Assembly: GCA_965222615.1 (NCBI GenBank)
Contig: CBDCUI010000008.1
Location: 224,001 to 288,000 of the forward strand
DNA: 64,000 bases
Source of the DNA: Gammaproteobacteria bacterium
GTDB lineage: Bacteria > Pseudomonadota > Gammaproteobacteria > UBA4575
Direction of reading: 5' to 3'
Under the pieces are notes generated by a model that did no database searches, was not told the origin of the DNA, and saw only the letters and a list, made by a program, of their open reading frames with translations. The translations under genes and the position numbers were made by a program. Positions 1 to 64,000 of the stretch are shown here, piece after piece (position 1 is the stretch's first letter; every line of letters starts with the position of its first letter).

Positions 1-1
1 A

Positions 2-130
2 TCGATGGTAAATGAAACTTTAGTGGATCCTATTTTTGGGATCACCGATGCAATTGGATCTGTAATGAGAAAAAGAATTGAACCGGTAACCAAGCCGATT
101 ATTGATTATTTAAGGGTACTGCAAACCTAG
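2..130 (+). CDS. 3' end of an upstream gene (partial); tentatively DsrS-like
   Basis: Open frame from the window edge: SMVNETLVDPIFGITDAIGSVMRKRIEPVTKPIIDYLRVLQT, stop TAG at 128-130. The TDAIGSVMRKRIEP segment recalls DsrS C-termini from memory only. Confidence 0.35.
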   Translation, partial: SMVNETLVDPIFGITDAIGSVMRKRIEPVTKPIIDYLRVLQT

Positions 131-145
131 TAAAGAAATATTATT

Positions 146-1579
146 GTGGATTTTCTTCCTCTATTTCTAGATATAAAAAATAAACCATGCCTAATTGTTG
201 GTGGTGGGGCTATTGCTGAACGCAAGGTATCTATTTTGAAACGAGCGCAAGCAAAAATTACAATTATCGCACCTGAAATCACACAAGAACTACAACGCAG
301 AGTAGACAGCAATAGTATTTCTTGGCAGCAAAAAAGCTTTGTAGAGGATGATTTATTAGACTACCAACTCGTAATGGCGGCTACGGATAATCGTGATGTC
401 AATGCTGAAATAGCAATGCTTTGTCGACAAAAAAATATTTTAGTGAATGCAGCAGATGATGCCAAAAATTGTGATTTCATTTTGCCATCTATTATTGATC
501 GTTCTCCAGTACAGATTGCAGTATCAACAGGTGGCGCATCGCCGGTATTGGCTAGAATGTTACGTACAAAGTTGGAAAACTGTACGCCTGCAGCATATGG
601 GGCACTTGCAAAATTGATTGAAGATAATCGAGTGAGGGTAAAAGAAAAATTTGCTAGTGTTAATCAAAGAAGAAAATTTTGGGAGCAAGTGCTACAAGGC
701 CCAATCGCAGAGTTAGTATTTGCCAATCAAATAGATGCTGCGCAAAAATTGTTAGCAGAAAATATTCAACTTGCTGACAAAAATGAAATTTCACAAGGTG
801 AAGTGTATTTAGTCGGTGCCGGTCCAGGGGATCCAGACTTGTTGACTTTTCGAGCTTTACGTTTAATGCAGCAAGCGGATGTGGTGGTCTACGACAGGTT
901 GGTTTCACAACAAATTATGGATTTAGTACGTAAAGATGCTGAACAAATTTATGCGGGTAAGGAACGTTCTCAACATACTTTGCCACAAGAAACCATAAAT
1001 GAGCTTTTAGTGCGTCTTGCTAAAGAAGGAAAACGCGTATTGCGTCTAAAAGGTGGCGATCCATTTATCTTTGGACGAGGAGGCGAAGAGATTGCCACAC
1101 TTATCGATGAGCAAATTCCATTTCAAGTTGTTCCAGGTATTACTGCCGCGACAGGTTGTGCCGCCTATTCAGGCATACCTCTTACACATCGTGATTATTC
1201 TCAAGCCGCCATTTTTGCAACCGGCCATTTGCGAGACGGCACGGTAGATTTGAATTGGGAGATGCTTGCACATAGTAACCAAACTCTAGTTTTCTACATG
1301 GGGTTGCAAGGATTAGAGAATATTTGTGAAAACCTAAACAAGCATGGACTAGATGCGACAACTCCTGCAGCATTGATTATGCAAGGAACAACTACCAATC
1401 AAAAAGTAATTATTGGAAATTTGAATACCTTGCCGAAATTAGTGCAGCAACATCATGTTAAACCACCTACATTAGTCATTATCGGTGCTGTAGTACAACT
1501 ACATAAGAAATTACACTGGTTTAATCCCGAAGAAGACGTGACGGCAGGAGCAGTGAAGTCATTTGGAGCAAAACTTTAA
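146..1579 (+). CDS. cysG: Siroheme synthase (precorrin-2 dehydrogenase/ferrochelatase + uroporphyrinogen-III C-methyltransferase)
   Basis: N-terminal LIVGGGAIAERK; C-terminal GEVYLVGAGPGDPDLLT, RLKGGDPFIFGRGGEE, VVPGITAA; 477 aa. Confidence 0.97.
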   Translation: MDFLPLFLDIKNKPCLIVGGGAIAERKVSILKRAQAKITIIAPEITQELQRRVDSNSISWQQKSFVEDDLLDYQLVMAATDNRDVNAEIAMLCRQKNILVNAADDAKNCDFILPSIIDRSPVQIAVSTGGASPVLARMLRTKLENCTPAAYGALAKLIEDNRVRVKEKFASVNQRRKFWEQVLQGPIAELVFANQIDAAQKLLAENIQLADKNEISQGEVYLVGAGPGDPDLLTFRALRLMQQADVVVYDRLVSQQIMDLVRKDAEQIYAGKERSQHTLPQETINELLVRLAKEGKRVLRLKGGDPFIFGRGGEEIATLIDEQIPFQVVPGITAATGCAAYSGIPLTHRDYSQAAIFATGHLRDGTVDLNWEMLAHSNQTLVFYMGLQGLENICENLNKHGLDATTPAALIMQGTTTNQKVIIGNLNTLPKLVQQHHVKPPTLVIIGAVVQLHKKLHWFNPEEDVTAGAVKSFGAKL

Positions 1580-1713
1580 AGAAGCTCTGGTTTATTAATG
1601 AAATGGTTGTAGGGTCGTGTATTACGTGATTAACCGTTTCACGCAAGGGTGCAAGTAATGAGTTGGACGTAGTTGATTATCGCGGTTCTATTTATAAGTT
1701 GGTACAGTGAATA

Positions 1714-2256
1714 GTGCTTATGGAAATAAAATTTTGGGTATTAATTATATTTACTTCATTGATGGGAATATTTAGCGACACGAACGCATCTGAGCTTGAA
1801 GTAGGTTCAACGGCTCCTGAATTTGAATTATTGGATCAGACGGAAACTACTCATGCTTTATCGAACTACAGAGGGAAATGGGTAGTGGTGTATTTCTATC
1901 CAAAAGACGATACACCAGGATGTACTAAAGAAGCGTGTGAGTTTCGTGATGATATTGTAATCTTACAAAGCCTAAACACCCAAGTTTTCGGTATTAGTGT
2001 TGATAGCACAAATAGCCACGCAAAATTTGCTAAAAAATATAGTCTGCAATTTCCCCTATTGGCCGATACGGAAGGCAAAATTGCGAAAAGTTACGGCGCC
2101 TTAACAAAAGTGGGTCCACTAAAATTTGCTAAGCGACATACTTTTATCGTCGATCCAAATGGGAATTTGGCCAAAATATACCGTAGTGTAAAACCGGCTA
2201 CTCATAGCGATGAGGTCATCGCAGCTATTAAAGATTTACAGCAAACACAAGAATAA
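1714..2256 (+). CDS. bcp: Peroxiredoxin, BCP/PrxQ family, with N-terminal signal-like segment
   Basis: YFYPKDDTPGCTKEAC active-site motif. Confidence 0.9.
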   Translation: MLMEIKFWVLIIFTSLMGIFSDTNASELEVGSTAPEFELLDQTETTHALSNYRGKWVVVYFYPKDDTPGCTKEACEFRDDIVILQSLNTQVFGISVDSTNSHAKFAKKYSLQFPLLADTEGKIAKSYGALTKVGPLKFAKRHTFIVDPNGNLAKIYRSVKPATHSDEVIAAIKDLQQTQE

Positions 2257-2282
2257 ATCTGTTACTATTCTTTTTTAATTCG

Positions 2283-2659
2283 CTGAAGGTGTCCTTGGCT
2301 TAGATGGAATCTATGTGCAAGGGTGAAACTGGGAAGTCTGTGTGGATCAGGCGCTGCCCCCGCAACGGTGATTGAGTGATTAGAGAACACTGATTTACGT
2401 TGATACAGCGTTAAAAAATATCTCAAAATGCTCATGTATGTACATATACACTGCGCTTTTTCGATATTTTTCGCCTCGTCTCAACGATAAATCAATGCCC
2501 CCCTTGTGTTCCTTTGAAGTAAGCTTAAAAACCACTGTACCTAGAGTATGGGAAGGTAGCTTACTTAGTTATATTTTTTAAATGTAACGCTCATCAGCCC
2601 GGAGACCGGCCTTTAGTTGTTCCCTGAAAGGGGTTTAGTAGGGTTGCGGCGGGCGACTC
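2283..2659 (+). ncRNA. Cobalamin (AdoCbl-class) riboswitch with P13 expression platform
   Basis: GGGAA (2331), TGCCCCCGCAACGGT (2355-2369), CCACTG...GGGAAGG accessory core, stem AAGTAAGCT 2517-2525 / AGCTTACTT 2558-2566, B12 box AGCCCGGAGACCGGCC (~2596-2611), hairpin GGGTTGC-GGCGG-GCGACTC 2641-2659; lies directly upstream of a btuB-like gene. Confidence 0.93.
2385..2511. repeat. ~130-nt imperfect palindrome (miniature REP/RPE-like element) inside the riboswitch
   Basis: Nested inverted pairs: GAACAC 2385-90 / GTGTTC 2506-11; TGATTTA 2391-97 / TAAATCA 2488-94; CGTTGA 2398-2403 / TCAACG 2481-86; AAAAATATC 2414-22 / GATATTTTT 2463-71; TGTAT 2435-39 / ATACA 2446-50. Confidence 0.7.
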
Positions 2660-2740
2660 AAGCTGAAGTCTAACTATGCAAGCGAATATGCTTGCGTGCT
2701 TCGCTGTGCACCTGCCAATCACAATAACAAGGTGTACAAA

Positions 2741-4528
2741 ATGAATTTTAAAATCCTATCAATATTAGTCATTTTATGTGCAAGTGGATTTGTGCATGCA
2801 TTAGATGAGGTAGTAGTAACACCATCAAGAAACGTACAATTAATAAACGAAGTCGTGCCTTCGGTAATTGTGATTGATCGAAAGACGATCGAGCGTAGTT
2901 ATGCTACCGATATTGCTGACCTATTGCGGTGGCATGCAGGCTTAGATATTGCTCGTACAGGCGGTTTTGGGCAACAGTCCTCGGTGTTTATTCGAGGCAC
3001 AAACAGTAATCATACCGCTGTGCTTATCAATGGTGTAAAAATGAATTCCGCAACGACAGGCGCGGCAGCATTGGAAATGATTAATCCCGCAGTAGTTGAG
3101 CGTATTGAAATCATCAAAGGTCCTCGTTCCACAGTCTATGGGTCAGAAGCGATTGGTGGTGTCATTAATATCATTACTTCTAACGAGAAACCAATAAATA
3201 GAGTTGCGATACATTTATCTAATGGCAGGTATTCAACTGAGGAACAAGGGGTAGATGTTGAATATGGAAATAATAATATAAGTAGTAACTTTTCATTTAA
3301 CCGCATTGATACCGATGGCTTTCCTGCAACCACGACATCTAATACTCGCCATGGGCACGATAACGACACATTTGATTTCAACCTGAGTACCACATTTGGG
3401 TTAACTGAACTTGAGATTGGTTATTGGCAGACGCAGGGAAATACAGAGTACGATGGATTTGGGGTCGACTTAGATCAAGATCGTAAAAATAATGTATTCA
3501 ATGTAGGAATGAATTTTATATTCTCAGAAAATTGGAAATCTATTTTTTCGATTTCCAAAACAAAAGATGAAATTCGTCAAAATCAATTTAATTTCTTGGG
3601 AGATGAGGATTTCGCACATACCGACCGGGTCATTTATGATTGGAAAAACGATATAACTTTAAATGATAATCATCTGACCTTAGGTATCTCTAAAACAGAC
3701 GAAGATACTAAGTCTTTATCCTTTGGAACAAGCTATAAGGAAAAAACCGATCTACATGCAATTTATTTACATGATCAGCTAATTAAAGACAAGCATAGTT
3801 TATTTACTTCAACACGGTATACAGATCATGAGGATTTTGATGAAACTATAACTTGGAACCTGGAATACGCTTATGCAGTTAGTGATCGTGCAAAACTACT
3901 CGCTAGCATAGGCACTGGCTTTCGGGCTCCAGATAGTAATGCGCGATTCGGATTCGGAGGTAATCCCAATTTGCGTGAAGAAACTTCACACACAATTGAA
4001 TTAGGAGTCAACTACGAGTTTAATCAAAATACTAAGGCATCCTTGCGAGCATATGAAAATAAAATTGAAGATTTAATTGAAACCATTTTGATTGATCCAG
4101 GTGCGTTCATTTTTGAAAATCGAAATGTGAATAATGCGCGTATACGTGGATTAGAATTTTCATTTCGGCATGCAGCCAAGCAATGGGATATTGATATAGC
4201 AGGAGTAATGCAAAATCCTCGCAATGAAACGGATGATTCACCATTGTTACGAAGAGCAAAACGATCGCTAAATGGTTCAATGAGATATAATCATGAACGC
4301 TATTATTTTGTTTTAAATGGATTATTGACCTCTGAGAGAAGAGATTTTGGCAACGAGGCTTTACCAGGTTATGGGTTAGTAAGCATCGTTGCTGGTGTTA
4401 CTTTCCCTAATGCAACCTTATCAATAAAGGCAGAAAATTTATTTGATAAGGACTACGAGCTAGCATCAGGATTTAATACACCCGGTCAATCAATTTTCGC
4501 AGAGTTACGCATCAAATTTACGGAATGA
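2741..4528 (+). CDS. btuB: TonB-dependent vitamin B12 receptor
   Basis: Signal peptide from ATG 2741 (MNFKILSILVIL...), TonB-box-like DEVVVT, plug motifs FIRGTNSNHTAVLING and VERIEIIKGPRSTVYGSEAIGGVINIIT; downstream of the cobalamin riboswitch. Confidence 0.9.
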   Translation: MNFKILSILVILCASGFVHALDEVVVTPSRNVQLINEVVPSVIVIDRKTIERSYATDIADLLRWHAGLDIARTGGFGQQSSVFIRGTNSNHTAVLINGVKMNSATTGAAALEMINPAVVERIEIIKGPRSTVYGSEAIGGVINIITSNEKPINRVAIHLSNGRYSTEEQGVDVEYGNNNISSNFSFNRIDTDGFPATTTSNTRHGHDNDTFDFNLSTTFGLTELEIGYWQTQGNTEYDGFGVDLDQDRKNNVFNVGMNFIFSENWKSIFSISKTKDEIRQNQFNFLGDEDFAHTDRVIYDWKNDITLNDNHLTLGISKTDEDTKSLSFGTSYKEKTDLHAIYLHDQLIKDKHSLFTSTRYTDHEDFDETITWNLEYAYAVSDRAKLLASIGTGFRAPDSNARFGFGGNPNLREETSHTIELGVNYEFNQNTKASLRAYENKIEDLIETILIDPGAFIFENRNVNNARIRGLEFSFRHAAKQWDIDIAGVMQNPRNETDDSPLLRRAKRSLNGSMRYNHERYYFVLNGLLTSERRDFGNEALPGYGLVSIVAGVTFPNATLSIKAENLFDKDYELASGFNTPGQSIFAELRIKFTE

Positions 4529-4547
4529 ATAATCAAGAAGTTTTAAA

Positions 4548-5096
4548 ATGACGTCGAATCGTCTTACAAAAATCCATACAAAAACTGGTGATCAAGGTGA
4601 AACTGGCTTATCAGGTGGTATGCGGGTACGTAAAGATTGCCCTGAGGTTCAAGCAATTGGGGATGTGGATGAGTTGAATTCGGTTATAGGTATGGTACTG
4701 GTTGATGACATGCCGAGTGAATTGAAATCAATCTTAGAGAATATACAGCATCAGTTATTCAATTTAGGGGCTGAGTTAAACAATCCCAAGCTAAGTTTAA
4801 TTTCAAAAGAGATGATTCTTCAGTTAGAGAAGTATCTAGATGGTTATAATGAAAATTTACCCCCGCTTAAAAACTTCATTCTTCCGGGAGGTGGTCATGC
4901 CGCTGCAACCTGTCACTTAGCCCGTGCGATATGTAGGCGCGCAGAGCGCAGTGTAGTTGCAATGACTTTGAGCAAAGAGATCAACCCAAATTTGCAAATA
5001 TATTTGAATCGTTTGTCAGATTTTTTATTTGTAGCATGCAGGGTGTTAGCAAGACATGTGGGCCGAGACGAAACACTTTGGTCAAGTGATCGTTAA
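4548..5096 (+). CDS. Cob(I)alamin adenosyltransferase, PduO type
   Basis: KIHTKTGDQGET, GDVDELNS, FILPGG, ARAICRRAER, YLNRLSDFLF. Confidence 0.93.
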   Translation: MTSNRLTKIHTKTGDQGETGLSGGMRVRKDCPEVQAIGDVDELNSVIGMVLVDDMPSELKSILENIQHQLFNLGAELNNPKLSLISKEMILQLEKYLDGYNENLPPLKNFILPGGGHAAATCHLARAICRRAERSVVAMTLSKEINPNLQIYLNRLSDFLFVACRVLARHVGRDETLWSSDR

Positions 5097-5113
5097 GTAT
5101 AAGGAGTATTTTT

Positions 5114-6019
5114 ATTCGTTTAGGGATTGATTTGGGTGGAACCAAGATTGAGCTCTTGGTGTTGAATAATCACGGTGAGGAGTTGTTACGCAAACGCATT
5201 CCAACACCGAGAGATAATTATGCAGAAATTATTAGCTCAATTACAGCGCTCATAAACAATGCTGAAGATGAATTAAATCAGAAATGTACTATCGGGATTT
5301 GTACTCCTGGTTCTTTATCCCCAAAAACAGGTTTATTACGGAACTCAAATACAGCTTGTCTCAATGGTCAAGCTTTTAAACAAGATTTAGAGCAGTCCAT
5401 AGAAAGAGAAGTATGTATTGCGAATGATGCTAATTGTTTTGCGTTATCGGAAGCTATAGATGGAGCCGCTAACAATGCTGCTGTAGTGTTTGGTGTGATC
5501 GTTGGAACCGGTACTGGTGGTGGAATTGTAGTAAATAAAAAAGTGTTAACAGGAATTAATGCCGTAACCGGTGAATGGGGACATAATCCTTTGCCATGGC
5601 CAGAGCCAGATGAACTTGAACTCACAAACTGTTGGTGTGGTCAGCAGGGGTGTATCGAAACTTTTCTATCCGGTCCTGGTTTGGAAAATGATTTTGAAAG
5701 AGTTACAGGTAAAAAATTAAGTGTCGAAAAAATTGTACTCTTAGCTTCACGAGGAGATGCCAATGCAGAGGCTGTCTTAGTTCGATATGAACATCGCATG
5801 GCTAGAAGTTTGGCGCATGTCATTAATGTTTTAGATCCTGAAGTAATTGTGTTAGGCGGTGGTCTATCCAAATTAGATCATTTGTATAGTAATGTCCCAA
5901 AATTATGGCAGCAGTGGATATTTTCTGATTCTGTGAGTACAGAATTGTTACCACCGGAATTTGGAGATGCGAGTGGAGTAAGAGGGGCGGCATGGCTTTG
6001 GGATCACGACATGGGATAA
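5114..6019 (+). CDS. mak: ROK-family sugar kinase (fructokinase Mak-like); probable ATT start at 5114
   Basis: In-frame upstream extension gives IRLGIDLGGTKIE; ANDANCFALSEA, GEWGHNPLPW, CWCGQQGCIETFLSG, GDASGVRGAAWLW. Confidence 0.88.
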   Translation: MRLGIDLGGTKIELLVLNNHGEELLRKRIPTPRDNYAEIISSITALINNAEDELNQKCTIGICTPGSLSPKTGLLRNSNTACLNGQAFKQDLEQSIEREVCIANDANCFALSEAIDGAANNAAVVFGVIVGTGTGGGIVVNKKVLTGINAVTGEWGHNPLPWPEPDELELTNCWCGQQGCIETFLSGPGLENDFERVTGKKLSVEKIVLLASRGDANAEAVLVRYEHRMARSLAHVINVLDPEVIVLGGGLSKLDHLYSNVPKLWQQWIFSDSVSTELLPPEFGDASGVRGAAWLWDHDMG

Positions 6020-6153
6020 TCGCCAGCCCTAGGTATTAGGACGATTTCTCTCGTTAAGCATTGGCTCTAATCTCTAAAACCCTACAAAAACTAGTTTAAT
6101 GGCTATATTTTCTCCCATCTGTCGTAAAAAACATCAATAAAATCAGGGGACAA

Positions 6154-6196
6154 TGTGAGTCACCTCACAACCAAATTATCGTAACGAATTTACTAT
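6154..6196 (+). promoter_or_regulatory. CRP/Vfr/Clp-type binding site with candidate class II promoter for the polysaccharide locus
   Basis: TGTGA-gtcacc-TCACA at 6154-6169 (perfect consensus); TACTAT at 6191-6196 would place the site centre at -41.5. Confidence 0.6.
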
Positions 6197-6430
6197 ACTA
6201 TGGTTTGTCCCACATGCATGCTGTGGTATAGATTCTTATGACTATTGGTGGATTTTATTTGTGCGGGTTTGGGCGGCCTTTAAGTAGACAGAGTTCATAA
6301 AGTAGTGAACTAAGCTGTCAGACAGTAGTTCAAACGGAGAGTGATACAAATAATAAATACATCTTATCGATGTGTTCAATAAAGAGATTTGTATTGTAGT
6401 TAGTTAATAATAGGCTTCAAGGAGTAAGTA

Positions 6431-7087
6431 ATGATTTCAGTTAATCCTAGTTTGTATTTGCAAGCAAAACAGCGCATGTCTATACATTTTAATACTAATT
6501 TATTCCGTTTTACTACGACTATTTTATTTATTTTCATACTTTTGTTCTTTTCTATTGGGGTTTCAGTGGCCGGAGAAAAGTTTTCAGGTGCTTCGACTAA
6601 TCCTGCTGATTACCGGATTGGTCCGGAAGATGTTTTGTATATTTCTGTATGGAAAGAAGAGGAATTACAACGTGAGGTGCTGGTAAGACCTGATGGCGGA
6701 ATTTCTTTTCCGCTTGCTGGTGATATTCAAGTATCTGGTAAAACGCCTGTTGAAGTAGAGCAGGAAATTACAGCAAAAATCCAACATTATATTCCCGAAG
6801 CAGTTGTTAGTGTTTCTGTTAAAACTGTTTCTGGTTACACGATTTTTGTAAACGGTAAAGTAAAGCAACCTGGTAAATTTGTTGTTGGTCGGTATATGGA
6901 TGTCATGCAAGCAATTACTTTAGCTGGGGGTTTAGATACTTTTGCTAAAGAAGACTCTATCAAAGTTATTCGAAGACAGAACGGCAAGCAGGTAGTGCAT
7001 AGATTCAACTATAAAGAAGTTAAGAAGGGGAATAACCTAGAGCAAAATATAATTTTAAAAAGTGGTGATACTATTGTTGTTCCTTAA
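6431..7087 (+). CDS. wza: Polysaccharide export protein (short OPX/Wza family)
   Basis: YRIGPEDVLYISVW, VRPDGGISFPLAGDI poly_export motif, one SLBB domain, ends LKSGDTIVVP; true start may be a downstream ATG. Confidence 0.9.
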   Translation: MISVNPSLYLQAKQRMSIHFNTNLFRFTTTILFIFILLFFSIGVSVAGEKFSGASTNPADYRIGPEDVLYISVWKEEELQREVLVRPDGGISFPLAGDIQVSGKTPVEVEQEITAKIQHYIPEAVVSVSVKTVSGYTIFVNGKVKQPGKFVVGRYMDVMQAITLAGGLDTFAKEDSIKVIRRQNGKQVVHRFNYKEVKKGNNLEQNIILKSGDTIVVP

Positions 7088-7161
7088 GTAGTTATTTTTT
7101 TGAAAAGTGATTAACTGCTTATATAAATAATTAAGACTAAATCAAAGAATAGAGAGTAGTT

Positions 7162-8430
7162 ATGAATAATATTGGGAAGCTATCTATGAAGAATAAAAGT
7201 GGGAGATTATTTTTGAAAACTGCTTGCGCCGTTAGCGCGCTTGTGATCGCGTCGAATTCAGTTAATGCAGCAGTATGGTTGTTTGATCCGACTATTACAC
7301 TATCGCAGGAGTATGATGATAATTACCGACTTGAGTCTGAATCTTCAAATGAAGATGAGGTTAGTACTACAAATCTTACTGGTGAATTAGCGCTAAAGGG
7401 AAAATCTGAACGTCTCGATGTTAAAGCATTGGTTCGGTTAGACGCGATTAAATATAGTGGTGATGATAGAAATTTAAGCGATAGAAATAACCAGCTTGTT
7501 AGTCTATCTTCAAATTATAAAGCTACAGAAAAAAATAGATTCTTTCTTAAATCTAATCTTCTTCGTGACACAATATTGAGATCGGCGAGAATTATTGCCT
7601 TACCTGGAGATATTGATGATGATGTGGCATTAGATCCTGATGAAGACATCGATGTAAATATAATTCAAAGAAATTTAAGAAGAAAGCGTTTTACATTAAA
7701 TACAGGTTGGCGATATCGTATAGATGAAAGAACAAATATTGGATTAGGGTATCGCTATAAGGATCTATCTTTTAGTGGCGGGAGTGACTCAGGCTTGGTT
7801 GAATCAGATCGGCAAACTATAAGTGCTAACCTAACGAGAAAAATTACTGAAAAAGATACGATTACTGGCAAGATCAGTGAATCTTATTTCCGTCCAGATA
7901 ATGATGGTCCGGATCAAGATGTAGACACTCTTGAGGCAAGAATAGGATGGATTCGTGATTTTTCAGAGACATTGCAAATGGATTTTACATTTGGTGGACG
8001 TGAGTCTGACTTTGATAATGCAAGAAAGAGTAGTGACTCAGGCTTTGTGGCAAACATTGGAGCGACAAAACGCACTGGTTTGACAACATACAGAGTTAAT
8101 TTAGAGAGAAAAGTTAATCCAAGTGCATCTGGAAATCAAGCAGAGGTTGATGAGTTGTCTATCTATGTAGATAGAGCGATTACAGAAAAATTGAGTTTCA
8201 ATTTTGACGGGCGAATATTTGATACAGAAACAACTGGAAACACGAACTCAGCATCTGACCGTGAGTATATTTCATTATCACCCTCATTAAAGTGGAGATT
8301 TTCGCCTTCTTGGGTGGCTGGTGTTTCATACAGATATACAGAAGAAGATCGAGATAATTTTGTTGGTGGAAGTGCTGATAATAATGGGGCACAAGTGAGC
8401 ATTAGTTATTCTCCGCCAAGACAATTTTAG
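7162..8430 (+). CDS. Outer-membrane beta-barrel protein associated with EPS export
   Basis: Signal peptide, EYDDN motif near the N-terminus, amphipathic beta-strands, C-terminal Phe; lies between wza and the co-polymerase. Confidence 0.75.
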   Translation: MNNIGKLSMKNKSGRLFLKTACAVSALVIASNSVNAAVWLFDPTITLSQEYDDNYRLESESSNEDEVSTTNLTGELALKGKSERLDVKALVRLDAIKYSGDDRNLSDRNNQLVSLSSNYKATEKNRFFLKSNLLRDTILRSARIIALPGDIDDDVALDPDEDIDVNIIQRNLRRKRFTLNTGWRYRIDERTNIGLGYRYKDLSFSGGSDSGLVESDRQTISANLTRKITEKDTITGKISESYFRPDNDGPDQDVDTLEARIGWIRDFSETLQMDFTFGGRESDFDNARKSSDSGFVANIGATKRTGLTTYRVNLERKVNPSASGNQAEVDELSIYVDRAITEKLSFNFDGRIFDTETTGNTNSASDREYISLSPSLKWRFSPSWVAGVSYRYTEEDRDNFVGGSADNNGAQVSISYSPPRQF

Positions 8431-8457
8431 ATACTCATTTATTTGGGACATAAACAT

Positions 8458-10125
8458 ATGAGCAACTCTACAATTAATGAAATGCAACAAAGTCTTCAAT
8501 TAATGAGTTTTGGAGACTACTTTGAAATATTAAAGCGACGAAAATATGCTTTCATAATTCCCTTCATATTGGTCATGCTTGCGAGCATATCATTAGCCTA
8601 TTTGCTTCCATCCATATATAGGTCAGAAGCGACAATCTTAATTGAACGGCAAGAAATACCAAAGGAGCTAGTAGAAACCACAGTGACGGGCTATGTTCAG
8701 GAAAGAATTGAAGGCATTTCAAAAAGACTACTCACGCGGAAAAATTTATGGAATATAGTTGATAAGCTCGATCTGTATAAGGGGCAGCGGGATGATGAAA
8801 ATCGGTTTGATATCGTCACTGAAATGCGAAAAAACATAGCTGTAGAAATGGTTGATGTAAAAACGAGTGAGCCTGACCAAAGAAGGCAAGGAGTTGCAAC
8901 CATTGCATTTACGGTAGCCTATGAAGCTAAAGATGCAGCCGAAACTGAGTTGGTTGCTAATGAACTGGCATCATTGTTTATTGAAGAAAATAAAAGAAAG
9001 CGTACAGAGCATGCACGAGATGTATCAGACTTTTTAAAACAAGGGAGTGAGCGGTTAAGTCAGCAAATAAGTGAGCTGGAATCTAAATTAGCTGCCTTTA
9101 AACAGGAACAAAGGGAGCAGTTGCCTGAGTTAATGCAGCTTAATCTGCGGCTATATGAGAAAACCGAGAACGAAATAGAACGAACAAAAGAACAAATTCG
9201 AGCATACGAAGATAGTACAACAGCCTTACAGGCCGAAATGGCAATTACCAATCCGAACCAGGATATCATTGATGATACAGGTAGAAGAGTTCTAGCCGGA
9301 GAAGAACGTCTTAGTTTATTAACTGCCGAATATTTAAGTTTATCTGCAAAATATTCAGCGCAACACCCAGATCTTGTTAAGCTTCGTCGAGAGATTGAAG
9401 CGCTTGGCGGCGAAAAAGATGTCAGTGGTGTGACGGCCTTAATTGAGAATCTTACAGTTTTAAAAGATAAATTATCGAAAGCAAAACAAAAGTACTCAGC
9501 TGATCATCCAGAAGTCATAAGCATCCAGAAATCGGTCGCCGCCGTGGAGAGAGGCTTGCAAGCAGCGTCGCTTTCTTCGTCTGGTCATTCGACGAGGCTA
9601 TCAAGTGCACCTGATAACCCTCGTTATGTTTCATTAAAGACACAACTTAGTGCAGCTTTAAGTAATTTAAAATCAGAAAAAGCTAAGCTTGCTCAGTTGA
9701 ATGAAAAATTGGCTGAATATGAAAAAAGATTATTTCAAACGCCTGCAGTTGAGCGAGATTATAAATTATTGGTTCGGGACTATGAAATAGCTCGGAAAAA
9801 GTATAATGAGATCAAAAAGAAACAATTAGAGGCGTCGTTGGCTGTAGATTTAGAATCTACTGATAAGGGTGAACGATTTTCTATAGTGCAACCTGCTTAT
9901 TTGCCAGCTAGTCCTGAACGTCCAAATCGATTAGGTATTGGGCTTCTTGGTTTTCTACTCGCATGTGGTTGTGGGATTGGTGGTATGACAATCAGGGAAT
10001 ATACAGATCGTACTATCTACAACTCAAAGGATTTGATGTCTATATTTAATGCACCACCACTGGTAGTTGTTCCATATATTGATGAACCTAAAGACACCTC
10101 TAAAGATTTACCTCGTGCGGCATAG
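8458..10125 (+). CDS. Polysaccharide co-polymerase / chain-length determinant (Wzc membrane module, GumC-like)
   Basis: N-terminal TM + YRSEATILIE, long coiled coils, two YSxxHPD/E motifs, PASPERPNR + second TM. Confidence 0.9.
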   Translation: MSNSTINEMQQSLQLMSFGDYFEILKRRKYAFIIPFILVMLASISLAYLLPSIYRSEATILIERQEIPKELVETTVTGYVQERIEGISKRLLTRKNLWNIVDKLDLYKGQRDDENRFDIVTEMRKNIAVEMVDVKTSEPDQRRQGVATIAFTVAYEAKDAAETELVANELASLFIEENKRKRTEHARDVSDFLKQGSERLSQQISELESKLAAFKQEQREQLPELMQLNLRLYEKTENEIERTKEQIRAYEDSTTALQAEMAITNPNQDIIDDTGRRVLAGEERLSLLTAEYLSLSAKYSAQHPDLVKLRREIEALGGEKDVSGVTALIENLTVLKDKLSKAKQKYSADHPEVISIQKSVAAVERGLQAASLSSSGHSTRLSSAPDNPRYVSLKTQLSAALSNLKSEKAKLAQLNEKLAEYEKRLFQTPAVERDYKLLVRDYEIARKKYNEIKKKQLEASLAVDLESTDKGERFSIVQPAYLPASPERPNRLGIGLLGFLLACGCGIGGMTIREYTDRTIYNSKDLMSIFNAPPLVVVPYIDEPKDTSKDLPRAA

Positions 10126-10332
10126 AAGTTTCATTAGTAAAGGTTAAAGTTTAGGTGGCTACGATACTATTAAGTCCTTCGGTAAGTATTGTGATAAAGA
10201 GTACTGGAAACATTTGTTCCTTTACCTTTTTACCAGTTTTATCGTTAACATACAGCCTTTTATAGAAATATAAAAAAATGAGTGATTCTAGGGAATAAAA
10301 TATTACCGCAACAAATAATGGAATACTAAAGT

Positions 10333-11133
10333 ATGAGCAGAATTTCTAAAGCTGTAGAACTTGCCAGAAAGGAAGGAGCCTTTCTTAAGAGCCCTATTGA
10401 AAGTAATGGCGATCATGCCGCCATTGAAGCCGATTATGTCAAAACTAATAAAGTTATAGTTAGTCATAATGTACTTAGAAAAAACCGAGTTTTAACGGCA
10501 ATCAGTGATCACCAAGTAATTGACACTTATAGATTGTTGCGCACACGTGTACTTCGCCGTATGCGACAGAATGCTTGGAAAAGTCTTGGGGTAACCAGTG
10601 CCGGTAAAAATGATGGCAAAACTTTAACAAGTATAAATCTCGGAATCAGTATCGCAATGAAACAAAATTATTCGGTAGTAGTTGTAGATACAGATCTTAG
10701 AAATCCAAGTGTACATAAATTATTTGGGTTTGAGCCTGAATATGGGCTTGTTGATTACTTAAAGTCAAATGTACCTCTTGATAAAGTTTTGGTAAATCCT
10801 GATATTGATCGTTTAGTAATTCTTCCAGGAAATAAAAACGTAGATGCATCGTCTGAATTATTGTCTTCTCCTAAAATGTCGCGTTTAGCCAAAGATTTAA
10901 AAACACGGTATCCAACACGTATTGTAATATATGATTTACCACCTGTTCTTGTTGGCGACGATGTCGTAGCGTTTGCTCCTAACTTAGATACGGCCTTGTT
11001 CGTAGTTGAAGAAGGAGGCACAGATTCCGATAAGCTGAAACGGTCAATACAATTGTTAGAGGGCATTGATATTATTGGGACGGTGTTAAATAAATCTAAA
11101 GAAAGTCCTCAAAATGATAGTTATTATTATTAA
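10333..11133 (+). CDS. CpsD/CapB-family bacterial tyrosine kinase
   Basis: Walker A SAGKNDGKT, VVVDTDLRNP, IYDLPP, C-terminal Tyr cluster SYYY. Confidence 0.92.
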   Translation: MSRISKAVELARKEGAFLKSPIESNGDHAAIEADYVKTNKVIVSHNVLRKNRVLTAISDHQVIDTYRLLRTRVLRRMRQNAWKSLGVTSAGKNDGKTLTSINLGISIAMKQNYSVVVVDTDLRNPSVHKLFGFEPEYGLVDYLKSNVPLDKVLVNPDIDRLVILPGNKNVDASSELLSSPKMSRLAKDLKTRYPTRIVIYDLPPVLVGDDVVAFAPNLDTALFVVEEGGTDSDKLKRSIQLLEGIDIIGTVLNKSKESPQNDSYYY

Positions 11134-11294
11134 ATAAAGTTTTAATATTTAAGTATCTCTAAGATTTCCGCACTATAAAGTTAATCTGGCATACTAAGGG
11201 CGACCTTGGGGCATTAACAAGTTTCAAAAAGATGACGAATTAATTGTTCGTGCAAAATGTATTTAAATTTTTACAAAGAGATGGGAAGTTTGTA

Positions 11295-12068
11295 ATGAAA
11301 GCGGTAATACTTGCAGGAGGATTGGGTACAAGATTATCTGAAGAAACAGTGGTAAAACCTAAGCCTATGGTGGAGATAGGGGGAAAACCAATTCTATGGC
11401 ATATTATGAAGATATACCATGCGCATGAAATAAAAGAGTTTATTGTATGCTGTGGCTATAAAGGTCATGTGATAAAAGAATATTTTGCGAATTACTTATT
11501 ACATAATTCCAACGTTACTTTCGATACTAAAAATAATGAAATGGAGATCCATAAAAATAATGCTGAAGACTGGCGTGTTACGTTGATTAATACTGGTGAT
11601 TCTACGATGACAGGTGGTCGCTTAAAACGAGTGCAGGAGTTTTTGGGAGATGAAACATTCTGTATGACATATGGCGATGGTGTTACTGACTCTAATATTA
11701 AAAAGACTATCAAATTTCACAAAGAGCAAAATAGGCTCGCGACACTAACCGCAGTACAGCCTCCTGGTAGATTTGGTGCGTTTACCTTATCTGAGGACAA
11801 AACTAAGATTGAACATTTTAGAGAAAAGCCAAAAGGTGATAACGCGTGGATTAATGGGGGGTTTTTTGTGCTTGAGCCCGGCGTACTAGAATATGTTAAA
11901 GATGACAATACCGTGTGGGAACAAGAACCACTAACTGGTTTAGCGCATGATTCACAATTGTCTGCTTACAAGCATGATGGTTTTTGGCAGTCGATGGACA
12001 CACTTCGAGATAAAAGTGTATTAGAAGATCTTTGGGACAGTGATAGCCCGCCATGGAAAATATGGTAA
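11295..12068 (+). CDS. rfbF: Glucose-1-phosphate cytidylyltransferase
   Basis: [55 protein letters not shown]. Confidence 0.96.
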
Positions 12069-13272
12069 CGACGTGTACACAGCAGATTTTCTTGTTATTG
12101 GTGGTGGGATAATAGGAACCAATATTGCTTTAGCGCTGAAAAATAAATTTTCTGATTGCAAAGTAATAATCATCGAAAAAGAACAATCTCTTGGAGTTCA
12201 TGCAAGTGGCCGTAATAGTGGTGTACTACATGCAGGCTTTTATTATACGGCGGATAGTCTAAAGGCTAAGTTTACAAGAAACGGAAATGCTCTACTTACC
12301 GAATATTGTGAACAAAGAAATATACCTATAAATAAATGTGGCAAGCTTGTAGTCGCGCTGAATGAAACAGAAGATAAACTCTTAGACCTCCTAATGGAAA
12401 GGGGTATTAAGAACGGAGTTCATTTACAGCAAGTCTCAAAAGAGGAAATGCATGAAATTGAACCAAGAGCATATTCTTGGAGTCGTGCAATATTTTCTCC
12501 TACAACTTCTTCTGCAGATCCTATGGCAGTAATTCGATCTATGGAAGCAGATGCTAAAAGTGTAGGTGTTGATATTCATTATGGGACAAAATATCTTCGC
12601 AATAAGAATAACAAAATTGAAACTACAAATGGTTCTTATAATGTTAAATATGTAATCAACGCAGCTGGATTATATGCTGATAAAATAGCACGAGATTTTA
12701 ATTTTTGTGAAAATTATACAATTTTGCCGTTTAAAGGAATCTATTTAAAATCTAATGAACCTGCTGGCGTTTATCAGACCCATATTTACCCTGTGCCAGA
12801 TTTAGAAAATCCATTTTTAGGAGTTCATTTTACAATTCAGGTAGATGGCAAGGTAAAAATTGGGCCTACGGCAATACCTGCATTCTGGAGAGAACAGTAT
12901 AAATATTTGGATAATTTTAAGTTCAATGAATTTGTAGATATTTCTTCAAGGTCTGCAGGATTGTTGTTACATTCAAATTTCAACTTTTCTAAACTTGCGA
13001 TTGATGAGATTAAAAAATACTCCCGCAAGAGATTGATAGGACTCGCAAAAAGTCTGGTGCCTGATATCCAACAAAAATTTTTCAGGCAATGGGCAAAGCC
13101 GGGAATTCGTGCACAGTTAATTGACTTGAAAAATCGTAAACTTGAAATGGACTTTGTGTTAGAAGGCGATGAAAGATCTATGCACGTTCTAAACGCTGTT
13201 TCACCTGGTTGGACTTGTTCGATACCATTTTCAAAATATGTAGTTAGTAAAATTAATAGGAGACTTAATTGA
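12040..13272 (+). CDS. FAD-dependent oxidoreductase, L-2-hydroxyglutarate oxidase (LhgO) family
   Basis: [27 protein letters not shown]...[21 protein letters not shown]; GTG at 12073 is an alternative start. Confidence 0.85.
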
Positions 13273-14339
13273 GTAGTTTAAAGAAAATTCTTATCACTGG
13301 AAATATGGGATATATTGGCCCAGTTCTAACGGCTTATTTGAGGTCAATTTATCCTCATTTAGAAATTTATGGAGTTGATCTAGGTTTTTTTGGGCAGTGT
13401 CTTACCGGTGCGCCGGTAATACCGGAATCCCGTGTAGATGTTCAATATATCTCAGATGTGCGCAAACAACCGGATAACTTATTAGAGGGCATTGATGCGG
13501 TAATTCACTTGGCAGCAATTTCAAATGATCCTATGGGCAATGCATTTGAAGATGTAACAGAGGAAATTAATTACCAAGCTAGTGTGAATATCGCTAAACA
13601 AGCCAAACAAGCTGGAGTAAGGTCATTTGTATTTGCCTCGAGTTGCAGTGTGTATGGATATGCTGAAGGTGATGCCAGAAATGAAGAATCAGATTTAAAT
13701 CCATTGACCGCTTATGCTAAGTCAAAAATTAACACAGAGAAAGCGATTCAGAATCTGGCAGATCAGGATTTTATAATTACGAGTCTTCGATTTCCTACAG
13801 CTTGTGGAATGAGTGATCGTTTACGACTTGATCTTGTTTTGAATGATTTTGTTGCATCAGCCGTAGCCTCAAAAAAGATTACTATTTTAAGTGATGGTAC
13901 ACCTTGGAGACCATTGATTGATGTCAAAGATATGTCAAGAGCAATAGATTGGGGTATAAATCGAACTTCAGATGCTGGCGGACTATTTTTGGCAATTAAT
14001 GTTGGTCGTACAGAATGGAATTATCAAGTAAAGGAATTAGCCGAAAAAGTAAATGAAATTATGCCAGATATTGAAATTGAGATTAATTCTGATGCGCAGC
14101 CGGATAAAAGATCCTATCGTGTAGATTTTAGTTTATATAAAAAACTTGCTCCTCATCACCAGCCGCAGGTAGATCTAATTCAGTCGATAACTGAGTTAAA
14201 AAATGGCTTGGAAAAAATCCAATTTAGTGACACAAATTTTAGAGATTCTGAATACATTCGCCTCAAAGTGCTATCTAGACTGAGAAAAGATGGTTTGTTA
14301 TCTAAAAAACTAGAGTGGACAAATCGAGTAACTCAGTGA
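13269..14339 (+). CDS. NAD-dependent nucleotide-sugar epimerase/dehydratase
   Basis: ITGNMGYIG, HLAAISNDP, ASSCSVYG, YAKSK. Confidence 0.9.
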   Translation: MSSLKKILITGNMGYIGPVLTAYLRSIYPHLEIYGVDLGFFGQCLTGAPVIPESRVDVQYISDVRKQPDNLLEGIDAVIHLAAISNDPMGNAFEDVTEEINYQASVNIAKQAKQAGVRSFVFASSCSVYGYAEGDARNEESDLNPLTAYAKSKINTEKAIQNLADQDFIITSLRFPTACGMSDRLRLDLVLNDFVASAVASKKITILSDGTPWRPLIDVKDMSRAIDWGINRTSDAGGLFLAINVGRTEWNYQVKELAEKVNEIMPDIEIEINSDAQPDKRSYRVDFSLYKKLAPHHQPQVDLIQSITELKNGLEKIQFSDTNFRDSEYIRLKVLSRLRKDGLLSKKLEWTNRVTQ

Positions 14340-14360
14340 GTAAAATTGCAAGCTTAAAGA

Positions 14361-14894
14361 GTGATGATTTTTGAAAAAACCAAGCTCAAAGACGTTCATA
14401 TAGTAAAACTGGAGACTTTAACGGATGAACGCGGATTTTTTGCGCGATCTTGGTGTAAAAAGGAATTTGCTGAGCATGGGCTAGTTAATGACTATGTTCA
14501 GACAAATCTATCATTCAATAGATTGAAAGGCACTTTAAGAGGCATGCATTACCAAGTAGAGCCTTATGGAGAAACTAAACTCGTCAGATGTATAAAAGGT
14601 GCAATTTATGATGTAGTAATCGATTTGCGCAAACAGTCCAACACTTACTTAGAATGGTTAGGAGTTGAGTTGAACGAAGAAAATCGTGACATGCTCTATA
14701 TTCCTAAAGGGTTTGCGCACGGTTTTATAACGCTTGAAGATAATACAGAAGTTTATTATCAGATGTCAGAGTATTATAAACCAGAAGCTGCACGTGGTCT
14801 TAGGTATGACGACCCAACATTCAATATACGGTGGCCTGTTGCTGTTGAAGAGATTGCTGAAAAGGATTTGGCTTGGAGTAGTTTTCATAGTTAG
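14361..14894 (+). CDS. rfbC: NDP-4-keto-6-deoxyhexose 3,5-epimerase (RmlC family)
   Basis: DERGFFAR, GTLRGMHYQ, KLVRCIKGAIYDVVIDLR, PKGFAHGF. Confidence 0.92.
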   Translation: MMIFEKTKLKDVHIVKLETLTDERGFFARSWCKKEFAEHGLVNDYVQTNLSFNRLKGTLRGMHYQVEPYGETKLVRCIKGAIYDVVIDLRKQSNTYLEWLGVELNEENRDMLYIPKGFAHGFITLEDNTEVYYQMSEYYKPEAARGLRYDDPTFNIRWPVAVEEIAEKDLAWSSFHS

Positions 14895-14960
14895 AAACGT
14901 GGTACGTATTTCTAAATATATCTTTTGATAGTTCCATATAAAGCATATAAAAATTAACAA

Positions 14961-15689
14961 ATGAATGAACTAAAAAATCAAGTTGCTGTAGTAACTGGTG
15001 CCACTAGTGGCATTGGTAAAGCTTGTTGTTATGCATTGGCTAAAGAAAGTGTATCAGTATGTCTGTTAGGAAGAAATACAAGTGAGTTAAACAAAATTGA
15101 AAAAGAATTAAAGGAAATCTCTCCTCTAACTAGAGCCGTGAAAGTTGATTTATTTAAAGATAGTGAAATAAATGAGGTAGTGAAATTTATTAAGAGTGAC
15201 TATGAGGCTATACATATATTAGTGCATAGTGCTGGCATATATTCTGTAGGAAGTATTCAAGAAGCAAAAGTACAAGAGTTTGATGATCAATATAAAATAA
15301 ATGTACGCGCTCCTTATTTGCTCACTCAGCAGCTTTTGCCTTTACTTGACAAAGAGGTTGGACAAATAGCATTTATTAATTCAACAGTGGCGATGGGCGC
15401 AAAGAGTAATCTATCTCAATACTGTGCAACAAAATCAGCTTTAAAGGCTTTAGCTGATAGTCTACGTATGGAAATAAACTCATTAGGCGTAAGAGTGCTA
15501 ACGGTTTATCCTGGTCGTACAGCCACTCCAATGCAAGAGGCTGTATGTGAAACTGGGGGTGTTGCATATAATCCAGAATTCATGATTCAACCTGAGCAAG
15601 TTGCCAAACTGTTAGTTTCATCATTTAAGATGCCTCGTGATGCTGAGATTACCGATATAACAGTACGCCCAATGAAAGTTATGCGATAG
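14961..15689 (+). CDS. SDR family oxidoreductase
   Basis: VTGATSGIG, YCATK catalytic motif. Confidence 0.88.
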   Translation: MNELKNQVAVVTGATSGIGKACCYALAKESVSVCLLGRNTSELNKIEKELKEISPLTRAVKVDLFKDSEINEVVKFIKSDYEAIHILVHSAGIYSVGSIQEAKVQEFDDQYKINVRAPYLLTQQLLPLLDKEVGQIAFINSTVAMGAKSNLSQYCATKSALKALADSLRMEINSLGVRVLTVYPGRTATPMQEAVCETGGVAYNPEFMIQPEQVAKLLVSSFKMPRDAEITDITVRPMKVMR

Positions 15690-15812
15690 TAGTTATTTCA
15701 TGCGAGAAAAATTCTTATTACGCGAAAAAATAAACGGAATTATCAGAATATAGCTTGAGAGCAATCACTGTAATTATACTGGGTAAAAATTTTATTAATT
15801 GGAAATATCATA

Positions 15813-17051
15813 ATGACTAATTTTAATTGCCGCTTTTGTGGGACGAAACTTAACCATGTATTTGCGGATTTAGGTTCAACCCCAATTGCAAATGATTATA
15901 TTAAGGCAGAGAACTTACATTCTATGGAGCCTTTTTATCCGTTGGAAGTTTATGTCTGTGACTCATGTTTATTAGTGCAGTTACCAGAGCATCAGACTGC
16001 TGAGAACATATTTGCAGAGGACTATACTTATTTTTCTTCATACTCTGATAGTTGGTTAAAGCATTCAAGCGACTATGTTGACATGATGATAGATCGTTTT
16101 GGATTTAATAAAGATTCAAAAGTAATCGAAATTGCTAGCAATGATGGCTATTTGTTGAAATATTTTAAACAAAAAGGAGTGCCAATTTTAGGCATAGAGC
16201 CAGCTGCTAATGTAGCTGAAGTTGCTGAAAAAAATGGAATTCCATCTATTGTCAAGTTTTTTGGTGTGCAAACTGCAAATGATTTGGTTAATGATGGAAT
16301 ACAGGCCGATTTGACACTGGGAAATAATGTTCTAGCACATGTTCCTGATATTAATGATTTTGTGAGTGGTATGAAAATAATTTTAAAAGAAGATGGCGTA
16401 ATTACGATGGAATTTCCACACCTATTGCGGCTTATGGAGTTAAATCAGTTTGATACGATATATCACGAACACTTTTCTTATTTATCGTTTACTACTGTCG
16501 AAAAAATTTTTGCTCATCATGGTCTGGCATTATTTGATGTTGAGGAGCTTCCAACTCATGGAGGTTCGTTACGTATTTTTGCAAAACATCAACAAGATGA
16601 CAGTAAACCAATCTCTGATCGCGTATCTAATTTGAAAAATTTGGAAGCCGAAAAAGGATTTACAGAACTAGAACACTACTTACGCTATCAAAATCAAATT
16701 GATGAGACCAAGCGAAATTTACTTAAGTTCCTCATCAATGCCAGAGAGGAAGGGAAGATAGTTGTGGGGTATGGAGCTCCGGCTAAAGGTAATACATTGC
16801 TTAATTACTGCGGAGTGGGTAAAGATTTTGTTCAATATACCGTAGATAGGAGCCCAGTTAAGCAAAATTGTTGTCTGCCAGGCACACGCATACCCATCTA
16901 TGATCCTGAAAAGATTTTTGAGACACGCCCAGATTATATTCTCCTCTTACCTTGGAACTTGAAGGATGAAATTATTAAGCAAATGCAAGAAGTACGCTCT
17001 TGGGGGTGCAAATTTGTTGTACCTATTCCTTCTGTAAAGGTTATCGACTAA
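15813..17051 (+). CDS. SAM-dependent NDP-sugar C-methyltransferase
   Basis: N-terminal CRFCG...CDSC zinc site, EIASNDG, FDTIYHEHFSY, THGGSLR, GYGAPAKGNTLLN. Confidence 0.92.
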   Translation: MTNFNCRFCGTKLNHVFADLGSTPIANDYIKAENLHSMEPFYPLEVYVCDSCLLVQLPEHQTAENIFAEDYTYFSSYSDSWLKHSSDYVDMMIDRFGFNKDSKVIEIASNDGYLLKYFKQKGVPILGIEPAANVAEVAEKNGIPSIVKFFGVQTANDLVNDGIQADLTLGNNVLAHVPDINDFVSGMKIILKEDGVITMEFPHLLRLMELNQFDTIYHEHFSYLSFTTVEKIFAHHGLALFDVEELPTHGGSLRIFAKHQQDDSKPISDRVSNLKNLEAEKGFTELEHYLRYQNQIDETKRNLLKFLINAREEGKIVVGYGAPAKGNTLLNYCGVGKDFVQYTVDRSPVKQNCCLPGTRIPIYDPEKIFETRPDYILLLPWNLKDEIIKQMQEVRSWGCKFVVPIPSVKVID

Positions 17052-17095
17052 ACCAATAATCTATTCTTGTTTATTAGTATGGCTATATATAAGTT

Positions 17096-18376
17096 ATGAG
17101 TGTTGGTAAAGAAATGTTTGCGTTATCTGAGCGTTTGTTCCCAATTTGTAGAAGTATTTCTGGTGATGGAGTAAGAGAAACTTTAAGCATTATTAAAGAG
17201 CATATCCCTATTGAGACTCATGAGATTCCTAGTAATACAAATGTATTTGATTGGACCATCCCACGCGAATGGAATATTCGGGGTGCCTATATAAAAAATC
17301 AAAAAGGAGAACGAGTAGTAGATTTTAAAAATTCGAATCTACATGTTATAAGTTACAGTATACCAATAAATAAAAAACTCACACTGACAGAGCTGAAAGA
17401 ACATCTCTATACGATTCCAGAAAAGCCAGATTGTATACCCTATCGCACTTCATATTATGAAGATACTTGGGGTTTTTGTCTGACACATAATCAGTTAAAA
17501 ACTTTGGATGATGGGCTCTATGAGGTTTATATTGATTCTGATCTCTCTGATGGCCATCTTACTTATGGTGAGTGCTTGATTGAAGGCGATAGCAAAGAAG
17601 AAATTCTTCTGTCTGCACACGTATGCCATCCATCTCTCGCCAATGATAATTTATCGGGAATTACGGTATTGACATATCTTGCTAAGCATTTAAGTGATAC
17701 CCCTCGTCGTCGCTATACTTATAGATTGATATTTGCTCCTGGTACGATTGGTTCGATCACATGGCTTGCTAAAAACGAAGATAAAATTAATCATATTAAA
17801 CATGGCTTAGTAATTTCTTGCGTCGGAGATGCAGGTAGTTTTACGTATAAATGTAGTAGGCAAAAGGATGCTGAAGTTAATCAAGTTGTAGCTTATGCAC
17901 TTGAAAATAGCGGTTTGCCATACACTGTAGAAGATTTTTCACCATATGGGTATGACGAGCGACAATATTGTTCGCCTGGAATAAATTTAAATGTTGGCTT
18001 ATTTGAAAGAAGCAAGTATGGATCTTTTCCAGAGTATCATACTTCAGCAGACAATCTTGATTTTATCCATCCTGCATATTTAGAAGAATCATATGAGTTG
18101 ATTAAAGACATTTTGAATATTTTTGAATGTAATAAAACATTCAAAAATAATTTTCCTAAGTGTGAACCACAGCTTGGAAAAAGAGGGTTATATCGTGCTA
18201 TAGGTGGTGAGCTGGATAAAGCGACAAAGCAGTTAGCTATGTTATGGGTTTTAAACCAATCAGATGGAACAAAATCTTTGCTTGAAATTACTAAACAGTC
18301 TGGAATTAATTTTGAAATTATTTGTGAAGCAGCTGCATTATTAAATTCGCATGAAATAATTACAACTGAATTTTAA
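17096..18376 (+). CDS. DUF4910-family protein (M28-peptidase-like fold, DUF2172 insert, C-terminal wHTH)
   Basis: FPICRSISGDGVRETL, FDWTIPREWNI, IPYRTSYY, HVCHPSLANDNLSG, DERQYCSPG, EYHTSADN, EPQLGKRGLY. Confidence 0.9.
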   Translation: MSVGKEMFALSERLFPICRSISGDGVRETLSIIKEHIPIETHEIPSNTNVFDWTIPREWNIRGAYIKNQKGERVVDFKNSNLHVISYSIPINKKLTLTELKEHLYTIPEKPDCIPYRTSYYEDTWGFCLTHNQLKTLDDGLYEVYIDSDLSDGHLTYGECLIEGDSKEEILLSAHVCHPSLANDNLSGITVLTYLAKHLSDTPRRRYTYRLIFAPGTIGSITWLAKNEDKINHIKHGLVISCVGDAGSFTYKCSRQKDAEVNQVVAYALENSGLPYTVEDFSPYGYDERQYCSPGINLNVGLFERSKYGSFPEYHTSADNLDFIHPAYLEESYELIKDILNIFECNKTFKNNFPKCEPQLGKRGLYRAIGGELDKATKQLAMLWVLNQSDGTKSLLEITKQSGINFEIICEAAALLNSHEIITTEF

Positions 18377-18399
18377 ATACTATTTTAGTTCAACTTAAA

Positions 18400-19230
18400 A
18401 TGATTACTGAAGATAAAATGATAGTAATTGATAGTCAAAGGAAAGGTTGGTCTGCTTTTGACTTTAAAGAGCTTAAAGAATATAGAGACTTGTTCTATTT
18501 TCTTGTTTGGCGCGATATCAAAGCATTATATGCTCAAACTATCTTAGGATTTGCGTGGGCAATTCTTAACCCACTTATTCAAATTGTTATCTTTACAATA
18601 ATTTTTGGAAAAGTCGCGAAACTTCCTACAGATGGGATCCCTTATGTACTGTTTTCTTCTGTAGCGATCATACCTTGGACGTATATGTCGGATGCAATGA
18701 TGAAATCTAGTGCTAGCCTGGTAACTGGCCAAGGTATGCTAGGTAAAATTTATTTTCCACGAATGTTATTCCCAATTACTCCAGTGTTAGCCAAGCTAGT
18801 CGACTTTGGAATATCTTTAATTCTACTTTTAGCAATTGTTATCTACTATCGAGTTCCACTAACCTGGAATCTCTTGTTATTGCCTTTACTGATTGTATTA
18901 ATGATTATGATTCCCACCGCAATCGGTTTGTGGCTGTCTGCACTTGCGATTAGGTATCGAGATGTCAAATTTGCAATGCCGTTTGTGCTCAGGATGTTAA
19001 TTTATACGGCACCAATTTTATATTCTGCTTCGTCAATACCAGAAAACTATAGAATTCTCTATTCGTTAAACCCGCTTGTAGCAGTAATAGAGGGATTTCG
19101 TAGTTGTTTATTAGGTATACCAATACAATATGAATATATAATTCCAGGTATTATTACAACAGTAGTTTTATTTATAAGTGGTGCAATTTACTTCAAAAAG
19201 ATGGAATCGATATTTGTTGACGTAATTTAA
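18400..19230 (+). CDS. wzm: Polysaccharide ABC transporter permease
   Basis: [44 protein letters not shown]; multiple TM segments. Confidence 0.93.
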
Positions 19231-19258
19231 TGGGCTGTCAAAATTTATTGAAGTAGCT

Positions 19259-20614
19259 ATGGATACTAAAGAATTTGCATTTAGAGCAAAAAATATTAGC
19301 AAGATATATCGACTCGGCGCAAAAAATATTGCGAAAGATAGTCTTGGTGCAATTCTATTTGATCTGGCTAGGAGCCCTTTAAAAAACTATAAAAAATATC
19401 GCGCTCTATACAAATTTAGTGAAGATGAACTTCATAGCAAATCAAATTACAATGAATCTTCTGATATTTTATGGGCACTTAATAACGTATCTTTTGATAT
19501 TAAACGAGGTGAAACGGTTGGGATAATCGGGCGTAACGGTGCCGGAAAATCAACTTTACTTAAAGTTTTAGCGCGGATAACTCACCCTACAAGCGGTCGA
19601 GTAGAAATAAGAGGAAGAATAGCAAGTCTGTTAGAGGTGGGTACAGGATTTCATCCAGAATTAACTGGAAGAGAAAATGTTTATCTCAATGGCACTGTAC
19701 TAGGGATGAGAAAACATGAAGTCGATAGAAAGTTTGATGAAATTGTAGATTTTTCAGGGGTAGAAAAATTTATCGATACACCTGTGAAGAGATATTCTAG
19801 TGGGATGCGGGTACGCCTGGCTTTTGCAGTAGCTGCACACTTGGAACCGGAAATTCTTATTGTCGATGAGGTCCTGGCGGTTGGAGATTCGGCATTTCAA
19901 AAAAAGTGCTTACACAAAATGGAAGATGTCAGTCAACATGGTAGAACCGTTTTATTCGTTTCACATAATATGGCATCAGTGAGTCGATTGTGCGAGCGTG
20001 GCATTTTGTTAGACGAAGGTACTGTGATTCAAGATGGACCCATGCATAAAGTTGTTAGTACTTACTTATCTAGTGGCACAGGTACTTCAGCTGCGAAAGA
20101 ATGGCCTGATCCTGCAAAGGCACCTGGCGAGAATGTCGCACGTCTACGGGCGGTAAGAATTATTGATAGTGATAGTAATGTTTCTGAAATTATCGATATA
20201 AGAAATAAGGTTGGAATTCAAATGGAATTTGATGTGATTGAAACGGGTTATACGATGCTTCCTCTTTTTTATATCAATAATGAAGATGGAGTGACAGCAT
20301 TTAAGACCATGGATCAAGATCTTGAATGGAGATCTAAGCCTCGGCCACTAGGACGCTTTGTCAGTACAGCATGGATTCCTGGTAACTACCTTGCAGAGGG
20401 TTCGATTTTAATTACTTGTGCACTTACTACAGTGAATCCAAATATTCCACAATTTATTGAACGTCAAACAGTTGCGGCTCAGATTGTTGACCCGATGGAA
20501 GGTGATTCGGCTAGAGGCGATTGGGCTGGGGAGATGGAAGGTGTGGTTAGACCTAAGTTGAATTGGGAAACACAATATATCGCATTAGAACAATCGAATG
20601 TTATGTCCGGTTAA
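19259..20614 (+). CDS. wzt: Polysaccharide ABC transporter ATPase with C-terminal Wzt_C domain
   Basis: [44 protein letters not shown]; ~190-aa C-terminal extension. Confidence 0.94.
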
Positions 20615-20665
20615 TATTTAGAAATAAATATATTTTTTGCTTTTCACTAGTTTTCATGAAAAATT

Positions 20666-21337
20666 ATGTTTCAGAATGTCATAACAAATGTCGAAACAAA
20701 TGACAGAGTAACTGCATTGACCTTTGATGATGGTCCTCATCCCGTATATACACCCAGCTTATTGCATATTCTCAAAAAGCATAAAGCCAAAGCTACTTTT
20801 TTTCTTGTAGGTGAACAAGCCGTTAAATATCCGGATATTGTTGAGCAGATAGCTACAGCTGGACATGAAATAGGCACTCATACTTGGAAACATAGAAATC
20901 TAACATTAATCAAATCACGACGCCATCGAATGAAGTTAATGTGGAAAGGTTCGAAAGCGATTGCACCTTACTTCACGCGTTTATTTAGACCACCATATGG
21001 AGCACAAGACAAACGCATTCAGATTGATGCATCAATTTTGAGGTATAAGCTTGTACTTTGGAACGTTTCTGCGCAGGATTGGATACCGCAGCAAGCAGAA
21101 GAAATAACGGGAAAAATTGTAAATCGCGTTGCGCCAGGAAATATATTTCTTTTACATGATGCTATATATGATAGTCAGAAGCAGGGTACAGCTAAAATGC
21201 ATGATCGTGAACCTATGTTAACTGGTCTTGACAATGCACTTACTGAACTTAAAAACAAGTTTCGATTTATTACTGTAAGTGAGATTATTAAATGTGGAAA
21301 ATCCGTATGCAATTGGCCAATTAAAAGTATGGCCTAG
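20666..21337 (+). CDS. Polysaccharide deacetylase (NodB/CE4)
   Basis: ALTFDDGP, HEIGTHTWKH, FRPPYG, LLHD. Confidence 0.92.
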   Translation: MFQNVITNVETNDRVTALTFDDGPHPVYTPSLLHILKKHKAKATFFLVGEQAVKYPDIVEQIATAGHEIGTHTWKHRNLTLIKSRRHRMKLMWKGSKAIAPYFTRLFRPPYGAQDKRIQIDASILRYKLVLWNVSAQDWIPQQAEEITGKIVNRVAPGNIFLLHDAIYDSQKQGTAKMHDREPMLTGLDNALTELKNKFRFITVSEIIKCGKSVCNWPIKSMA

Positions 21338-21418
21338 GTTTTATTCCGTCTAGAACTAAGTGTGAGTTCCGATTCATACATTAAGTTTAACTACTTTTTC
21401 TAGCTCAGGACTAACGAA

Positions 21419-22324
21419 TTGACAGCATCTACAATACAACTCAGTGTAATAATACCCTGCTTCAATGCCGGCGCTACATTAGCCGAGCAGCTTGATGCGC
21501 TTAGTGCTCAAAAATGGTCTAAGCCATGGGAATTAATCGTTTCCGATAACGGTTCAACTGATAATTCAAATGAGATTGCACAGCAATACAAAGACAGGTT
21601 TCATGCCTTTAAAATTGTAGACTCATCTGAAAAAAGAGGTGGTGCGAACGCTGTCAATAAAGGAGTGATCGAAGCCAGTTCCGATAATATTGCTGTTTGT
21701 GATGCTGATGATGAAGTAACACCAGGTTGGGTAGCGGCAATGGGAGATGCTTTGAGTAAGCATGAAATTGTTTGCGGTAAATTCAAGTTTGATAAATTTA
21801 ATGCGCCTGAAGATGCGGAACGAGCTCTACAAGGCTGGGAGACAGGGCTTTATGTGGGAAGATTTTTGCCTGGTGGTGGAAGTGGCAATTATGGAATTAG
21901 GAAATCTGTTCATGACAGTATTGATGGTTTTGACACATGTTTTAAAAATGTTTATGACGCAGATTATTTTTGGAGATTGCAATTAAAAGGTCATAAATTG
22001 CATGTTGTGCAAGATGCAGTTATTCAAATTCGTTTACCACAAGCTAATTCTTCTTTATCTTATAGGTTTCGTAAAGCGAAAGGTAAAGCGGCATCAAATT
22101 ATTGGCTTTATAAGCGCTATAAAGAATATGGTATGCGGGCCCCTAAACCATTTACAAAAATATTTATTGAATGGACATTGCTATTGAGAAATGGAATGCG
22201 TAATTGTTTGAAGAACAAAGAAAATAGGTTTGTATGGCTCCCAAAATTCGCCCAAAAAACCGGGTTCCTGGTTGGGGAAATTCAAGGTCGATTATCGAAC
22301 CCATGCAAACCATTTATACCTTAG
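21419..22324 (+). CDS. Glycosyltransferase family 2
   Basis: SVIIPCFN, SDNGSTD, CDADD. Confidence 0.9.
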   Translation: MTASTIQLSVIIPCFNAGATLAEQLDALSAQKWSKPWELIVSDNGSTDNSNEIAQQYKDRFHAFKIVDSSEKRGGANAVNKGVIEASSDNIAVCDADDEVTPGWVAAMGDALSKHEIVCGKFKFDKFNAPEDAERALQGWETGLYVGRFLPGGGSGNYGIRKSVHDSIDGFDTCFKNVYDADYFWRLQLKGHKLHVVQDAVIQIRLPQANSSLSYRFRKAKGKAASNYWLYKRYKEYGMRAPKPFTKIFIEWTLLLRNGMRNCLKNKENRFVWLPKFAQKTGFLVGEIQGRLSNPCKPFIP

Positions 22325-22359
22325 TAATAAAATAAGAATCTATTACTTTAGTATTTTTG

Positions 22360-23772
22360 TTATTTATGTTTAATATGTAAATATAAGACTGCATCGCCAT
22401 TAAATGGTGCACTAAATTGCATTTTATTTTGTAAATTAGCTATACCAGTTTCGACTATTTTTCCAGATGCCGGATTAAACCACTCATATTTATAAGTACC
22501 TGAAACTATTTGTGCATGAAAGGCGCCAGAGTTGGGCTGATATATGAGATATTCTAAGCCTGGATTCCTTAGGCAGTAACCTGTAGAGCAGTGTTCTAAA
22601 TTAGACGAAGGCACCATGTTTACTAAATCAATTTTTTTTGAATATTCTAAAGTGTAACCCATATTCTTTCGAGCATCGATTAAGTTCCACTTTTTCCAGT
22701 GGCCACCTAAAGGATCCATATAAATGGGATTTAAACCTCTTAGAAAACTTTTCCAAATCCAAATTCTATCTCCTCCTATGCCCCATAAATGGTCTGTATC
22801 ACTAATAATAATTTTTTCGCCGTTAGCAAGTGGTGGATCTTTTCTATAATTTTCACCATTATTTTTATTTTGGATGGGAGAAATCCAATCCGCATCACTT
22901 TCAAAAACAAATTTGTTTCCCAACGATTTGTGGCTTGTTAAGCCAACTGGATGTTGATTGGGTTTTGTAGCTTGATAATGATTGAGATAGTCTAGAAGCG
23001 CATATTGCCATTGTTTATGTTTTTCAGCCCAAAATTTGTCCATACCAGGATCTTCGTTGCAAATTTCGTATAAGACATTATCGAAATCATTTACAGTATC
23101 GACAATTTTTCGAATATAGGCCTTCTGAAACTCAAGGATGGTGTTATCTAATACAGAATGAAATTCTTCGCCCTCACCATTGCGGTTCAAATAATCAGCG
23201 TTTAACTCATTGATATTATTGGATTTATTGAATGGATGGTACTTAAATACATTAATGTGATTGCCAAAGCTAGTATCTATGCTCCAGCCTTGAAACAGCA
23301 TAATGCTAATATATTGGTTTCGATATTTAGCAATTTTTACTCTGGAACTTAAAATGTCGAAATGGAGTTGGTTAAATTTATTTAAATCAAATTTCAATAA
23401 GCCGTCATTAGCATTCCCTGGGCCGGTTCTTTGCCAAGGCATTATTGAGACAGTATCGCCTTCTTCAGTATATGCATTTCCTTTAGTGTGTTCGCTCATC
23501 CAATATCTAATGAAATTATGGCCATGCCTTTCAAGCATTTTAGAAAATTCATTGAAAGACCCTGGTTTTATAAATGACCAAGTGTGCGAACCAGTGAGAT
23601 AAACAATTTCATTTTTTGCATTTGCAAAATAGCGTGGATTATCAGGATGGACTGTGAGTGGACTAGAGCTAAGTGTTGTACTACCTAGTATGTAAACTAG
23701 GAATATGCTTATTTTTAGAATTATTTTTTTTAACAATTTAATTAATAAATAATGTAATAAATAATTAATCAC
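22360..23772 (-). CDS. Secreted glycoside-hydrolase-like protein (DUF4038/DUF6298-type TIM barrel + C-terminal putative collagen-binding domain)
   Basis: Hydrophobic N-terminus, VHPDNPRYF, YLTGSHTW, NVLYEICNE, DTDHLWG, C-terminal YEWFNPASG...DAVLYL. Confidence 0.6.
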   Translation of the reverse strand: MINYLLHYLLIKLLKKIILKISIFLVYILGSTTLSSSPLTVHPDNPRYFANAKNEIVYLTGSHTWSFIKPGSFNEFSKMLERHGHNFIRYWMSEHTKGNAYTEEGDTVSIMPWQRTGPGNANDGLLKFDLNKFNQLHFDILSSRVKIAKYRNQYISIMLFQGWSIDTSFGNHINVFKYHPFNKSNNINELNADYLNRNGEGEEFHSVLDNTILEFQKAYIRKIVDTVNDFDNVLYEICNEDPGMDKFWAEKHKQWQYALLDYLNHYQATKPNQHPVGLTSHKSLGNKFVFESDADWISPIQNKNNGENYRKDPPLANGEKIIISDTDHLWGIGGDRIWIWKSFLRGLNPIYMDPLGGHWKKWNLIDARKNMGYTLEYSKKIDLVNMVPSSNLEHCSTGYCLRNPGLEYLIYQPNSGAFHAQIVSGTYKYEWFNPASGKIVETGIANLQNKMQFSAPFNGDAVLYLHIKHK

Positions 23773-23834
23773 ACGCTGCAGAGTAGATTTACAATATTTA
23801 GTAAGAAAGAATTTATAAATTATGGTTGTAATTA

Positions 23835-25043
23835 TTATAAATAAAGAATTTCGGAAATAACTTCTTTATATTTTATTGCATAGTTTTCTCTTGTGTGATG
23901 TTTCCTGGCAAATTCCCAAGCTTTGCGTGATCTAGCTTCTAATTTTTCAGCGGATAAATTAGCGATGTATCTTACTGAATGCTTAATTTCATCGACCGAA
24001 CTGTTATTAAGGATCAGGCCAAAATCTTCAACATCTGATGCAGTCTCATAGCTTATTATAGGGATTAATCCTGCGTGCATACCCATTTTTACAGAACCTG
24101 TACCGGCCTCAGAGCAACTTATATGCAGCATGGCAACACAATTTTTAATTATTTTTTTAAACTGATCGCCTTCAATGTCAACCCAGCCAATTGTTTCAAT
24201 ATTAGGTGTATTAAATAATTCATTATGATAAGCATTAATAAAATCTTTGTCTTTTTCTAGTGTTACACAAATGGTTAAATGGCAATCAGGTAAATCGCGA
24301 AATGCATCTAATACTAAATCTAAGCCTTTATGTACGAAGCCACTACTACTGAACCAAAGAAAATTGTTTCTAACATGATTCCAATTTTTATCCTCAATCC
24401 AGTCATAAGTAGTTGCACACGGGGTGGGCAATTTAAATATTTTTTTATTTGCGTAACTAAACGTATTGATGCACGCATCGTTGCCAACAGTGGTGGCATA
24501 GTCTGCATAATCTATAAGTAAATTAGGTGGTTCAAATCTTCGAGGTTGTAAAATTATACTGCGTCTAATTTGCAATTCTAATAATCTTTTTGCTTCTGCA
24601 GCATTATGGAAAAGTATGTGGGAAGTATCTAAATGAGCTATTTTTACACAGTCGTCATTAAGTAATGGGGCAAGCCGCTCCATGTTTCTGCGTACATCTA
24701 CAAATGCTGCATATTCTCCCTCCGGGATGTATTTATCATTTCTCCAACTGATTACATCGACAATGTAGCCAAGTTCGACAAAAATCTCTGCCATGTTTAC
24801 CGATTGCCATATATTAGTGTGATTATTGGCAATTTGATCTTTGGACTGAACAAGAAACCCATTAATTATGTAAGAAAAGAGAACTTTCCCGCGTGCTGTT
24901 CCTTCGGGTTCGAGCCTGACTACAATACGATCAAGTTTTTCAGTTTTCAGTTTTTTTTTAGTACTACGAAAACAGGATTTTAGCGCTTGAACATATGTAT
25001 AGACTTCACTGCTTTGAGCAGGGCTTATGATCGTTTTTTTCAT
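23835..25043 (-). CDS. Glycosyltransferase (GT-B, GT4-like)
   Basis: HKGLDLVLDAF, SCSEAG, HAGLIPI; GT-B C-terminal pattern. Confidence 0.8.
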   Translation of the reverse strand: MKKTIISPAQSSEVYTYVQALKSCFRSTKKKLKTEKLDRIVVRLEPEGTARGKVLFSYIINGFLVQSKDQIANNHTNIWQSVNMAEIFVELGYIVDVISWRNDKYIPEGEYAAFVDVRRNMERLAPLLNDDCVKIAHLDTSHILFHNAAEAKRLLELQIRRSIILQPRRFEPPNLLIDYADYATTVGNDACINTFSYANKKIFKLPTPCATTYDWIEDKNWNHVRNNFLWFSSSGFVHKGLDLVLDAFRDLPDCHLTICVTLEKDKDFINAYHNELFNTPNIETIGWVDIEGDQFKKIIKNCVAMLHISCSEAGTGSVKMGMHAGLIPIISYETASDVEDFGLILNNSSVDEIKHSVRYIANLSAEKLEARSRKAWEFARKHHTRENYAIKYKEVISEILYL

Positions 25044-25111
25044 TATTCTATTTTAAAAAAATAAAATTTTTCTGTGTCATTGAAATTTAGCTGAAATTAG
25101 CACTAAAGTTT

Positions 25112-25984
25112 CTAAGTTCTAGTGGTATTAATAGTAGAACTAGCTAATTTTTTTATTGCTCTTTGAGTAAAGACTTTTAGTCGCTTAAACATGTTAAAAT
25201 TTTGTTCTGAATTTTTTTGTGGTATAGGACGCATCAAGATGAGGTTTAAAGGCACCGCACTATTACGTGTCCAGAGGTGTTTCTCCTCTTCGCAACTGAT
25301 ATCCGCTGAAGCGTGAGATTTTTGCTTAATAAAAGTTTCTTCTGAAGGCCAATGCCAATTTTTCTCCCATGTCCAAACTTTGTAGTCTTGATAGTGATTC
25401 ACAAGTTTTTTCACGATATTATCTTTTGCGGGAAACGTTATCATTTCTTCTACATGAGTATACTGCGGTACAATATGAATTGTCCTAGTACTGCAATAGT
25501 TAGAGTACCAGAGGTTAAAGTTTATTGTCGCTTGTAATTCATTTACAACGCGATAAACTTGTACATGCTCTTCATGACCATATTCCCCCCAAGGATTGTG
25601 CGTAAATATGTTTTGATATTGACTTAGTATAGGACTCAGTTTCTCTTTTAGTTCGTAGTAATTCTTCAGATATATATCTTTGTCTGTTAGATGTGTGTTG
25701 TTTTTCCCAACAAATTCTAGCCCATATTGATTGAAGATTGGTGTTTCAAAGCTTCGCGGCCTCCAAACACCGAGTGAGGAAAGACCTAGACAAGAAACAT
25801 TTTGCATTGGGCTGTTTGATATTGATTTAATGCGCCGCGCTCCAAAGTTTGGATCTGCTAACTCATTGGAAAAACATATTATAATTTGTTGAACTTTTTC
25901 TAGTATAGAACTAAACCACAGAACCTCATCGTCTGGGTGTGCGGCAACGATTACCGAGTTCTTCAACTTGCTTACGTTTCCCAT
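25112..25984 (-). CDS. PIG-L/LmbE-family deacetylase
   Basis: AHPDDEVLW and THNPWGEYGHEEH metal-binding motifs. Confidence 0.8.
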   Translation of the reverse strand: MGNVSKLKNSVIVAAHPDDEVLWFSSILEKVQQIIICFSNELADPNFGARRIKSISNSPMQNVSCLGLSSLGVWRPRSFETPIFNQYGLEFVGKNNTHLTDKDIYLKNYYELKEKLSPILSQYQNIFTHNPWGEYGHEEHVQVYRVVNELQATINFNLWYSNYCSTRTIHIVPQYTHVEEMITFPAKDNIVKKLVNHYQDYKVWTWEKNWHWPSEETFIKQKSHASADISCEEEKHLWTRNSAVPLNLILMRPIPQKNSEQNFNMFKRLKVFTQRAIKKLASSTINTTRT

Positions 25985-26126
25985 TATTAGAAATTACCTT
26001 GTCAGAAAATAATTATTTAAAGGTAATTAGATTTTGCTATTAAAATAATAGAGTATGATACATGATTCGCTATCTCCTTCGATTCACCTTCATTGATCGA
26101 GTATTTTGAATCTAGTTATAAATTGG

Positions 26127-27938
26127 TTACTGATTCAGCTCAGGCAAATCACGTAGTTTAATCTCAAAGAGTTTTGGCCATAACTTTCCAGTGACGAAAA
26201 ATTGGTTACTACTGTTATTATATGCAATACCATTCAAGTTATCCGTTTTTCCCTCTTGATCTTTAATGCTTAATAGGCCTTCAAGGTTAATCCAACCTAC
26301 TACTTGACCAGTTTGAGGGTTTATAATTGCAATGTAATCAGTTGGATGAATATTTGCGTAGATCAGACCGTTTATGAACTGTAATTCGTTCAACCCATTT
26401 TGTGGTTTATCATTACAGTGAACCTGTATTTGTGTAAATTCTTTGAAGGTTTCTGGGCTAAAACATCGCAAAATGGAACTGCCGTTACTCATTATTAGAT
26501 GTTCCCCATCATTAGTTAGTCCCCAACCTTCGCCCTCGTACTTAAACTCACCAATAATATTCAAATTTTGTTTATCGTAGATGAACCCCATTTCAGTCAT
26601 GTGGGTAAGTTGAAAAACTTTATCGTGATATATTGTTATTCCTTCTCCCCATAGATGGGCTGGTAACTCCTTCATTGCAATAACATTGCCGGTTTCAAGG
26701 CATACTTTACGAATCGAGGAAAACCACTTCTGCCCTGTGCTTTCGTATAAAACTCCTTCGTCGAAAACTATGCCCTGCGTCCATGCTTTACTATCGTGCT
26801 TATAGCTCTTGACTACGTCATGTTCGTATATTTGTATTCTATTAAAATTAAACTTATCTATAGACTGTTTTGATTCCTTTATTTTGGGTCGTGGATTTCT
26901 AACAGCACGCCTTCCGATGCGCCAAGCATTTCTTATTAAAGGCCTGATTCTGACTATACCTTTTCGTTCAATCGTTACGTTTTGATTAAAGCGTGGTTTT
27001 GCGCCTAAACTAAATTTATAACGTTCATCACCTACACCTAAATCAAATATCTCAAAGCCTTGTTCTAACGCATACTGAATATTCAATATATTCACTATAA
27101 GCCCGGGAGAGTGTATGCCATGATAATCAAGGTTGTAAGTGATATTGTATCCATATAACGCTTTCTTAATTGGGTCTACAAATCCTGCAAAAGCTCCAAT
27201 TACTACCTCATTATCTTTGAGTACAATAAGCCTTAAGCATCCTTCTGCAAAAGTTATCCTAAACAAACTACGATAGCGTTCGGCACGCATAGGCAACTTT
27301 CCCCACTGTTTTACACGAAATTTCAGTAGTGTCTCTATCTGTTCTTCAAGATTAGCCTGTGTAGTTTCAATAACGGAAAATCCTGAAAGTCTATCAACTT
27401 CTCGAAGTGAACGTCGTATTGCTCCACGTGTCTTTTTTTTAAGATAATTGCTTAAATAATCTTCCCAGTTTTCAGGTAGAGAAATAAAAGGGGCTTGTGT
27501 GTCAGGTTGATGTGAAACACTGTATTTTTTAGTAGAAAATGATTGAATAAATAAATCGAGTCTTGTATCAAATACAGCTTCAAGTGAAAGCGTGTTCCAT
27601 TTTAATGAATTTTGGATAAACTCAGCTATTGTGCTTATGGCTTTCTTTTCGTATTCTTTTCGACAAACAAAACCAGTATGATCAACAAGTGGAACTCCAC
27701 CAGAGACTAAAGTAAAAATGTCTTTTTTTCGACGCAACGCCATAAAGGCAACATAAGGGCCTTGCTCGTTTTGTCGTACTCCAATAACTAACCAATCTCG
27801 GGGGAATAACTTTATCCATGCCTTGGTCCATGCCCATGATACAAAAATTGTTGCTTTGAGATCGGCATTATAAACATCCTCCCAATTAACTTTTAATTCA
27901 TCAAATTCTTCAAAGGACCTTAATAGGGTCACTTGCAT
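26127..27938 (-). CDS. Fusion protein: GNAT (CelD/BcsL-like) acyltransferase + glutaminyl-peptide cyclotransferase domain
   Basis: N-part: TIFVSWAW, LPENWEDYL, SPGL, FDLGVGDERYKFSLGA. C-part: WTQG, YESTG, WGEG, EGWGLT, SNGSS, LNEL, LNGIAY, VTGKLWP. Single uninterrupted frame, SD GAGGA upstream. Confidence 0.85.
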   Translation of the reverse strand: MQVTLLRSFEEFDELKVNWEDVYNADLKATIFVSWAWTKAWIKLFPRDWLVIGVRQNEQGPYVAFMALRRKKDIFTLVSGGVPLVDHTGFVCRKEYEKKAISTIAEFIQNSLKWNTLSLEAVFDTRLDLFIQSFSTKKYSVSHQPDTQAPFISLPENWEDYLSNYLKKKTRGAIRRSLREVDRLSGFSVIETTQANLEEQIETLLKFRVKQWGKLPMRAERYRSLFRITFAEGCLRLIVLKDNEVVIGAFAGFVDPIKKALYGYNITYNLDYHGIHSPGLIVNILNIQYALEQGFEIFDLGVGDERYKFSLGAKPRFNQNVTIERKGIVRIRPLIRNAWRIGRRAVRNPRPKIKESKQSIDKFNFNRIQIYEHDVVKSYKHDSKAWTQGIVFDEGVLYESTGQKWFSSIRKVCLETGNVIAMKELPAHLWGEGITIYHDKVFQLTHMTEMGFIYDKQNLNIIGEFKYEGEGWGLTNDGEHLIMSNGSSILRCFSPETFKEFTQIQVHCNDKPQNGLNELQFINGLIYANIHPTDYIAIINPQTGQVVGWINLEGLLSIKDQEGKTDNLNGIAYNNSSNQFFVTGKLWPKLFEIKLRDLPELNQ

Positions 27939-27958
27939 AGTTATCCTCTAGGTATTTC

Positions 27959-28942
27959 TTACCAGCTAAACGCTTTTTCGAATGCTTGAGAAAGTCGAAA
28001 CACAGCAGTTTTACTTTTATTATCATTTAAGGATGATGTAGGGCCACTAGGAGTATTGTTTACATCTACGATGTATATCTTACCGTCATGGCGATCTCTA
28101 AGTACATCTATCTCACAATAGTCGAGACCTAGCCTTTTACAAAATCTATTCAATTTTGTTAGTTCTTCCTTAGATAAAACTTCAGCCACTTCTGCAATAT
28201 TGGCTTTTGTGTTTGTATGTTTTCTATCAACAAAACGGCTTTCTATAGGCCTGTATTTCAGATATACAAAAGGGATGATGCCTCCAAATACAGGAACCCT
28301 AATATCCTCGACAGAATCTTCAGAAACTTCATTATAGATAAGTCTTTGATATGTAACATTTGGCTCTCGTTCTTTGATAGGACATTGTATTACTCTGCCT
28401 TCATGAAGCGCATTCCAGTTTGATTTTGCAACACACTGGCCATTAAATTTTGTTGGATCAACAGATATTTGATATTCAAAAACTTCGTAAAAAACCTTAT
28501 TAATGTAATTCTTACTAATATCTTCACAACTCAGATTCAGGAATTTCGAATTTGATGAATGTACGGCAACATTTTTTAGAATGTTTTCCTTTGTTGGTAA
28601 AAATGGATTGCCGTCATACGCATTAAACCATTTCATAGCAATGTCCCAGTTAGCACTTGGATTCGTTGTAATACGAAATCCCAAAAACATTAGTACTTTA
28701 TAGAGAGCATGGAGTGGTAAAGGTTTATCTGGATAGAATAATATTGTTTTGCGCTTAACATATGCATCATATAAACTTTTTGCTAGAAGGTTTAATTTTT
28801 CTAAAGACCGATGTGTGTTCTCTACATGCTTTCTTTGGTTGTATATATGAATAAATGCTGGGTAATTTTCATTAATTTTCTTGTTTAAAACCCTTATGGT
28901 CCATCTAATTTTTTTCTTGATTTTGACTATCATCACGCACAT
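27959..28942 (-). CDS. ATP-grasp-like hypothetical protein
   Basis: CVAKSNWNALHEG, YQRLI, EDIRV, GLDYCEIDVL...IYIVDVNNTP match the ATP-grasp motif order. Confidence 0.6.
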   Translation of the reverse strand: MCVMIVKIKKKIRWTIRVLNKKINENYPAFIHIYNQRKHVENTHRSLEKLNLLAKSLYDAYVKRKTILFYPDKPLPLHALYKVLMFLGFRITTNPSANWDIAMKWFNAYDGNPFLPTKENILKNVAVHSSNSKFLNLSCEDISKNYINKVFYEVFEYQISVDPTKFNGQCVAKSNWNALHEGRVIQCPIKEREPNVTYQRLIYNEVSEDSVEDIRVPVFGGIIPFVYLKYRPIESRFVDRKHTNTKANIAEVAEVLSKEELTKLNRFCKRLGLDYCEIDVLRDRHDGKIYIVDVNNTPSGPTSSLNDNKSKTAVFRLSQAFEKAFSW

Positions 28943-29250
28943 TTACTCACATTAGATAAAATACAATGTACTAAATATTCAAAATGCCTGATAGGGGATT
29001 CAATTTATTTAGTCCATGAATGAGGACTATGTATCATAATTTTATTAAGCTGATTCTAGACATATTCTAGTCATAAAATTAAAAGGCCTAGTAATTGCGT
29101 AAATGCCTGTATTTAAAATTAATATGGCGCAGCTTTATTCAGTAATTGTGTGATTGGTATCAAAGAATAATGTGCGCCAGTTCAAAAAAGTGACCTAATT
29201 TGCATTTTTTGCTGATGGAAAACACTAAAATACCCTACTTTAAATAACCA

Positions 29251-30456
29251 TTGGAAAAGATGAGGGATGCAATGAATTCTATATGGAGTTGGATAGAGTC
29301 ACGTAATGGAATTACGTCATTAAAATGCTCTTTTATATGCATGACACTAGTCATTGCACTCGTTGGCTGCTCTGGCGGCGGCGGTAGTGGTGGCGGTGCA
29401 GTGGGTGGAAATACCGCACCATCAATCACCGCGGGTTGCTCAAGCACAAACCAGTCAGATCAGTTGATGGGGACGTTGGTTGCTTCGGATGCTGATCCGA
29501 TATCTTTTAGTCTGGACGTGAATGCTCCTATGGTCGCAGGGCCAGTGGCTACTGCAAATGGAGGAATGGTTGAATTGACCGATGTTACGACAGGTGCGTT
29601 TACCTATACACCTCCAGCACAAGGCGTTGGTCCTCGTGGAAGGGATTCATTCCAGTTTCGTGTAGATGACCCAACCTCATTTAGTATTGCAACTGAAATG
29701 GTTATTGTTAATCCTAAAATTATGCCTTTAGGAGATTCTATTACTCTGGGTACTGGTGGCGGTGCTGTACCTCCAGCAGGTGAAGAAGTCGCCTATCGTT
29801 TGCAGTTACTCAATCGATTGGTAGATGCAGGCCAAGCTGGTGGTGCGTACTCGTTTGAGTATGTGGGTGAGGAGTCTTCAGGGGCAAACTTATTACCTGC
29901 AGGCCAGACATCGCATGCCGGTTATGGTGGATGTCGAGATCAGGATATTGCTGGCTTAGATAATTGCTTTGGTTTAGCACCAAATTTGACTGGTATCTAT
30001 GATGAACTGGAACAAAATCCTGCCGACATTGTATTGTTACATATCGGTACCAATCCCCCAGTCGTAGATCCTGACCCAACTGACTTAGAGACAATTCTGA
30101 ATGAAATAGGACGCTGGGAAGATAGTGCAAATGGTAATCCGGTGTCCATTGTAGTTATGCAAATTATTCCTAAAATGTCTGCTGATCCACAAGTGCAAGT
30201 TTATAACACAAATGTGATCGCTCGAATTACAGATAGGTTGATGAATAATCCTGTAGGCCTACCTGATCAGATTGTCTATGGAGGCAATGAAGCCAATGTA
30301 GATATGTATACTGCGTTTGGTGGAGCCACACCGAATGCGGCCTTGTATCAAGATGGGTTACATCCAAATACTGCTGGCTTTACTATCATGGGCGATATGC
30401 TATATAGCGTTTTAACAGGAACGAATCGTCCAGCGATTCTGCAACAGTGTCCATAA
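29251..30456 (+). CDS. Lipoprotein with Ig/cadherin-like domain and SGNH/GDSL hydrolase domain
   Basis: Lipobox LVGC + Gly-rich linker, GAFTYTP...DSFQFRV, GDSIT, HIGTN, DGLHPN; start codon uncertain. Confidence 0.8.
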   Translation: MEKMRDAMNSIWSWIESRNGITSLKCSFICMTLVIALVGCSGGGGSGGGAVGGNTAPSITAGCSSTNQSDQLMGTLVASDADPISFSLDVNAPMVAGPVATANGGMVELTDVTTGAFTYTPPAQGVGPRGRDSFQFRVDDPTSFSIATEMVIVNPKIMPLGDSITLGTGGGAVPPAGEEVAYRLQLLNRLVDAGQAGGAYSFEYVGEESSGANLLPAGQTSHAGYGGCRDQDIAGLDNCFGLAPNLTGIYDELEQNPADIVLLHIGTNPPVVDPDPTDLETILNEIGRWEDSANGNPVSIVVMQIIPKMSADPQVQVYNTNVIARITDRLMNNPVGLPDQIVYGGNEANVDMYTAFGGATPNAALYQDGLHPNTAGFTIMGDMLYSVLTGTNRPAILQQCP

Positions 30457-30490
30457 ATTAATTAAGTTAAATATTTAAATTAAAAATAAT

Positions 30491-30545
30491 GTTAGTAGGG
30501 TTTGATTCTGTAGTTAAATTAACTTTAAATATGAACCCTACTAAC
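30491..30545. terminator. Inverted repeat after the SGNH lipoprotein gene (terminator or stabilising hairpin)
   Basis: GTTAGTAGGGTT 30491-30502 / AACCCTACTAAC 30534-30545, with inner palindrome AGTTAA-A-TTAACT; no clear U-tract. Confidence 0.45.
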
Positions 30546-30838
30546 TGCATTCCTATAATAATTAATAACATCTCCAATAACTCTAAAGTAAAAGTGTTGT
30601 AAAAAATAGTTAATCGTTCTAACTATTAAAAATATAAATCACTCCTACTTTATAATATAACTTACTATTTTACTTAAGAATTAATAGCATGCCCCTTTCA
30701 TCCAAATAGTTTTGAGCATATAAAAATTTATTGTTTGGATGTAAAATTAATTTCACAATTGATCGCGAATTTCTTAACTGTATGTGAGAAAATAACGTAT
30801 TGGTTTCCAGGACAGTAATTTTATTAGCATAAAAATAA

Positions 30839-33349
30839 ATGGTCATATTTAAAGCCATATCTGCCGTTTTTTATAAAAAACTCCTTTTCGTTTTAATTTT
30901 ATTTTTTACAACTTCGACTTTGTATGCAGCAGTCATACCCCAGTCGGGTTGGAGTCTTTTATATGTAGATAGTGAGCAGTTACCGGAATTTCCGGCCACC
31001 AATGCCTTTGATGGGGATCCTAGTACGAAATGGCACACCGCGATGGGTAGTTCGAATCCGGGGCATCCGCATGAGATCCAAATCGATTTAGGCGCCATTT
31101 ACGACATTGATGGTTTTCGTTATTTGCCACGTCAATGGCCTGAGAGCAAAGATGGAACGATATATAGATATAGCTTTTATGTGAGTGGGGATGGAGTAAA
31201 TTGGCTCAAAGTACTAGATGGTTCCTTTAAACCAAAAAATCGTACTGAGAAAGAAGTATTATTTTCGACGCAGACAGCACGCTATATAAGGCTAGTGGCT
31301 AAAAAAGAGATTCAGGGAAATCCTTGGACCTCTATGGCTGAATTGAATGTTTTAGGAACTATAGTATCTGGTAATCAGGCACCCAATGGGGTCATAGATA
31401 GCCCCACAGGCAATGTCAGTATCAATGCTGGGGAAACTGTAAACTTTGCTGGTACAGGATCGGATCCAGATGGGGATCCTTCTCTCATTTATTTATGGGA
31501 TTTTGATGGTGGCGCCCCCAACTCGACTGCAGAAGACCCTGGATCTATACAATTTAATAATCCAGGTACTTATAACGTCACATTCACGGTAACCGATTCT
31601 TCAAATGTATCAGATCCCACTCCAGGTCAAAGAACGATTACCGTTACTAACAATGGTGGTTGTGGCAGCCTATTTGTAGAAATCACCAAGCCGCTTACAA
31701 AAGCAATACAAGCGCCACCAAATTTTACGGTTACTACTAATGCATGTTTAGACAGTCAAAATCATAGTGGTGTCAAGTTCAAACTCGATGGTGGAAATTC
31801 GCAGGGAGGTGCAGAAATTACTGATCTCTCATCACCTTATGCGGCTGTATTTTCAAATGTACCCATGACTGATGGTCATACTATTGAAGCTGTAATCATA
31901 GACAATAATGGCAATGAAGTTTCTGGACAGAATACTAGCGATACCGTTACCCAAATTGGTTCTGGAGATTATTATGTTGCCATCGGAGATAGCATAACCT
32001 TTGGCGTAGGGGATAATATTTCCTCGGATGACACCTCACAAGATGGACGCAACCAAAGCCAAGGATATACTCCGATTCTCAACGATTTACTGACACAGTC
32101 TAAATCTTATCCCCATACGGTAGTCAATAAGGGAGTGTCAGGACACAAATCGATTGAGGGTTTAAGTTTATTGCCCTCGATTATAGCTGAGCATCCAGAC
32201 GCACGGTTTTATCTCATTCAATATGGCACCAATGATGCCACAGGGGGCGGTGTGATCCCTGTTCCGTCGGGTCTTGGCTTAAATTCAGGTGACCCAGGTT
32301 ATCCAGGCACCTATAAACACAATATGCAACAGATTATCGATCTAATTAGAAACTCTTCTGGGGTGAGTAAGGAGCCCTATTTAGCCAAATTGCCATATGC
32401 ACCCACTGCACCAAACCTGAGTCAGCGGATGGCTGAATATAATTTAGTAATTGATGAGCTCGTCTCTGCGAATTCCATTGCCGTGACACCGCCGGATTTC
32501 TATGCATATTTTCAAGCTAATCCGAACCAGTTCCATGACAATGTCCACCCAAATGGGGCAGGGTATCAGGGTATGGCTGGACTATGGGCGAATTCGCTGA
32601 GTTCCTTTAATCAGGCACCTAATGGTGTCATTAACAGCCCTACATCGAGTGTCAGCATCAATGTAGGCCAGTCTGTGAGTTTTACCGGTACGGGTTCTGA
32701 TCCAGACGGTGATACTTCTTTAACGTATTTTTGGTATTTCGGGGGTGGCGCACCCAATTCCACCGCAGAAGATCCTGGACCGGTTCAATTCAATAATCCC
32801 GGTACATATAACGTTACCTTTACCGTTACTGATTCTTTAGGCTTAGCAGATCCAACCCCAGCGCAGCGTACGATTGTAGTTGGAGGTGGCTCCAGTGGCG
32901 GTGTTATTCCCCAGTCGGGTTGGAGTCTTTTATATGTAGATAGTGAGCAGTTACCGGAATTTCCGGCCACCAATGCCTTTGATGGGGATCCTAGTACGAA
33001 ATGGCACACCGCGATGGGTAGTTCGAATCCGGGGCATCCGCATGAGATCCAAATCGATTTAGGCGCCATTTACGACATTGATGGTTTTCGTTATTTGCCA
33101 CGTCAATGGCCTGAGAGCAAAGATGGAACGATATATAGATATAGCTTTTATGTGAGTGGGGATGGAGTAAATTGGCTCAAAGTACTAGATGGTTCCTTTA
33201 AACCAAAAAATCGTACTGAGAAAGAAGTATTATTTTCGACGCAGACAGCACGCTATATAAGGCTAGTGGCTAAAAAAGAGATTCAGGGAAATCCTTGGAC
33301 CTCTATGGCTGAATTGAATGTTCTTGGTGTGTTCTCTTCTGGGCCTTAA
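30839..33349 (+). CDS. Secreted modular esterase: F5/8C(CBM32)-PKD-Ig-SGNH-PKD-F5/8C
   Basis: Signal peptide; NAFDGDPSTKWHT...IQIDLG...ARYIRL discoidin domain twice; WDFDGG/WYFGGG...PGTYNVTFTVTD PKD domain twice; GDSIT, GTND, DNVHPN SGNH blocks. Confidence 0.88.
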   Translation: MVIFKAISAVFYKKLLFVLILFFTTSTLYAAVIPQSGWSLLYVDSEQLPEFPATNAFDGDPSTKWHTAMGSSNPGHPHEIQIDLGAIYDIDGFRYLPRQWPESKDGTIYRYSFYVSGDGVNWLKVLDGSFKPKNRTEKEVLFSTQTARYIRLVAKKEIQGNPWTSMAELNVLGTIVSGNQAPNGVIDSPTGNVSINAGETVNFAGTGSDPDGDPSLIYLWDFDGGAPNSTAEDPGSIQFNNPGTYNVTFTVTDSSNVSDPTPGQRTITVTNNGGCGSLFVEITKPLTKAIQAPPNFTVTTNACLDSQNHSGVKFKLDGGNSQGGAEITDLSSPYAAVFSNVPMTDGHTIEAVIIDNNGNEVSGQNTSDTVTQIGSGDYYVAIGDSITFGVGDNISSDDTSQDGRNQSQGYTPILNDLLTQSKSYPHTVVNKGVSGHKSIEGLSLLPSIIAEHPDARFYLIQYGTNDATGGGVIPVPSGLGLNSGDPGYPGTYKHNMQQIIDLIRNSSGVSKEPYLAKLPYAPTAPNLSQRMAEYNLVIDELVSANSIAVTPPDFYAYFQANPNQFHDNVHPNGAGYQGMAGLWANSLSSFNQAPNGVINSPTSSVSINVGQSVSFTGTGSDPDGDTSLTYFWYFGGGAPNSTAEDPGPVQFNNPGTYNVTFTVTDSLGLADPTPAQRTIVVGGGSSGGVIPQSGWSLLYVDSEQLPEFPATNAFDGDPSTKWHTAMGSSNPGHPHEIQIDLGAIYDIDGFRYLPRQWPESKDGTIYRYSFYVSGDGVNWLKVLDGSFKPKNRTEKEVLFSTQTARYIRLVAKKEIQGNPWTSMAELNVLGVFSSGP
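30938..31351 (+). repeat. 414-bp direct repeat, copy 1 (F5/8C domain)
   Basis: No mismatch found by eye against 32909-33322 (offset 1971). Confidence 0.93.
32909..33322 (+). repeat. 414-bp direct repeat, copy 2 (F5/8C domain)
   Basis: No mismatch found by eye against 30938-31351. Confidence 0.93.
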
Positions 33350-33362
33350 GAGGTAAGTTGTC

Positions 33363-33767
33363 ATGCTTAAAAAAATTATTCTATGCGGCTTTGTGATAAT
33401 AGGCATACTGCATGTAACAGCTGTATTACCTGCTGAAGACCCTATTATCGATAATACAATAACACCATTTTTTGAAGCATTAAAAAATGGAGACGTAAAA
33501 ACTATAGAAACTTATATTGATGAACCATTGTATTCACAAATCAAAGTGCTGTTAACAAAAAACCAAAAATATCCAGAATATCTACGTAAATACTATACAG
33601 ATACATATGTGGATGTTACCGGCATTAAAGATCTAACAGATAAAAAGAAAGATGTGAATGTAGAAATTCATTTTCCTGATAATTACATTGAAGCGATAAT
33701 CTTACATCTAAGTCAAGTAAGTACTGGTGAATGGAAGATCACAGAACAGACAGTAATAACTAATTAA
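33363..33767 (+). CDS. Small exported hypothetical protein (possibly NTF2-like)
   Basis: Signal peptide, FFEALKNGD...GEWKI pattern; SD GAGG upstream. Confidence 0.65.
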   Translation: MLKKIILCGFVIIGILHVTAVLPAEDPIIDNTITPFFEALKNGDVKTIETYIDEPLYSQIKVLLTKNQKYPEYLRKYYTDTYVDVTGIKDLTDKKKDVNVEIHFPDNYIEAIILHLSQVSTGEWKITEQTVITN

Positions 33768-34286
33768 CACTTTATTTATATAACTGCATTTACTTTTATA
33801 AAGTAACACTTAGATTAGGTTTAGCTTAAATTTCTCTAATCTTAAATTACCTTAAATTTCCAATCCTAAGCTATGATTTATTCTAGAGAGCAAATACGAA
33901 CAGCAAAACAACATGGTAAAGCAGCTTTTACATTTTACAAATCAGTGCTTATTAAATACAAAACTAGATTAAGTTTAACCAAATAGTGTTATCATTCTTC
34001 TTATTAAGTCTCAATATTACTAGCTTTATCATCTTAAATCGCACCCAACCTGAATTAGATCAGATTAGCTATTTTTAAATAGCATAATTAGTAAAAGTAT
34101 TGCCTAGCACACTTACAGATGTTAATTATAAGTGTCGATAAAGAATCAGATATATTTGATATCCAGTCCAACTGGAATCGAGGCCTCACAAGTGAGAAGA
34201 TAGTTTTGTAATTAATTTCTTTTGTATTGATGTGTAGGCTCTATCTTATGAAGAGTATTTCTAAGCTACTGTTTTAAATATTAGAT

Positions 34287-34952
34287 ATGTCTTTTGGATT
34301 AAAACGAGCATGGTCAGTATTTTGGATGCGCCTTTCCGGTATAAGCAAGTTTGGGAAGGTGGCAACGTGGCTAGCGAGTCTATTTACACCGCCGTATATT
34401 GGACGACGTAAACTCGCTGCTCTTCATCCGAACGGATATATTTCTCCATTTGCAACTATTCACCATAATTCCTTTTTTTCATCGAAAAAAGTTTTTATAG
34501 ATGATTACGTTTTGATTTATCAAGCTAAAGAGGGGGGAGAAGTCATGTTAGCAGAGGATGTTAATATATATCGGAACACTATTATGCAAACTGGTGAATG
34601 CGGTACTATCCAAATAGGTGCATTCACTGCCATACAGCCGCATTGCAATTTTTCAGCATATGTTTCTTCTATCATAATAGGTGAACATGTACAGATTGCG
34701 CCTAGGTGTAGTTTTTATTCATACAACCACGGTTTTAAAAAAGATCAATCAATATATAGTCAGCCACTAGAATCAAAAGGCGACATTGTGATAGAAGACG
34801 GTGCTTGGTTAGGTGTTGGGGTAACTGTATTAGATAATGTGAAAATTGGTGCAGGTGCTGTTATTGGCGCAGGTGCAGTTGTTACTAGTGATGTTCCAGA
34901 AGGCACGATTGCTACAGGGGTGCCAGCAAAAATCATAGGCACGAGAAAATAA
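34287..34952 (+). CDS. Hexapeptide-repeat (LbH) acyltransferase
   Basis: IVIEDGAWLGVGVTVLDNVKIGAGAVIGAGAVVT...GVPAKII. Confidence 0.92.
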   Translation: MSFGLKRAWSVFWMRLSGISKFGKVATWLASLFTPPYIGRRKLAALHPNGYISPFATIHHNSFFSSKKVFIDDYVLIYQAKEGGEVMLAEDVNIYRNTIMQTGECGTIQIGAFTAIQPHCNFSAYVSSIIIGEHVQIAPRCSFYSYNHGFKKDQSIYSQPLESKGDIVIEDGAWLGVGVTVLDNVKIGAGAVIGAGAVVTSDVPEGTIATGVPAKIIGTRK

Positions 34953-35011
34953 GCCATGAATTTGTATTTTTAAAAAAGTTAGTTCATCAGACAAGTATTA
35001 AGCTTTGATAA

Positions 35012-35986
35012 ATGTCTTCAAGCAGCCCATTGGTAAGTATAGTAACGCCAGTTTATAACGGTGAGAAATATTTATCGGAGTGCATCGAAAGTATTTTAAA
35101 TCAGTCATATGAGCACTGGGAGTACGTCATAGTTAACAATTGTAGTACAGACCGCACATTAGAAATTGCTCAACAATATGCACAACGTGAATCAAAAATA
35201 AGAGTTAGTACTAATAAAAAATTTTTAGATTTAATGCCAAACTGGAATCATGCCCTTAGACAAATTTCAACGAAGAGTAAATATTGCAAAGTAGTTCATG
35301 CGGATGACTTATTGTGGCCGGACTGTATTGAAAAAATGGTACTCCTTGCTGAAAAAAATCCTTCAGTAAGCATCATTGGGTCGTATTACCTCAAAGGAAA
35401 GCAAGTAAAGGGGATTGGCATTCCTTATCCTACATCTGTGATTTCAGGACATGACATTTGTCGATCAACTTTAAGAAAAGATTATTATGTTTTTGGGTCT
35501 CCATCCTCTACACTAATACGATCAAATTTAATTCAAGGTAAGGAAAAATTTTACAATGAAGATAATTATCATGCGGACGTAGAAGTTTGTTTTGAAATAT
35601 TAAAAGATTTTGATTTTGGATTTGTGCATCAGATATTAAGCTACACCAGAATGCATGATGATACCCAGACATCGACCAAAGCTGAAAAATTAGATACCAA
35701 TATGCTTGAGAATTTGAAGATGTTTGTAAAATATGGTCCTATGTATCTAGATGATATTGAATATCAGAATTGTTTGGGAAAAAGATTAAGAGCCTATAGA
35801 AACAAGCTTGGGAAAAGTTATTTAAATGGTAGAAATAAGGATTACATTCAATATCATAAAGTAGGATTAGATAAAATCGGAATAACTTTTGGAAGCAAAG
35901 ATATAGCTTTTGCCATTATTTCACAAATTCTAGATAAAATACTTAACCCAAAGAGAACAGTTGAGCAAATCTTTAAAAGGTTTTAA
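35012..35986 (+). CDS. Glycosyltransferase family 2
   Basis: VSIVTPVYNGEKYLSECIESIL, NNCSTD, HADD. Confidence 0.92.
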   Translation: MSSSSPLVSIVTPVYNGEKYLSECIESILNQSYEHWEYVIVNNCSTDRTLEIAQQYAQRESKIRVSTNKKFLDLMPNWNHALRQISTKSKYCKVVHADDLLWPDCIEKMVLLAEKNPSVSIIGSYYLKGKQVKGIGIPYPTSVISGHDICRSTLRKDYYVFGSPSSTLIRSNLIQGKEKFYNEDNYHADVEVCFEILKDFDFGFVHQILSYTRMHDDTQTSTKAEKLDTNMLENLKMFVKYGPMYLDDIEYQNCLGKRLRAYRNKLGKSYLNGRNKDYIQYHKVGLDKIGITFGSKDIAFAIISQILDKILNPKRTVEQIFKRF

Positions 35987-36039
35987 TTATAATATGTTTG
36001 CGCTGTGTATCTGGCAGGTAAAGTATAGCGTTATAAACA

Positions 36040-37080
36040 CTAATTAGATACATACTCGTATAAAGTTTTAATTTTTTTTGCCACATTTGGCCAGGAAAAA
36101 TTCATTGCGTGTGTTCTGCTATTGTGACTAAGCTCATGAAGTTCTTTTTTATTTCCATGCAGTGAATAAATGATGTCTGCTAAAGTTTTTGAGTCTCCTT
36201 TAGGGGCGAGCACACTACAATTATTGGTTATATAATCTTTAACGCCAGGTAGGTCAGTGGTGATTATCGGTAAACCACATGACATACCTTCCAAAAGTGC
36301 GTTGTTTGCAGTGCAATCTAACAGAGGTAGAAGTAGTATGTCAGCTGACTGATAAAGATGAAGTAATTCTTCATCGTTGATAGAGCTATAAAAATCAACA
36401 TTTTCCATACCATTAAAATTAGTACGATATTTATCTGGAGCAACAATTATAAATTGTATCTCTTTTGATTTAAGCGATTTAGCTACGTTTGCTAGAGTTT
36501 GAAAGTCTCGAAGATGACCTCCAACAGATATACAACGTAAGTTTTCATGTTTATTTTTCTTTACATTGGGGTGGAAATAATCTGTATCAATACCATGTGG
36601 TACAAAGTGAACGCGTTCAGACCCAACTATGTCTGCAAAAAAGTCATACTGAACTGTAGAAACAACAACTATTGCATCGAGTAACTTAAGAAACTTATAG
36701 TCAGTGATAAGTTCTTTAAAGCGACTAGGTGGAGTATGGTAAGTGCAAATTATATAATTTTTTGGTTTGAGAGACTTAAATTTTCCAAGGTATCTAAAAG
36801 AATTTTCTCCATAGAGAAAGTGAAAAATCTGTTGGTTGCTTATCATCCACTTCTGAGCGGCATTCACTTCGGTTATGAAATTTGCACGGCGATACCAAAG
36901 AGATCTCGAACTCTTTATTTTTGATAAGAATAAGCGCACTAACACTCTTTGTGGCAGTGTTAAATTTTTTGTTGTGGTTATGACATCTGCATCTAGATAA
37001 CTTACCAATTGATCATAACCAGATACGTTTGCATGATGTTGCATCCTCAATGTAATAATATTTACGTTTAAATCATGCAT
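36040..37080 (-). CDS. Glycosyltransferase family 4
   Basis: VPHGIDTDYF, NNALLEGMSCGLPII, FSW. Confidence 0.9.
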   Translation of the reverse strand: MHDLNVNIITLRMQHHANVSGYDQLVSYLDADVITTTKNLTLPQRVLVRLFLSKIKSSRSLWYRRANFITEVNAAQKWMISNQQIFHFLYGENSFRYLGKFKSLKPKNYIICTYHTPPSRFKELITDYKFLKLLDAIVVVSTVQYDFFADIVGSERVHFVPHGIDTDYFHPNVKKNKHENLRCISVGGHLRDFQTLANVAKSLKSKEIQFIIVAPDKYRTNFNGMENVDFYSSINDEELLHLYQSADILLLPLLDCTANNALLEGMSCGLPIITTDLPGVKDYITNNCSVLAPKGDSKTLADIIYSLHGNKKELHELSHNSRTHAMNFSWPNVAKKIKTLYEYVSN

Positions 37081-37477
37081 TATGCTTAGTCAGGCTTATT
37101 TAAAGTATGTTAAATAAATTTAGCTTAATTTTATGATGAAATGTACTAAAAAGCATAAAGATAAATTCGATTTTTAAGTTTTTCTATGATCCGATAATAA
37201 TTATCAGTAAAAGTGTATAGGTCGTCTGATATTAACCAAACATGATTGAAAACCATGTACTACTATGTTATCAACGGTGCTAACTCTTAAAGTAATTTTG
37301 CTTGATCTATTAGTGCGTAACAGTACTTATAAAATGTATAGTTCTTCTATGATTTGCGCCTTAGTATTAAACAAAATAAGTAGTCTGCGATAATAAAGCT
37401 TATAATATAAAGCCACAATTATTTATAAAAACATTTAAATTATTATTTATCAAACCAGAAATATTATCAATTTATGC

Positions 37478-38383
37478 ATGAATAAAAAATCTTATCCAAA
37501 CTTTTTATGCATAGGAGCACAAAAAGCTGGTACTACTTGGCTCTTTATTAACTTGCTTCAGCATCCGGAGATTTGGTTGCCGCCTATTAAAGAAATTCAT
37601 TATTTGAGTCGATTAGATCAAGGTAAGTTAGCAGGCTTTAAGCGCCTTATGGTAAAAGGATGGCGGCAAAAGTTATATCACACTTTTAAACGCGATATTA
37701 CTAATTTTTCTTACCGTAATCTCGTTTGGGATTTTAAATATTACTTTGGGTTAAGAAGCGATAGATGGTATGAGTCTATTTTTGAGCCAGGAAGAAATAA
37801 AATTTCGGGTGATATAACACCAGCCTATTCAAAAATGGATGGACGTGCAGTTGCTCATGCGTATTCAATTATGCCACAAGCAAAAATCATTTTTATAATG
37901 CGAGATCCGATTGAACGGGCGTGGTCACATGTAAAAATGAGTTTTGATAAAAAAAGAGACCTTTACAAGAAAAGTGGTGGGAATTTTGATGATATTGATA
38001 ATAGTGTCTTGACTCAGCATTTTAACAAAAAGGAAGTGGTGCTAAGGGGGAACTATTTAAGAACGATTAGAATTTGGGAAAGCCATTATCCTCTAGAACA
38101 GATTTTCTACGCATTTAACGAAGATATAGCGCGTCGCCCACGAGAATTATTATTAGAGATTTATAGATTTATTGGGGTTACTGCGGAAGATTCATATATC
38201 CCTAAGCAAGTTGAAAGGAAAGTGACAGCAGGTAGCGGTTATAAAATACCACTTGCCGTGAATAAGTACCTGGCTGAGTTTTATTACGATCAGATTGAGC
38301 AATTAGCAAAACGATTTTCATCACTCGAAACAAATTACCCAGAAGAGTGGCTCAATAAAGCAGAAGGGGTGCTTCGCTCATGA
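37478..38383 (+). CDS. Sulfotransferase (no. 1)
   Basis: 5'-PSB GAQKAGTTWL, KEIHY, DITPAY, 3'-PB RDPIERAWS. Confidence 0.92.
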   Translation: MNKKSYPNFLCIGAQKAGTTWLFINLLQHPEIWLPPIKEIHYLSRLDQGKLAGFKRLMVKGWRQKLYHTFKRDITNFSYRNLVWDFKYYFGLRSDRWYESIFEPGRNKISGDITPAYSKMDGRAVAHAYSIMPQAKIIFIMRDPIERAWSHVKMSFDKKRDLYKKSGGNFDDIDNSVLTQHFNKKEVVLRGNYLRTIRIWESHYPLEQIFYAFNEDIARRPRELLLEIYRFIGVTAEDSYIPKQVERKVTAGSGYKIPLAVNKYLAEFYYDQIEQLAKRFSSLETNYPEEWLNKAEGVLRS

Positions 38384-38457
38384 AGAGAATATATACAGTA
38401 TAATTTAAAAATTAGATAAACTTCAGAATATAGTTTGAAATTAAGTTCAGTAAGTAA

Positions 38458-39291
38458 ATGACTTTGTCTAGTTTAAAGTATGTGAAATTAAATAATTTAA
38501 ATATTGATCTTAGTCATTTCCCTAATTTTTTGGTTATTGGTCCACAGCGTACGGGAACTACCTGGTTGTATAAAAATCTTATTCGACATCCAGAAGTGTT
38601 CATGAGTAAAGAAAAAGAAATTCATTTTTTTAATATGTTAAACAAGACTCAACATGTTAAATACAGATCAGCTGATTTGGGCTGGTATTTGAAGTTCTTT
38701 TACGACACACCACTTTCCTATGTGCAAAAGTATCTAAGCTGCTACCTAAGATATCAAAAGGTGTATAAGCCAAAGATTAGAGGAGAAGCTTGTGCAAGCT
38801 ATGCCGCTATGGAAGAAGATTTGGTTTCGGAGGTGATTACACTAAATCCAGAAATAAAGATCATTCTCATGATCAGAGATCCTTTGCAAAGAGCATGGTC
38901 ACATGCAAAAAAGGATTTAGTAAAACGTAGAAGATTGCAATCCATAAATGAAGTTTCCGAAGATGAGATCGAGTATTTTCTCAAAGATCCGTATCAGGTT
39001 GCATGTGGAAAGTACACAATGGCAATCGATAAATGGTCAACACAGCTACAAGATGGAAACCTCTTTATTGGTTTGTTTGATGAAATTATTCATGCTCCTA
39101 AGGAATTACTTAAAAAAATCTTCATCTTTCTAGGATTAGACTACGATGCAGCCTATGTTCAAGCTGCAGAAGTACAAGTCAATACCACTAGTACAGATAC
39201 TCTACCTTTGCAATATAGTAAAATGTTATACGCAATTTTTCAGGATGAATTAGAGGAACTTAATTCTAGATATGGATTCCATTGGGATTGA
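38458..39291 (+). CDS. Sulfotransferase (no. 2)
   Basis: GPQRTGTTWL, KEIHFF, RDPLQRAWS. Confidence 0.92.
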   Translation: MTLSSLKYVKLNNLNIDLSHFPNFLVIGPQRTGTTWLYKNLIRHPEVFMSKEKEIHFFNMLNKTQHVKYRSADLGWYLKFFYDTPLSYVQKYLSCYLRYQKVYKPKIRGEACASYAAMEEDLVSEVITLNPEIKIILMIRDPLQRAWSHAKKDLVKRRRLQSINEVSEDEIEYFLKDPYQVACGKYTMAIDKWSTQLQDGNLFIGLFDEIIHAPKELLKKIFIFLGLDYDAAYVQAAEVQVNTTSTDTLPLQYSKMLYAIFQDELEELNSRYGFHWD

Positions 39292-39447
39292 ATTAGCCAA
39301 CTGACTTTCGCAAACTCTCATTGGTATGAGGTAATGCACACTTTTTTAGTTAATAGTCAGCTACACTATGTGGTTGTTTATCAATGTAGTTAATTTCTTT
39401 TTATCGATGAATATGTTTTTCGCGGTTACTTTGTTAAATAAATACAA

Positions 39448-40662
39448 GTGAAAATAGTCCTCTACGTCAATACTTTCCTGCCACATGTGGGAGGGCGAGA
39501 GCTTGTTGTGCATCATCTGGCTCTGGCATTCAAGGGTCTAGGGCATCAAGTGAGAGTAGTTGGCCCTTCTTCTTGGTGGCGTACTAGAGGAGTTAAGTAT
39601 GAGTATCCCGTTCATCGTTATCCAACTTTTGCGGGTCGCAAATCATTAGCTAAACCCGGAATTAAAGCGCGGTTGCGTGAAGCAGAACTTCTTTTGCAAC
39701 TAGCTGTAGATTTGAAAATATGGGGCTGTGACATTATACATGCACATACAACTCACCCATCAGGCTATATTGCGACACGACTTAAAAAAAAGGGATCACA
39801 GACACCAGTAATCATCACGCCACACGGGATCGATATTCATCAGATTCCTGAGATTGGTCACGGCAAAAGACTGAATCCATTTTTACAACCAAAAATAGAA
39901 CAGGTATTACAAGATGCAGATGCCCTAACGGCAATCAGCGGTAGTATACGCGCGTCGCTTTTAGATGCGGGCGCTAACCCGAATAAAATATATCAAATAC
40001 CAAATGGAGTAGATATTAAACGTTTTCAACAGAAAACTAATACTGATGTTCGTAAATCTTTATCGCTACCAGAAGATGCGCGTTTGATCGTAACAGTAGG
40101 CAATTACAATCCGCGTAAGGGGCATGAGGTGCTAATCAACACGATGCCTTCAGTATTGAAACAAGAGCCTCGAGCAAAATTAGTGATTGTGGGTCGTGGT
40201 ACTAATGTTTTGAATTCTTTGGTTCAAAAACTTGGGTTAAATGATAGTGTCTTACTTTTGGGAGAGGTTAAGCTTCCTGCGAAACCAAACATGTATGAAG
40301 GAGGAGACAGGTTGGTTGATATTTATCGTAACAGTAGTGTCTACGTATCAGCTGGTATCGAAGAAGGTGCCGAGGGTCTTTCCTTAGCAGTCTTAGAAGC
40401 AATGGCATCAGGTTTGCCTATTATTGGTACTGATGTTTCAGGTAATAGGGATATTATTTTAAATGGAGAAAATGGTTTTCTGGTCCCTCCGTCAGATTCT
40501 CATCGATTATCAGATAAAATTCTAGAGATATTAAAAAATAATCATGTCCAAAATGAAATGGGAGACAAAGCCTTACAGACTGTACAAGATTTTAGTTGGG
40601 AAAAAATTGCCACTATGTATTTAGAACTTTATAAACAAATGTCTAGAATACAGAATGCATGA
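39448..40662 (+). CDS. Glycosyltransferase family 4
   Basis: GGRE, IPNGVD, RKG, EGLSLAVLEAMASGLPII. Confidence 0.93.
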   Translation: MKIVLYVNTFLPHVGGRELVVHHLALAFKGLGHQVRVVGPSSWWRTRGVKYEYPVHRYPTFAGRKSLAKPGIKARLREAELLLQLAVDLKIWGCDIIHAHTTHPSGYIATRLKKKGSQTPVIITPHGIDIHQIPEIGHGKRLNPFLQPKIEQVLQDADALTAISGSIRASLLDAGANPNKIYQIPNGVDIKRFQQKTNTDVRKSLSLPEDARLIVTVGNYNPRKGHEVLINTMPSVLKQEPRAKLVIVGRGTNVLNSLVQKLGLNDSVLLLGEVKLPAKPNMYEGGDRLVDIYRNSSVYVSAGIEEGAEGLSLAVLEAMASGLPIIGTDVSGNRDIILNGENGFLVPPSDSHRLSDKILEILKNNHVQNEMGDKALQTVQDFSWEKIATMYLELYKQMSRIQNA

Positions 40663-41479
40663 AGTGATGTATACGCATACTCATACACAAAATATACGTC
40701 CGATCAAAACATGGGCGCAATTTGATCGTAATATACGTTCAAAGGGATGTCGTCTATTAGATAAACTAGATAATTTTCCTAAATCAATTTTAGTTGCAGG
40801 TTGCCAACGTTCAGGAACAACTATTTTAGCTAGACTGATTACACAAAACGAGGAAATGGTCAATTACTGGTTTGGTCAAGATGATGAACTTGATGCGGCA
40901 TTAATACTTTCAGGGCATGTTAATCACAAACCCAGAGGTAGATACTGTTTTCAGACTACTTATCTCAACAATTGTGTGGAAGAATATTTTTCACATCAAG
41001 ATTTCAAATTGATATGGGTGCTGCGAAATCCTTTTTCAGTAGTATATTCTATGTTACACAACTGGCGCCGCTCTGCTCTTAATCGGCTTTTTAAATCATG
41101 TGGGTCAAAAATTCTTAATGGCAAGGAAAAACAAAGGTACAATCGATATGGGGTTTGGGCGACTAGACGAATTCATCGTGCTTGTTTTTCTTATAACGCT
41201 AAGGTGTCTCAAATATATGCGTTACAGAAAAATCTTAGTTCTGATCGATTACTGATTATTGACTATGAAGATTTAATTGCTGACAAGCAATATATGCTAA
41301 GCGCCATATATAAGTTTGCAGATCTAAAATTTAGTGACCACTATGCATTGCAATTAAGTGATAAGAGTGCAAACAAAGCAACCCGCTATCAGTCAAGTAA
41401 GGAAGCTGCATACGTAAAGTCTTTTTGCCAACCAGTTTATGATGAGGCCAAAGCACTGTTGTCAATTCGACCTGCTTAG
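40655..41479 (+). CDS. Sulfotransferase (no. 3)
   Basis: GCQRSGTT, LRNPFSVVYS, IDYEDL. Confidence 0.88.
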   Translation: MHEVMYTHTHTQNIRPIKTWAQFDRNIRSKGCRLLDKLDNFPKSILVAGCQRSGTTILARLITQNEEMVNYWFGQDDELDAALILSGHVNHKPRGRYCFQTTYLNNCVEEYFSHQDFKLIWVLRNPFSVVYSMLHNWRRSALNRLFKSCGSKILNGKEKQRYNRYGVWATRRIHRACFSYNAKVSQIYALQKNLSSDRLLIIDYEDLIADKQYMLSAIYKFADLKFSDHYALQLSDKSANKATRYQSSKEAAYVKSFCQPVYDEAKALLSIRPA

Positions 41480-41512
41480 CTCATATTTACATTTACGTGA
41501 ACACAAATAAAA

Positions 41513-42805
41513 ATGTCTTCTACTGCATATAACTCTGATTCAAAACTAAATATATTGTTTATTAGTTCAGATAAGTATCCACCTTTTCGTCCTGCAGCTA
41601 AGGCTATATATATGGAAGAGCTTCCCATGAGGGGTTATCGAATTGATTGGCTTTTACAGTCAGAGGGTGCTTGTAATAGTGATTACACTACTGTGAATGG
41701 TAGTGGAACTATTTACGTTGGTGCAACAGATTTGGGAAATTCGAGATTGTCGCGTATAAAAAAGCATATGCTTGATATCATTAATGATTACAAGTTATTT
41801 AAACTTGCAAAGCAGCGTCAATATGATGTGATACAGGTTAAAGATAAGTATTTGTCAACTTTAATGGCCATTGTTGCTGCAAAAAAGTTTGGAATTCCTC
41901 TGGTTTTTTGGATTGCTTTCCCTCATGCAGAAGCCTCGATTTATGAATCTAAAAAAGGCATAGCTAGATATAAGATTTTATATTGGCTTAGGGGATATAT
42001 TTTAAAGTTTCTACTTTACAAAATTATCTTTCCCGCAGCTGATCATGCATTTGTTCAGAGTGAACAAATGAAGCGGGATATCATCAATGAAGGAATTCAA
42101 GGCGAGAAGCTAACACCCATTCCGGGCTCAGTAAATTTAGAAGTAATACCATACAAAAAAAGGCCTACTACAAGTTCTAAAGTTGATGCTGATTCTATGG
42201 ATCAAAGTATTGTTTACCTTGGAACATTAAACCGGATGAGGCAACTTGATTTCATTATCAAAGCTTTTCAAATAGTCTTCGAGCAGTACCAGGAGGTTAA
42301 GCTCTATATGATTGGAAAAGGTGATATGGAGGATGATGAAATTTTTCTAAAATCCATAGTAGCTGAATTAGGGCTAAAAGAGGCAGTTGTGTTCACAGGG
42401 TATATGCCAATGAAAAAAGCATGGCAATACATTGAAAATGCTTCTGTATGTCTTTCCCCTTATTTTCCTACTCCAATTCTTAACTCAACTTCTCCTACCA
42501 AATTGATCGAATACATGGCGATGGGAAAAGCAGTAGTTGGAAATGATCACCCTGAACAAAAGCTTGTGATTGAACAAAGTGGAGCAGGAATTTGCACACC
42601 ATGGGAGGAGGCCGCATTTGCTCAGGCTATAATTACTTTATTAAAGAATCCAATCGAGACCAATACTATGGGGCTGAAGGGGAGACAGTATGTAGAAAAA
42701 TATCGTAGTAATAGTGCAATGGCTGGCGTAGTAGACACCACATATAAGCGAATTTGCGGTATTGACAATGTACAGATTATGACAGATTCAAGTCGCTTAG
42801 CTTAA
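41513..42805 (+). CDS. Glycosyltransferase family 4
   Basis: YLGTL, SPTKLIEYMAMGKAVV. Confidence 0.9.
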   Translation: MSSTAYNSDSKLNILFISSDKYPPFRPAAKAIYMEELPMRGYRIDWLLQSEGACNSDYTTVNGSGTIYVGATDLGNSRLSRIKKHMLDIINDYKLFKLAKQRQYDVIQVKDKYLSTLMAIVAAKKFGIPLVFWIAFPHAEASIYESKKGIARYKILYWLRGYILKFLLYKIIFPAADHAFVQSEQMKRDIINEGIQGEKLTPIPGSVNLEVIPYKKRPTTSSKVDADSMDQSIVYLGTLNRMRQLDFIIKAFQIVFEQYQEVKLYMIGKGDMEDDEIFLKSIVAELGLKEAVVFTGYMPMKKAWQYIENASVCLSPYFPTPILNSTSPTKLIEYMAMGKAVVGNDHPEQKLVIEQSGAGICTPWEEAAFAQAIITLLKNPIETNTMGLKGRQYVEKYRSNSAMAGVVDTTYKRICGIDNVQIMTDSSRLA

Positions 42806-42833
42806 GATCTCAATATAAATAGATGAGTTAAAA

Positions 42834-44054
42834 GTGTCTGGATTGCAAACAGATCAACACGATTTTATAGACGAAATTCGTTATGCCTATGTGAAAAACG
42901 GTGATGTCGTTGCACAGTTTGAAAGAATCTTAGCGGCTGGAGCTAAAAAAATAACTAGTGGGCCAGATGCTTTCATTTACGATTTTTTGCAAGCCGTGCA
43001 GAATAATCCAAAGCTACTTCTATCCAGAAGCACACGTAATGCCTTATTTCAAAAAGATGAAAGTGCAGTAAAGGCTAGAGTGTTTATGGAGCGCGGGCCT
43101 CATTTAGGTAGATTATTGCAAGGACCTGTCTCAACTATTCGGATTTTTTTGCATTTACTCTTATTTAGACCGCAACGAATATTGTGTGGAACCACAGGGG
43201 GCCCGTTGTGGGCTTGTTTTGTTATATCAAAGATTTTTTCTTCTCCATTGGTGCATTCTAGGCATAATCGAGTTTCCAGCAATGCAGAATCTTGGCACCG
43301 AAAGTTGTCGTTATGTATTGATCGTTGGTGCATTTGTCGTCTACAAGCCGTTATTTGCCATGGCCCTTTTCTTAAACAAGAGCTTTTGGATGTAGGTGTA
43401 CCAAAACATCGAATTTTCGAATTCGATGTGAGCTTTGATGATTTGCTCAAATGCAAACAGGAAGACCTGATAGCGTCTTACTACACAGATCTTATAGATT
43501 CTAGATTTATCTTGTACTTTGGTCGTATTGAGACTAATAAGGGGATTTTCGATCTATTAACTGCTTACATAGAAATACTTAAAGAAGATTCAAGTTTACA
43601 GCTAGTTTATGTAGGTACTGGATCGCAAATAGAAACACTTAAAGCCAAGATTGAAAAAGCTGGTTTATCTAAAAAAGTATTATTATTGGGAAAAGTTCCC
43701 CATGATGATCTTGTGCACATTATCAAGCTGAGTATTGCTGTGGTAACGCCTACTCGCTCTGATTTCCCTGAAGGTCGATGTATGGCTGCTATGGAGAGTT
43801 TAGTAATGGGAGTTCCTGTTATCGCACCAAATTTTGGTCCATTTCCATACTTGATTAACCATGGTTTGAATGGCTTACTGTATATCCCAGATTCAGTTCA
43901 AGATCTGAAATTAAAAATTTCAAATTTGTTGAGTGATAATGATCTATATATGAACTTGTCTGAAGGAGCGTGTAAAAGTGGGAAGCAACTAATGAATTCA
44001 GTTTCATTTAGTCAAGCAGTTAAAAATGCTTTTTCATTAAAAGATGTAAATTAA
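42834..44054 (+). CDS. Glycosyltransferase family 4
   Basis: YFGRIETNKG, EGRCMAAMESLVMGVPVI. Confidence 0.9.
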   Translation: MSGLQTDQHDFIDEIRYAYVKNGDVVAQFERILAAGAKKITSGPDAFIYDFLQAVQNNPKLLLSRSTRNALFQKDESAVKARVFMERGPHLGRLLQGPVSTIRIFLHLLLFRPQRILCGTTGGPLWACFVISKIFSSPLVHSRHNRVSSNAESWHRKLSLCIDRWCICRLQAVICHGPFLKQELLDVGVPKHRIFEFDVSFDDLLKCKQEDLIASYYTDLIDSRFILYFGRIETNKGIFDLLTAYIEILKEDSSLQLVYVGTGSQIETLKAKIEKAGLSKKVLLLGKVPHDDLVHIIKLSIAVVTPTRSDFPEGRCMAAMESLVMGVPVIAPNFGPFPYLINHGLNGLLYIPDSVQDLKLKISNLLSDNDLYMNLSEGACKSGKQLMNSVSFSQAVKNAFSLKDVN

Positions 44055-44070
44055 TTCAAAGGAATGGAAA

Positions 44071-44940
44071 TTGACGAGCCAGTTTCAATTGTGGAAGGAT
44101 AGAGCGCAGCGAGTACATGCAAGATCGTTACTTGCAGCTAATGATATAAGACGTGCATTTAATTGGTATGTTATGAATGACCGCGTTCATTACAAACAAC
44201 ATAGTCAAAATATTATAAATGATCATAAATGGTGTTTTATTGTTGGTTGCAATAATTCGGGTACCAGCCTAGTGCAAAGAATTCTGGAGCAATCCGGCCA
44301 GATAAGCACATTCCCTTTTGAGGGGCAACGTTACACTAGAACCTTAACACGTGCTTACAAACGTGGATATGAGCGTGTATGGAGTGAATATTTAAAGGAT
44401 CTTCGACTTACACAAGAAGATTCAAAAGCATGTGTGCCACGACTGGTTCACGATTGGGTAGAGTCAATGAAATCTCCACTTAGGGGAATAATTGTAGAAA
44501 AAACCACGGCGAATGCTGTACGAATGACTTGGTTACAAGAAGTATTTCCAAATAGTTATTTTATTGGAATTGTACGTAACGGTTATGCAGTAACAGAGGG
44601 TATTCGAAGAAAAGGAGGTAAGTCAGTCGAGCGTGGGGCTCGGCATTGGGATCTTGTAAATAAGATAATGATCAACGATGCGAAATCCGTAGCTAATTAT
44701 TTGGAAGTTCATTATGAAGATATAGCTGAAAGAAAACCAGACAGTATTCAAAAGTTAGCAAAATTTATTGATCTTGATAGTAAGCACTTTAATTTAGAAA
44801 CTTCCCGTGGACAAACTATTCGCAACTTTAATCATGAAAGCATTCAAAGGCTCTCTCGTGATGATATCGAAACCATACGATCTATTGCTGGAGAAATGCT
44901 TGAATATCACGGTTATTCGGCCTTAGTGGAAGGCGTATAA
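44071..44940 (+). CDS. Sulfotransferase (no. 4)
   Basis: FIVGCNNSGTS, VEKT, VRNG, VHYED. Confidence 0.82.
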   Translation: MTSQFQLWKDRAQRVHARSLLAANDIRRAFNWYVMNDRVHYKQHSQNIINDHKWCFIVGCNNSGTSLVQRILEQSGQISTFPFEGQRYTRTLTRAYKRGYERVWSEYLKDLRLTQEDSKACVPRLVHDWVESMKSPLRGIIVEKTTANAVRMTWLQEVFPNSYFIGIVRNGYAVTEGIRRKGGKSVERGARHWDLVNKIMINDAKSVANYLEVHYEDIAERKPDSIQKLAKFIDLDSKHFNLETSRGQTIRNFNHESIQRLSRDDIETIRSIAGEMLEYHGYSALVEGV

Positions 44941-44971
44941 AGAATATTTTGAATGAGAACTAATTCAGGGA

Positions 44972-45784
44972 GTGTTTATGAAAACTTCGTTTATATATAT
45001 AGCATCCCTAAGGCGTACTGGCTCTACAGTGCTTAGCGAAGCGTTGACATCTCTCCCAGAGCGTTTCATCTTTAGGGAACCAAAGCTCGCAAAAAATAGA
45101 TTTACTGCAAAAAAGAGCGATATTGAACTATTGCGAAAATATGGAATCGACCTGCAGCCATTTGTAGATCGCTGGTCAAAAAAATCACCCATTCAACGAT
45201 GGGTAAAACATGGAAAGCTTATTTCAAAATTCAAATCAGAAATAATGCCACAGTTGCTTGCAGTTATTTCCCAAATTGGCGTAAAGGAAATCCATCATAG
45301 TAACTGGAAAGCATATTATTCCCACTTCCCTGATATGAAAATCATATTAACTGCACGAGATCCTAGGGATATATATATCTCCGTATACAATCGAGCAATT
45401 AAAGGCATAGGCACCTTTAAGTCGGGGTTATCTGCTAAGCAACTTGCGCGTGATTTAAATCGGGAATTTAAATGTCAGTTACAGATGTTCGATACAGGCT
45501 CAAGTATGAAAGTACGCTACGAGGATTTTTGTTTAGATAAAACAATCTTAAGCAATATATTGTCGTTTGTCGGAGATCAGTCGAATGCCATAGGTGATAT
45601 AGGTGCATTTAATGCTTTAAATCCTATTCGTCAAGAGGAATATAAGCTGCATGGAAATAAAATTTCAGATATTCGAGTTAACAGGTGGCAGCACGAGTCT
45701 GATTTAGAGGTTGTTGCTAATGCTCAGAAAGTATTCACATTAATGCCGGAATACACAGAGTTTTGGGGGTATAGGAGAGATTAA
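44972..45784 (+). CDS. Sulfotransferase (no. 5)
   Basis: SLRRTGST, FREP, GVKE, RDPRDIYIS, VRYEDF. Confidence 0.85.
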   Translation: MFMKTSFIYIASLRRTGSTVLSEALTSLPERFIFREPKLAKNRFTAKKSDIELLRKYGIDLQPFVDRWSKKSPIQRWVKHGKLISKFKSEIMPQLLAVISQIGVKEIHHSNWKAYYSHFPDMKIILTARDPRDIYISVYNRAIKGIGTFKSGLSAKQLARDLNREFKCQLQMFDTGSSMKVRYEDFCLDKTILSNILSFVGDQSNAIGDIGAFNALNPIRQEEYKLHGNKISDIRVNRWQHESDLEVVANAQKVFTLMPEYTEFWGYRRD

Positions 45785-45786
45785 TC

Positions 45787-46905
45787 TTGTGTTCCAAAAC
45801 AGCTAAAGAAAAAAAAGTTATCTGCATTATCATGGGAGGGCATTTTTCCGTCACGATTGGGGGAGCGCAATATCAAGCCAAATGCATTGTAGATGAGCTT
45901 AAGAAAGTCGAGAATTATGAAATTTACTATCTCGCGCGTGCTGTAGATTCCCAGTTTTATCCGCAAGGTTACCAAATTGTTAAAATTGCTGAACATAAAG
46001 GCTTAAGAAGGTATGCATTTTTTTTTGATGCTAGACGGTTACTTCGCCTTTTGAAAGATATTCGGCCAGATGTGATTTATCAGCGAGGATTAAAGTCTTA
46101 CACTGGGATTGCAGCTTATTATGCAAACAGACATTCTTGCAAAATGATTTTTCATACTGCCCATGATCGCAATGTGCAACCTAAAGTAACGAACTGGCTT
46201 ACACTACAGCTCCCTTTTCAAATCATTGAGAATTCAATTGCAGAATATGGTCTGAAAATGGTGGAGCATATTGTGGTTCAGACAAAACAACAGGCTGATA
46301 TGTTGCATAGTAATTATCAACGTGAGGTATCTGCCATTATTCCTAATTTTCATCCTTTACCTCACGAGACGATTGATAAGTCTGGGCCGATAAAAGTAGT
46401 GTGGGTTGCAAATTTTAAACCGATGAAACGTCCTGAGATTTTTGTGAAGTTAGCAAAAGATCTCCAGTATATTGATAAAGTAGAATTTATTATGGTGGGG
46501 AGGACAGGAGAGTCCAAATTATATGAAAATTTGCATAAAGAGATTTTACAACTGAAAAATCTAAATTATCTTGGTGAGATTCCGATTGAAGATGTGAACG
46601 AGTTACTAGCGTTGGCTCATATTTTTGTTAATACGAGTGTAGCAGAAGGGTTCCCTAATACCTTTATACAAGCCTGGATGCGCAAAGTACCCGTCGTTAG
46701 TATGACATTTAATGCTGATAATGTTCTGGATAAAAATGATATTGGATTTTTCGGAGGAACATATGAAGGTTTAAAGGCTGCTGTAAAAAAGTTGATAGAA
46801 GATAAAAAATTACAGTGCGAGATGGGGGAGCGGGCTCAGTCCTATGCCTTTGAGCATTATTCACCTAGAAATGTAAAAAAATTGATTTCTCTAATAGAGA
46901 GCTAA
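45787..46905 (+). CDS. Glycosyltransferase family 4
   Basis: GGAQ, KRPE, EGFPNTFIQAW. Confidence 0.9.
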   Translation: MCSKTAKEKKVICIIMGGHFSVTIGGAQYQAKCIVDELKKVENYEIYYLARAVDSQFYPQGYQIVKIAEHKGLRRYAFFFDARRLLRLLKDIRPDVIYQRGLKSYTGIAAYYANRHSCKMIFHTAHDRNVQPKVTNWLTLQLPFQIIENSIAEYGLKMVEHIVVQTKQQADMLHSNYQREVSAIIPNFHPLPHETIDKSGPIKVVWVANFKPMKRPEIFVKLAKDLQYIDKVEFIMVGRTGESKLYENLHKEILQLKNLNYLGEIPIEDVNELLALAHIFVNTSVAEGFPNTFIQAWMRKVPVVSMTFNADNVLDKNDIGFFGGTYEGLKAAVKKLIEDKKLQCEMGERAQSYAFEHYSPRNVKKLISLIES

Positions 46906-46917
46906 TGAAGGATTAAA

Positions 46918-47844
46918 GTGTCTAAGATCATTATACATTTAGGGTTACACAAAACGGCAACTGGAACGCTACAACGGCAGTTTTTCCCTGCGTGTGAAGG
47001 ATTAAATCTTCTCACTACTAGAAAACCAATGATAAAGGCATTTGTAGAAGAGGTCACGAGGCGTGATCCACTTTTTTTTGATATAGAAAAAGCTAAAGAG
47101 CTTTTTTTTTCTGAAGTTAATACACAAAAAATAAACCTGTTATCGAATGAATCTTTATCGGGGCCGCCATATGCAGGTGTTATTGAAGCGGGCCTGGATC
47201 ACCGTTCACCAGTGCTACGTAATTTAGCTAGTGTATTACCAGATTCCAAAGTGATATTAGTGTTGCGAAAGCAAGATGCACTTGCAAAATCGTTTTATCG
47301 ACAATACCTCAAATCTGGTGGTACTCGAGGAGTGCGGAGATTTTATGGTTTCGAAACAGATAAGGGTCCAGCGTTGATGTCCTTAGATCGCTTTATTTAT
47401 TCTAAATATGTCGATGCAATCGTTACTTTTTTTCGGGCGGAGGTTTTAATATTACCGTTTGAAGAATTCATTCGAAATCAGCCCTTATTCCTGAAAAAAA
47501 TTACCAATTTTATAGGCGTACCCATGCCTAATATTGAGCTTAAGCAGGAGAACGCTACACGTCTTGGTCCGCTAGGCATGGAAGTCAGTCGTATGTTGAA
47601 TCATTTGTTCCGTAGTTTGCTTAATCCTGGTGGAATATTGCCAGGAATTGACCCGGCACGAGAAGGAGCTAATTATCGAATAAGCCCAGTTCAATTATTG
47701 CATGACAAATGGCCTAAAGCTGGCAAAATCAAAGAAGGTGAGGTTTTTCAAGTTGCATCTCAAATATTTAAGATGGTGCAAGAAGATAATGAAGTGCTGG
47801 ATAATAAATTTAATCTGAATCTTAAAAGCTATAACTATTATTAG
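46918..47844 (+). CDS. Sulfotransferase-fold protein (no. 6)
   Basis: HLGLHKTATGTLQ, LSNESL, LRKQD...SFYRQ, PFEE. Confidence 0.78.
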   Translation: MSKIIIHLGLHKTATGTLQRQFFPACEGLNLLTTRKPMIKAFVEEVTRRDPLFFDIEKAKELFFSEVNTQKINLLSNESLSGPPYAGVIEAGLDHRSPVLRNLASVLPDSKVILVLRKQDALAKSFYRQYLKSGGTRGVRRFYGFETDKGPALMSLDRFIYSKYVDAIVTFFRAEVLILPFEEFIRNQPLFLKKITNFIGVPMPNIELKQENATRLGPLGMEVSRMLNHLFRSLLNPGGILPGIDPAREGANYRISPVQLLHDKWPKAGKIKEGEVFQVASQIFKMVQEDNEVLDNKFNLNLKSYNYY

Positions 47845-47929
47845 TGTTAAATAATAGTAAATGTTTAATCTATATATAACTTGCCAAATTTTATCTATTT
47901 TAATGATCTAGTGTGATCTTGTAGTAAAA

Positions 47930-48853
47930 GTGACAAATATATTTCTGCATATTGGCTTGCATAAAACTGCAACAACCACCTTACAGCAGCAGTTTTTCCC
48001 AGTTTGCAAAGAGTTGAATTATATTTCTAGAGTGCCTGTTATCAGTGAATTCAAGCGTGCAGTAGTAACCAGTGACCCGATATTTTATGATGCTGAAAAT
48101 CAACGCAAACTGTTATCTCCATATTTGCATCATGATCTTCCAAATCTGTTATCTGCTGAATCTTTTTCTGGTGCTTTATACGCTGGATTAATAAAGCATG
48201 GCTTAGACCATCGTTCTTCAATATTAGAAAATTTAAAGGCATCGCTACCGGAGGCTAGAATCATTATTGTTTTGAGAAGACAAGATAGGCTCGCAAGATC
48301 TTTATATCGACAATATCTTAAGCGAGGTGGGACGGCAAGCGTAGATAAATTTTATGGACTTGATACCAAAACAACAGCTATGTTTCCCTTGAATCGTTTT
48401 CGATTTAGCCCGTATGTTGACAAGCTTGCGAGTTGTTTTCCGGCTGGCGTTCTAGTACTTGTTTTTGAAGAATTTTTAGAACAACAATCTGTATTTCTAA
48501 AAAAATTATGTGATTTTATAGATATACCAGTACCAAATATCGTGCTTACAAAGAGCAACCAGACTAGTTTGGGGCCTGCTGGTATGGAACTTAGCCGTAT
48601 CTTAAACAAGTTTTTTAAGAGTCACTTAAATCCAGATGCATTAATACCCAAGATCCCGAAGATAAGAAACCGTTACATTGAATGGACTTGGCCTTCATTT
48701 ATACTGCATGAACATTGGCCTTTTCGAGGCACTCACAATATAGAAAGTCAGCTTTATAAAATAAGTGATGTGATTTTAGATAGAGTTCGTGACGACAACC
48801 GCATTCTTGATAATCGCTATAATCTTGATCTTAGCAGGTATAATTATTATTGA
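47930..48853 (+). CDS. Sulfotransferase-fold protein (no. 7), tandem paralog of 46918-47844
   Basis: HIGLHKTATTTLQ, LSAESF, LRRQD...SLYRQ, VFEE. Confidence 0.78.
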   Translation: MTNIFLHIGLHKTATTTLQQQFFPVCKELNYISRVPVISEFKRAVVTSDPIFYDAENQRKLLSPYLHHDLPNLLSAESFSGALYAGLIKHGLDHRSSILENLKASLPEARIIIVLRRQDRLARSLYRQYLKRGGTASVDKFYGLDTKTTAMFPLNRFRFSPYVDKLASCFPAGVLVLVFEEFLEQQSVFLKKLCDFIDIPVPNIVLTKSNQTSLGPAGMELSRILNKFFKSHLNPDALIPKIPKIRNRYIEWTWPSFILHEHWPFRGTHNIESQLYKISDVILDRVRDDNRILDNRYNLDLSRYNYY

Positions 48854-48998
48854 ACCTGACCCATATAAAATAGGTAATATTTATTTTATCAAATAGCGAA
48901 AAATCAATAATCAGATTATTGAGCCTCTATCTAATTTTCTTAGCTTCATATTCTGTTTTTTTATTGACCATGAGGTCTAGGTATAGAGTGCAAGGCCC

Positions 48999-49940
48999 TT
49001 AATTATTGGTTATACGGATATTTGTTGGCGGTTTAAGTGTGTCATTAGCAGATGTTGACACTGATGCATTGCCACTAGGTGCGACATCGTTATACTTTGC
49101 ATTTGATCCTTTAGCAATGCGTAGTTCATCATGGTAGAAAGTTCGGCTTACGATGTCGGCATCGTAACTTATACCTGCAGCATTCTTTTTTCGCCAATCC
49201 GTTTTATATAATCCAATTTTCATATAAGGTGCTTTTTGGTCATTATAATTGTTAGGCCCAGCCTTGCTGATTACTTTTTTACCGTCTTTCCAAACTTCTA
49301 GAATGCCATCACCTTTATAAGACCACTTTATATGAAATACCCAATCTATCCATTTACCACGTTGATAGCTTCCCAAATCCCAGTGTTTGGTGCCTAATTC
49401 CGGATCATGTTTTGAGCCAATAGCATTAGGGTTCCAGCGATTTACTACTACAAGTTTTGTGTTATGAATCTGTAACGATAAGGGAGGTCCACCAATACCA
49501 CCATTCGTTTCTCCCAGATGTTGGTCAGGGGAATGGTGCCACTGTAATATAGTATCTCCTGCGCGCGAGTCGGGGGAATGATTATTAGGAATTAATACAC
49601 TAATGCCGTACCAGTAATGTTGACCCTGTTGAGTATTTTCTCTAACTTCACCTCGGGGAACTGCTTCAGTTCGATATGAAACATCACTTGTCTTGCGATT
49701 TAAATAGGTTTTGAGCGCTTTTTTACCTGATCGGGTATATTCAGTAGTAATAACTGTACAGTTTCCTGAGCAACGTCCCCACTTATTAGAATTTGGAGGA
49801 TTATTTACTGAACCACTTTCGAAATCTTCATTAAATATCATTGTGGCAAACACTGACTGCATACATGCAATCGTTACTAATAAGCCTAATAAAAGTATTA
49901 CATTTAAAACGGATAACGATTTGAGCTTAGTTATAAACAC
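48999..49940 (-). CDS. Secreted polysaccharide lyase-like protein (jelly-roll Polysacc_lyase / heparin lyase I-like family)
   Basis: Signal peptide, EDFESG, RTE, YWYG, ILQWH, GKWIDW, GILEVWKDG, YMKIGLYK, YHDE. Confidence 0.8.
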   Translation of the reverse strand: MFITKLKSLSVLNVILLLGLLVTIACMQSVFATMIFNEDFESGSVNNPPNSNKWGRCSGNCTVITTEYTRSGKKALKTYLNRKTSDVSYRTEAVPRGEVRENTQQGQHYWYGISVLIPNNHSPDSRAGDTILQWHHSPDQHLGETNGGIGGPPLSLQIHNTKLVVVNRWNPNAIGSKHDPELGTKHWDLGSYQRGKWIDWVFHIKWSYKGDGILEVWKDGKKVISKAGPNNYNDQKAPYMKIGLYKTDWRKKNAAGISYDADIVSRTFYHDELRIAKGSNAKYNDVAPSGNASVSTSANDTLKPPTNIRITNN

Positions 49941-50261
49941 AGTGCCTCCACAAAAAGTTGAAGTTTTTTAAATTTAGGTAACAGAAATTAAATGTTATTA
50001 TTACGTTATTATTAAATTCTTAAGGTATAAGATTGTAACTAGAAAAATAGTACTAACTTAGTTTTTAGCTAATCAAGTACTAAATATAGCAAATCAAATA
50101 ACCGCATTCATGTATATATCAATATCTAGGACGAATGGTTACATTTTCTTGATATACGGTTCTGTATAGCTTGCAACAACTATTTATAAATAGTGGGTCT
50201 ATTTCAGATACGAATGTCGGTCATTATCAGCGGTTGTCAATGAGATTTAACACCTAGATTT

Positions 50262-51611
50262 ATGCAGTTTTTAGTCTATTTGCTCTTTGCAAGTATTTTT
50301 CTGCTTGATTTTCTGGAGCGGTACGATTTTATCGTTCGCCAAATGACATGGATACCTGAGTTGTTATCGATGGTTGCCTTACTTATTGTGCTACTCAGAG
50401 CATCAAGACAAAAAGTAGTTTTTATAAGCTTTCCCTACCTCATCCTTTTCTTGATGATTGGCTTACATATACTTTTGGGTGTGATATTAAACAATACACC
50501 TCTATTTGCTTTGTTTAGTGGAATTCGTGCTTATTTTAGGTATCTTCCGTTTTTTCTGCTGCCGGCGGTATTTGCATTTAGTGAGACCGATATGGCAAAA
50601 CAATTAAAGCTGTTACTTATATTTTCTATTTTGCAATTACCTGTTGCTCTCTATCAACGTTTTATAGAGTCAGCAGGTTTATTGACAGGAGATTATGTGG
50701 GTGGGACCTTGCAAAATCCTGCACATTTATCCACTTATTTACTTTGTGCAGTGTCTTTTGTTATAGCTTTTTATCTGAAAAAGAGGTTATCACTTGGTCA
50801 ATTCTGTATATTGCTGGTTATACTGTTTTTACCAACAACACTTAATGAATCAAAAGGCTCATTAATTTTATTACCTTTCGCTTTATTAGCGCCTGTGTTT
50901 TTTTTAGGCCGTGGAAAAAAGAGGTTAAAAAATTTAATGGGTATAGGGTTAATAGGGATAGTTTTTCTGAGTGTATTCATTCCTGTATATGACCATTTTA
51001 TGAAGCCACGATGGGGGTATGGGATAGTAGAGTTTTTTACTACCGAAGGGCGAGTTTTAGGTTATCTAAAAAAGAGTGAGCGTAAAATAGAAGAAGGGAA
51101 AGAAGGGCGTATTGATTCAATCATTTTGTCTTATGAGGCACTCTCGAAAGATCCTGTAAAGCTTGTTTTTGGATTTGGTATCGGTAATGTATCCAAGTCA
51201 TTTCTAGGGGATAAATTTGCAGGAGAATACAATGAGACGTATGGGGAATTGAAGGGTCCAACTCTACCTCATCTACTTTGGGAAATTGGGTACTTGGGAG
51301 CCGCATTCATGATTGTGTTTTGTTTTTTGATTCTACGTGATGCGCTATACCTTAGAAATCAACCCGGGTTAGTGAGCGCTATTGGGCTAGGATGGGCTAG
51401 TGTCATGATAGTATTCATGGTAGCTCTTATGTATAAGAATATGATTTATTCAAATGTTCTAGGGTATCTGTCGTGGTATTTTTCCGGATATGTGATGGCT
51501 ACTGCAGTGCGATTTAGAGCTTTCGCGCATAATCCATTATCGACAATAGAGCAGCAATCTTCGCTGCATGATCAGCAGAGAAAAAGAACAGGTTTAGCTA
51601 ATCTCAGGTGA
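50262..51611 (+). CDS. Wzy polymerase / O-antigen-ligase-like integral membrane protein
   Basis: About 10-12 hydrophobic segments, NESKG, periplasmic loop with FGFGIGN, WEIGYLG. Confidence 0.7.
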   Translation: MQFLVYLLFASIFLLDFLERYDFIVRQMTWIPELLSMVALLIVLLRASRQKVVFISFPYLILFLMIGLHILLGVILNNTPLFALFSGIRAYFRYLPFFLLPAVFAFSETDMAKQLKLLLIFSILQLPVALYQRFIESAGLLTGDYVGGTLQNPAHLSTYLLCAVSFVIAFYLKKRLSLGQFCILLVILFLPTTLNESKGSLILLPFALLAPVFFLGRGKKRLKNLMGIGLIGIVFLSVFIPVYDHFMKPRWGYGIVEFFTTEGRVLGYLKKSERKIEEGKEGRIDSIILSYEALSKDPVKLVFGFGIGNVSKSFLGDKFAGEYNETYGELKGPTLPHLLWEIGYLGAAFMIVFCFLILRDALYLRNQPGLVSAIGLGWASVMIVFMVALMYKNMIYSNVLGYLSWYFSGYVMATAVRFRAFAHNPLSTIEQQSSLHDQQRKRTGLANLR

Positions 51612-51712
51612 TATGGTTGGAAATTTCTAAAACTGCCGAAGCATACTTATAAATTAGAATGTTTACTCATTAGATACTGTCACATACCTAGTACCAATAT
51701 AGATACAAAATC

Positions 51713-52561
51713 ATGCAGTCGGAGAAGAATGGAACGTATTTAAAGAATGAAAGAGAGATTCTGGCGTTTGCACATATAGGCAAAACTGGTGGAACAACCT
51801 TAATACATATTCTTCGGCATAATTATTTTGCTAGATGTATTGATGTTGTACCGTTTTCAAAAGTGGACGATAAAATTTTTCGTGCAGATGATATGAGAAA
51901 AATTTTGCGAATAAATCCGTTTACAGAATGTATAATGGGGCATTCTGTTAAACCACATAGTGATCTAACAGAGACATTCCCCAACGTTAAATATATCACA
52001 TTACTAAGAGACCCTATTCACAGGTGTATATCACAATATCAGCAACGTGTTAGAAAATATGGGTTTGTAAATTTTGAGGAATTTCTCACTCGTGAGTGGT
52101 TACGTAATTTGCAAACTAGATTTATCGCTGGAAGAGAAGATATAACTCAAGCAAAAGCAATATTATCTGAAAGGATTTCTCTTGTAGGGTTATTAGAGAA
52201 CTTTGATGAATTTTTAGTATTACTTTCAAAGAAAGTATTACCGAAAACTTTTAATCCAGCATATAAAATTAAACGTGAATCAAAAAACAAGGATGCTAAG
52301 AATAGACTACTACGCAAACATTTGGAGCAGATTAAAGAATTGCATCAACTTGATTTGGAGCTATATAAATATGCCAAAGAAGAGCTGATTCCTGAATATA
52401 AAAAGTCATATGGTGATAGTTTTGAGCGCGATGTTCAAAATTTTAAGCAAGCAAATCAGGCAATAAATCGCACAAATGGAAAACACTATGCGGATTACTT
52501 GCTTAGAAAACTATATTATGAGCCGGCAAAAGCATTTGTCAGGTTACTTCCAATGGCGTAA
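51713..52561 (+). CDS. Sulfotransferase, Sulfotransfer_2-like (no. 8)
   Basis: HIGKTGGTT, GH, LRDPIHRCISQY, LDLELY. Confidence 0.87.
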   Translation: MQSEKNGTYLKNEREILAFAHIGKTGGTTLIHILRHNYFARCIDVVPFSKVDDKIFRADDMRKILRINPFTECIMGHSVKPHSDLTETFPNVKYITLLRDPIHRCISQYQQRVRKYGFVNFEEFLTREWLRNLQTRFIAGREDITQAKAILSERISLVGLLENFDEFLVLLSKKVLPKTFNPAYKIKRESKNKDAKNRLLRKHLEQIKELHQLDLELYKYAKEELIPEYKKSYGDSFERDVQNFKQANQAINRTNGKHYADYLLRKLYYEPAKAFVRLLPMA

Positions 52562-52662
52562 TCTCAAAACGAGTGTGTTTTGACCGTTATACTAAAATTA
52601 ATTTGCTATACAACACATAACGAGACCAAGGTGCGGACTGAGGCAAGGTTTTAGAGAAGCGG

Positions 52663-53535
52663 ATGACACTGCCAAACTTCATTATTATAGGTGCTAAAAA
52701 AGCTGGCACTACCTCATTATATAATTATTGCGATCAGCATCCAGATGTGTATATGAGTCCATTAAAAGAAGCGCGATTTTTTATGTACGATGAGACTAAT
52801 CCAGAACATCGAAGAAAGCCAAATCAAGTATTTCCAATAAGAACCACCGATCAGTATCAAGCGTTATTTGCTGACGCAAGAGGTCAGAAAATACGTGGTG
52901 AAGCATCGCCCGGATATCTGGTTAGTAGAGTGGCTCCAGATAAAATGCATGCTCTAATTCCGAACGTAAAACTAGCAGTGAGCTTACGTAATCCAGCTGA
53001 CCGCGCATACTCGAACTATTTGATGAGAGTACGTTCGGGTCAAGAGATATGGTGTTTAGATAATATTGTTAATGAGCAAGCTCACTGGTTACAAACAAGT
53101 TTCTACTATGAGAATATAAAGAGATATTTTGACCTTTTCTCACATGAACAAATCCACGTTATTCTTTATGACGATCTCAGAAGAGATGGGGTATATGTAG
53201 CAAGAGACTTATACAAATTTTTGGGTGTAGATGAGCAATTTCTTCCAGATGTATCATTCCACTATAATGTTAGTGGTATTCCAAAAACTAAATTATTGCA
53301 CCGAATATATAGTAGACTTTATCAAAATCATCCTAGATTTAAAATTATAGTTAAAAAATTCTTGCCTCAAAAAGTGCGTCGCACGGTTACTAAGATAAGG
53401 CAATCTAATTTAAAGAAACCACCCTCTCTTCCACCTGCTTTACGCAATGAGTTAGTTAGATATTACAAGGAAGATGTGTTGAGGTTGCAGGAGTTGATTC
53501 AACGTGATCTTTCAGGCTGGCTGCAAACTTCGTGA
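52663..53535 (+). CDS. Sulfotransferase (no. 9)
   Basis: PNFIIIGAKKAGTTSL, KEARFF, GEASPGY, LRNPADRAYS. Confidence 0.93.
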   Translation: MTLPNFIIIGAKKAGTTSLYNYCDQHPDVYMSPLKEARFFMYDETNPEHRRKPNQVFPIRTTDQYQALFADARGQKIRGEASPGYLVSRVAPDKMHALIPNVKLAVSLRNPADRAYSNYLMRVRSGQEIWCLDNIVNEQAHWLQTSFYYENIKRYFDLFSHEQIHVILYDDLRRDGVYVARDLYKFLGVDEQFLPDVSFHYNVSGIPKTKLLHRIYSRLYQNHPRFKIIVKKFLPQKVRRTVTKIRQSNLKKPPSLPPALRNELVRYYKEDVLRLQELIQRDLSGWLQTS

Positions 53536-53789
53536 AACAGATCGCTACTCGAGTAACATTGTAGCAATATAATTATTTAGGGTACTAGTTCTTAGGTTAA
53601 AAAGTGTTTTCCTGAGTTAATCATTCTACAGTTAAAGCACTGGGAATAAAATTGAAAGGCGGTTTATGTACTTTACTGATGAAGATGTTTTTTTAAGCTA
53701 AGCTTACTTAATATGGTAATTTTAATATAGCTTGGGCTTACAATTAACTGAAAGGGCTCGAGTTAATATAAAAGAAGCTTGATTGTATA

Positions 53790-54887
53790 GTGATGACTGG
53801 TAATAAAAAACTAAGGATCTTAATGTTTGGACCTGCCCTTGATGCTGCATCAGGTATAGCAGCTGTAGTGAATAATTGGAAGATTGCGGAGTTAGATGAG
53901 TTTGTTAGCTTAAGATATATTCCCACTATAGATTTTAATGGTCCTGGCCGATATTTTTTAAAACTAAGTAATGGAATTCGTTCATACATAAAATTTCTAC
54001 TTACAAAGCAAGGTGATTACGATTTAATTCATATACACCTCGCTCATGGCACAAGTTTTTACCGAAAGTTTGTAATTTTCTTAATAGGATATTTAAGAAA
54101 AGATTTAATACTTATTCATTTGCATGGCTCGGATTTTGAAATATTTTATACAACAGGTGGACGCCTGCGGAAAAAAATTATTTCATGGATGTTTGATCAT
54201 GCAAATGCATTAATCGTATTATCTAAAAAATGGAAAGAATTTGCTCAGAGTATATGCAGTAACGATAGCATTTATATACTATATAATGGAGCGCTTCCAG
54301 AATTATTTGCACCAAAAATTTGCAACTCAAATAAAATTAACATTTTATTTATGGGAGAATTAGGAGCGCGAAAGGGTTCTTATGATTTAGTAAATGCATT
54401 TAATTCAATGTGTAATAAAATTCCTAATGTTTTCCTTATTCTTGGGGGGGATGGTGAAATTGATAAAACTCGTATTCTAATTAAGAAAAAAGGTATATAT
54501 AACAAAGTAAAGTTAAAAGGTTGGATATCTGGAAAAGAAAAAATTGATGCATTTCGAAATGCCGATATATATGTATTGCCTTCTTATAACGAAGGGTTGC
54601 CTGTTTCAATCTTGGAAGCTATGGCAGCTGGATTGCCGATTATTTCCACCCCAGTAGGTGGTATATCTGAGGCTGTTATTCAAGGAGTGAATGGGTATTT
54701 AATACATCCAGGTGATTGTAATTCATTATCAGAGGCTCTTGAAAAACTCTGTAGTGATGATCAATTGAGAAAACGTATGGGTATAGAAAGCCTTCGGTTG
54801 GTCAATGAAAATTTTCATTTAGTTAAAATTGTTGGCGAACTTGAAAAGATCTATAAACAAATATGGAAAGCTAAATTAGTAAACTAA
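53790..54887 (+). CDS. Glycosyltransferase family 4
   Basis: RKG, LPSYNEGLPVSILEAMAAGLPIISTPVGGI. Confidence 0.93.
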   Translation: MMTGNKKLRILMFGPALDAASGIAAVVNNWKIAELDEFVSLRYIPTIDFNGPGRYFLKLSNGIRSYIKFLLTKQGDYDLIHIHLAHGTSFYRKFVIFLIGYLRKDLILIHLHGSDFEIFYTTGGRLRKKIISWMFDHANALIVLSKKWKEFAQSICSNDSIYILYNGALPELFAPKICNSNKINILFMGELGARKGSYDLVNAFNSMCNKIPNVFLILGGDGEIDKTRILIKKKGIYNKVKLKGWISGKEKIDAFRNADIYVLPSYNEGLPVSILEAMAAGLPIISTPVGGISEAVIQGVNGYLIHPGDCNSLSEALEKLCSDDQLRKRMGIESLRLVNENFHLVKIVGELEKIYKQIWKAKLVN

Positions 54888-55274
54888 TCTATATTCAATG
54901 CCCTGGTCTTTATATAGGATTGAAGTAAAATATTTGCTGTAATACTAATTTTAAAAGGCGCCTAAAATACTAGTATAGGAATTGAGACATCATACGCATA
55001 TTTATTTAAATGATATTCTATAGTTACATTCTTATTATCAACCACCACATTTTTAATCAATATATTACTACAAGGTAATTTCGAATATGATGATTTTTCA
55101 TAAGTTAGGTTATGAATTGGTATTACTAAATTTACCCCAAATATTTGTAGTAGCCTGATGAGTCAAACTCAAATTTCATTCTGTTTGTAAGTTTGTGTGT
55201 ACCAACATCGTAGAATCTGATTGGGACTTTTGCTTTTAGTACTCTATAAAACATTTGAAAGAAGGAAATAATTA

Positions 55275-57167
55275 ATGTGTGGTATAGCTGGTGTTATTGG
55301 AGCGCAGGGTGCTGATTGGATTAAGGCAATGGTGAATGTCCAATCTCATAGAGGGCCTGATGATTATGGAAGTGTAGTTTTCAATGATAAAGGGGTTTCA
55401 CTAGGACATAGACGATTAAGTATCATCGACCTTAGTCCTGGTGGTCACCAGCCGATGGCAAATTCTAATAAAGACATTTGGGTAACATACAATGGAGAAA
55501 TTTATAATTATAAAAATATTCGTACTGAACTAATACAAAAAGGGCATAAGTTTCGAACACAAAGTGACACTGAAGTACTTCTATTAGCTTATGAAGAATG
55601 GGGTGAAAAATGCCTTGAGAAATTCAATGGGATGTTTGCTTTTGCTATATACGACTCTCGTAACAACAAAATATTTGCGGCTAGAGATCGCATTGGAATT
55701 AAACCTTTTTATTATTATCAAAAAGATGAACTGTTTGTTTTTGCTTCAGAGATAAAAGCTATTTTTGAATGTCCATTAGTCATAAAACAGCCTGATTATG
55801 CGGCCCTCATGACTCCTGCAAGATACCAGGTGCATCCGTGCACAGGGTTCAAAAATATTTTTAAATTACTACCGGCACATTACATCGTTTATAAAAATGG
55901 CAAGCTGACAATAAATCGGTATTGGGATTTTAACATTCAAGAACAAGGACATGGGCGGCTTGATGATCTTACTGCAGAGCTAGATGAACTAATCAATGAT
56001 GCGGCTCAAATGCAAATGATTGCAGATGTGCCTGTTGGAGCATTTCTTAGTGGAGGTCTGGATTCCTCTCTAATTTGCGCTTTAATGAGGAAAAATACAG
56101 AGCAGGATCTTCATGCGTTTACGATTCGATTTTCAGATAGTGATCAAAAGCATGAAAGGATGCCAGATGATAGTTACTATGCCAAAAAGGTTTCACGGCA
56201 TCTTGATTTCAAATATCACGAATTCGAAATTAAGCCTGATATAGAGAACCTTTTAACTAAACTGATTTGGCATTTGGATGAGCCGCTATCAGATTCTGCT
56301 GCAATTAATACATACTTAATGTCTAAGGCTGCACGTGATGAAGGCATAGTAGTATTGCTAAACGGCATGGGGGCAGATGAAGTATTTGGTGGATACCGAA
56401 AGCATATGGCTTGTTTGCATGCTGAACACTATCAGAAAATAATACCGGGGTTTCTTCGAAAAATAATTGAGAACTTTTTTGCCTCGATACCTGTTGCAAC
56501 TACATCTAGAGGGTTTAAAACTCTTCGTTGGGCAAAACGATTTTTTTCTTTTGCCTCTTTGTCTCAATTAGAGCGATATTTAGCTTCAGATTTAGCCTTG
56601 TCTAAAGAGCAGTTCGAACAGTTAATGAGGCATGCCCATTATAAAGAATCGATATATTATAAAAAACATGAAGAGTATTTTAATGAATACGAAAGTAGCT
56701 TACTCACAAAGATGTGCATTAATGATACAAAACTATTTCTACCTGAGCATAATCTTACATACACTGATAAAGCAACTATGGGAGCAAGTATAGAAAGTCG
56801 CCCACCTTTAACTGATCATCGTGTAATCGAATTTATGTTTTCACTTGCTCCAAAATTTCGTATTAATAATCTACATCAAAAGTTTCTATTAAAAAAAGTA
56901 GCAGAAAAATATCTCCCCCACGATATCATTTACCGACCAAAAGCATCATTTGGATCACCTTTGAGGAGTTGGATTCGAGGCGCACTTGCGCCTATGATCG
57001 CTGATATTCTTTCGGAAACTAATATACAGACAAGAGAACTTTACAACCCTAAAATGGTTGCAAAGATTATTGAACAAAATCGTAAGGGACTCGAAGATAA
57101 TTCACTAGTTATCTTAAATATCCTGACAACTGAACTTTGGTATCGAATGCACTTTAGTAGAACGTAA
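55275..57167 (+). CDS. asnB: Asparagine synthase (glutamine-hydrolysing)-like amidotransferase
   Basis: MCGIAG, HRGPD, LGHRRLSIID, NGEIYN, FLSGGLDSS, GADEVFGGY. Confidence 0.94.
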   Translation: MCGIAGVIGAQGADWIKAMVNVQSHRGPDDYGSVVFNDKGVSLGHRRLSIIDLSPGGHQPMANSNKDIWVTYNGEIYNYKNIRTELIQKGHKFRTQSDTEVLLLAYEEWGEKCLEKFNGMFAFAIYDSRNNKIFAARDRIGIKPFYYYQKDELFVFASEIKAIFECPLVIKQPDYAALMTPARYQVHPCTGFKNIFKLLPAHYIVYKNGKLTINRYWDFNIQEQGHGRLDDLTAELDELINDAAQMQMIADVPVGAFLSGGLDSSLICALMRKNTEQDLHAFTIRFSDSDQKHERMPDDSYYAKKVSRHLDFKYHEFEIKPDIENLLTKLIWHLDEPLSDSAAINTYLMSKAARDEGIVVLLNGMGADEVFGGYRKHMACLHAEHYQKIIPGFLRKIIENFFASIPVATTSRGFKTLRWAKRFFSFASLSQLERYLASDLALSKEQFEQLMRHAHYKESIYYKKHEEYFNEYESSLLTKMCINDTKLFLPEHNLTYTDKATMGASIESRPPLTDHRVIEFMFSLAPKFRINNLHQKFLLKKVAEKYLPHDIIYRPKASFGSPLRSWIRGALAPMIADILSETNIQTRELYNPKMVAKIIEQNRKGLEDNSLVILNILTTELWYRMHFSRT

Positions 57168-57252
57168 ACAATACGTTTTATACTGTCCAAGAGTATAGAT
57201 GGATGTAATTATCAGCTTTTACAAGTTTTTTGAAAAATTTTAGAGGGTTGCC

Positions 57253-59445
57253 ATGAAACAAATTAGCCAGAACTATAAAACTGGGCGAATAAGTTTAGAG
57301 GAGGTAAACGCCCCTGCGGCTAAAGGGGGAGGTATTCTGGTTCAGACGCAATTTAGTGTCATTTCTGCAGGTACAGAAGGAATGAAAGCCAAAGAAGGTA
57401 ATATGTCTTATATAGGTAAGGCCAGAGCTAGACCTGATCAGGTTAAGAAAGTAATTCAGTCTGTTCAGCAACAGGGCCTTAAATCCACTTACGAAAAGGT
57501 AATGAATAAATTGGACTCGCTTACACCGTTGGGATACTCGTTATCAGGTGTAGTTATTGAAGTTCAACCAGGTGCAGAGGAGTTTCAACTTGGACAACGA
57601 GTTGCTTGTGCAGGAGCAGGTTATGCAAATCATGCTGAAGTTAATTTCGTGCCTAAAAATTTAGTAGTGCCAGTTCCAGATAATGTAGCAATGGAACATG
57701 CCGCTTTTACTACTATTGGAGCAATTTCAATGCAAGGTTTTCGTCAAGCGCAAATGCAGCTTGGTGAAACGGCATGTGTTATTGGCTTAGGTCTACTTGG
57801 TCAGTTATTGGTACAGATACTCAAGGCGTCAGGTGTAAATGTAATAGGGATTGATCTAATGAAGTCTCGCTGTGAATTGGCAGAATCTTTAGGTGCTACG
57901 TTTGCTATGATCCCTGATGATTCAGGACTTTTAAATAGTATTAATAGGGTAACCAATAATATTGGTATTGATTGTTCATTTATAACTGCTGGAGGAAATA
58001 CAAACGCACCTATTGAACTTGCAGTCAAAATAGCTCGAGATCGAGGGCGAATAGTAGATATAGGTAAAACAAAGCTTGATTTAATGTGGAATGATTTTTA
58101 TGAGAAAGAGTTAGATATAAAATTTTCTCGCTCATATGGTCCTGGTCGTTACGATCCAAATTATGAAGAAAACGGAACTGATTATCCTATTGGTTATGTA
58201 CGCTGGACAGAACAACGAAACATGTCTTCTTTCTTACAATTAATTAGTGAAGATAAAATCTTAATAGATCCAATAATAACTTCAGTTCATCCTTTTTCTG
58301 AAGCCGAGAAAGTTTACACTGACCTTATAAAAGGAAAAGATTCAGTATTAGGTATTGTATTTAAACATGCAGAACAAGTTTCTGCTAATAAATCATTACC
58401 TGAGTTTAGCGATAGTTTAAAAGTTAGTAGAGAAAAATCTAACAAACAATATGTTGGGCTAGGTGTTATAGGAGCAGGTAATTATGCATCAAGCATGTTG
58501 CTACCACACTTGGCTAAAATAGATGAAGTGGAGTTTAAAGTAGTTTCCACAGCAACGAGTTTATCAGCTGCTAATGCAGCTAGAAAATTCAACTTTGAGC
58601 GAACCAGTACAGACTATAAAACCGTCTTAGATTCTCAGGATGTAGATGCAATTATAATTGCGACGCGTCATTCGTCTCATGCATCGATGGTTGCTGAAGC
58701 ATTGTATACAGAAAAGACTGTTTATGTAGAAAAACCTCTAGCAATTGATTTAAATGGACTTGAATTAGTGCGCCATGCAGTTAGCGAAACTGGCAATGAA
58801 CGTCTAATGGTGGGTTTTAACCGAAGATTTTCACCTTTAATGAAAAAGATAATTGATTTGGTCGATGAAAATTCCAAACCACTAGTAGTCAACTATAGAG
58901 TTCATGCGGGACAAATCGAATCAGGTTCATGGTATTTAGATCCTAGTCATGGGTCACGATTTGTGGGTGAGGCAGGCCATTTTTTTGATGTGTTTTCCGC
59001 TATTATCAAGGCGCGTCCAATATCTGTGATGGCAAGGTCATTAAGGCCAGAAAAAATTACTCATGATGATATGGAAAATGTTTGTGTGCTAGTCAATTAC
59101 GAGGATGGTTCAGTAGCAAACTTATCTTATTTAACTCAGGGTGGAGCAAAATTACCAAAGGAGTACTTAGAGATCTGTGGGGGGGGAAAGACAATACAGC
59201 TGCATAATTTTGAACGTGTTGTCATTTACGATCAAAATAAAAAGTATGTACATAAAACAAAAGGATTAGATAAAGGTCAATATGAAGAAATGAATGAGTT
59301 CATATCATCCATTATAAATAATTCGGTTATGCCTATATCTCTAGAAAGTATATTTGATACTACCCTTCTAACTTTGGCGACTGAAAAATCATTAGTTGTT
59401 GGAAAAGTAATAGATTTGGCCGAGTATTGGACAGAGTTGGAATAA
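57253..59445 (+). CDS. Bi-domain oxidoreductase (MDR/Zn-ADH-like + Gfo/Idh/MocA)
   Basis: ISAGTE, PLGYS, GLGLLG, SRSYGPGRYD; second domain IGAGNYA, VEKP, VGFNRRFSP. Confidence 0.9.
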   Translation: MKQISQNYKTGRISLEEVNAPAAKGGGILVQTQFSVISAGTEGMKAKEGNMSYIGKARARPDQVKKVIQSVQQQGLKSTYEKVMNKLDSLTPLGYSLSGVVIEVQPGAEEFQLGQRVACAGAGYANHAEVNFVPKNLVVPVPDNVAMEHAAFTTIGAISMQGFRQAQMQLGETACVIGLGLLGQLLVQILKASGVNVIGIDLMKSRCELAESLGATFAMIPDDSGLLNSINRVTNNIGIDCSFITAGGNTNAPIELAVKIARDRGRIVDIGKTKLDLMWNDFYEKELDIKFSRSYGPGRYDPNYEENGTDYPIGYVRWTEQRNMSSFLQLISEDKILIDPIITSVHPFSEAEKVYTDLIKGKDSVLGIVFKHAEQVSANKSLPEFSDSLKVSREKSNKQYVGLGVIGAGNYASSMLLPHLAKIDEVEFKVVSTATSLSAANAARKFNFERTSTDYKTVLDSQDVDAIIIATRHSSHASMVAEALYTEKTVYVEKPLAIDLNGLELVRHAVSETGNERLMVGFNRRFSPLMKKIIDLVDENSKPLVVNYRVHAGQIESGSWYLDPSHGSRFVGEAGHFFDVFSAIIKARPISVMARSLRPEKITHDDMENVCVLVNYEDGSVANLSYLTQGGAKLPKEYLEICGGGKTIQLHNFERVVIYDQNKKYVHKTKGLDKGQYEEMNEFISSIINNSVMPISLESIFDTTLLTLATEKSLVVGKVIDLAEYWTELE

Positions 59446-59515
59446 GATAAACGAAATATAAGAAAATCCGATAATTGTGTTCACACTGTGATTTAAATAA
59501 ATTATTGAAGTAAAA

Positions 59516-61483
59516 CTAAGAAGAAAATGTTGGTTTGAAATGAATGATAGATTCGGTACTATTTTTTAATGTTCCCTCGAAGACAAGTCTGGGAGCGGTC
59601 ACAATATGGTTAAATTCTTCAGAATACCAGCCTTGTATCGGTTGTTGCTGCCCTTGTTTAATTGAACTTTTCAAATAATCTGTTGGGCTTTCTACTTTTA
59701 ATATACTTTTATTGCCTTGAAAAATAATCCATACATTATTTTGCTTAACAATCTTTAACTCGGGATGTATTAAAAAACCAATTTCTACAGGTAACTCATT
59801 AGCAACACCATGTAGACTATCTTTGACAATAAAATTCCCGTTTGAATGTTGTTGTACTTGTCGTCTATGGCGAGCATTAAATTTTTTTTCATATCCGTCA
59901 TGTTCTGCGATAAGATTTAAATACTCTGTTTCACTATCATATTTAAGTAATATGCTATTTGCCTTTGTCCCCCAGTTAAAAGTACCTGAAATTTGACTTG
60001 AGTCTTTTCCATCAATAGATAAAGTATTGTGTGCCAATGTACTGCGCATATAATCACGCCAATGGCCTCCAGAATGATAAAGGTAAGTTCCAGCATCAAC
60101 TAAAATAGGAAATCCATTAATGTGAAGCCATATTGCTAGAGCATCTGCATGACCATGTGCAGCTATAGATAAATAACCAAGAGGACCATGGTCAATCACG
60201 AGAAGATATTCGGTATCATTCACATGAGTCCTAGAAATTGTATATCCTCCTTGTTTAAAGCATTTAACGCCTTGTAAAGGTTTGAATACATAATTAGTTT
60301 TCCCAAATACTGCTTCACGCAGATGTGGAACATAGACTGGAGGAGATAAATCTTTTCGTTGGGCCGAACTTGCAATACAAGAAAGTATAGACGTTACATA
60401 TAGCTCATTTGAGATTTGAGAATAAATTACTTTTCCTTCATCATCATCACCTATGCGTGGTTGATTACCACGTTTATCGGTTAACCAACGAATAAACTCA
60501 CCCGCTTTCTCGATACGATGCCAATATTGATGCGGAAAGTCATCATCGAGCTGTTTACCAACTATGCCACAAAGAAGTAACCATTCAAGTGTAAAAGCTG
60601 TATAAGTCGGTGACTGTTCTGCTCCAACTCCATCTTCATAAATTTGTTTAGATACTTCTTTAATTAGAGTCTTCTTGCCATATGCTCTCCATTTATCAGC
60701 ACTTAACATATAGGGAGCTAATTTACCTAACAGATATAAAGCACTAGCTTCCGCAATAAGGTGGTTATTGGCAGAGGAATATCGTGATGGGAACCGCATT
60801 AGCCAATAACCGTGAAAAGCTAATGACATATGGATTTTATTTTTTTGCTGTGAAGTGAATAGACTATCATCTACAAGAGAGATAACTATCAATATGCTGA
60901 CAACTCTACAAGCAAGTTCAATGCCTGATGCCCAGTTGATCCCTTTGGTTGGAGAGTTATTGTCTATCCAGTCTTCTATTTCACTGAGGCAAAATTTTGC
61001 AAGCTGTTCATTTTTATCTAAAACAGATAAAGCTGCTAATGGCTGTAAATATTGAAGTCGATTTAATTCCCAAACATATTTTACATCTCCAAATTCTTTT
61101 GTATTTCTATAATTAATTTGGAAACAATAAGTATTATAAGGCCATTGTTTTTTTGAAATTGGATCTAGGTGCCAGATACTGGATGTAGAAATATCAGGCC
61201 AGTCAATGCCTAAAAACTGGAAATGTTTATTAATGGTCGATTTGGCTAAATCTCTCCATTCTTGTACTAATTTATCATTATTTTGAAAATTATTTAATCC
61301 ATCCCCAATGCCTGGAAGTTTTGGTAGACTGAGATTTTTATCGAAATCATAGATAAGGTTTGGGATATAAGAACGAGACACTATACGTTTCCATTGCTCT
61401 TTAAATCGGTGCAGAATTTCTAGAAACGACATCGAAGAAAGCCGCTTTCTGTGCCATCGTAGTCGTAACAAGAAATTATTCAC
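59516..61483 (-). CDS. Heparinase II/III-family protein
   Basis: DVKYVWELNRLQ, SANNHLIAE, DGVGAEQS, IGDDDEG, AHGHADAL, DAGTYLY, RSTLAHNT, HDGY. Confidence 0.9.
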   Translation of the reverse strand: MNNFLLRLRWHRKRLSSMSFLEILHRFKEQWKRIVSRSYIPNLIYDFDKNLSLPKLPGIGDGLNNFQNNDKLVQEWRDLAKSTINKHFQFLGIDWPDISTSSIWHLDPISKKQWPYNTYCFQINYRNTKEFGDVKYVWELNRLQYLQPLAALSVLDKNEQLAKFCLSEIEDWIDNNSPTKGINWASGIELACRVVSILIVISLVDDSLFTSQQKNKIHMSLAFHGYWLMRFPSRYSSANNHLIAEASALYLLGKLAPYMLSADKWRAYGKKTLIKEVSKQIYEDGVGAEQSPTYTAFTLEWLLLCGIVGKQLDDDFPHQYWHRIEKAGEFIRWLTDKRGNQPRIGDDDEGKVIYSQISNELYVTSILSCIASSAQRKDLSPPVYVPHLREAVFGKTNYVFKPLQGVKCFKQGGYTISRTHVNDTEYLLVIDHGPLGYLSIAAHGHADALAIWLHINGFPILVDAGTYLYHSGGHWRDYMRSTLAHNTLSIDGKDSSQISGTFNWGTKANSILLKYDSETEYLNLIAEHDGYEKKFNARHRRQVQQHSNGNFIVKDSLHGVANELPVEIGFLIHPELKIVKQNNVWIIFQGNKSILKVESPTDYLKSSIKQGQQQPIQGWYSEEFNHIVTAPRLVFEGTLKNSTESIIHFKPTFSS

Positions 61484-61650
61484 AGTTTTATGAAGTCAAA
61501 TATGATAGAAGATAGTTGCATAATTTATAAAAAAATTGTCATGATAGATTAATTATACGAACTTTCTTAGTATTCATTAGTGTTAATTCCTCTATAATTA
61601 TTTTATTAGGATGTACTTTTATATAAAACTTTAAGATCAGGTATAAATTA

Positions 61651-62964
61651 GTGAAAATTAGTATTTTTGGATTGGGCTATGTTGGTGTAGTCTCGGCCGG
61701 ATGTTTAGCAAATAATGGTCATGAGATAATAGGAATAGACCCGAATCAAACCAAAGTTGATTTAATAAATCAAGGAAAGTCACCCATAGTTGAAAAAGAC
61801 ATTGGAGAGATAATTTTCTCTGCCGTCAAGGAGAAAAAGTTACAGGCAACAAAAGATGTCAATGAAGCAATAAACAATACCGAGATTTCCCTTATTTGTG
61901 TTGGTACCCCAAGTCAAAGTAACGGTAATTTAGATCTTAAATATGTGCAAGGTGTATGTAAGCAGATCGGGACAACATTACGTGATAAAAATGAATTTCA
62001 TATCGTCGTTGCTCGAAGTACTATGCTACCAGGGAGTATGGTAAATACTGTAATTCCAACTTTAGAAAAAGCATCTGGGAAAAAAGCGGGTATCGATTTT
62101 GGAGTATGTAATAATCCAGAATTTTTAAGAGAAGGAACCGCAGTTCACGATTTTTATAATCCACCAAAGACAGTTATAGGAGAAAGTGACGAAAAAAGCG
62201 GGAATGCAGTTGCTGTGCTTTATAAAGATATAGATGCTCCTCTAATTCGTACAGATGTAAAAATAGCGGAAATGGTTAAATATGTTGACAATGTATGGCA
62301 TGCACTCAAGGTTGGGTTTGCAAATGAGATAGGAAATATTTGCAAACAACTAGAGCTTGATGGACATAAAGTGATGGATATTTTTTGTCAAGATCAAAAA
62401 TTAAACTTGTCTCCGTATTATCTTAAACCTGGTTATGCATTTGGTGGTTCTTGTTTACCAAAAGATGTTCGTGCGTTAGCATACAAAGCGCAAAGCCTTG
62501 ATCTAAATCTGCCAATCTTAAATGCGATACTTCCCAGTAATCAATTGCAGATAGAAAATGGGATAGGGATGGTTATTGAAGCTGGACATAAGAATATCGG
62601 GATACTTGGCATGAGCTTTAAGGCTGGCACCGATGATCTTAGAGAAAGTCCAATAGTAGAAATGATTGAGCGTCTATTGGGTAAAGGCTATGATATTCGT
62701 ATTTATGATCAAAATGTAAATATTGCTGCTTTGATGGGGGCTAACAGAGATTACATTCTTAATCACATTCCGCATATTTCTAAATTGCTATGTAAAACAC
62801 TTGATGAGGTTCTTGAGCATTCCAATACCGTTGTAATTGGAAATGGAGATGAAGCATTTAAAAATTTAAATGGTAAGCTAAATTCACAACAGGTGATAAT
62901 TGATCTTGTAAAAATTGCAGAGCTTGATGCGGCGGGGGGTCGTTATCATGGCATCTGTTGGTAA
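61651..62964 (+). CDS. algD: GDP-mannose 6-dehydrogenase-like nucleotide-sugar dehydrogenase
   Basis: MKISIFGLGYVG, CVGTPS, NPEFLREG, FGGSCLPKD, FKAGTDDLRESP and C-terminal GICW as in AlgD. Confidence 0.85.
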   Translation: MKISIFGLGYVGVVSAGCLANNGHEIIGIDPNQTKVDLINQGKSPIVEKDIGEIIFSAVKEKKLQATKDVNEAINNTEISLICVGTPSQSNGNLDLKYVQGVCKQIGTTLRDKNEFHIVVARSTMLPGSMVNTVIPTLEKASGKKAGIDFGVCNNPEFLREGTAVHDFYNPPKTVIGESDEKSGNAVAVLYKDIDAPLIRTDVKIAEMVKYVDNVWHALKVGFANEIGNICKQLELDGHKVMDIFCQDQKLNLSPYYLKPGYAFGGSCLPKDVRALAYKAQSLDLNLPILNAILPSNQLQIENGIGMVIEAGHKNIGILGMSFKAGTDDLRESPIVEMIERLLGKGYDIRIYDQNVNIAALMGANRDYILNHIPHISKLLCKTLDEVLEHSNTVVIGNGDEAFKNLNGKLNSQQVIIDLVKIAELDAAGGRYHGICW

Positions 62965-64000
62965 ACAAAGAAAAGTTCTCATTATTGTAGAAAACCTACC
63001 CGTACCATTTGATCGTAGAGTTTGGCAAGAGGCAACTACTTTACATAATTCAGGGTATCAGGTATCTATTATCTGCCCAAAGACTAAAGATTATTTCAAG
63101 GGTTTTGAGATTATTGACGGTATCTATATATATCGTCACCCACTTGTAATTGAGGCTAAAGGTGCATTTGGTTATGTGTTGGAGTACTCAATGGCTCTTT
63201 TTTGGCAGTTTATCCTCTCAATACGAGTGTCTGTGACACGTGGATTTGATGCCATACATGCCTGCAATCCTCCAGACAATATTTTTTTAATTGGTTTGAT
63301 TTTCAAATTATTTGGTAAAAAATTTTTATTTGATCATCATGATATTAATCCAGAGCTCTATGAGGCTAAGTTTGGGCGAAGAGATTTTTTTTATAAACTC
63401 ATGCTCTTATGGGAGAGATGGACGTTTCGAACTGCTGATGTCTCAATTGCGACAAATGAATCGTATAAAAAAATTGCCATACAAAGAGGTGGTATGGACA
63501 AAAATAAGGTATATGTTGTTCGAAGTGGGCCAAATTTGAATAGATTAAAAATCATGCCACCATCTAATCAGCTAAAGTGTGGACGAGATTATTTAGTTGG
63601 GTATGTTGGCGTGATGGGCAGGCAAGAAGGCATCGACTACTTACTTAGAACAGCACAGTATATTGTTCGAGAATTAAAGCGTACCGACATACATTTTGGT
63701 TTAGTGGGTGGCGGAACAGAACTGGGGAAAATGATGGATTATGCAAGAGAGTTAGAAGTAAACGAGTTTGTTACATTTACTGGAAGAGTCCCTGATGAAG
63801 AAATGTTGCGTATGCTCAATACGGCAGATGTATGCGTTAATCCTGATGTTGCCAATGAAATGAATGATAAATCGACTATGAATAAAGTCATGGAATATAT
63901 GGCACTTGGCAAACCTATTGTCCAATTTGATTTAACTGAAGGACGCTATTCAGCCAAAGAAGCATCACTTTATGCCAGGCATAATGATGAAAAGGATTTT
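62948..64000 (+). CDS. Glycosyltransferase family 4 (partial, runs off the window; absent from the ORF track)
   Basis: ATG 62948 overlapping the algD 3' end: MASVGKQRKVLIIVENLPVPFDRRVWQEA...HACNPPD...DHHD...STMNKVMEYMALGKPIVQFD. Confidence 0.9.
   Translation, partial: MASVGKQRKVLIIVENLPVPFDRRVWQEATTLHNSGYQVSIICPKTKDYFKGFEIIDGIYIYRHPLVIEAKGAFGYVLEYSMALFWQFILSIRVSVTRGFDAIHACNPPDNIFLIGLIFKLFGKKFLFDHHDINPELYEAKFGRRDFFYKLMLLWERWTFRTADVSIATNESYKKIAIQRGGMDKNKVYVVRSGPNLNRLKIMPPSNQLKCGRDYLVGYVGVMGRQEGIDYLLRTAQYIVRELKRTDIHFGLVGGGTELGKMMDYARELEVNEFVTFTGRVPDEEMLRMLNTADVCVNPDVANEMNDKSTMNKVMEYMALGKPIVQFDLTEGRYSAKEASLYARHNDEKDF

Follow-up and report, generated by a model that had tools for sequence, protein, structure and literature searches.

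A Fem-like transferase–glutaminyl cyclase fusion in an inverted piece of a conserved Wzm/Wzt cluster may cap a sugar chain with pyroglutamate

In the synthesis of mycothiol (MshA/B/C) and bacillithiol (BshA/B/C), transfer of GlcNAc is followed by de-N-acetylation and by ATP-dependent acylation of the freed amine, and the logic of a GT4 glycosyltransferase paired with a PIG-L enzyme is shared by the GPI and aminoglycoside pathways. O-polysaccharides of the E. coli O8/O9a type depend on an ABC transporter whose Wzt subunit carries a C-terminal cap-binding domain. Export by such Wzt_C-type transporters depends on a terminal cap, and the chain terminator of E. coli O9a, WbdD, is a kinase and methyltransferase. 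Among the aminoacyl-tRNA-dependent transferases, Orf11 is described as aminoacylating the amino sugar streptothrisamine from Gly-tRNA, while the acceptor of FemX, in which Lys305 is the key residue, is a peptide stem (PMC12945691). The substrates of known type I glutaminyl cyclases are exported proteins or peptides (PMC7948796; PMC10653852), and the physiological targets of these enzymes are described as 'not fully known' (PMC7948796). It is documented that amino sugars of O-antigens can carry substituted 5-oxoprolyl N-acyl groups (PMC10609480), as an initial annotation of the present DNA had noted. The same annotation knew of no glycan route that uses a glutaminyl cyclase, and our literature search likewise found no paper tying such an enzyme to glycan synthesis.

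The DNA analysed here is a 64-kb stretch from a gammaproteobacterium (hereafter the window). Its ORF list contains exactly five minus-strand ORFs between positions 22360 and 28942, all co-oriented, separated by gaps of 62, 68, 142 and 20 bp and bounded by plus-strand genes at either end, which bears out the arrangement first described. The minus strand holds 11 of the 55 window ORFs of at least 100 aa, three of these 11 being nested within longer plus-strand ORFs, and the five form the sole run of consecutive minus-strand genes in the window. Homologues at E<=1e-60 for every one of them show that the genes are real. Read along the minus strand, the block begins with an ATP-grasp-fold enzyme of 327 aa (27959–28942), a carboxylate-amine ligase or kinase of an undescribed family that has no Pfam family. 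It is followed by the 603-aa fusion protein (26127–27938), in which a Fem-like double-GNAT transferase is joined to a type I glutaminyl cyclase; Pfam assigns the two parts to Acetyltransf_6 (PF13480, E 3e-15) and Glu_cyclase_2 (PF05096, E 1e-84).

The remaining three genes also keep the domain labels given to them initially, as do both parts of the fusion. The PIG-L/LmbE-family de-N-acetylase (25112–25984, minus strand, 290 aa) scores 36.2 bits in Pfam against a cut-off of 28.2, has the motif AHPDDE close to its N-terminus, contains no hydrophobic segment and is predicted to be cytoplasmic. For the highly conserved GT-B (Glycos_transf_1 / GT4-like) glycosyltransferase (23835–25043, minus strand, 402 aa) the Glycos_transf_1 match lies below threshold (19.5 vs 26.4, E 7e-4); its nearest Atlas clusters score 0.99, with Glycos_transf_1 in 65–73% of their members. 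The last protein (22360–23772, minus strand, 470 aa) is glycoside-hydrolase-like and exported, with a hydrophobic N-terminal segment at residues 8–26, a DUF6298 / apiosidase-like barrel (34.7 bits vs 28.1) and a C-terminal beta-sandwich; Collagen_bind_2 matches weakly, and the orthologue in L013 matches Apiosidase as well.

Cluster membership was examined by phmmer searches of the block proteins against the ORFs of 78 related loci. The ATP-grasp gene was found in 78/78, the GT in 10/78, PIG-L in 9/78 and DUF6298 in 3/78, while GNAT and cyclase were each found in 0/78. Orthologues of the first four genes (E 1e-34 to 1e-190) lie in clusters of Nitrospirales, of one deltaproteobacterial MAG and of one Thermodesulfobacteriaceae MAG, where all four share the direction of the cluster, unlike in the window. 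PIG-L orthologues occur in eight loci (E 1e-69 to 8e-81) and GT orthologues in ten, nine of them at E 1e-131 to 1e-155 and a fragmented copy in L011 at 1e-68; close orthologues of the ATP-grasp protein occur in 12 loci. The GT is followed by DUF6298 in L011, L013 and L015, the same as in the window. For each window gene within 11244–25984 (the fusion gene lies outside this range), 27959–28942 and 30839–33767, one or more close loci contain an orthologue, in most cases with E 1e-36 to 1e-190; matches are weaker for the small gene at 33363 and for cut copies. For 29251–30456 an orthologue exists in 1/78 loci. The block is not an insertion, as had been supposed, for four of its five genes, which are native to the cluster and inverted here. 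Apart from one lineage-specific gene, it represents an inverted part of a Wzm/Wzt cluster of about 18 genes that is conserved and horizontally distributed, and in which the ATP-grasp, PIG-L, GT and exported DUF6298 hydrolase genes are core or recurrent.

The plus-strand part of the cluster before the block (11244–22324) comprises an NDP-sugar branch, Wzm, Wzt, a cytoplasmic CE4 deacetylase and a GT2. The branch consists of a nucleotidyltransferase, an FAD oxidoreductase, a 4,6-dehydratase-type epimerase, a cupin epimerase/isomerase, an SDR, a sugar C-methyltransferase and a DUF4910 protein, and the cluster encodes an NDP-6-deoxy-C-methyl-hexose branch. Orthologues of this part are present in L001–L008, L044, L011 and L015 (E 1e-36 to 1e-190, with weaker matches where copies are cut or fragmented); the gene content is the same as in the window and the order different. 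Beyond the block, a secreted F5/8-PKD-GDSL esterase (836 aa) and a 134-aa exported protein (30839–33767, plus strand) have orthologues in L002 and L004 (E 3e-180 and 1e-171; small gene 3e-11). The window also carries Wza/Wzc-like genes and more than ten sulfotransferases, and a sulfotransferase adjoins the ATP-grasp gene in some related loci.

The slot between the ATP-grasp and PIG-L genes is variable. Among the eight loci in which the pair is present, the two genes are adjacent in three, one of these with an intervening 70-aa ORF, and a methyltransferase lies between them in five, with three extra ORFs there in L008. The window lacks such a methyltransferase and has the fusion in this slot, with gaps of 20 bp to the ATP-grasp gene upstream and 142 bp to PIG-L downstream. 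The expectation that the five genes would travel together held for GT, PIG-L and ATP-grasp, which occur together in 7/78 loci (L001–L004, L006, L008 and L011, the last with a PIG-L fragment only), and failed for the GNAT–cyclase gene. Orthologous clusters evidently function without the fusion gene.

The combination of GT, PIG-L and ATP-grasp may be read as the same three-step grammar as in the mycothiol and bacillithiol pathways. However, the ligase there is the aaRS-like MshC or BshC, whereas the putative ligase of the cluster has an ATP-grasp fold, and no cysteine-related gene was seen. The product in those pathways is a soluble thiol; here it should be a surface polymer, given the location of the genes in a Wzm/Wzt export cluster. 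Wzm and Wzt are shared with the E. coli O8/O9a type, and the variable tailoring slot beside ATP-grasp is a further likeness. Wzt_C is detected in the Wzt orthologue of L002 (E 5e-10) and weakly, at E 0.032, at the same place in the window Wzt. Unlike in E. coli O9a, no WbdD-like kinase/methyltransferase was seen, and the window differs from the O8/O9a type also by the Wza/Wzc-like genes and the sulfotransferases. The DUF4910/DUF2172/HTH_47 protein of the window (17096–18376) provides a further comparison. DUF4910 (CA_C2195-like) proteins have been described in modified-carbohydrate clusters, for which Table 2 of that study lists an 'ATP-grasp amino acyl ligase', with Nitrospirae among the clades concerned (PMC4000134). 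As in the window, a nucleotidyltransferase, epimerase, methyltransferases and GTs adjoin the DUF4910 protein in these clusters; the C. acetobutylicum example is a nonulosonic-acid-type locus, unlike the window, and the passages concerned mention neither PIG-L nor a cyclase (PMC4000134).

The ATP-grasp fold assigned initially to 27959–28942 is confirmed by modelling. The AlphaFold (AF2) model has a pLDDT of 92.1 and the PDB matches listed by Foldseek are ATP-grasp enzymes throughout (E from 7e-9, TM 0.41–0.51), with the kinases Asp1/Vip1/PPIP5K2 and ITPK1 and the enzymes PsnB, Ddl and LysX/ArgX among them. K144, K173, E277, D279, D293 and N295 are invariant in the family. Pfam and NCBIfam give weak matches only, and the best 120 of the 263 homologues carry no precomputed Pfam domain and are named 'hypothetical protein' only. 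In L015 the ATP-grasp homologue has neither PIG-L nor CE4 inside 10 kb. We favour a ligase over a kinase, with some confidence, because L001 holds three ATP-grasp modules within one cluster, one with a RimK match, and because, among named Atlas clusters, the nearest ones belong to the RimK/Ddl type (a weak score of 0.91). Alternatively, the enzyme would be a kinase building a chain-terminating cap at the non-reducing end, and the Fem–cyclase protein an independent cap. Together with the methyltransferase that adjoins it in Nitrospirales, such a kinase would parallel WbdD. A methyltransferase lies directly downstream in five of the eight loci, and the Wzt_C matches of L002 and the window suit a capped chain. 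Inositol-pyrophosphate kinases are the best Foldseek matches and Ins134_P3_kin is the commonest weak Pfam match among 42 members scanned (8/42, with RimK 3/42 and YheCD 2/42). However, ligases score almost equally in Foldseek, the Pfam match spans only the common nucleotide-binding part (residues 247–298), and modules in threes, as in L001, are typical of stepwise ligases. We consider the kinase cap unlikely.

The fusion ORF is intact over its 603 codons, with a ribosome-binding site (GAGGA) 7 nt 5' of the ATG, a host-like GC of 0.369 and codon usage that matches the host (its distance of 0.038 ranks with the lowest in the window). Another protein with both GNAT and cyclase domains was found neither among the best 120 of 1158 matches nor, in a Pfam check, among the best 150 of 10,611, and the 78 loci contain no homologue at E<=10, profile HMMs of both halves included. 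The domain boundary is sharp: a linker of about 20 residues sits precisely between the two domains, and GNAT homologues without a cyclase (345–394 aa) terminate at the position of the joint.

The Fem-like half (residues 1–347; 26898–27938, minus strand) has an AF2 model with a pLDDT of 90.4, and its predicted fold resembles those of FemX and Sbb17, both aminoacyl-tRNA-dependent transferases, in agreement with the Fem-like character offered initially as an alternative. The best match in Foldseek is W. viridescens FemX (E 2e-13, TM 0.65), and further top matches are Sbb17/Sba18, S. aureus FemX and FemA, and MprF. The Sbb17/Sba18 structures, aminoacyl-tRNA-dependent peptide synthases with bound streptothrisamine, share the double-GNAT Fem-like fold (E 5e-12, TM 0.59–0.63 by query) without sequence similarity detectable in PDB sequence and profile searches, which gave no match at all for this half. 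Their acceptor is the amine of an amino sugar (PMC12945691), the acceptor kind that we propose for the fusion. In contrast to these proteins of an antibiotic cluster, the fusion lies in a polysaccharide cluster, is joined to a cyclase and has only a putative donor and acceptor. Y307-K308 is invariant in the GNAT family and lies near the position of the catalytic Lys305 of FemX, of which it would be the counterpart; the C-terminal helix is basic. FemX and FemABX belong to Pfam FemAB, which the fusion does not match, and their peptidoglycan context is absent here. NCBIfam has no match whatever for the fusion, including, as far as we know, any PEP-CTERM FemAB model that it may contain. Fold likeness alone is no proof of tRNA use, as acetyl-CoA tandem GNATs match too, less well.

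The cyclase half (residues 365–600; 26139–26846, minus strand) matches the five-bladed propellers of type I cyclases from X. campestris (3MBR, 5e-59), Z. mobilis (3NOL, 8e-57) and papaya (2FAW, 2e-50; also 2IWA), and is 50–54% identical to stand-alone cyclases among the best 120 of 1158 matches. With the active-site residues taken from the legend of Fig. 1 in PMC9436314, the five polar site residues, papaya Q24, E69, W110, N155 and K225, are retained as Q388, E432, W472, N517 and K585, each invariant or nearly so (217–224 of 225 homologous domains). The domain is a candidate ring-closer, as had been suggested. All four aromatic pocket residues depart from consensus, papaya F22, F67, W83 and W169 being replaced by W386, W430, H446 and H531. 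His occurs at the latter two positions in 0/225 homologous domains, and none of the 225 has both Trp changes. The fusion has no signal peptide and is tied to a cytoplasmic enzyme, unlike the type I cyclases; among 12 N-termini of stand-alone homologues most have a hydrophobic, signal-like segment.

These features allow several readings. A deletion might have joined a CelD/BcsL-type GNAT to a neighbouring periplasmic cyclase gene with loss of the export signal, so that the cyclase half would now be without function or degenerating in the cytoplasm while the cluster works as in other phyla. Such an accident would account for an architecture that is a singleton among the best matches examined and wholly missing from orthologous clusters, for a closest GNAT relative (62% identity, 361 aa) that is stand-alone and stops at the joint, and for four atypical residues among nine in the cyclase site. 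Random drift, however, predicts otherwise than five conserved residues kept with change limited to the aromatic pocket, and the intact, well-started, host-like ORF and the exact joint also speak against it; we regard it as improbable. The N-terminal half could instead be an acyl-CoA-dependent N-acyltransferase that re-acylates the deacetylated sugar, with the cyclase unrelated to that step, as the Acetyltransf_6 assignment, the CelD/BcsL family acetyltransferase label of the closest homologue and the acetyl-CoA tandem GNATs among the fold matches might indicate. However, the latter have lower TM scores (0.35–0.53) than FemX/Sbb17 (0.59–0.66), the aromatic-Lys pair and basic C-terminal helix resemble described features of FemX and DhpH (PMC12945691), and the cyclase fusion would lack a rationale, making this quite unlikely.

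A target outside the glycan also deserves consideration, namely a peptide or protein N-terminus to which Gln would be added, as by aminoacyl-tRNA protein transferases, before pyroglutamyl capping. Known cyclase substrates are all peptides or proteins, type I targets being incompletely known (PMC7948796), and FemX itself works on a peptide stem (PMC12945691). Yet the gene lies within a glycan operon, neither an ORF resembling a precursor peptide nor a gene for peptide processing was noticed in the block, and Fem-like aminoacylation of an amino sugar has a precedent (PMC12945691); we think this very unlikely. The initial annotation proposed a self-contained five-gene route, with the ATP-grasp enzyme as the ligase that joins Glu/Gln to the PIG-L-freed amine and the cyclase closing the product. 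Co-orientation, close spacing, the confirmed ATP-grasp fold and the ATP-grasp gene only 20 bp 5' of the fusion agree with it. However, ATP-grasp, PIG-L and GT are conserved in 8–10 loci without a nearby cyclase or GNAT, so the five are not a conserved unit, and supplying a cyclase cannot be what the ATP-grasp enzyme evolved for. The route also leaves the Fem-like domain without a role. Moreover, a PIG-L domain is present as claimed, but the CE4 deacetylase (20666–21337), linked to GT and ATP-grasp about as tightly as PIG-L, had been overlooked. The interpretation is partly supported, and the route as such seems highly doubtful.

We tentatively prefer, as an explanation that is possible though short of probable, that the Fem-like domain attaches Gln/Glu to a free amine of the glycan, after which ring closure by the fused cyclase yields pyroglutamate. 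Following the GT4 and PIG-L logic of the mycothiol, bacillithiol, GPI and aminoglycoside pathways, the GT4-type GT would place an N-acetyl-hexosamine on the lipid-linked glycan at the cytoplasmic face, and PIG-L or the CE4 enzyme would remove the acetyl group. The ATP-grasp enzyme would then re-acylate the freed amine, an amino acid being the probable substituent. A further step, confined to this organism, would be the transfer by the Fem-like domain of Gln (or Glu) from charged tRNA to a free amine, either that of the sugar or the alpha-amine of whichever residue the ATP-grasp enzyme had added. The fusion partner of the cyclase is the Fem-like domain, which makes this domain, rather than the ATP-grasp enzyme, its likely supplier. 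The fusion logic is sound, in that aminoacyl transfer yields exactly the free-N-terminal Gln/Glu amide needed by a glutaminyl cyclase. Against this explanation, the fusion is a singleton, loss of function could explain the pocket changes just as well, kinases besides ligases are among the matches of the ATP-grasp enzyme, and L015 has its ATP-grasp gene without PIG-L/CE4 nearby. Under the preferred explanation, the attached cytoplasmic cyclase domain would convert the new N-terminal Gln/Glu to a pyroglutamyl (5-oxoprolyl) cap, and its remodelled pocket may be an adaptation to a non-peptide acceptor. The fusion is a lineage-specific addition to the cluster, of an architecture unseen elsewhere in our searches, and it may cap the sugar chain with pyroglutamate.

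Five open reading frames on the minus strand coincide exactly with the run of co-oriented genes placed at 22360–28942 by the initial annotation. These are a DUF6298 gene (22360–23772), a glycosyltransferase (GT) gene (23835–25043), a PIG-L gene (25112–25984), a gene for a 603-aa fusion of GNAT and glutaminyl cyclase sequences (26127–27938) and an ATP-grasp-like gene (27959–28942), with gaps of 62, 68, 142 and 20 bp between successive genes. The DUF6298 and PIG-L proteins score above their Pfam cut-offs, and the fusion protein matches Acetyltransf_6 and Glu_cyclase_2 (the latter at E 1e-84); the GT has a sub-threshold and the ATP-grasp-like protein a set of weak Pfam matches only; NCBIfam gives nothing on the block proteins beyond a weak MptN match. 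The block is flanked by plus-strand genes and is the sole consecutive run of minus-strand genes within the window. The sign of the GC skew switches across it, as expected from coding-strand bias. Promoter-like sites (22 versus 30.2 expected) and terminator-like sites (2 versus 4.0 expected) in 22000–29400 show no signal, and an Rfam scan of 20000–31000 at E ≤ 1 gives no match. Repeats in 20500–31000 are short and imperfect only, and the search of this interval found no inverted repeats at the block edges; the block thus carries no scar of an inversion or a mobile element.

The window represents a very large locus for surface polysaccharide. It contains Wza-like, porin, Wzz-like and kinase-like genes, an NDP-sugar branch including a sugar C-methyltransferase and a DUF4910 protein, genes for Wzm, Wzt, a cytoplasmic CE4 deacetylase and GT2 enzymes, many GT1 genes, more than 10 sulfotransferases, lyases, an asparagine synthase and a UDP-glucose dehydrogenase. 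The CysG protein encoded at its left end is 75–84% identical to proteins of gammaproteobacterial MAGs, so that the host, of about 36% GC, is an uncultured gammaproteobacterium. One CysG homologue (P0269) is 82% identical and one ATP-grasp homologue (P0128) 52% identical to its window counterpart, and a similar cysG-linked locus may be present in a relative of the host. At least 11 sulfotransferase-family genes lie among the GT1 genes at 37478–53535, which points, on sequence, to a heavily sulfated polysaccharide; the same locus holds a polysaccharide lyase gene (48999–49940, minus strand) and a heparinase II/III-like gene (59516–61483, minus strand). Directly past the block are two exported esterase-like genes, one for a predicted lipoprotein with a hydrophobic stretch ending in LVGC, a Big_9 domain and a GDSITLG block (29251–30456), the other for an 836-aa F5/8-PKD-GDSL protein (30839–33349). 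Their GC contents are 0.454 and 0.438, respectively, and that of the remaining locus is about 0.37.

Gene neighbourhoods were collected by a scan of genome contigs with the ATP-grasp alignment, in which the best 80 of 135 relatives gave 78 loci, the window itself being absent from this set. Searching the block proteins by phmmer against every ORF of these loci recovered the ATP-grasp gene in 78/78, the GT in 10/78, PIG-L in 9/78 and DUF6298 in 3/78 loci, and GNAT and cyclase in none; profile HMMs for the GNAT and cyclase families also found no match in the 78 loci at E ≤ 10. Wherever the GT, PIG-L and DUF6298 genes are present, they are interleaved with other cluster genes. The five genes are therefore not a conserved cassette, and the proposal of a five-gene unit conserved across genomes fails.

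The nearest ATP-grasp relatives are encoded in loci from seven MAGs of Nitrospirales, one of a deltaproteobacterium and one of Thermodesulfobacteriaceae, and next in loci L011, L013 and L015; these loci share the gene set of window positions 11244–33767. Eighteen window genes in this interval have orthologues in L001–L008, L044, L011, L013 or L015, with E-values mostly from 1e-36 to 1e-190 and weaker values for small or fragmented genes. By Pfam assignment, the shared set comprises Wzm, Wzt (with Wzt_C), a CE4 deacetylase, a GT, a GT2 enzyme, a sulfotransferase, the ATP-grasp gene, PIG-L, a nucleotidyltransferase, a cupin epimerase, a C-methyltransferase, DUF4910, an SDR, a hexapeptide transferase and the F5/8-PKD-GDSL esterase. 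These genes are co-directional and interleaved in the close loci. The GNAT-cyclase gene is the only one of 11244–28942 without a counterpart in any of the 78 loci; the gene directly past the block, 29251–30456, has one weak match, in 1/78 loci. Four of the five block genes, all but the fusion, are thus native components of the cluster which are merely inverted in the window. Within the cluster, conservation is strongest for the DUF4910/DUF2172/HTH_47 protein (17096–18376) and the sugar C-methyltransferase (15813–17051), a pair with E-values between 1e-170 and 1e-190 across phyla. In two Nitrospirota loci a gene for a GINT1_N-like protein (a GH32/43-like propeller; L013:6056–9737 and L015:17890–20767) precedes the GT and DUF6298 pair, and no homologue of it is found in the window.

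The fusion gene occupies a slot between the ATP-grasp and PIG-L genes. Eight loci have both of these genes, which are adjacent in 3/8 (in one with an intervening 70-aa ORF) and separated by a small methyltransferase in 5/8, L008 having three additional ORFs. In the window this methyltransferase is absent, and the fusion gene starts 20 bp past the ATP-grasp stop, behind a GAGGA ribosome-binding site. The window protein is the only one to combine PF13480 and PF05096 among the best 120 of 1158 matches in a word-indexed search of 5.8 billion clusters; the other matches among these 120 are either GNAT-only proteins of 345–394 aa, the nearest 62% identical, or cyclases without GNAT, mostly of 333–391 aa and about 50–54% identical. 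It is also the only protein matched across both halves among the best 150 of 10,611 when 1.84 billion representatives were searched exhaustively with HMMER, a search which very divergent fusions scoring below about 207 bits could escape. Eight matches of the exhaustive search showed two matched stretches. Seven of them (P0363, P0364, P0370, P0385, P0395, P0403 and P0368) were rejected as further fusions, being by Pfam cyclase-cyclase tandems or a GNAT-GNAT-TPR protein, and P0039 was rejected as it carries PF13480 only. Cyclase-cyclase tandem proteins of 466–1013 aa occur, the first six of these seven among them, and another protein (P0472) joins an M28 peptidase domain to a type I cyclase. The stand-alone GNAT homologues terminate at the position of the fusion joint and the cyclase propeller begins about 20 residues past it, which indicates a precise fusion and not a read-through of two complete genes. 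The composition of the fusion gene is host-like (GC 0.369, GC3 0.300, codon-usage distance 0.038), and a test for recent import found no foreign signature in it; GC3 is higher in the cyclase half (0.358) than in the GNAT half (0.257), a difference that is not decisive. The architecture of a Fem-like domain joined to a cyclase is new, and it rests on one sequence.

The C-terminal half of the fusion (residues 365–600) is by sequence a typical type I glutaminyl cyclase, with 284.3 bits for PF05096 (cut-off 22.3) and matches to the PDB sequences 3MBR, 3NOL and 2FAW at E 5e-59 to 2e-50. Active-site positions were taken from the papaya enzyme as listed in the Fig. 1 legend of PMC9436314 and transferred by HMMER alignment to 2FAW_A; the survey covered 92 homologues in an initial pass and then 225 domains. 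The polar active-site residues of the papaya enzyme, Q24, E69, W110, N155 and K225, are all kept in the fusion (5/5), and the same five positions are kept in 217–224 of the 225 cyclase domains (from 219 homologues). The aromatic pocket differs: papaya F22, F67, W83 and W169 are replaced in the fusion by W, W, H and H, respectively. Histidine at the W83 or W169 position occurs in 0/225 homologous domains, and tryptophan at F22 in 4/225 and at F67 in 5/225, never both together. An extracytoplasmic location is typical of the type I cyclase family, though not strictly defining, and most of the 12 N-termini examined in stand-alone cyclase homologues begin with a hydrophobic, signal-like segment. 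The fusion has neither a hydrophobic N-terminus nor an internal signal. Type I cyclases accept small non-peptide amides. The same is described for type II cyclases, for example with H-Gln-AMC (PMC7948796).

The N-terminal half (residues 1–347) is predicted by AlphaFold2 to adopt a double-GNAT fold with an acceptor site between the domains (pLDDT 90.4 for the N-terminal ~350 residues). Its best fold match is FemX of W. viridescens (E 2e-13, TM 0.65), followed by Sbb17/Sba18 and then by S. aureus FemX, FemA and the aminoacyl-phosphatidylglycerol synthase domain of MprF; TM scores among these top matches reach 0.66 by query. Sbb17/Sba18 are aminoacyl-tRNA-dependent peptide synthases that were crystallised with the amino sugar streptothrisamine. 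According to PMC12945691, Orf11 converts streptothrisamine to glycylthricin with Gly-tRNA, the key residues are Lys305 in FemX and Lys329 in DhpH, each after a Phe, and tRNA is bound by a basic helix. Among 28 GNAT-family sequences K308 is invariant and Y307 is present in at least 90%, and the family has a basic C-terminal helix; Y307-K308 and this helix may be the structural counterparts of the FemX/DhpH features. The Fem relation is visible by fold comparison only: Pfam FemAB has no match in this half, NCBIfam gives 0 families at E ≤ 0.01, and the GNAT-family profile retrieves nothing relevant among PDB sequences. On the predicted fold, this half is a putative aminoacyl-tRNA-dependent transferase.

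The PIG-L protein scores 36.2 bits (cut-off 28.2), and its N-terminus reads VIVAAHPDDE, where AHPDDE is the metal-site motif of PIG-L/LmbE deacetylases. The GT has 19.5 bits for Pfam Glycos_transf_1, below the cut-off of 26.4; its Atlas neighbour clusters score 0.99 and 65–73% of their members carry PF00534/PF13692, and its orthologue in locus L005 has a Glycos_transf_1-type Pfam match at E 4e-5.

For the ATP-grasp-like protein, the fold suggested by the initial annotation is confirmed: the AlphaFold model shows the three-domain ATP-grasp fold (pLDDT 92.1, pTM 0.88, from a 42-sequence alignment), and the Foldseek PDB matches listed are ATP-grasp enzymes throughout (E 7e-9 to 7e-7, TM 0.41–0.51). 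They include kinases (Asp1, Vip1, PPIP5K2 and ITPK1) as well as ligases (PsnB, Ddl and LysX/ArgX). K144, K173, E277, D279, D293 and N295 are invariant across the 42 family sequences, and the window protein reads IVDVNNTP in the motif region, E/D-x-N being the acidic/Asn Mg-ATP motif of ATP-grasp enzymes. No named ATP-grasp family of Pfam or NCBIfam matches the window protein above cut-off, the best being Ins134_P3_kin (18.3 bits, cut-off 23) and MptN (18.4 bits, cut-off 350), respectively. When the 42 members were scanned singly, weak matches fell to Ins134_P3_kin in 8/42, RimK in 3/42 and YheCD in 2/42, the best at E 0.0018. A precomputed Pfam domain is absent from the best 120 of the 263 homologues found, which are named only ‘hypothetical protein’, and the 30 nearest Atlas clusters share no Pfam family. 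The family is unnamed. Since kinases and ligases score alike in Foldseek and the weak Pfam matches fall to both, the protein may be a carboxylate-amine ligase or a kinase, and either fits.

The neighbours of 60 distant ATP-grasp homologues are mixed, with no single recurring partner; they include sulfotransferases, GTs and a flippase, and housekeeping genes such as those for NAD synthase, redoxin and DPP-IV. Members of the family often directly adjoin sulfotransferase genes: one stands on either side of the ATP-grasp gene in five cyanobacterial loci of Xenococcaceae/Hyella (L027, L038, L042, L056 and L060), and the same is true of two Bacteroidales loci (L014 and L016) and of the close loci L002–L004 and L011. 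In the cluster of the deltaproteobacterial MAG, two genes with PIG-L between them together encode three ATP-grasp modules (L001:6768–10864); one gene encodes a 316-aa paralogue, the other a 702-aa protein with a weak RimK match in its N-terminal half and the orthologous module in its C-terminal half.

The folds, conservation patterns, neighbourhood counts and uniqueness of the fusion are results of the analysis, whereas the chemistry is inferred in its entirety. A Fem-like transferase makes an aminoacyl amide with a free alpha-amine, and a glutaminyl cyclase requires an N-terminal Gln/Glu with a free alpha-amine and an amide-bound carboxyl. As the product of the one is the substrate type of the other, the fusion is most simply read as adding Gln/Glu and then closing it to pyroglutamate. 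The acceptor amine could plausibly sit on a hexosamine that the GT4-type GT adds and that PIG-L or CE4 then deacetylates; alternatively, it would be the alpha-amine on a residue which the ATP-grasp enzyme has attached. GT4 and PIG-L enzymes are paired recurrently in the mycothiol, bacillithiol, GPI and aminoglycoside pathways. The orthologous clusters lack the fusion and sometimes have the methyltransferase instead, which suggests that the pyroglutamyl step is a lineage-specific terminal decoration; it would not be the purpose of the block. The comparative part of this reading, drawn from sequence, is very probably correct. The whole pyroglutamylation reading, with the Fem-like half acting before the cyclase, is tentative and stands somewhat short of an even chance.

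Other explanations for the fusion have to be weighed against this reading. Its confinement to one sequence would suit an accidental, functionless product, which we consider unlikely given its precise joint and its complete set of five active-site residues. An acyl-CoA-dependent GNAT in place of a Fem-like transferase would agree with the Pfam result, where Acetyltransf_6 is the only match; acetyl-CoA tandem GNATs lie below the Fem-type enzymes in the fold ranking, and this alternative is quite improbable. A peptide or protein substrate would be in keeping with the known substrates of cyclases, all of them peptides or proteins, and is very unlikely for a protein encoded within a polysaccharide locus.

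The remaining alternatives concern the ATP-grasp enzyme. In the route first proposed it feeds the cyclase, and the folds and fusion logic of that interpretation stand; the conserved five-gene route and the central ATP-grasp role do not, as all 78 loci have the ATP-grasp gene and none the cyclase, and we give this route little credence. That the ATP-grasp protein is a cap-forming kinase would agree with its kinase-type matches, which are equalled by those to ligases. It has a low probability, and it is compatible with pyroglutamylation by the Fem-cyclase fusion.

To our knowledge, no biosynthetic route to 5-oxoprolyl or N-acyl amino-acid decorations of glycans has been described. The decorations themselves are chemically well documented on bacterial surface glycans, and PMC10609480 lists substituted 5-oxoprolyl N-acyl groups on O-antigen amino sugars of V. 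anguillarum V-123, P. shigelloides O74 and V. cholerae O5. Searches of literature full text found nothing that joins glutaminyl cyclase with FemAB, and nothing relevant on a glutaminyl cyclase in an exopolysaccharide gene cluster. Modified-sugar clusters centred on DUF4910 are described in PMC4000134, including an ‘ATP-grasp amino acyl ligase’ and with Nitrospirae among the clades, so that the present cluster type was partly anticipated.

Two results are independent of the proposed chemistry. One is the unnamed ATP-grasp family of 263 homologues, whose closest members keep a GT4-type GT, PIG-L and CE4 as partners; the other is a large glycan cluster common to Gammaproteobacteria, Nitrospirales, a Thermodesulfobacteriaceae MAG and a deltaproteobacterial MAG. 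As the fusion is confined to a single lineage, its generality is unproven. It is conceivable, although rather doubtful, that a cytoplasmic type I glutaminyl cyclase has here been moved from protein maturation to glycan tailoring, where the Fem-fused enzyme would pyroglutamylate an amino sugar (or an amino-acid side branch placed by the ATP-grasp enzyme) in a tRNA-dependent manner and the resulting pyroglutamyl cap might serve as a non-reducing-end terminator read by the C-terminal domain of Wzt. The fusion offers a concrete two-step route, a tRNA-dependent transfer of Gln/Glu followed by cyclisation. If true, 5-oxoprolyl-type N-acyl sugars would gain a first enzymatic route and glutaminyl cyclases a first substrate that is a glycan, and the range of substrates known for the Fem-like and the cyclase families would be broader.
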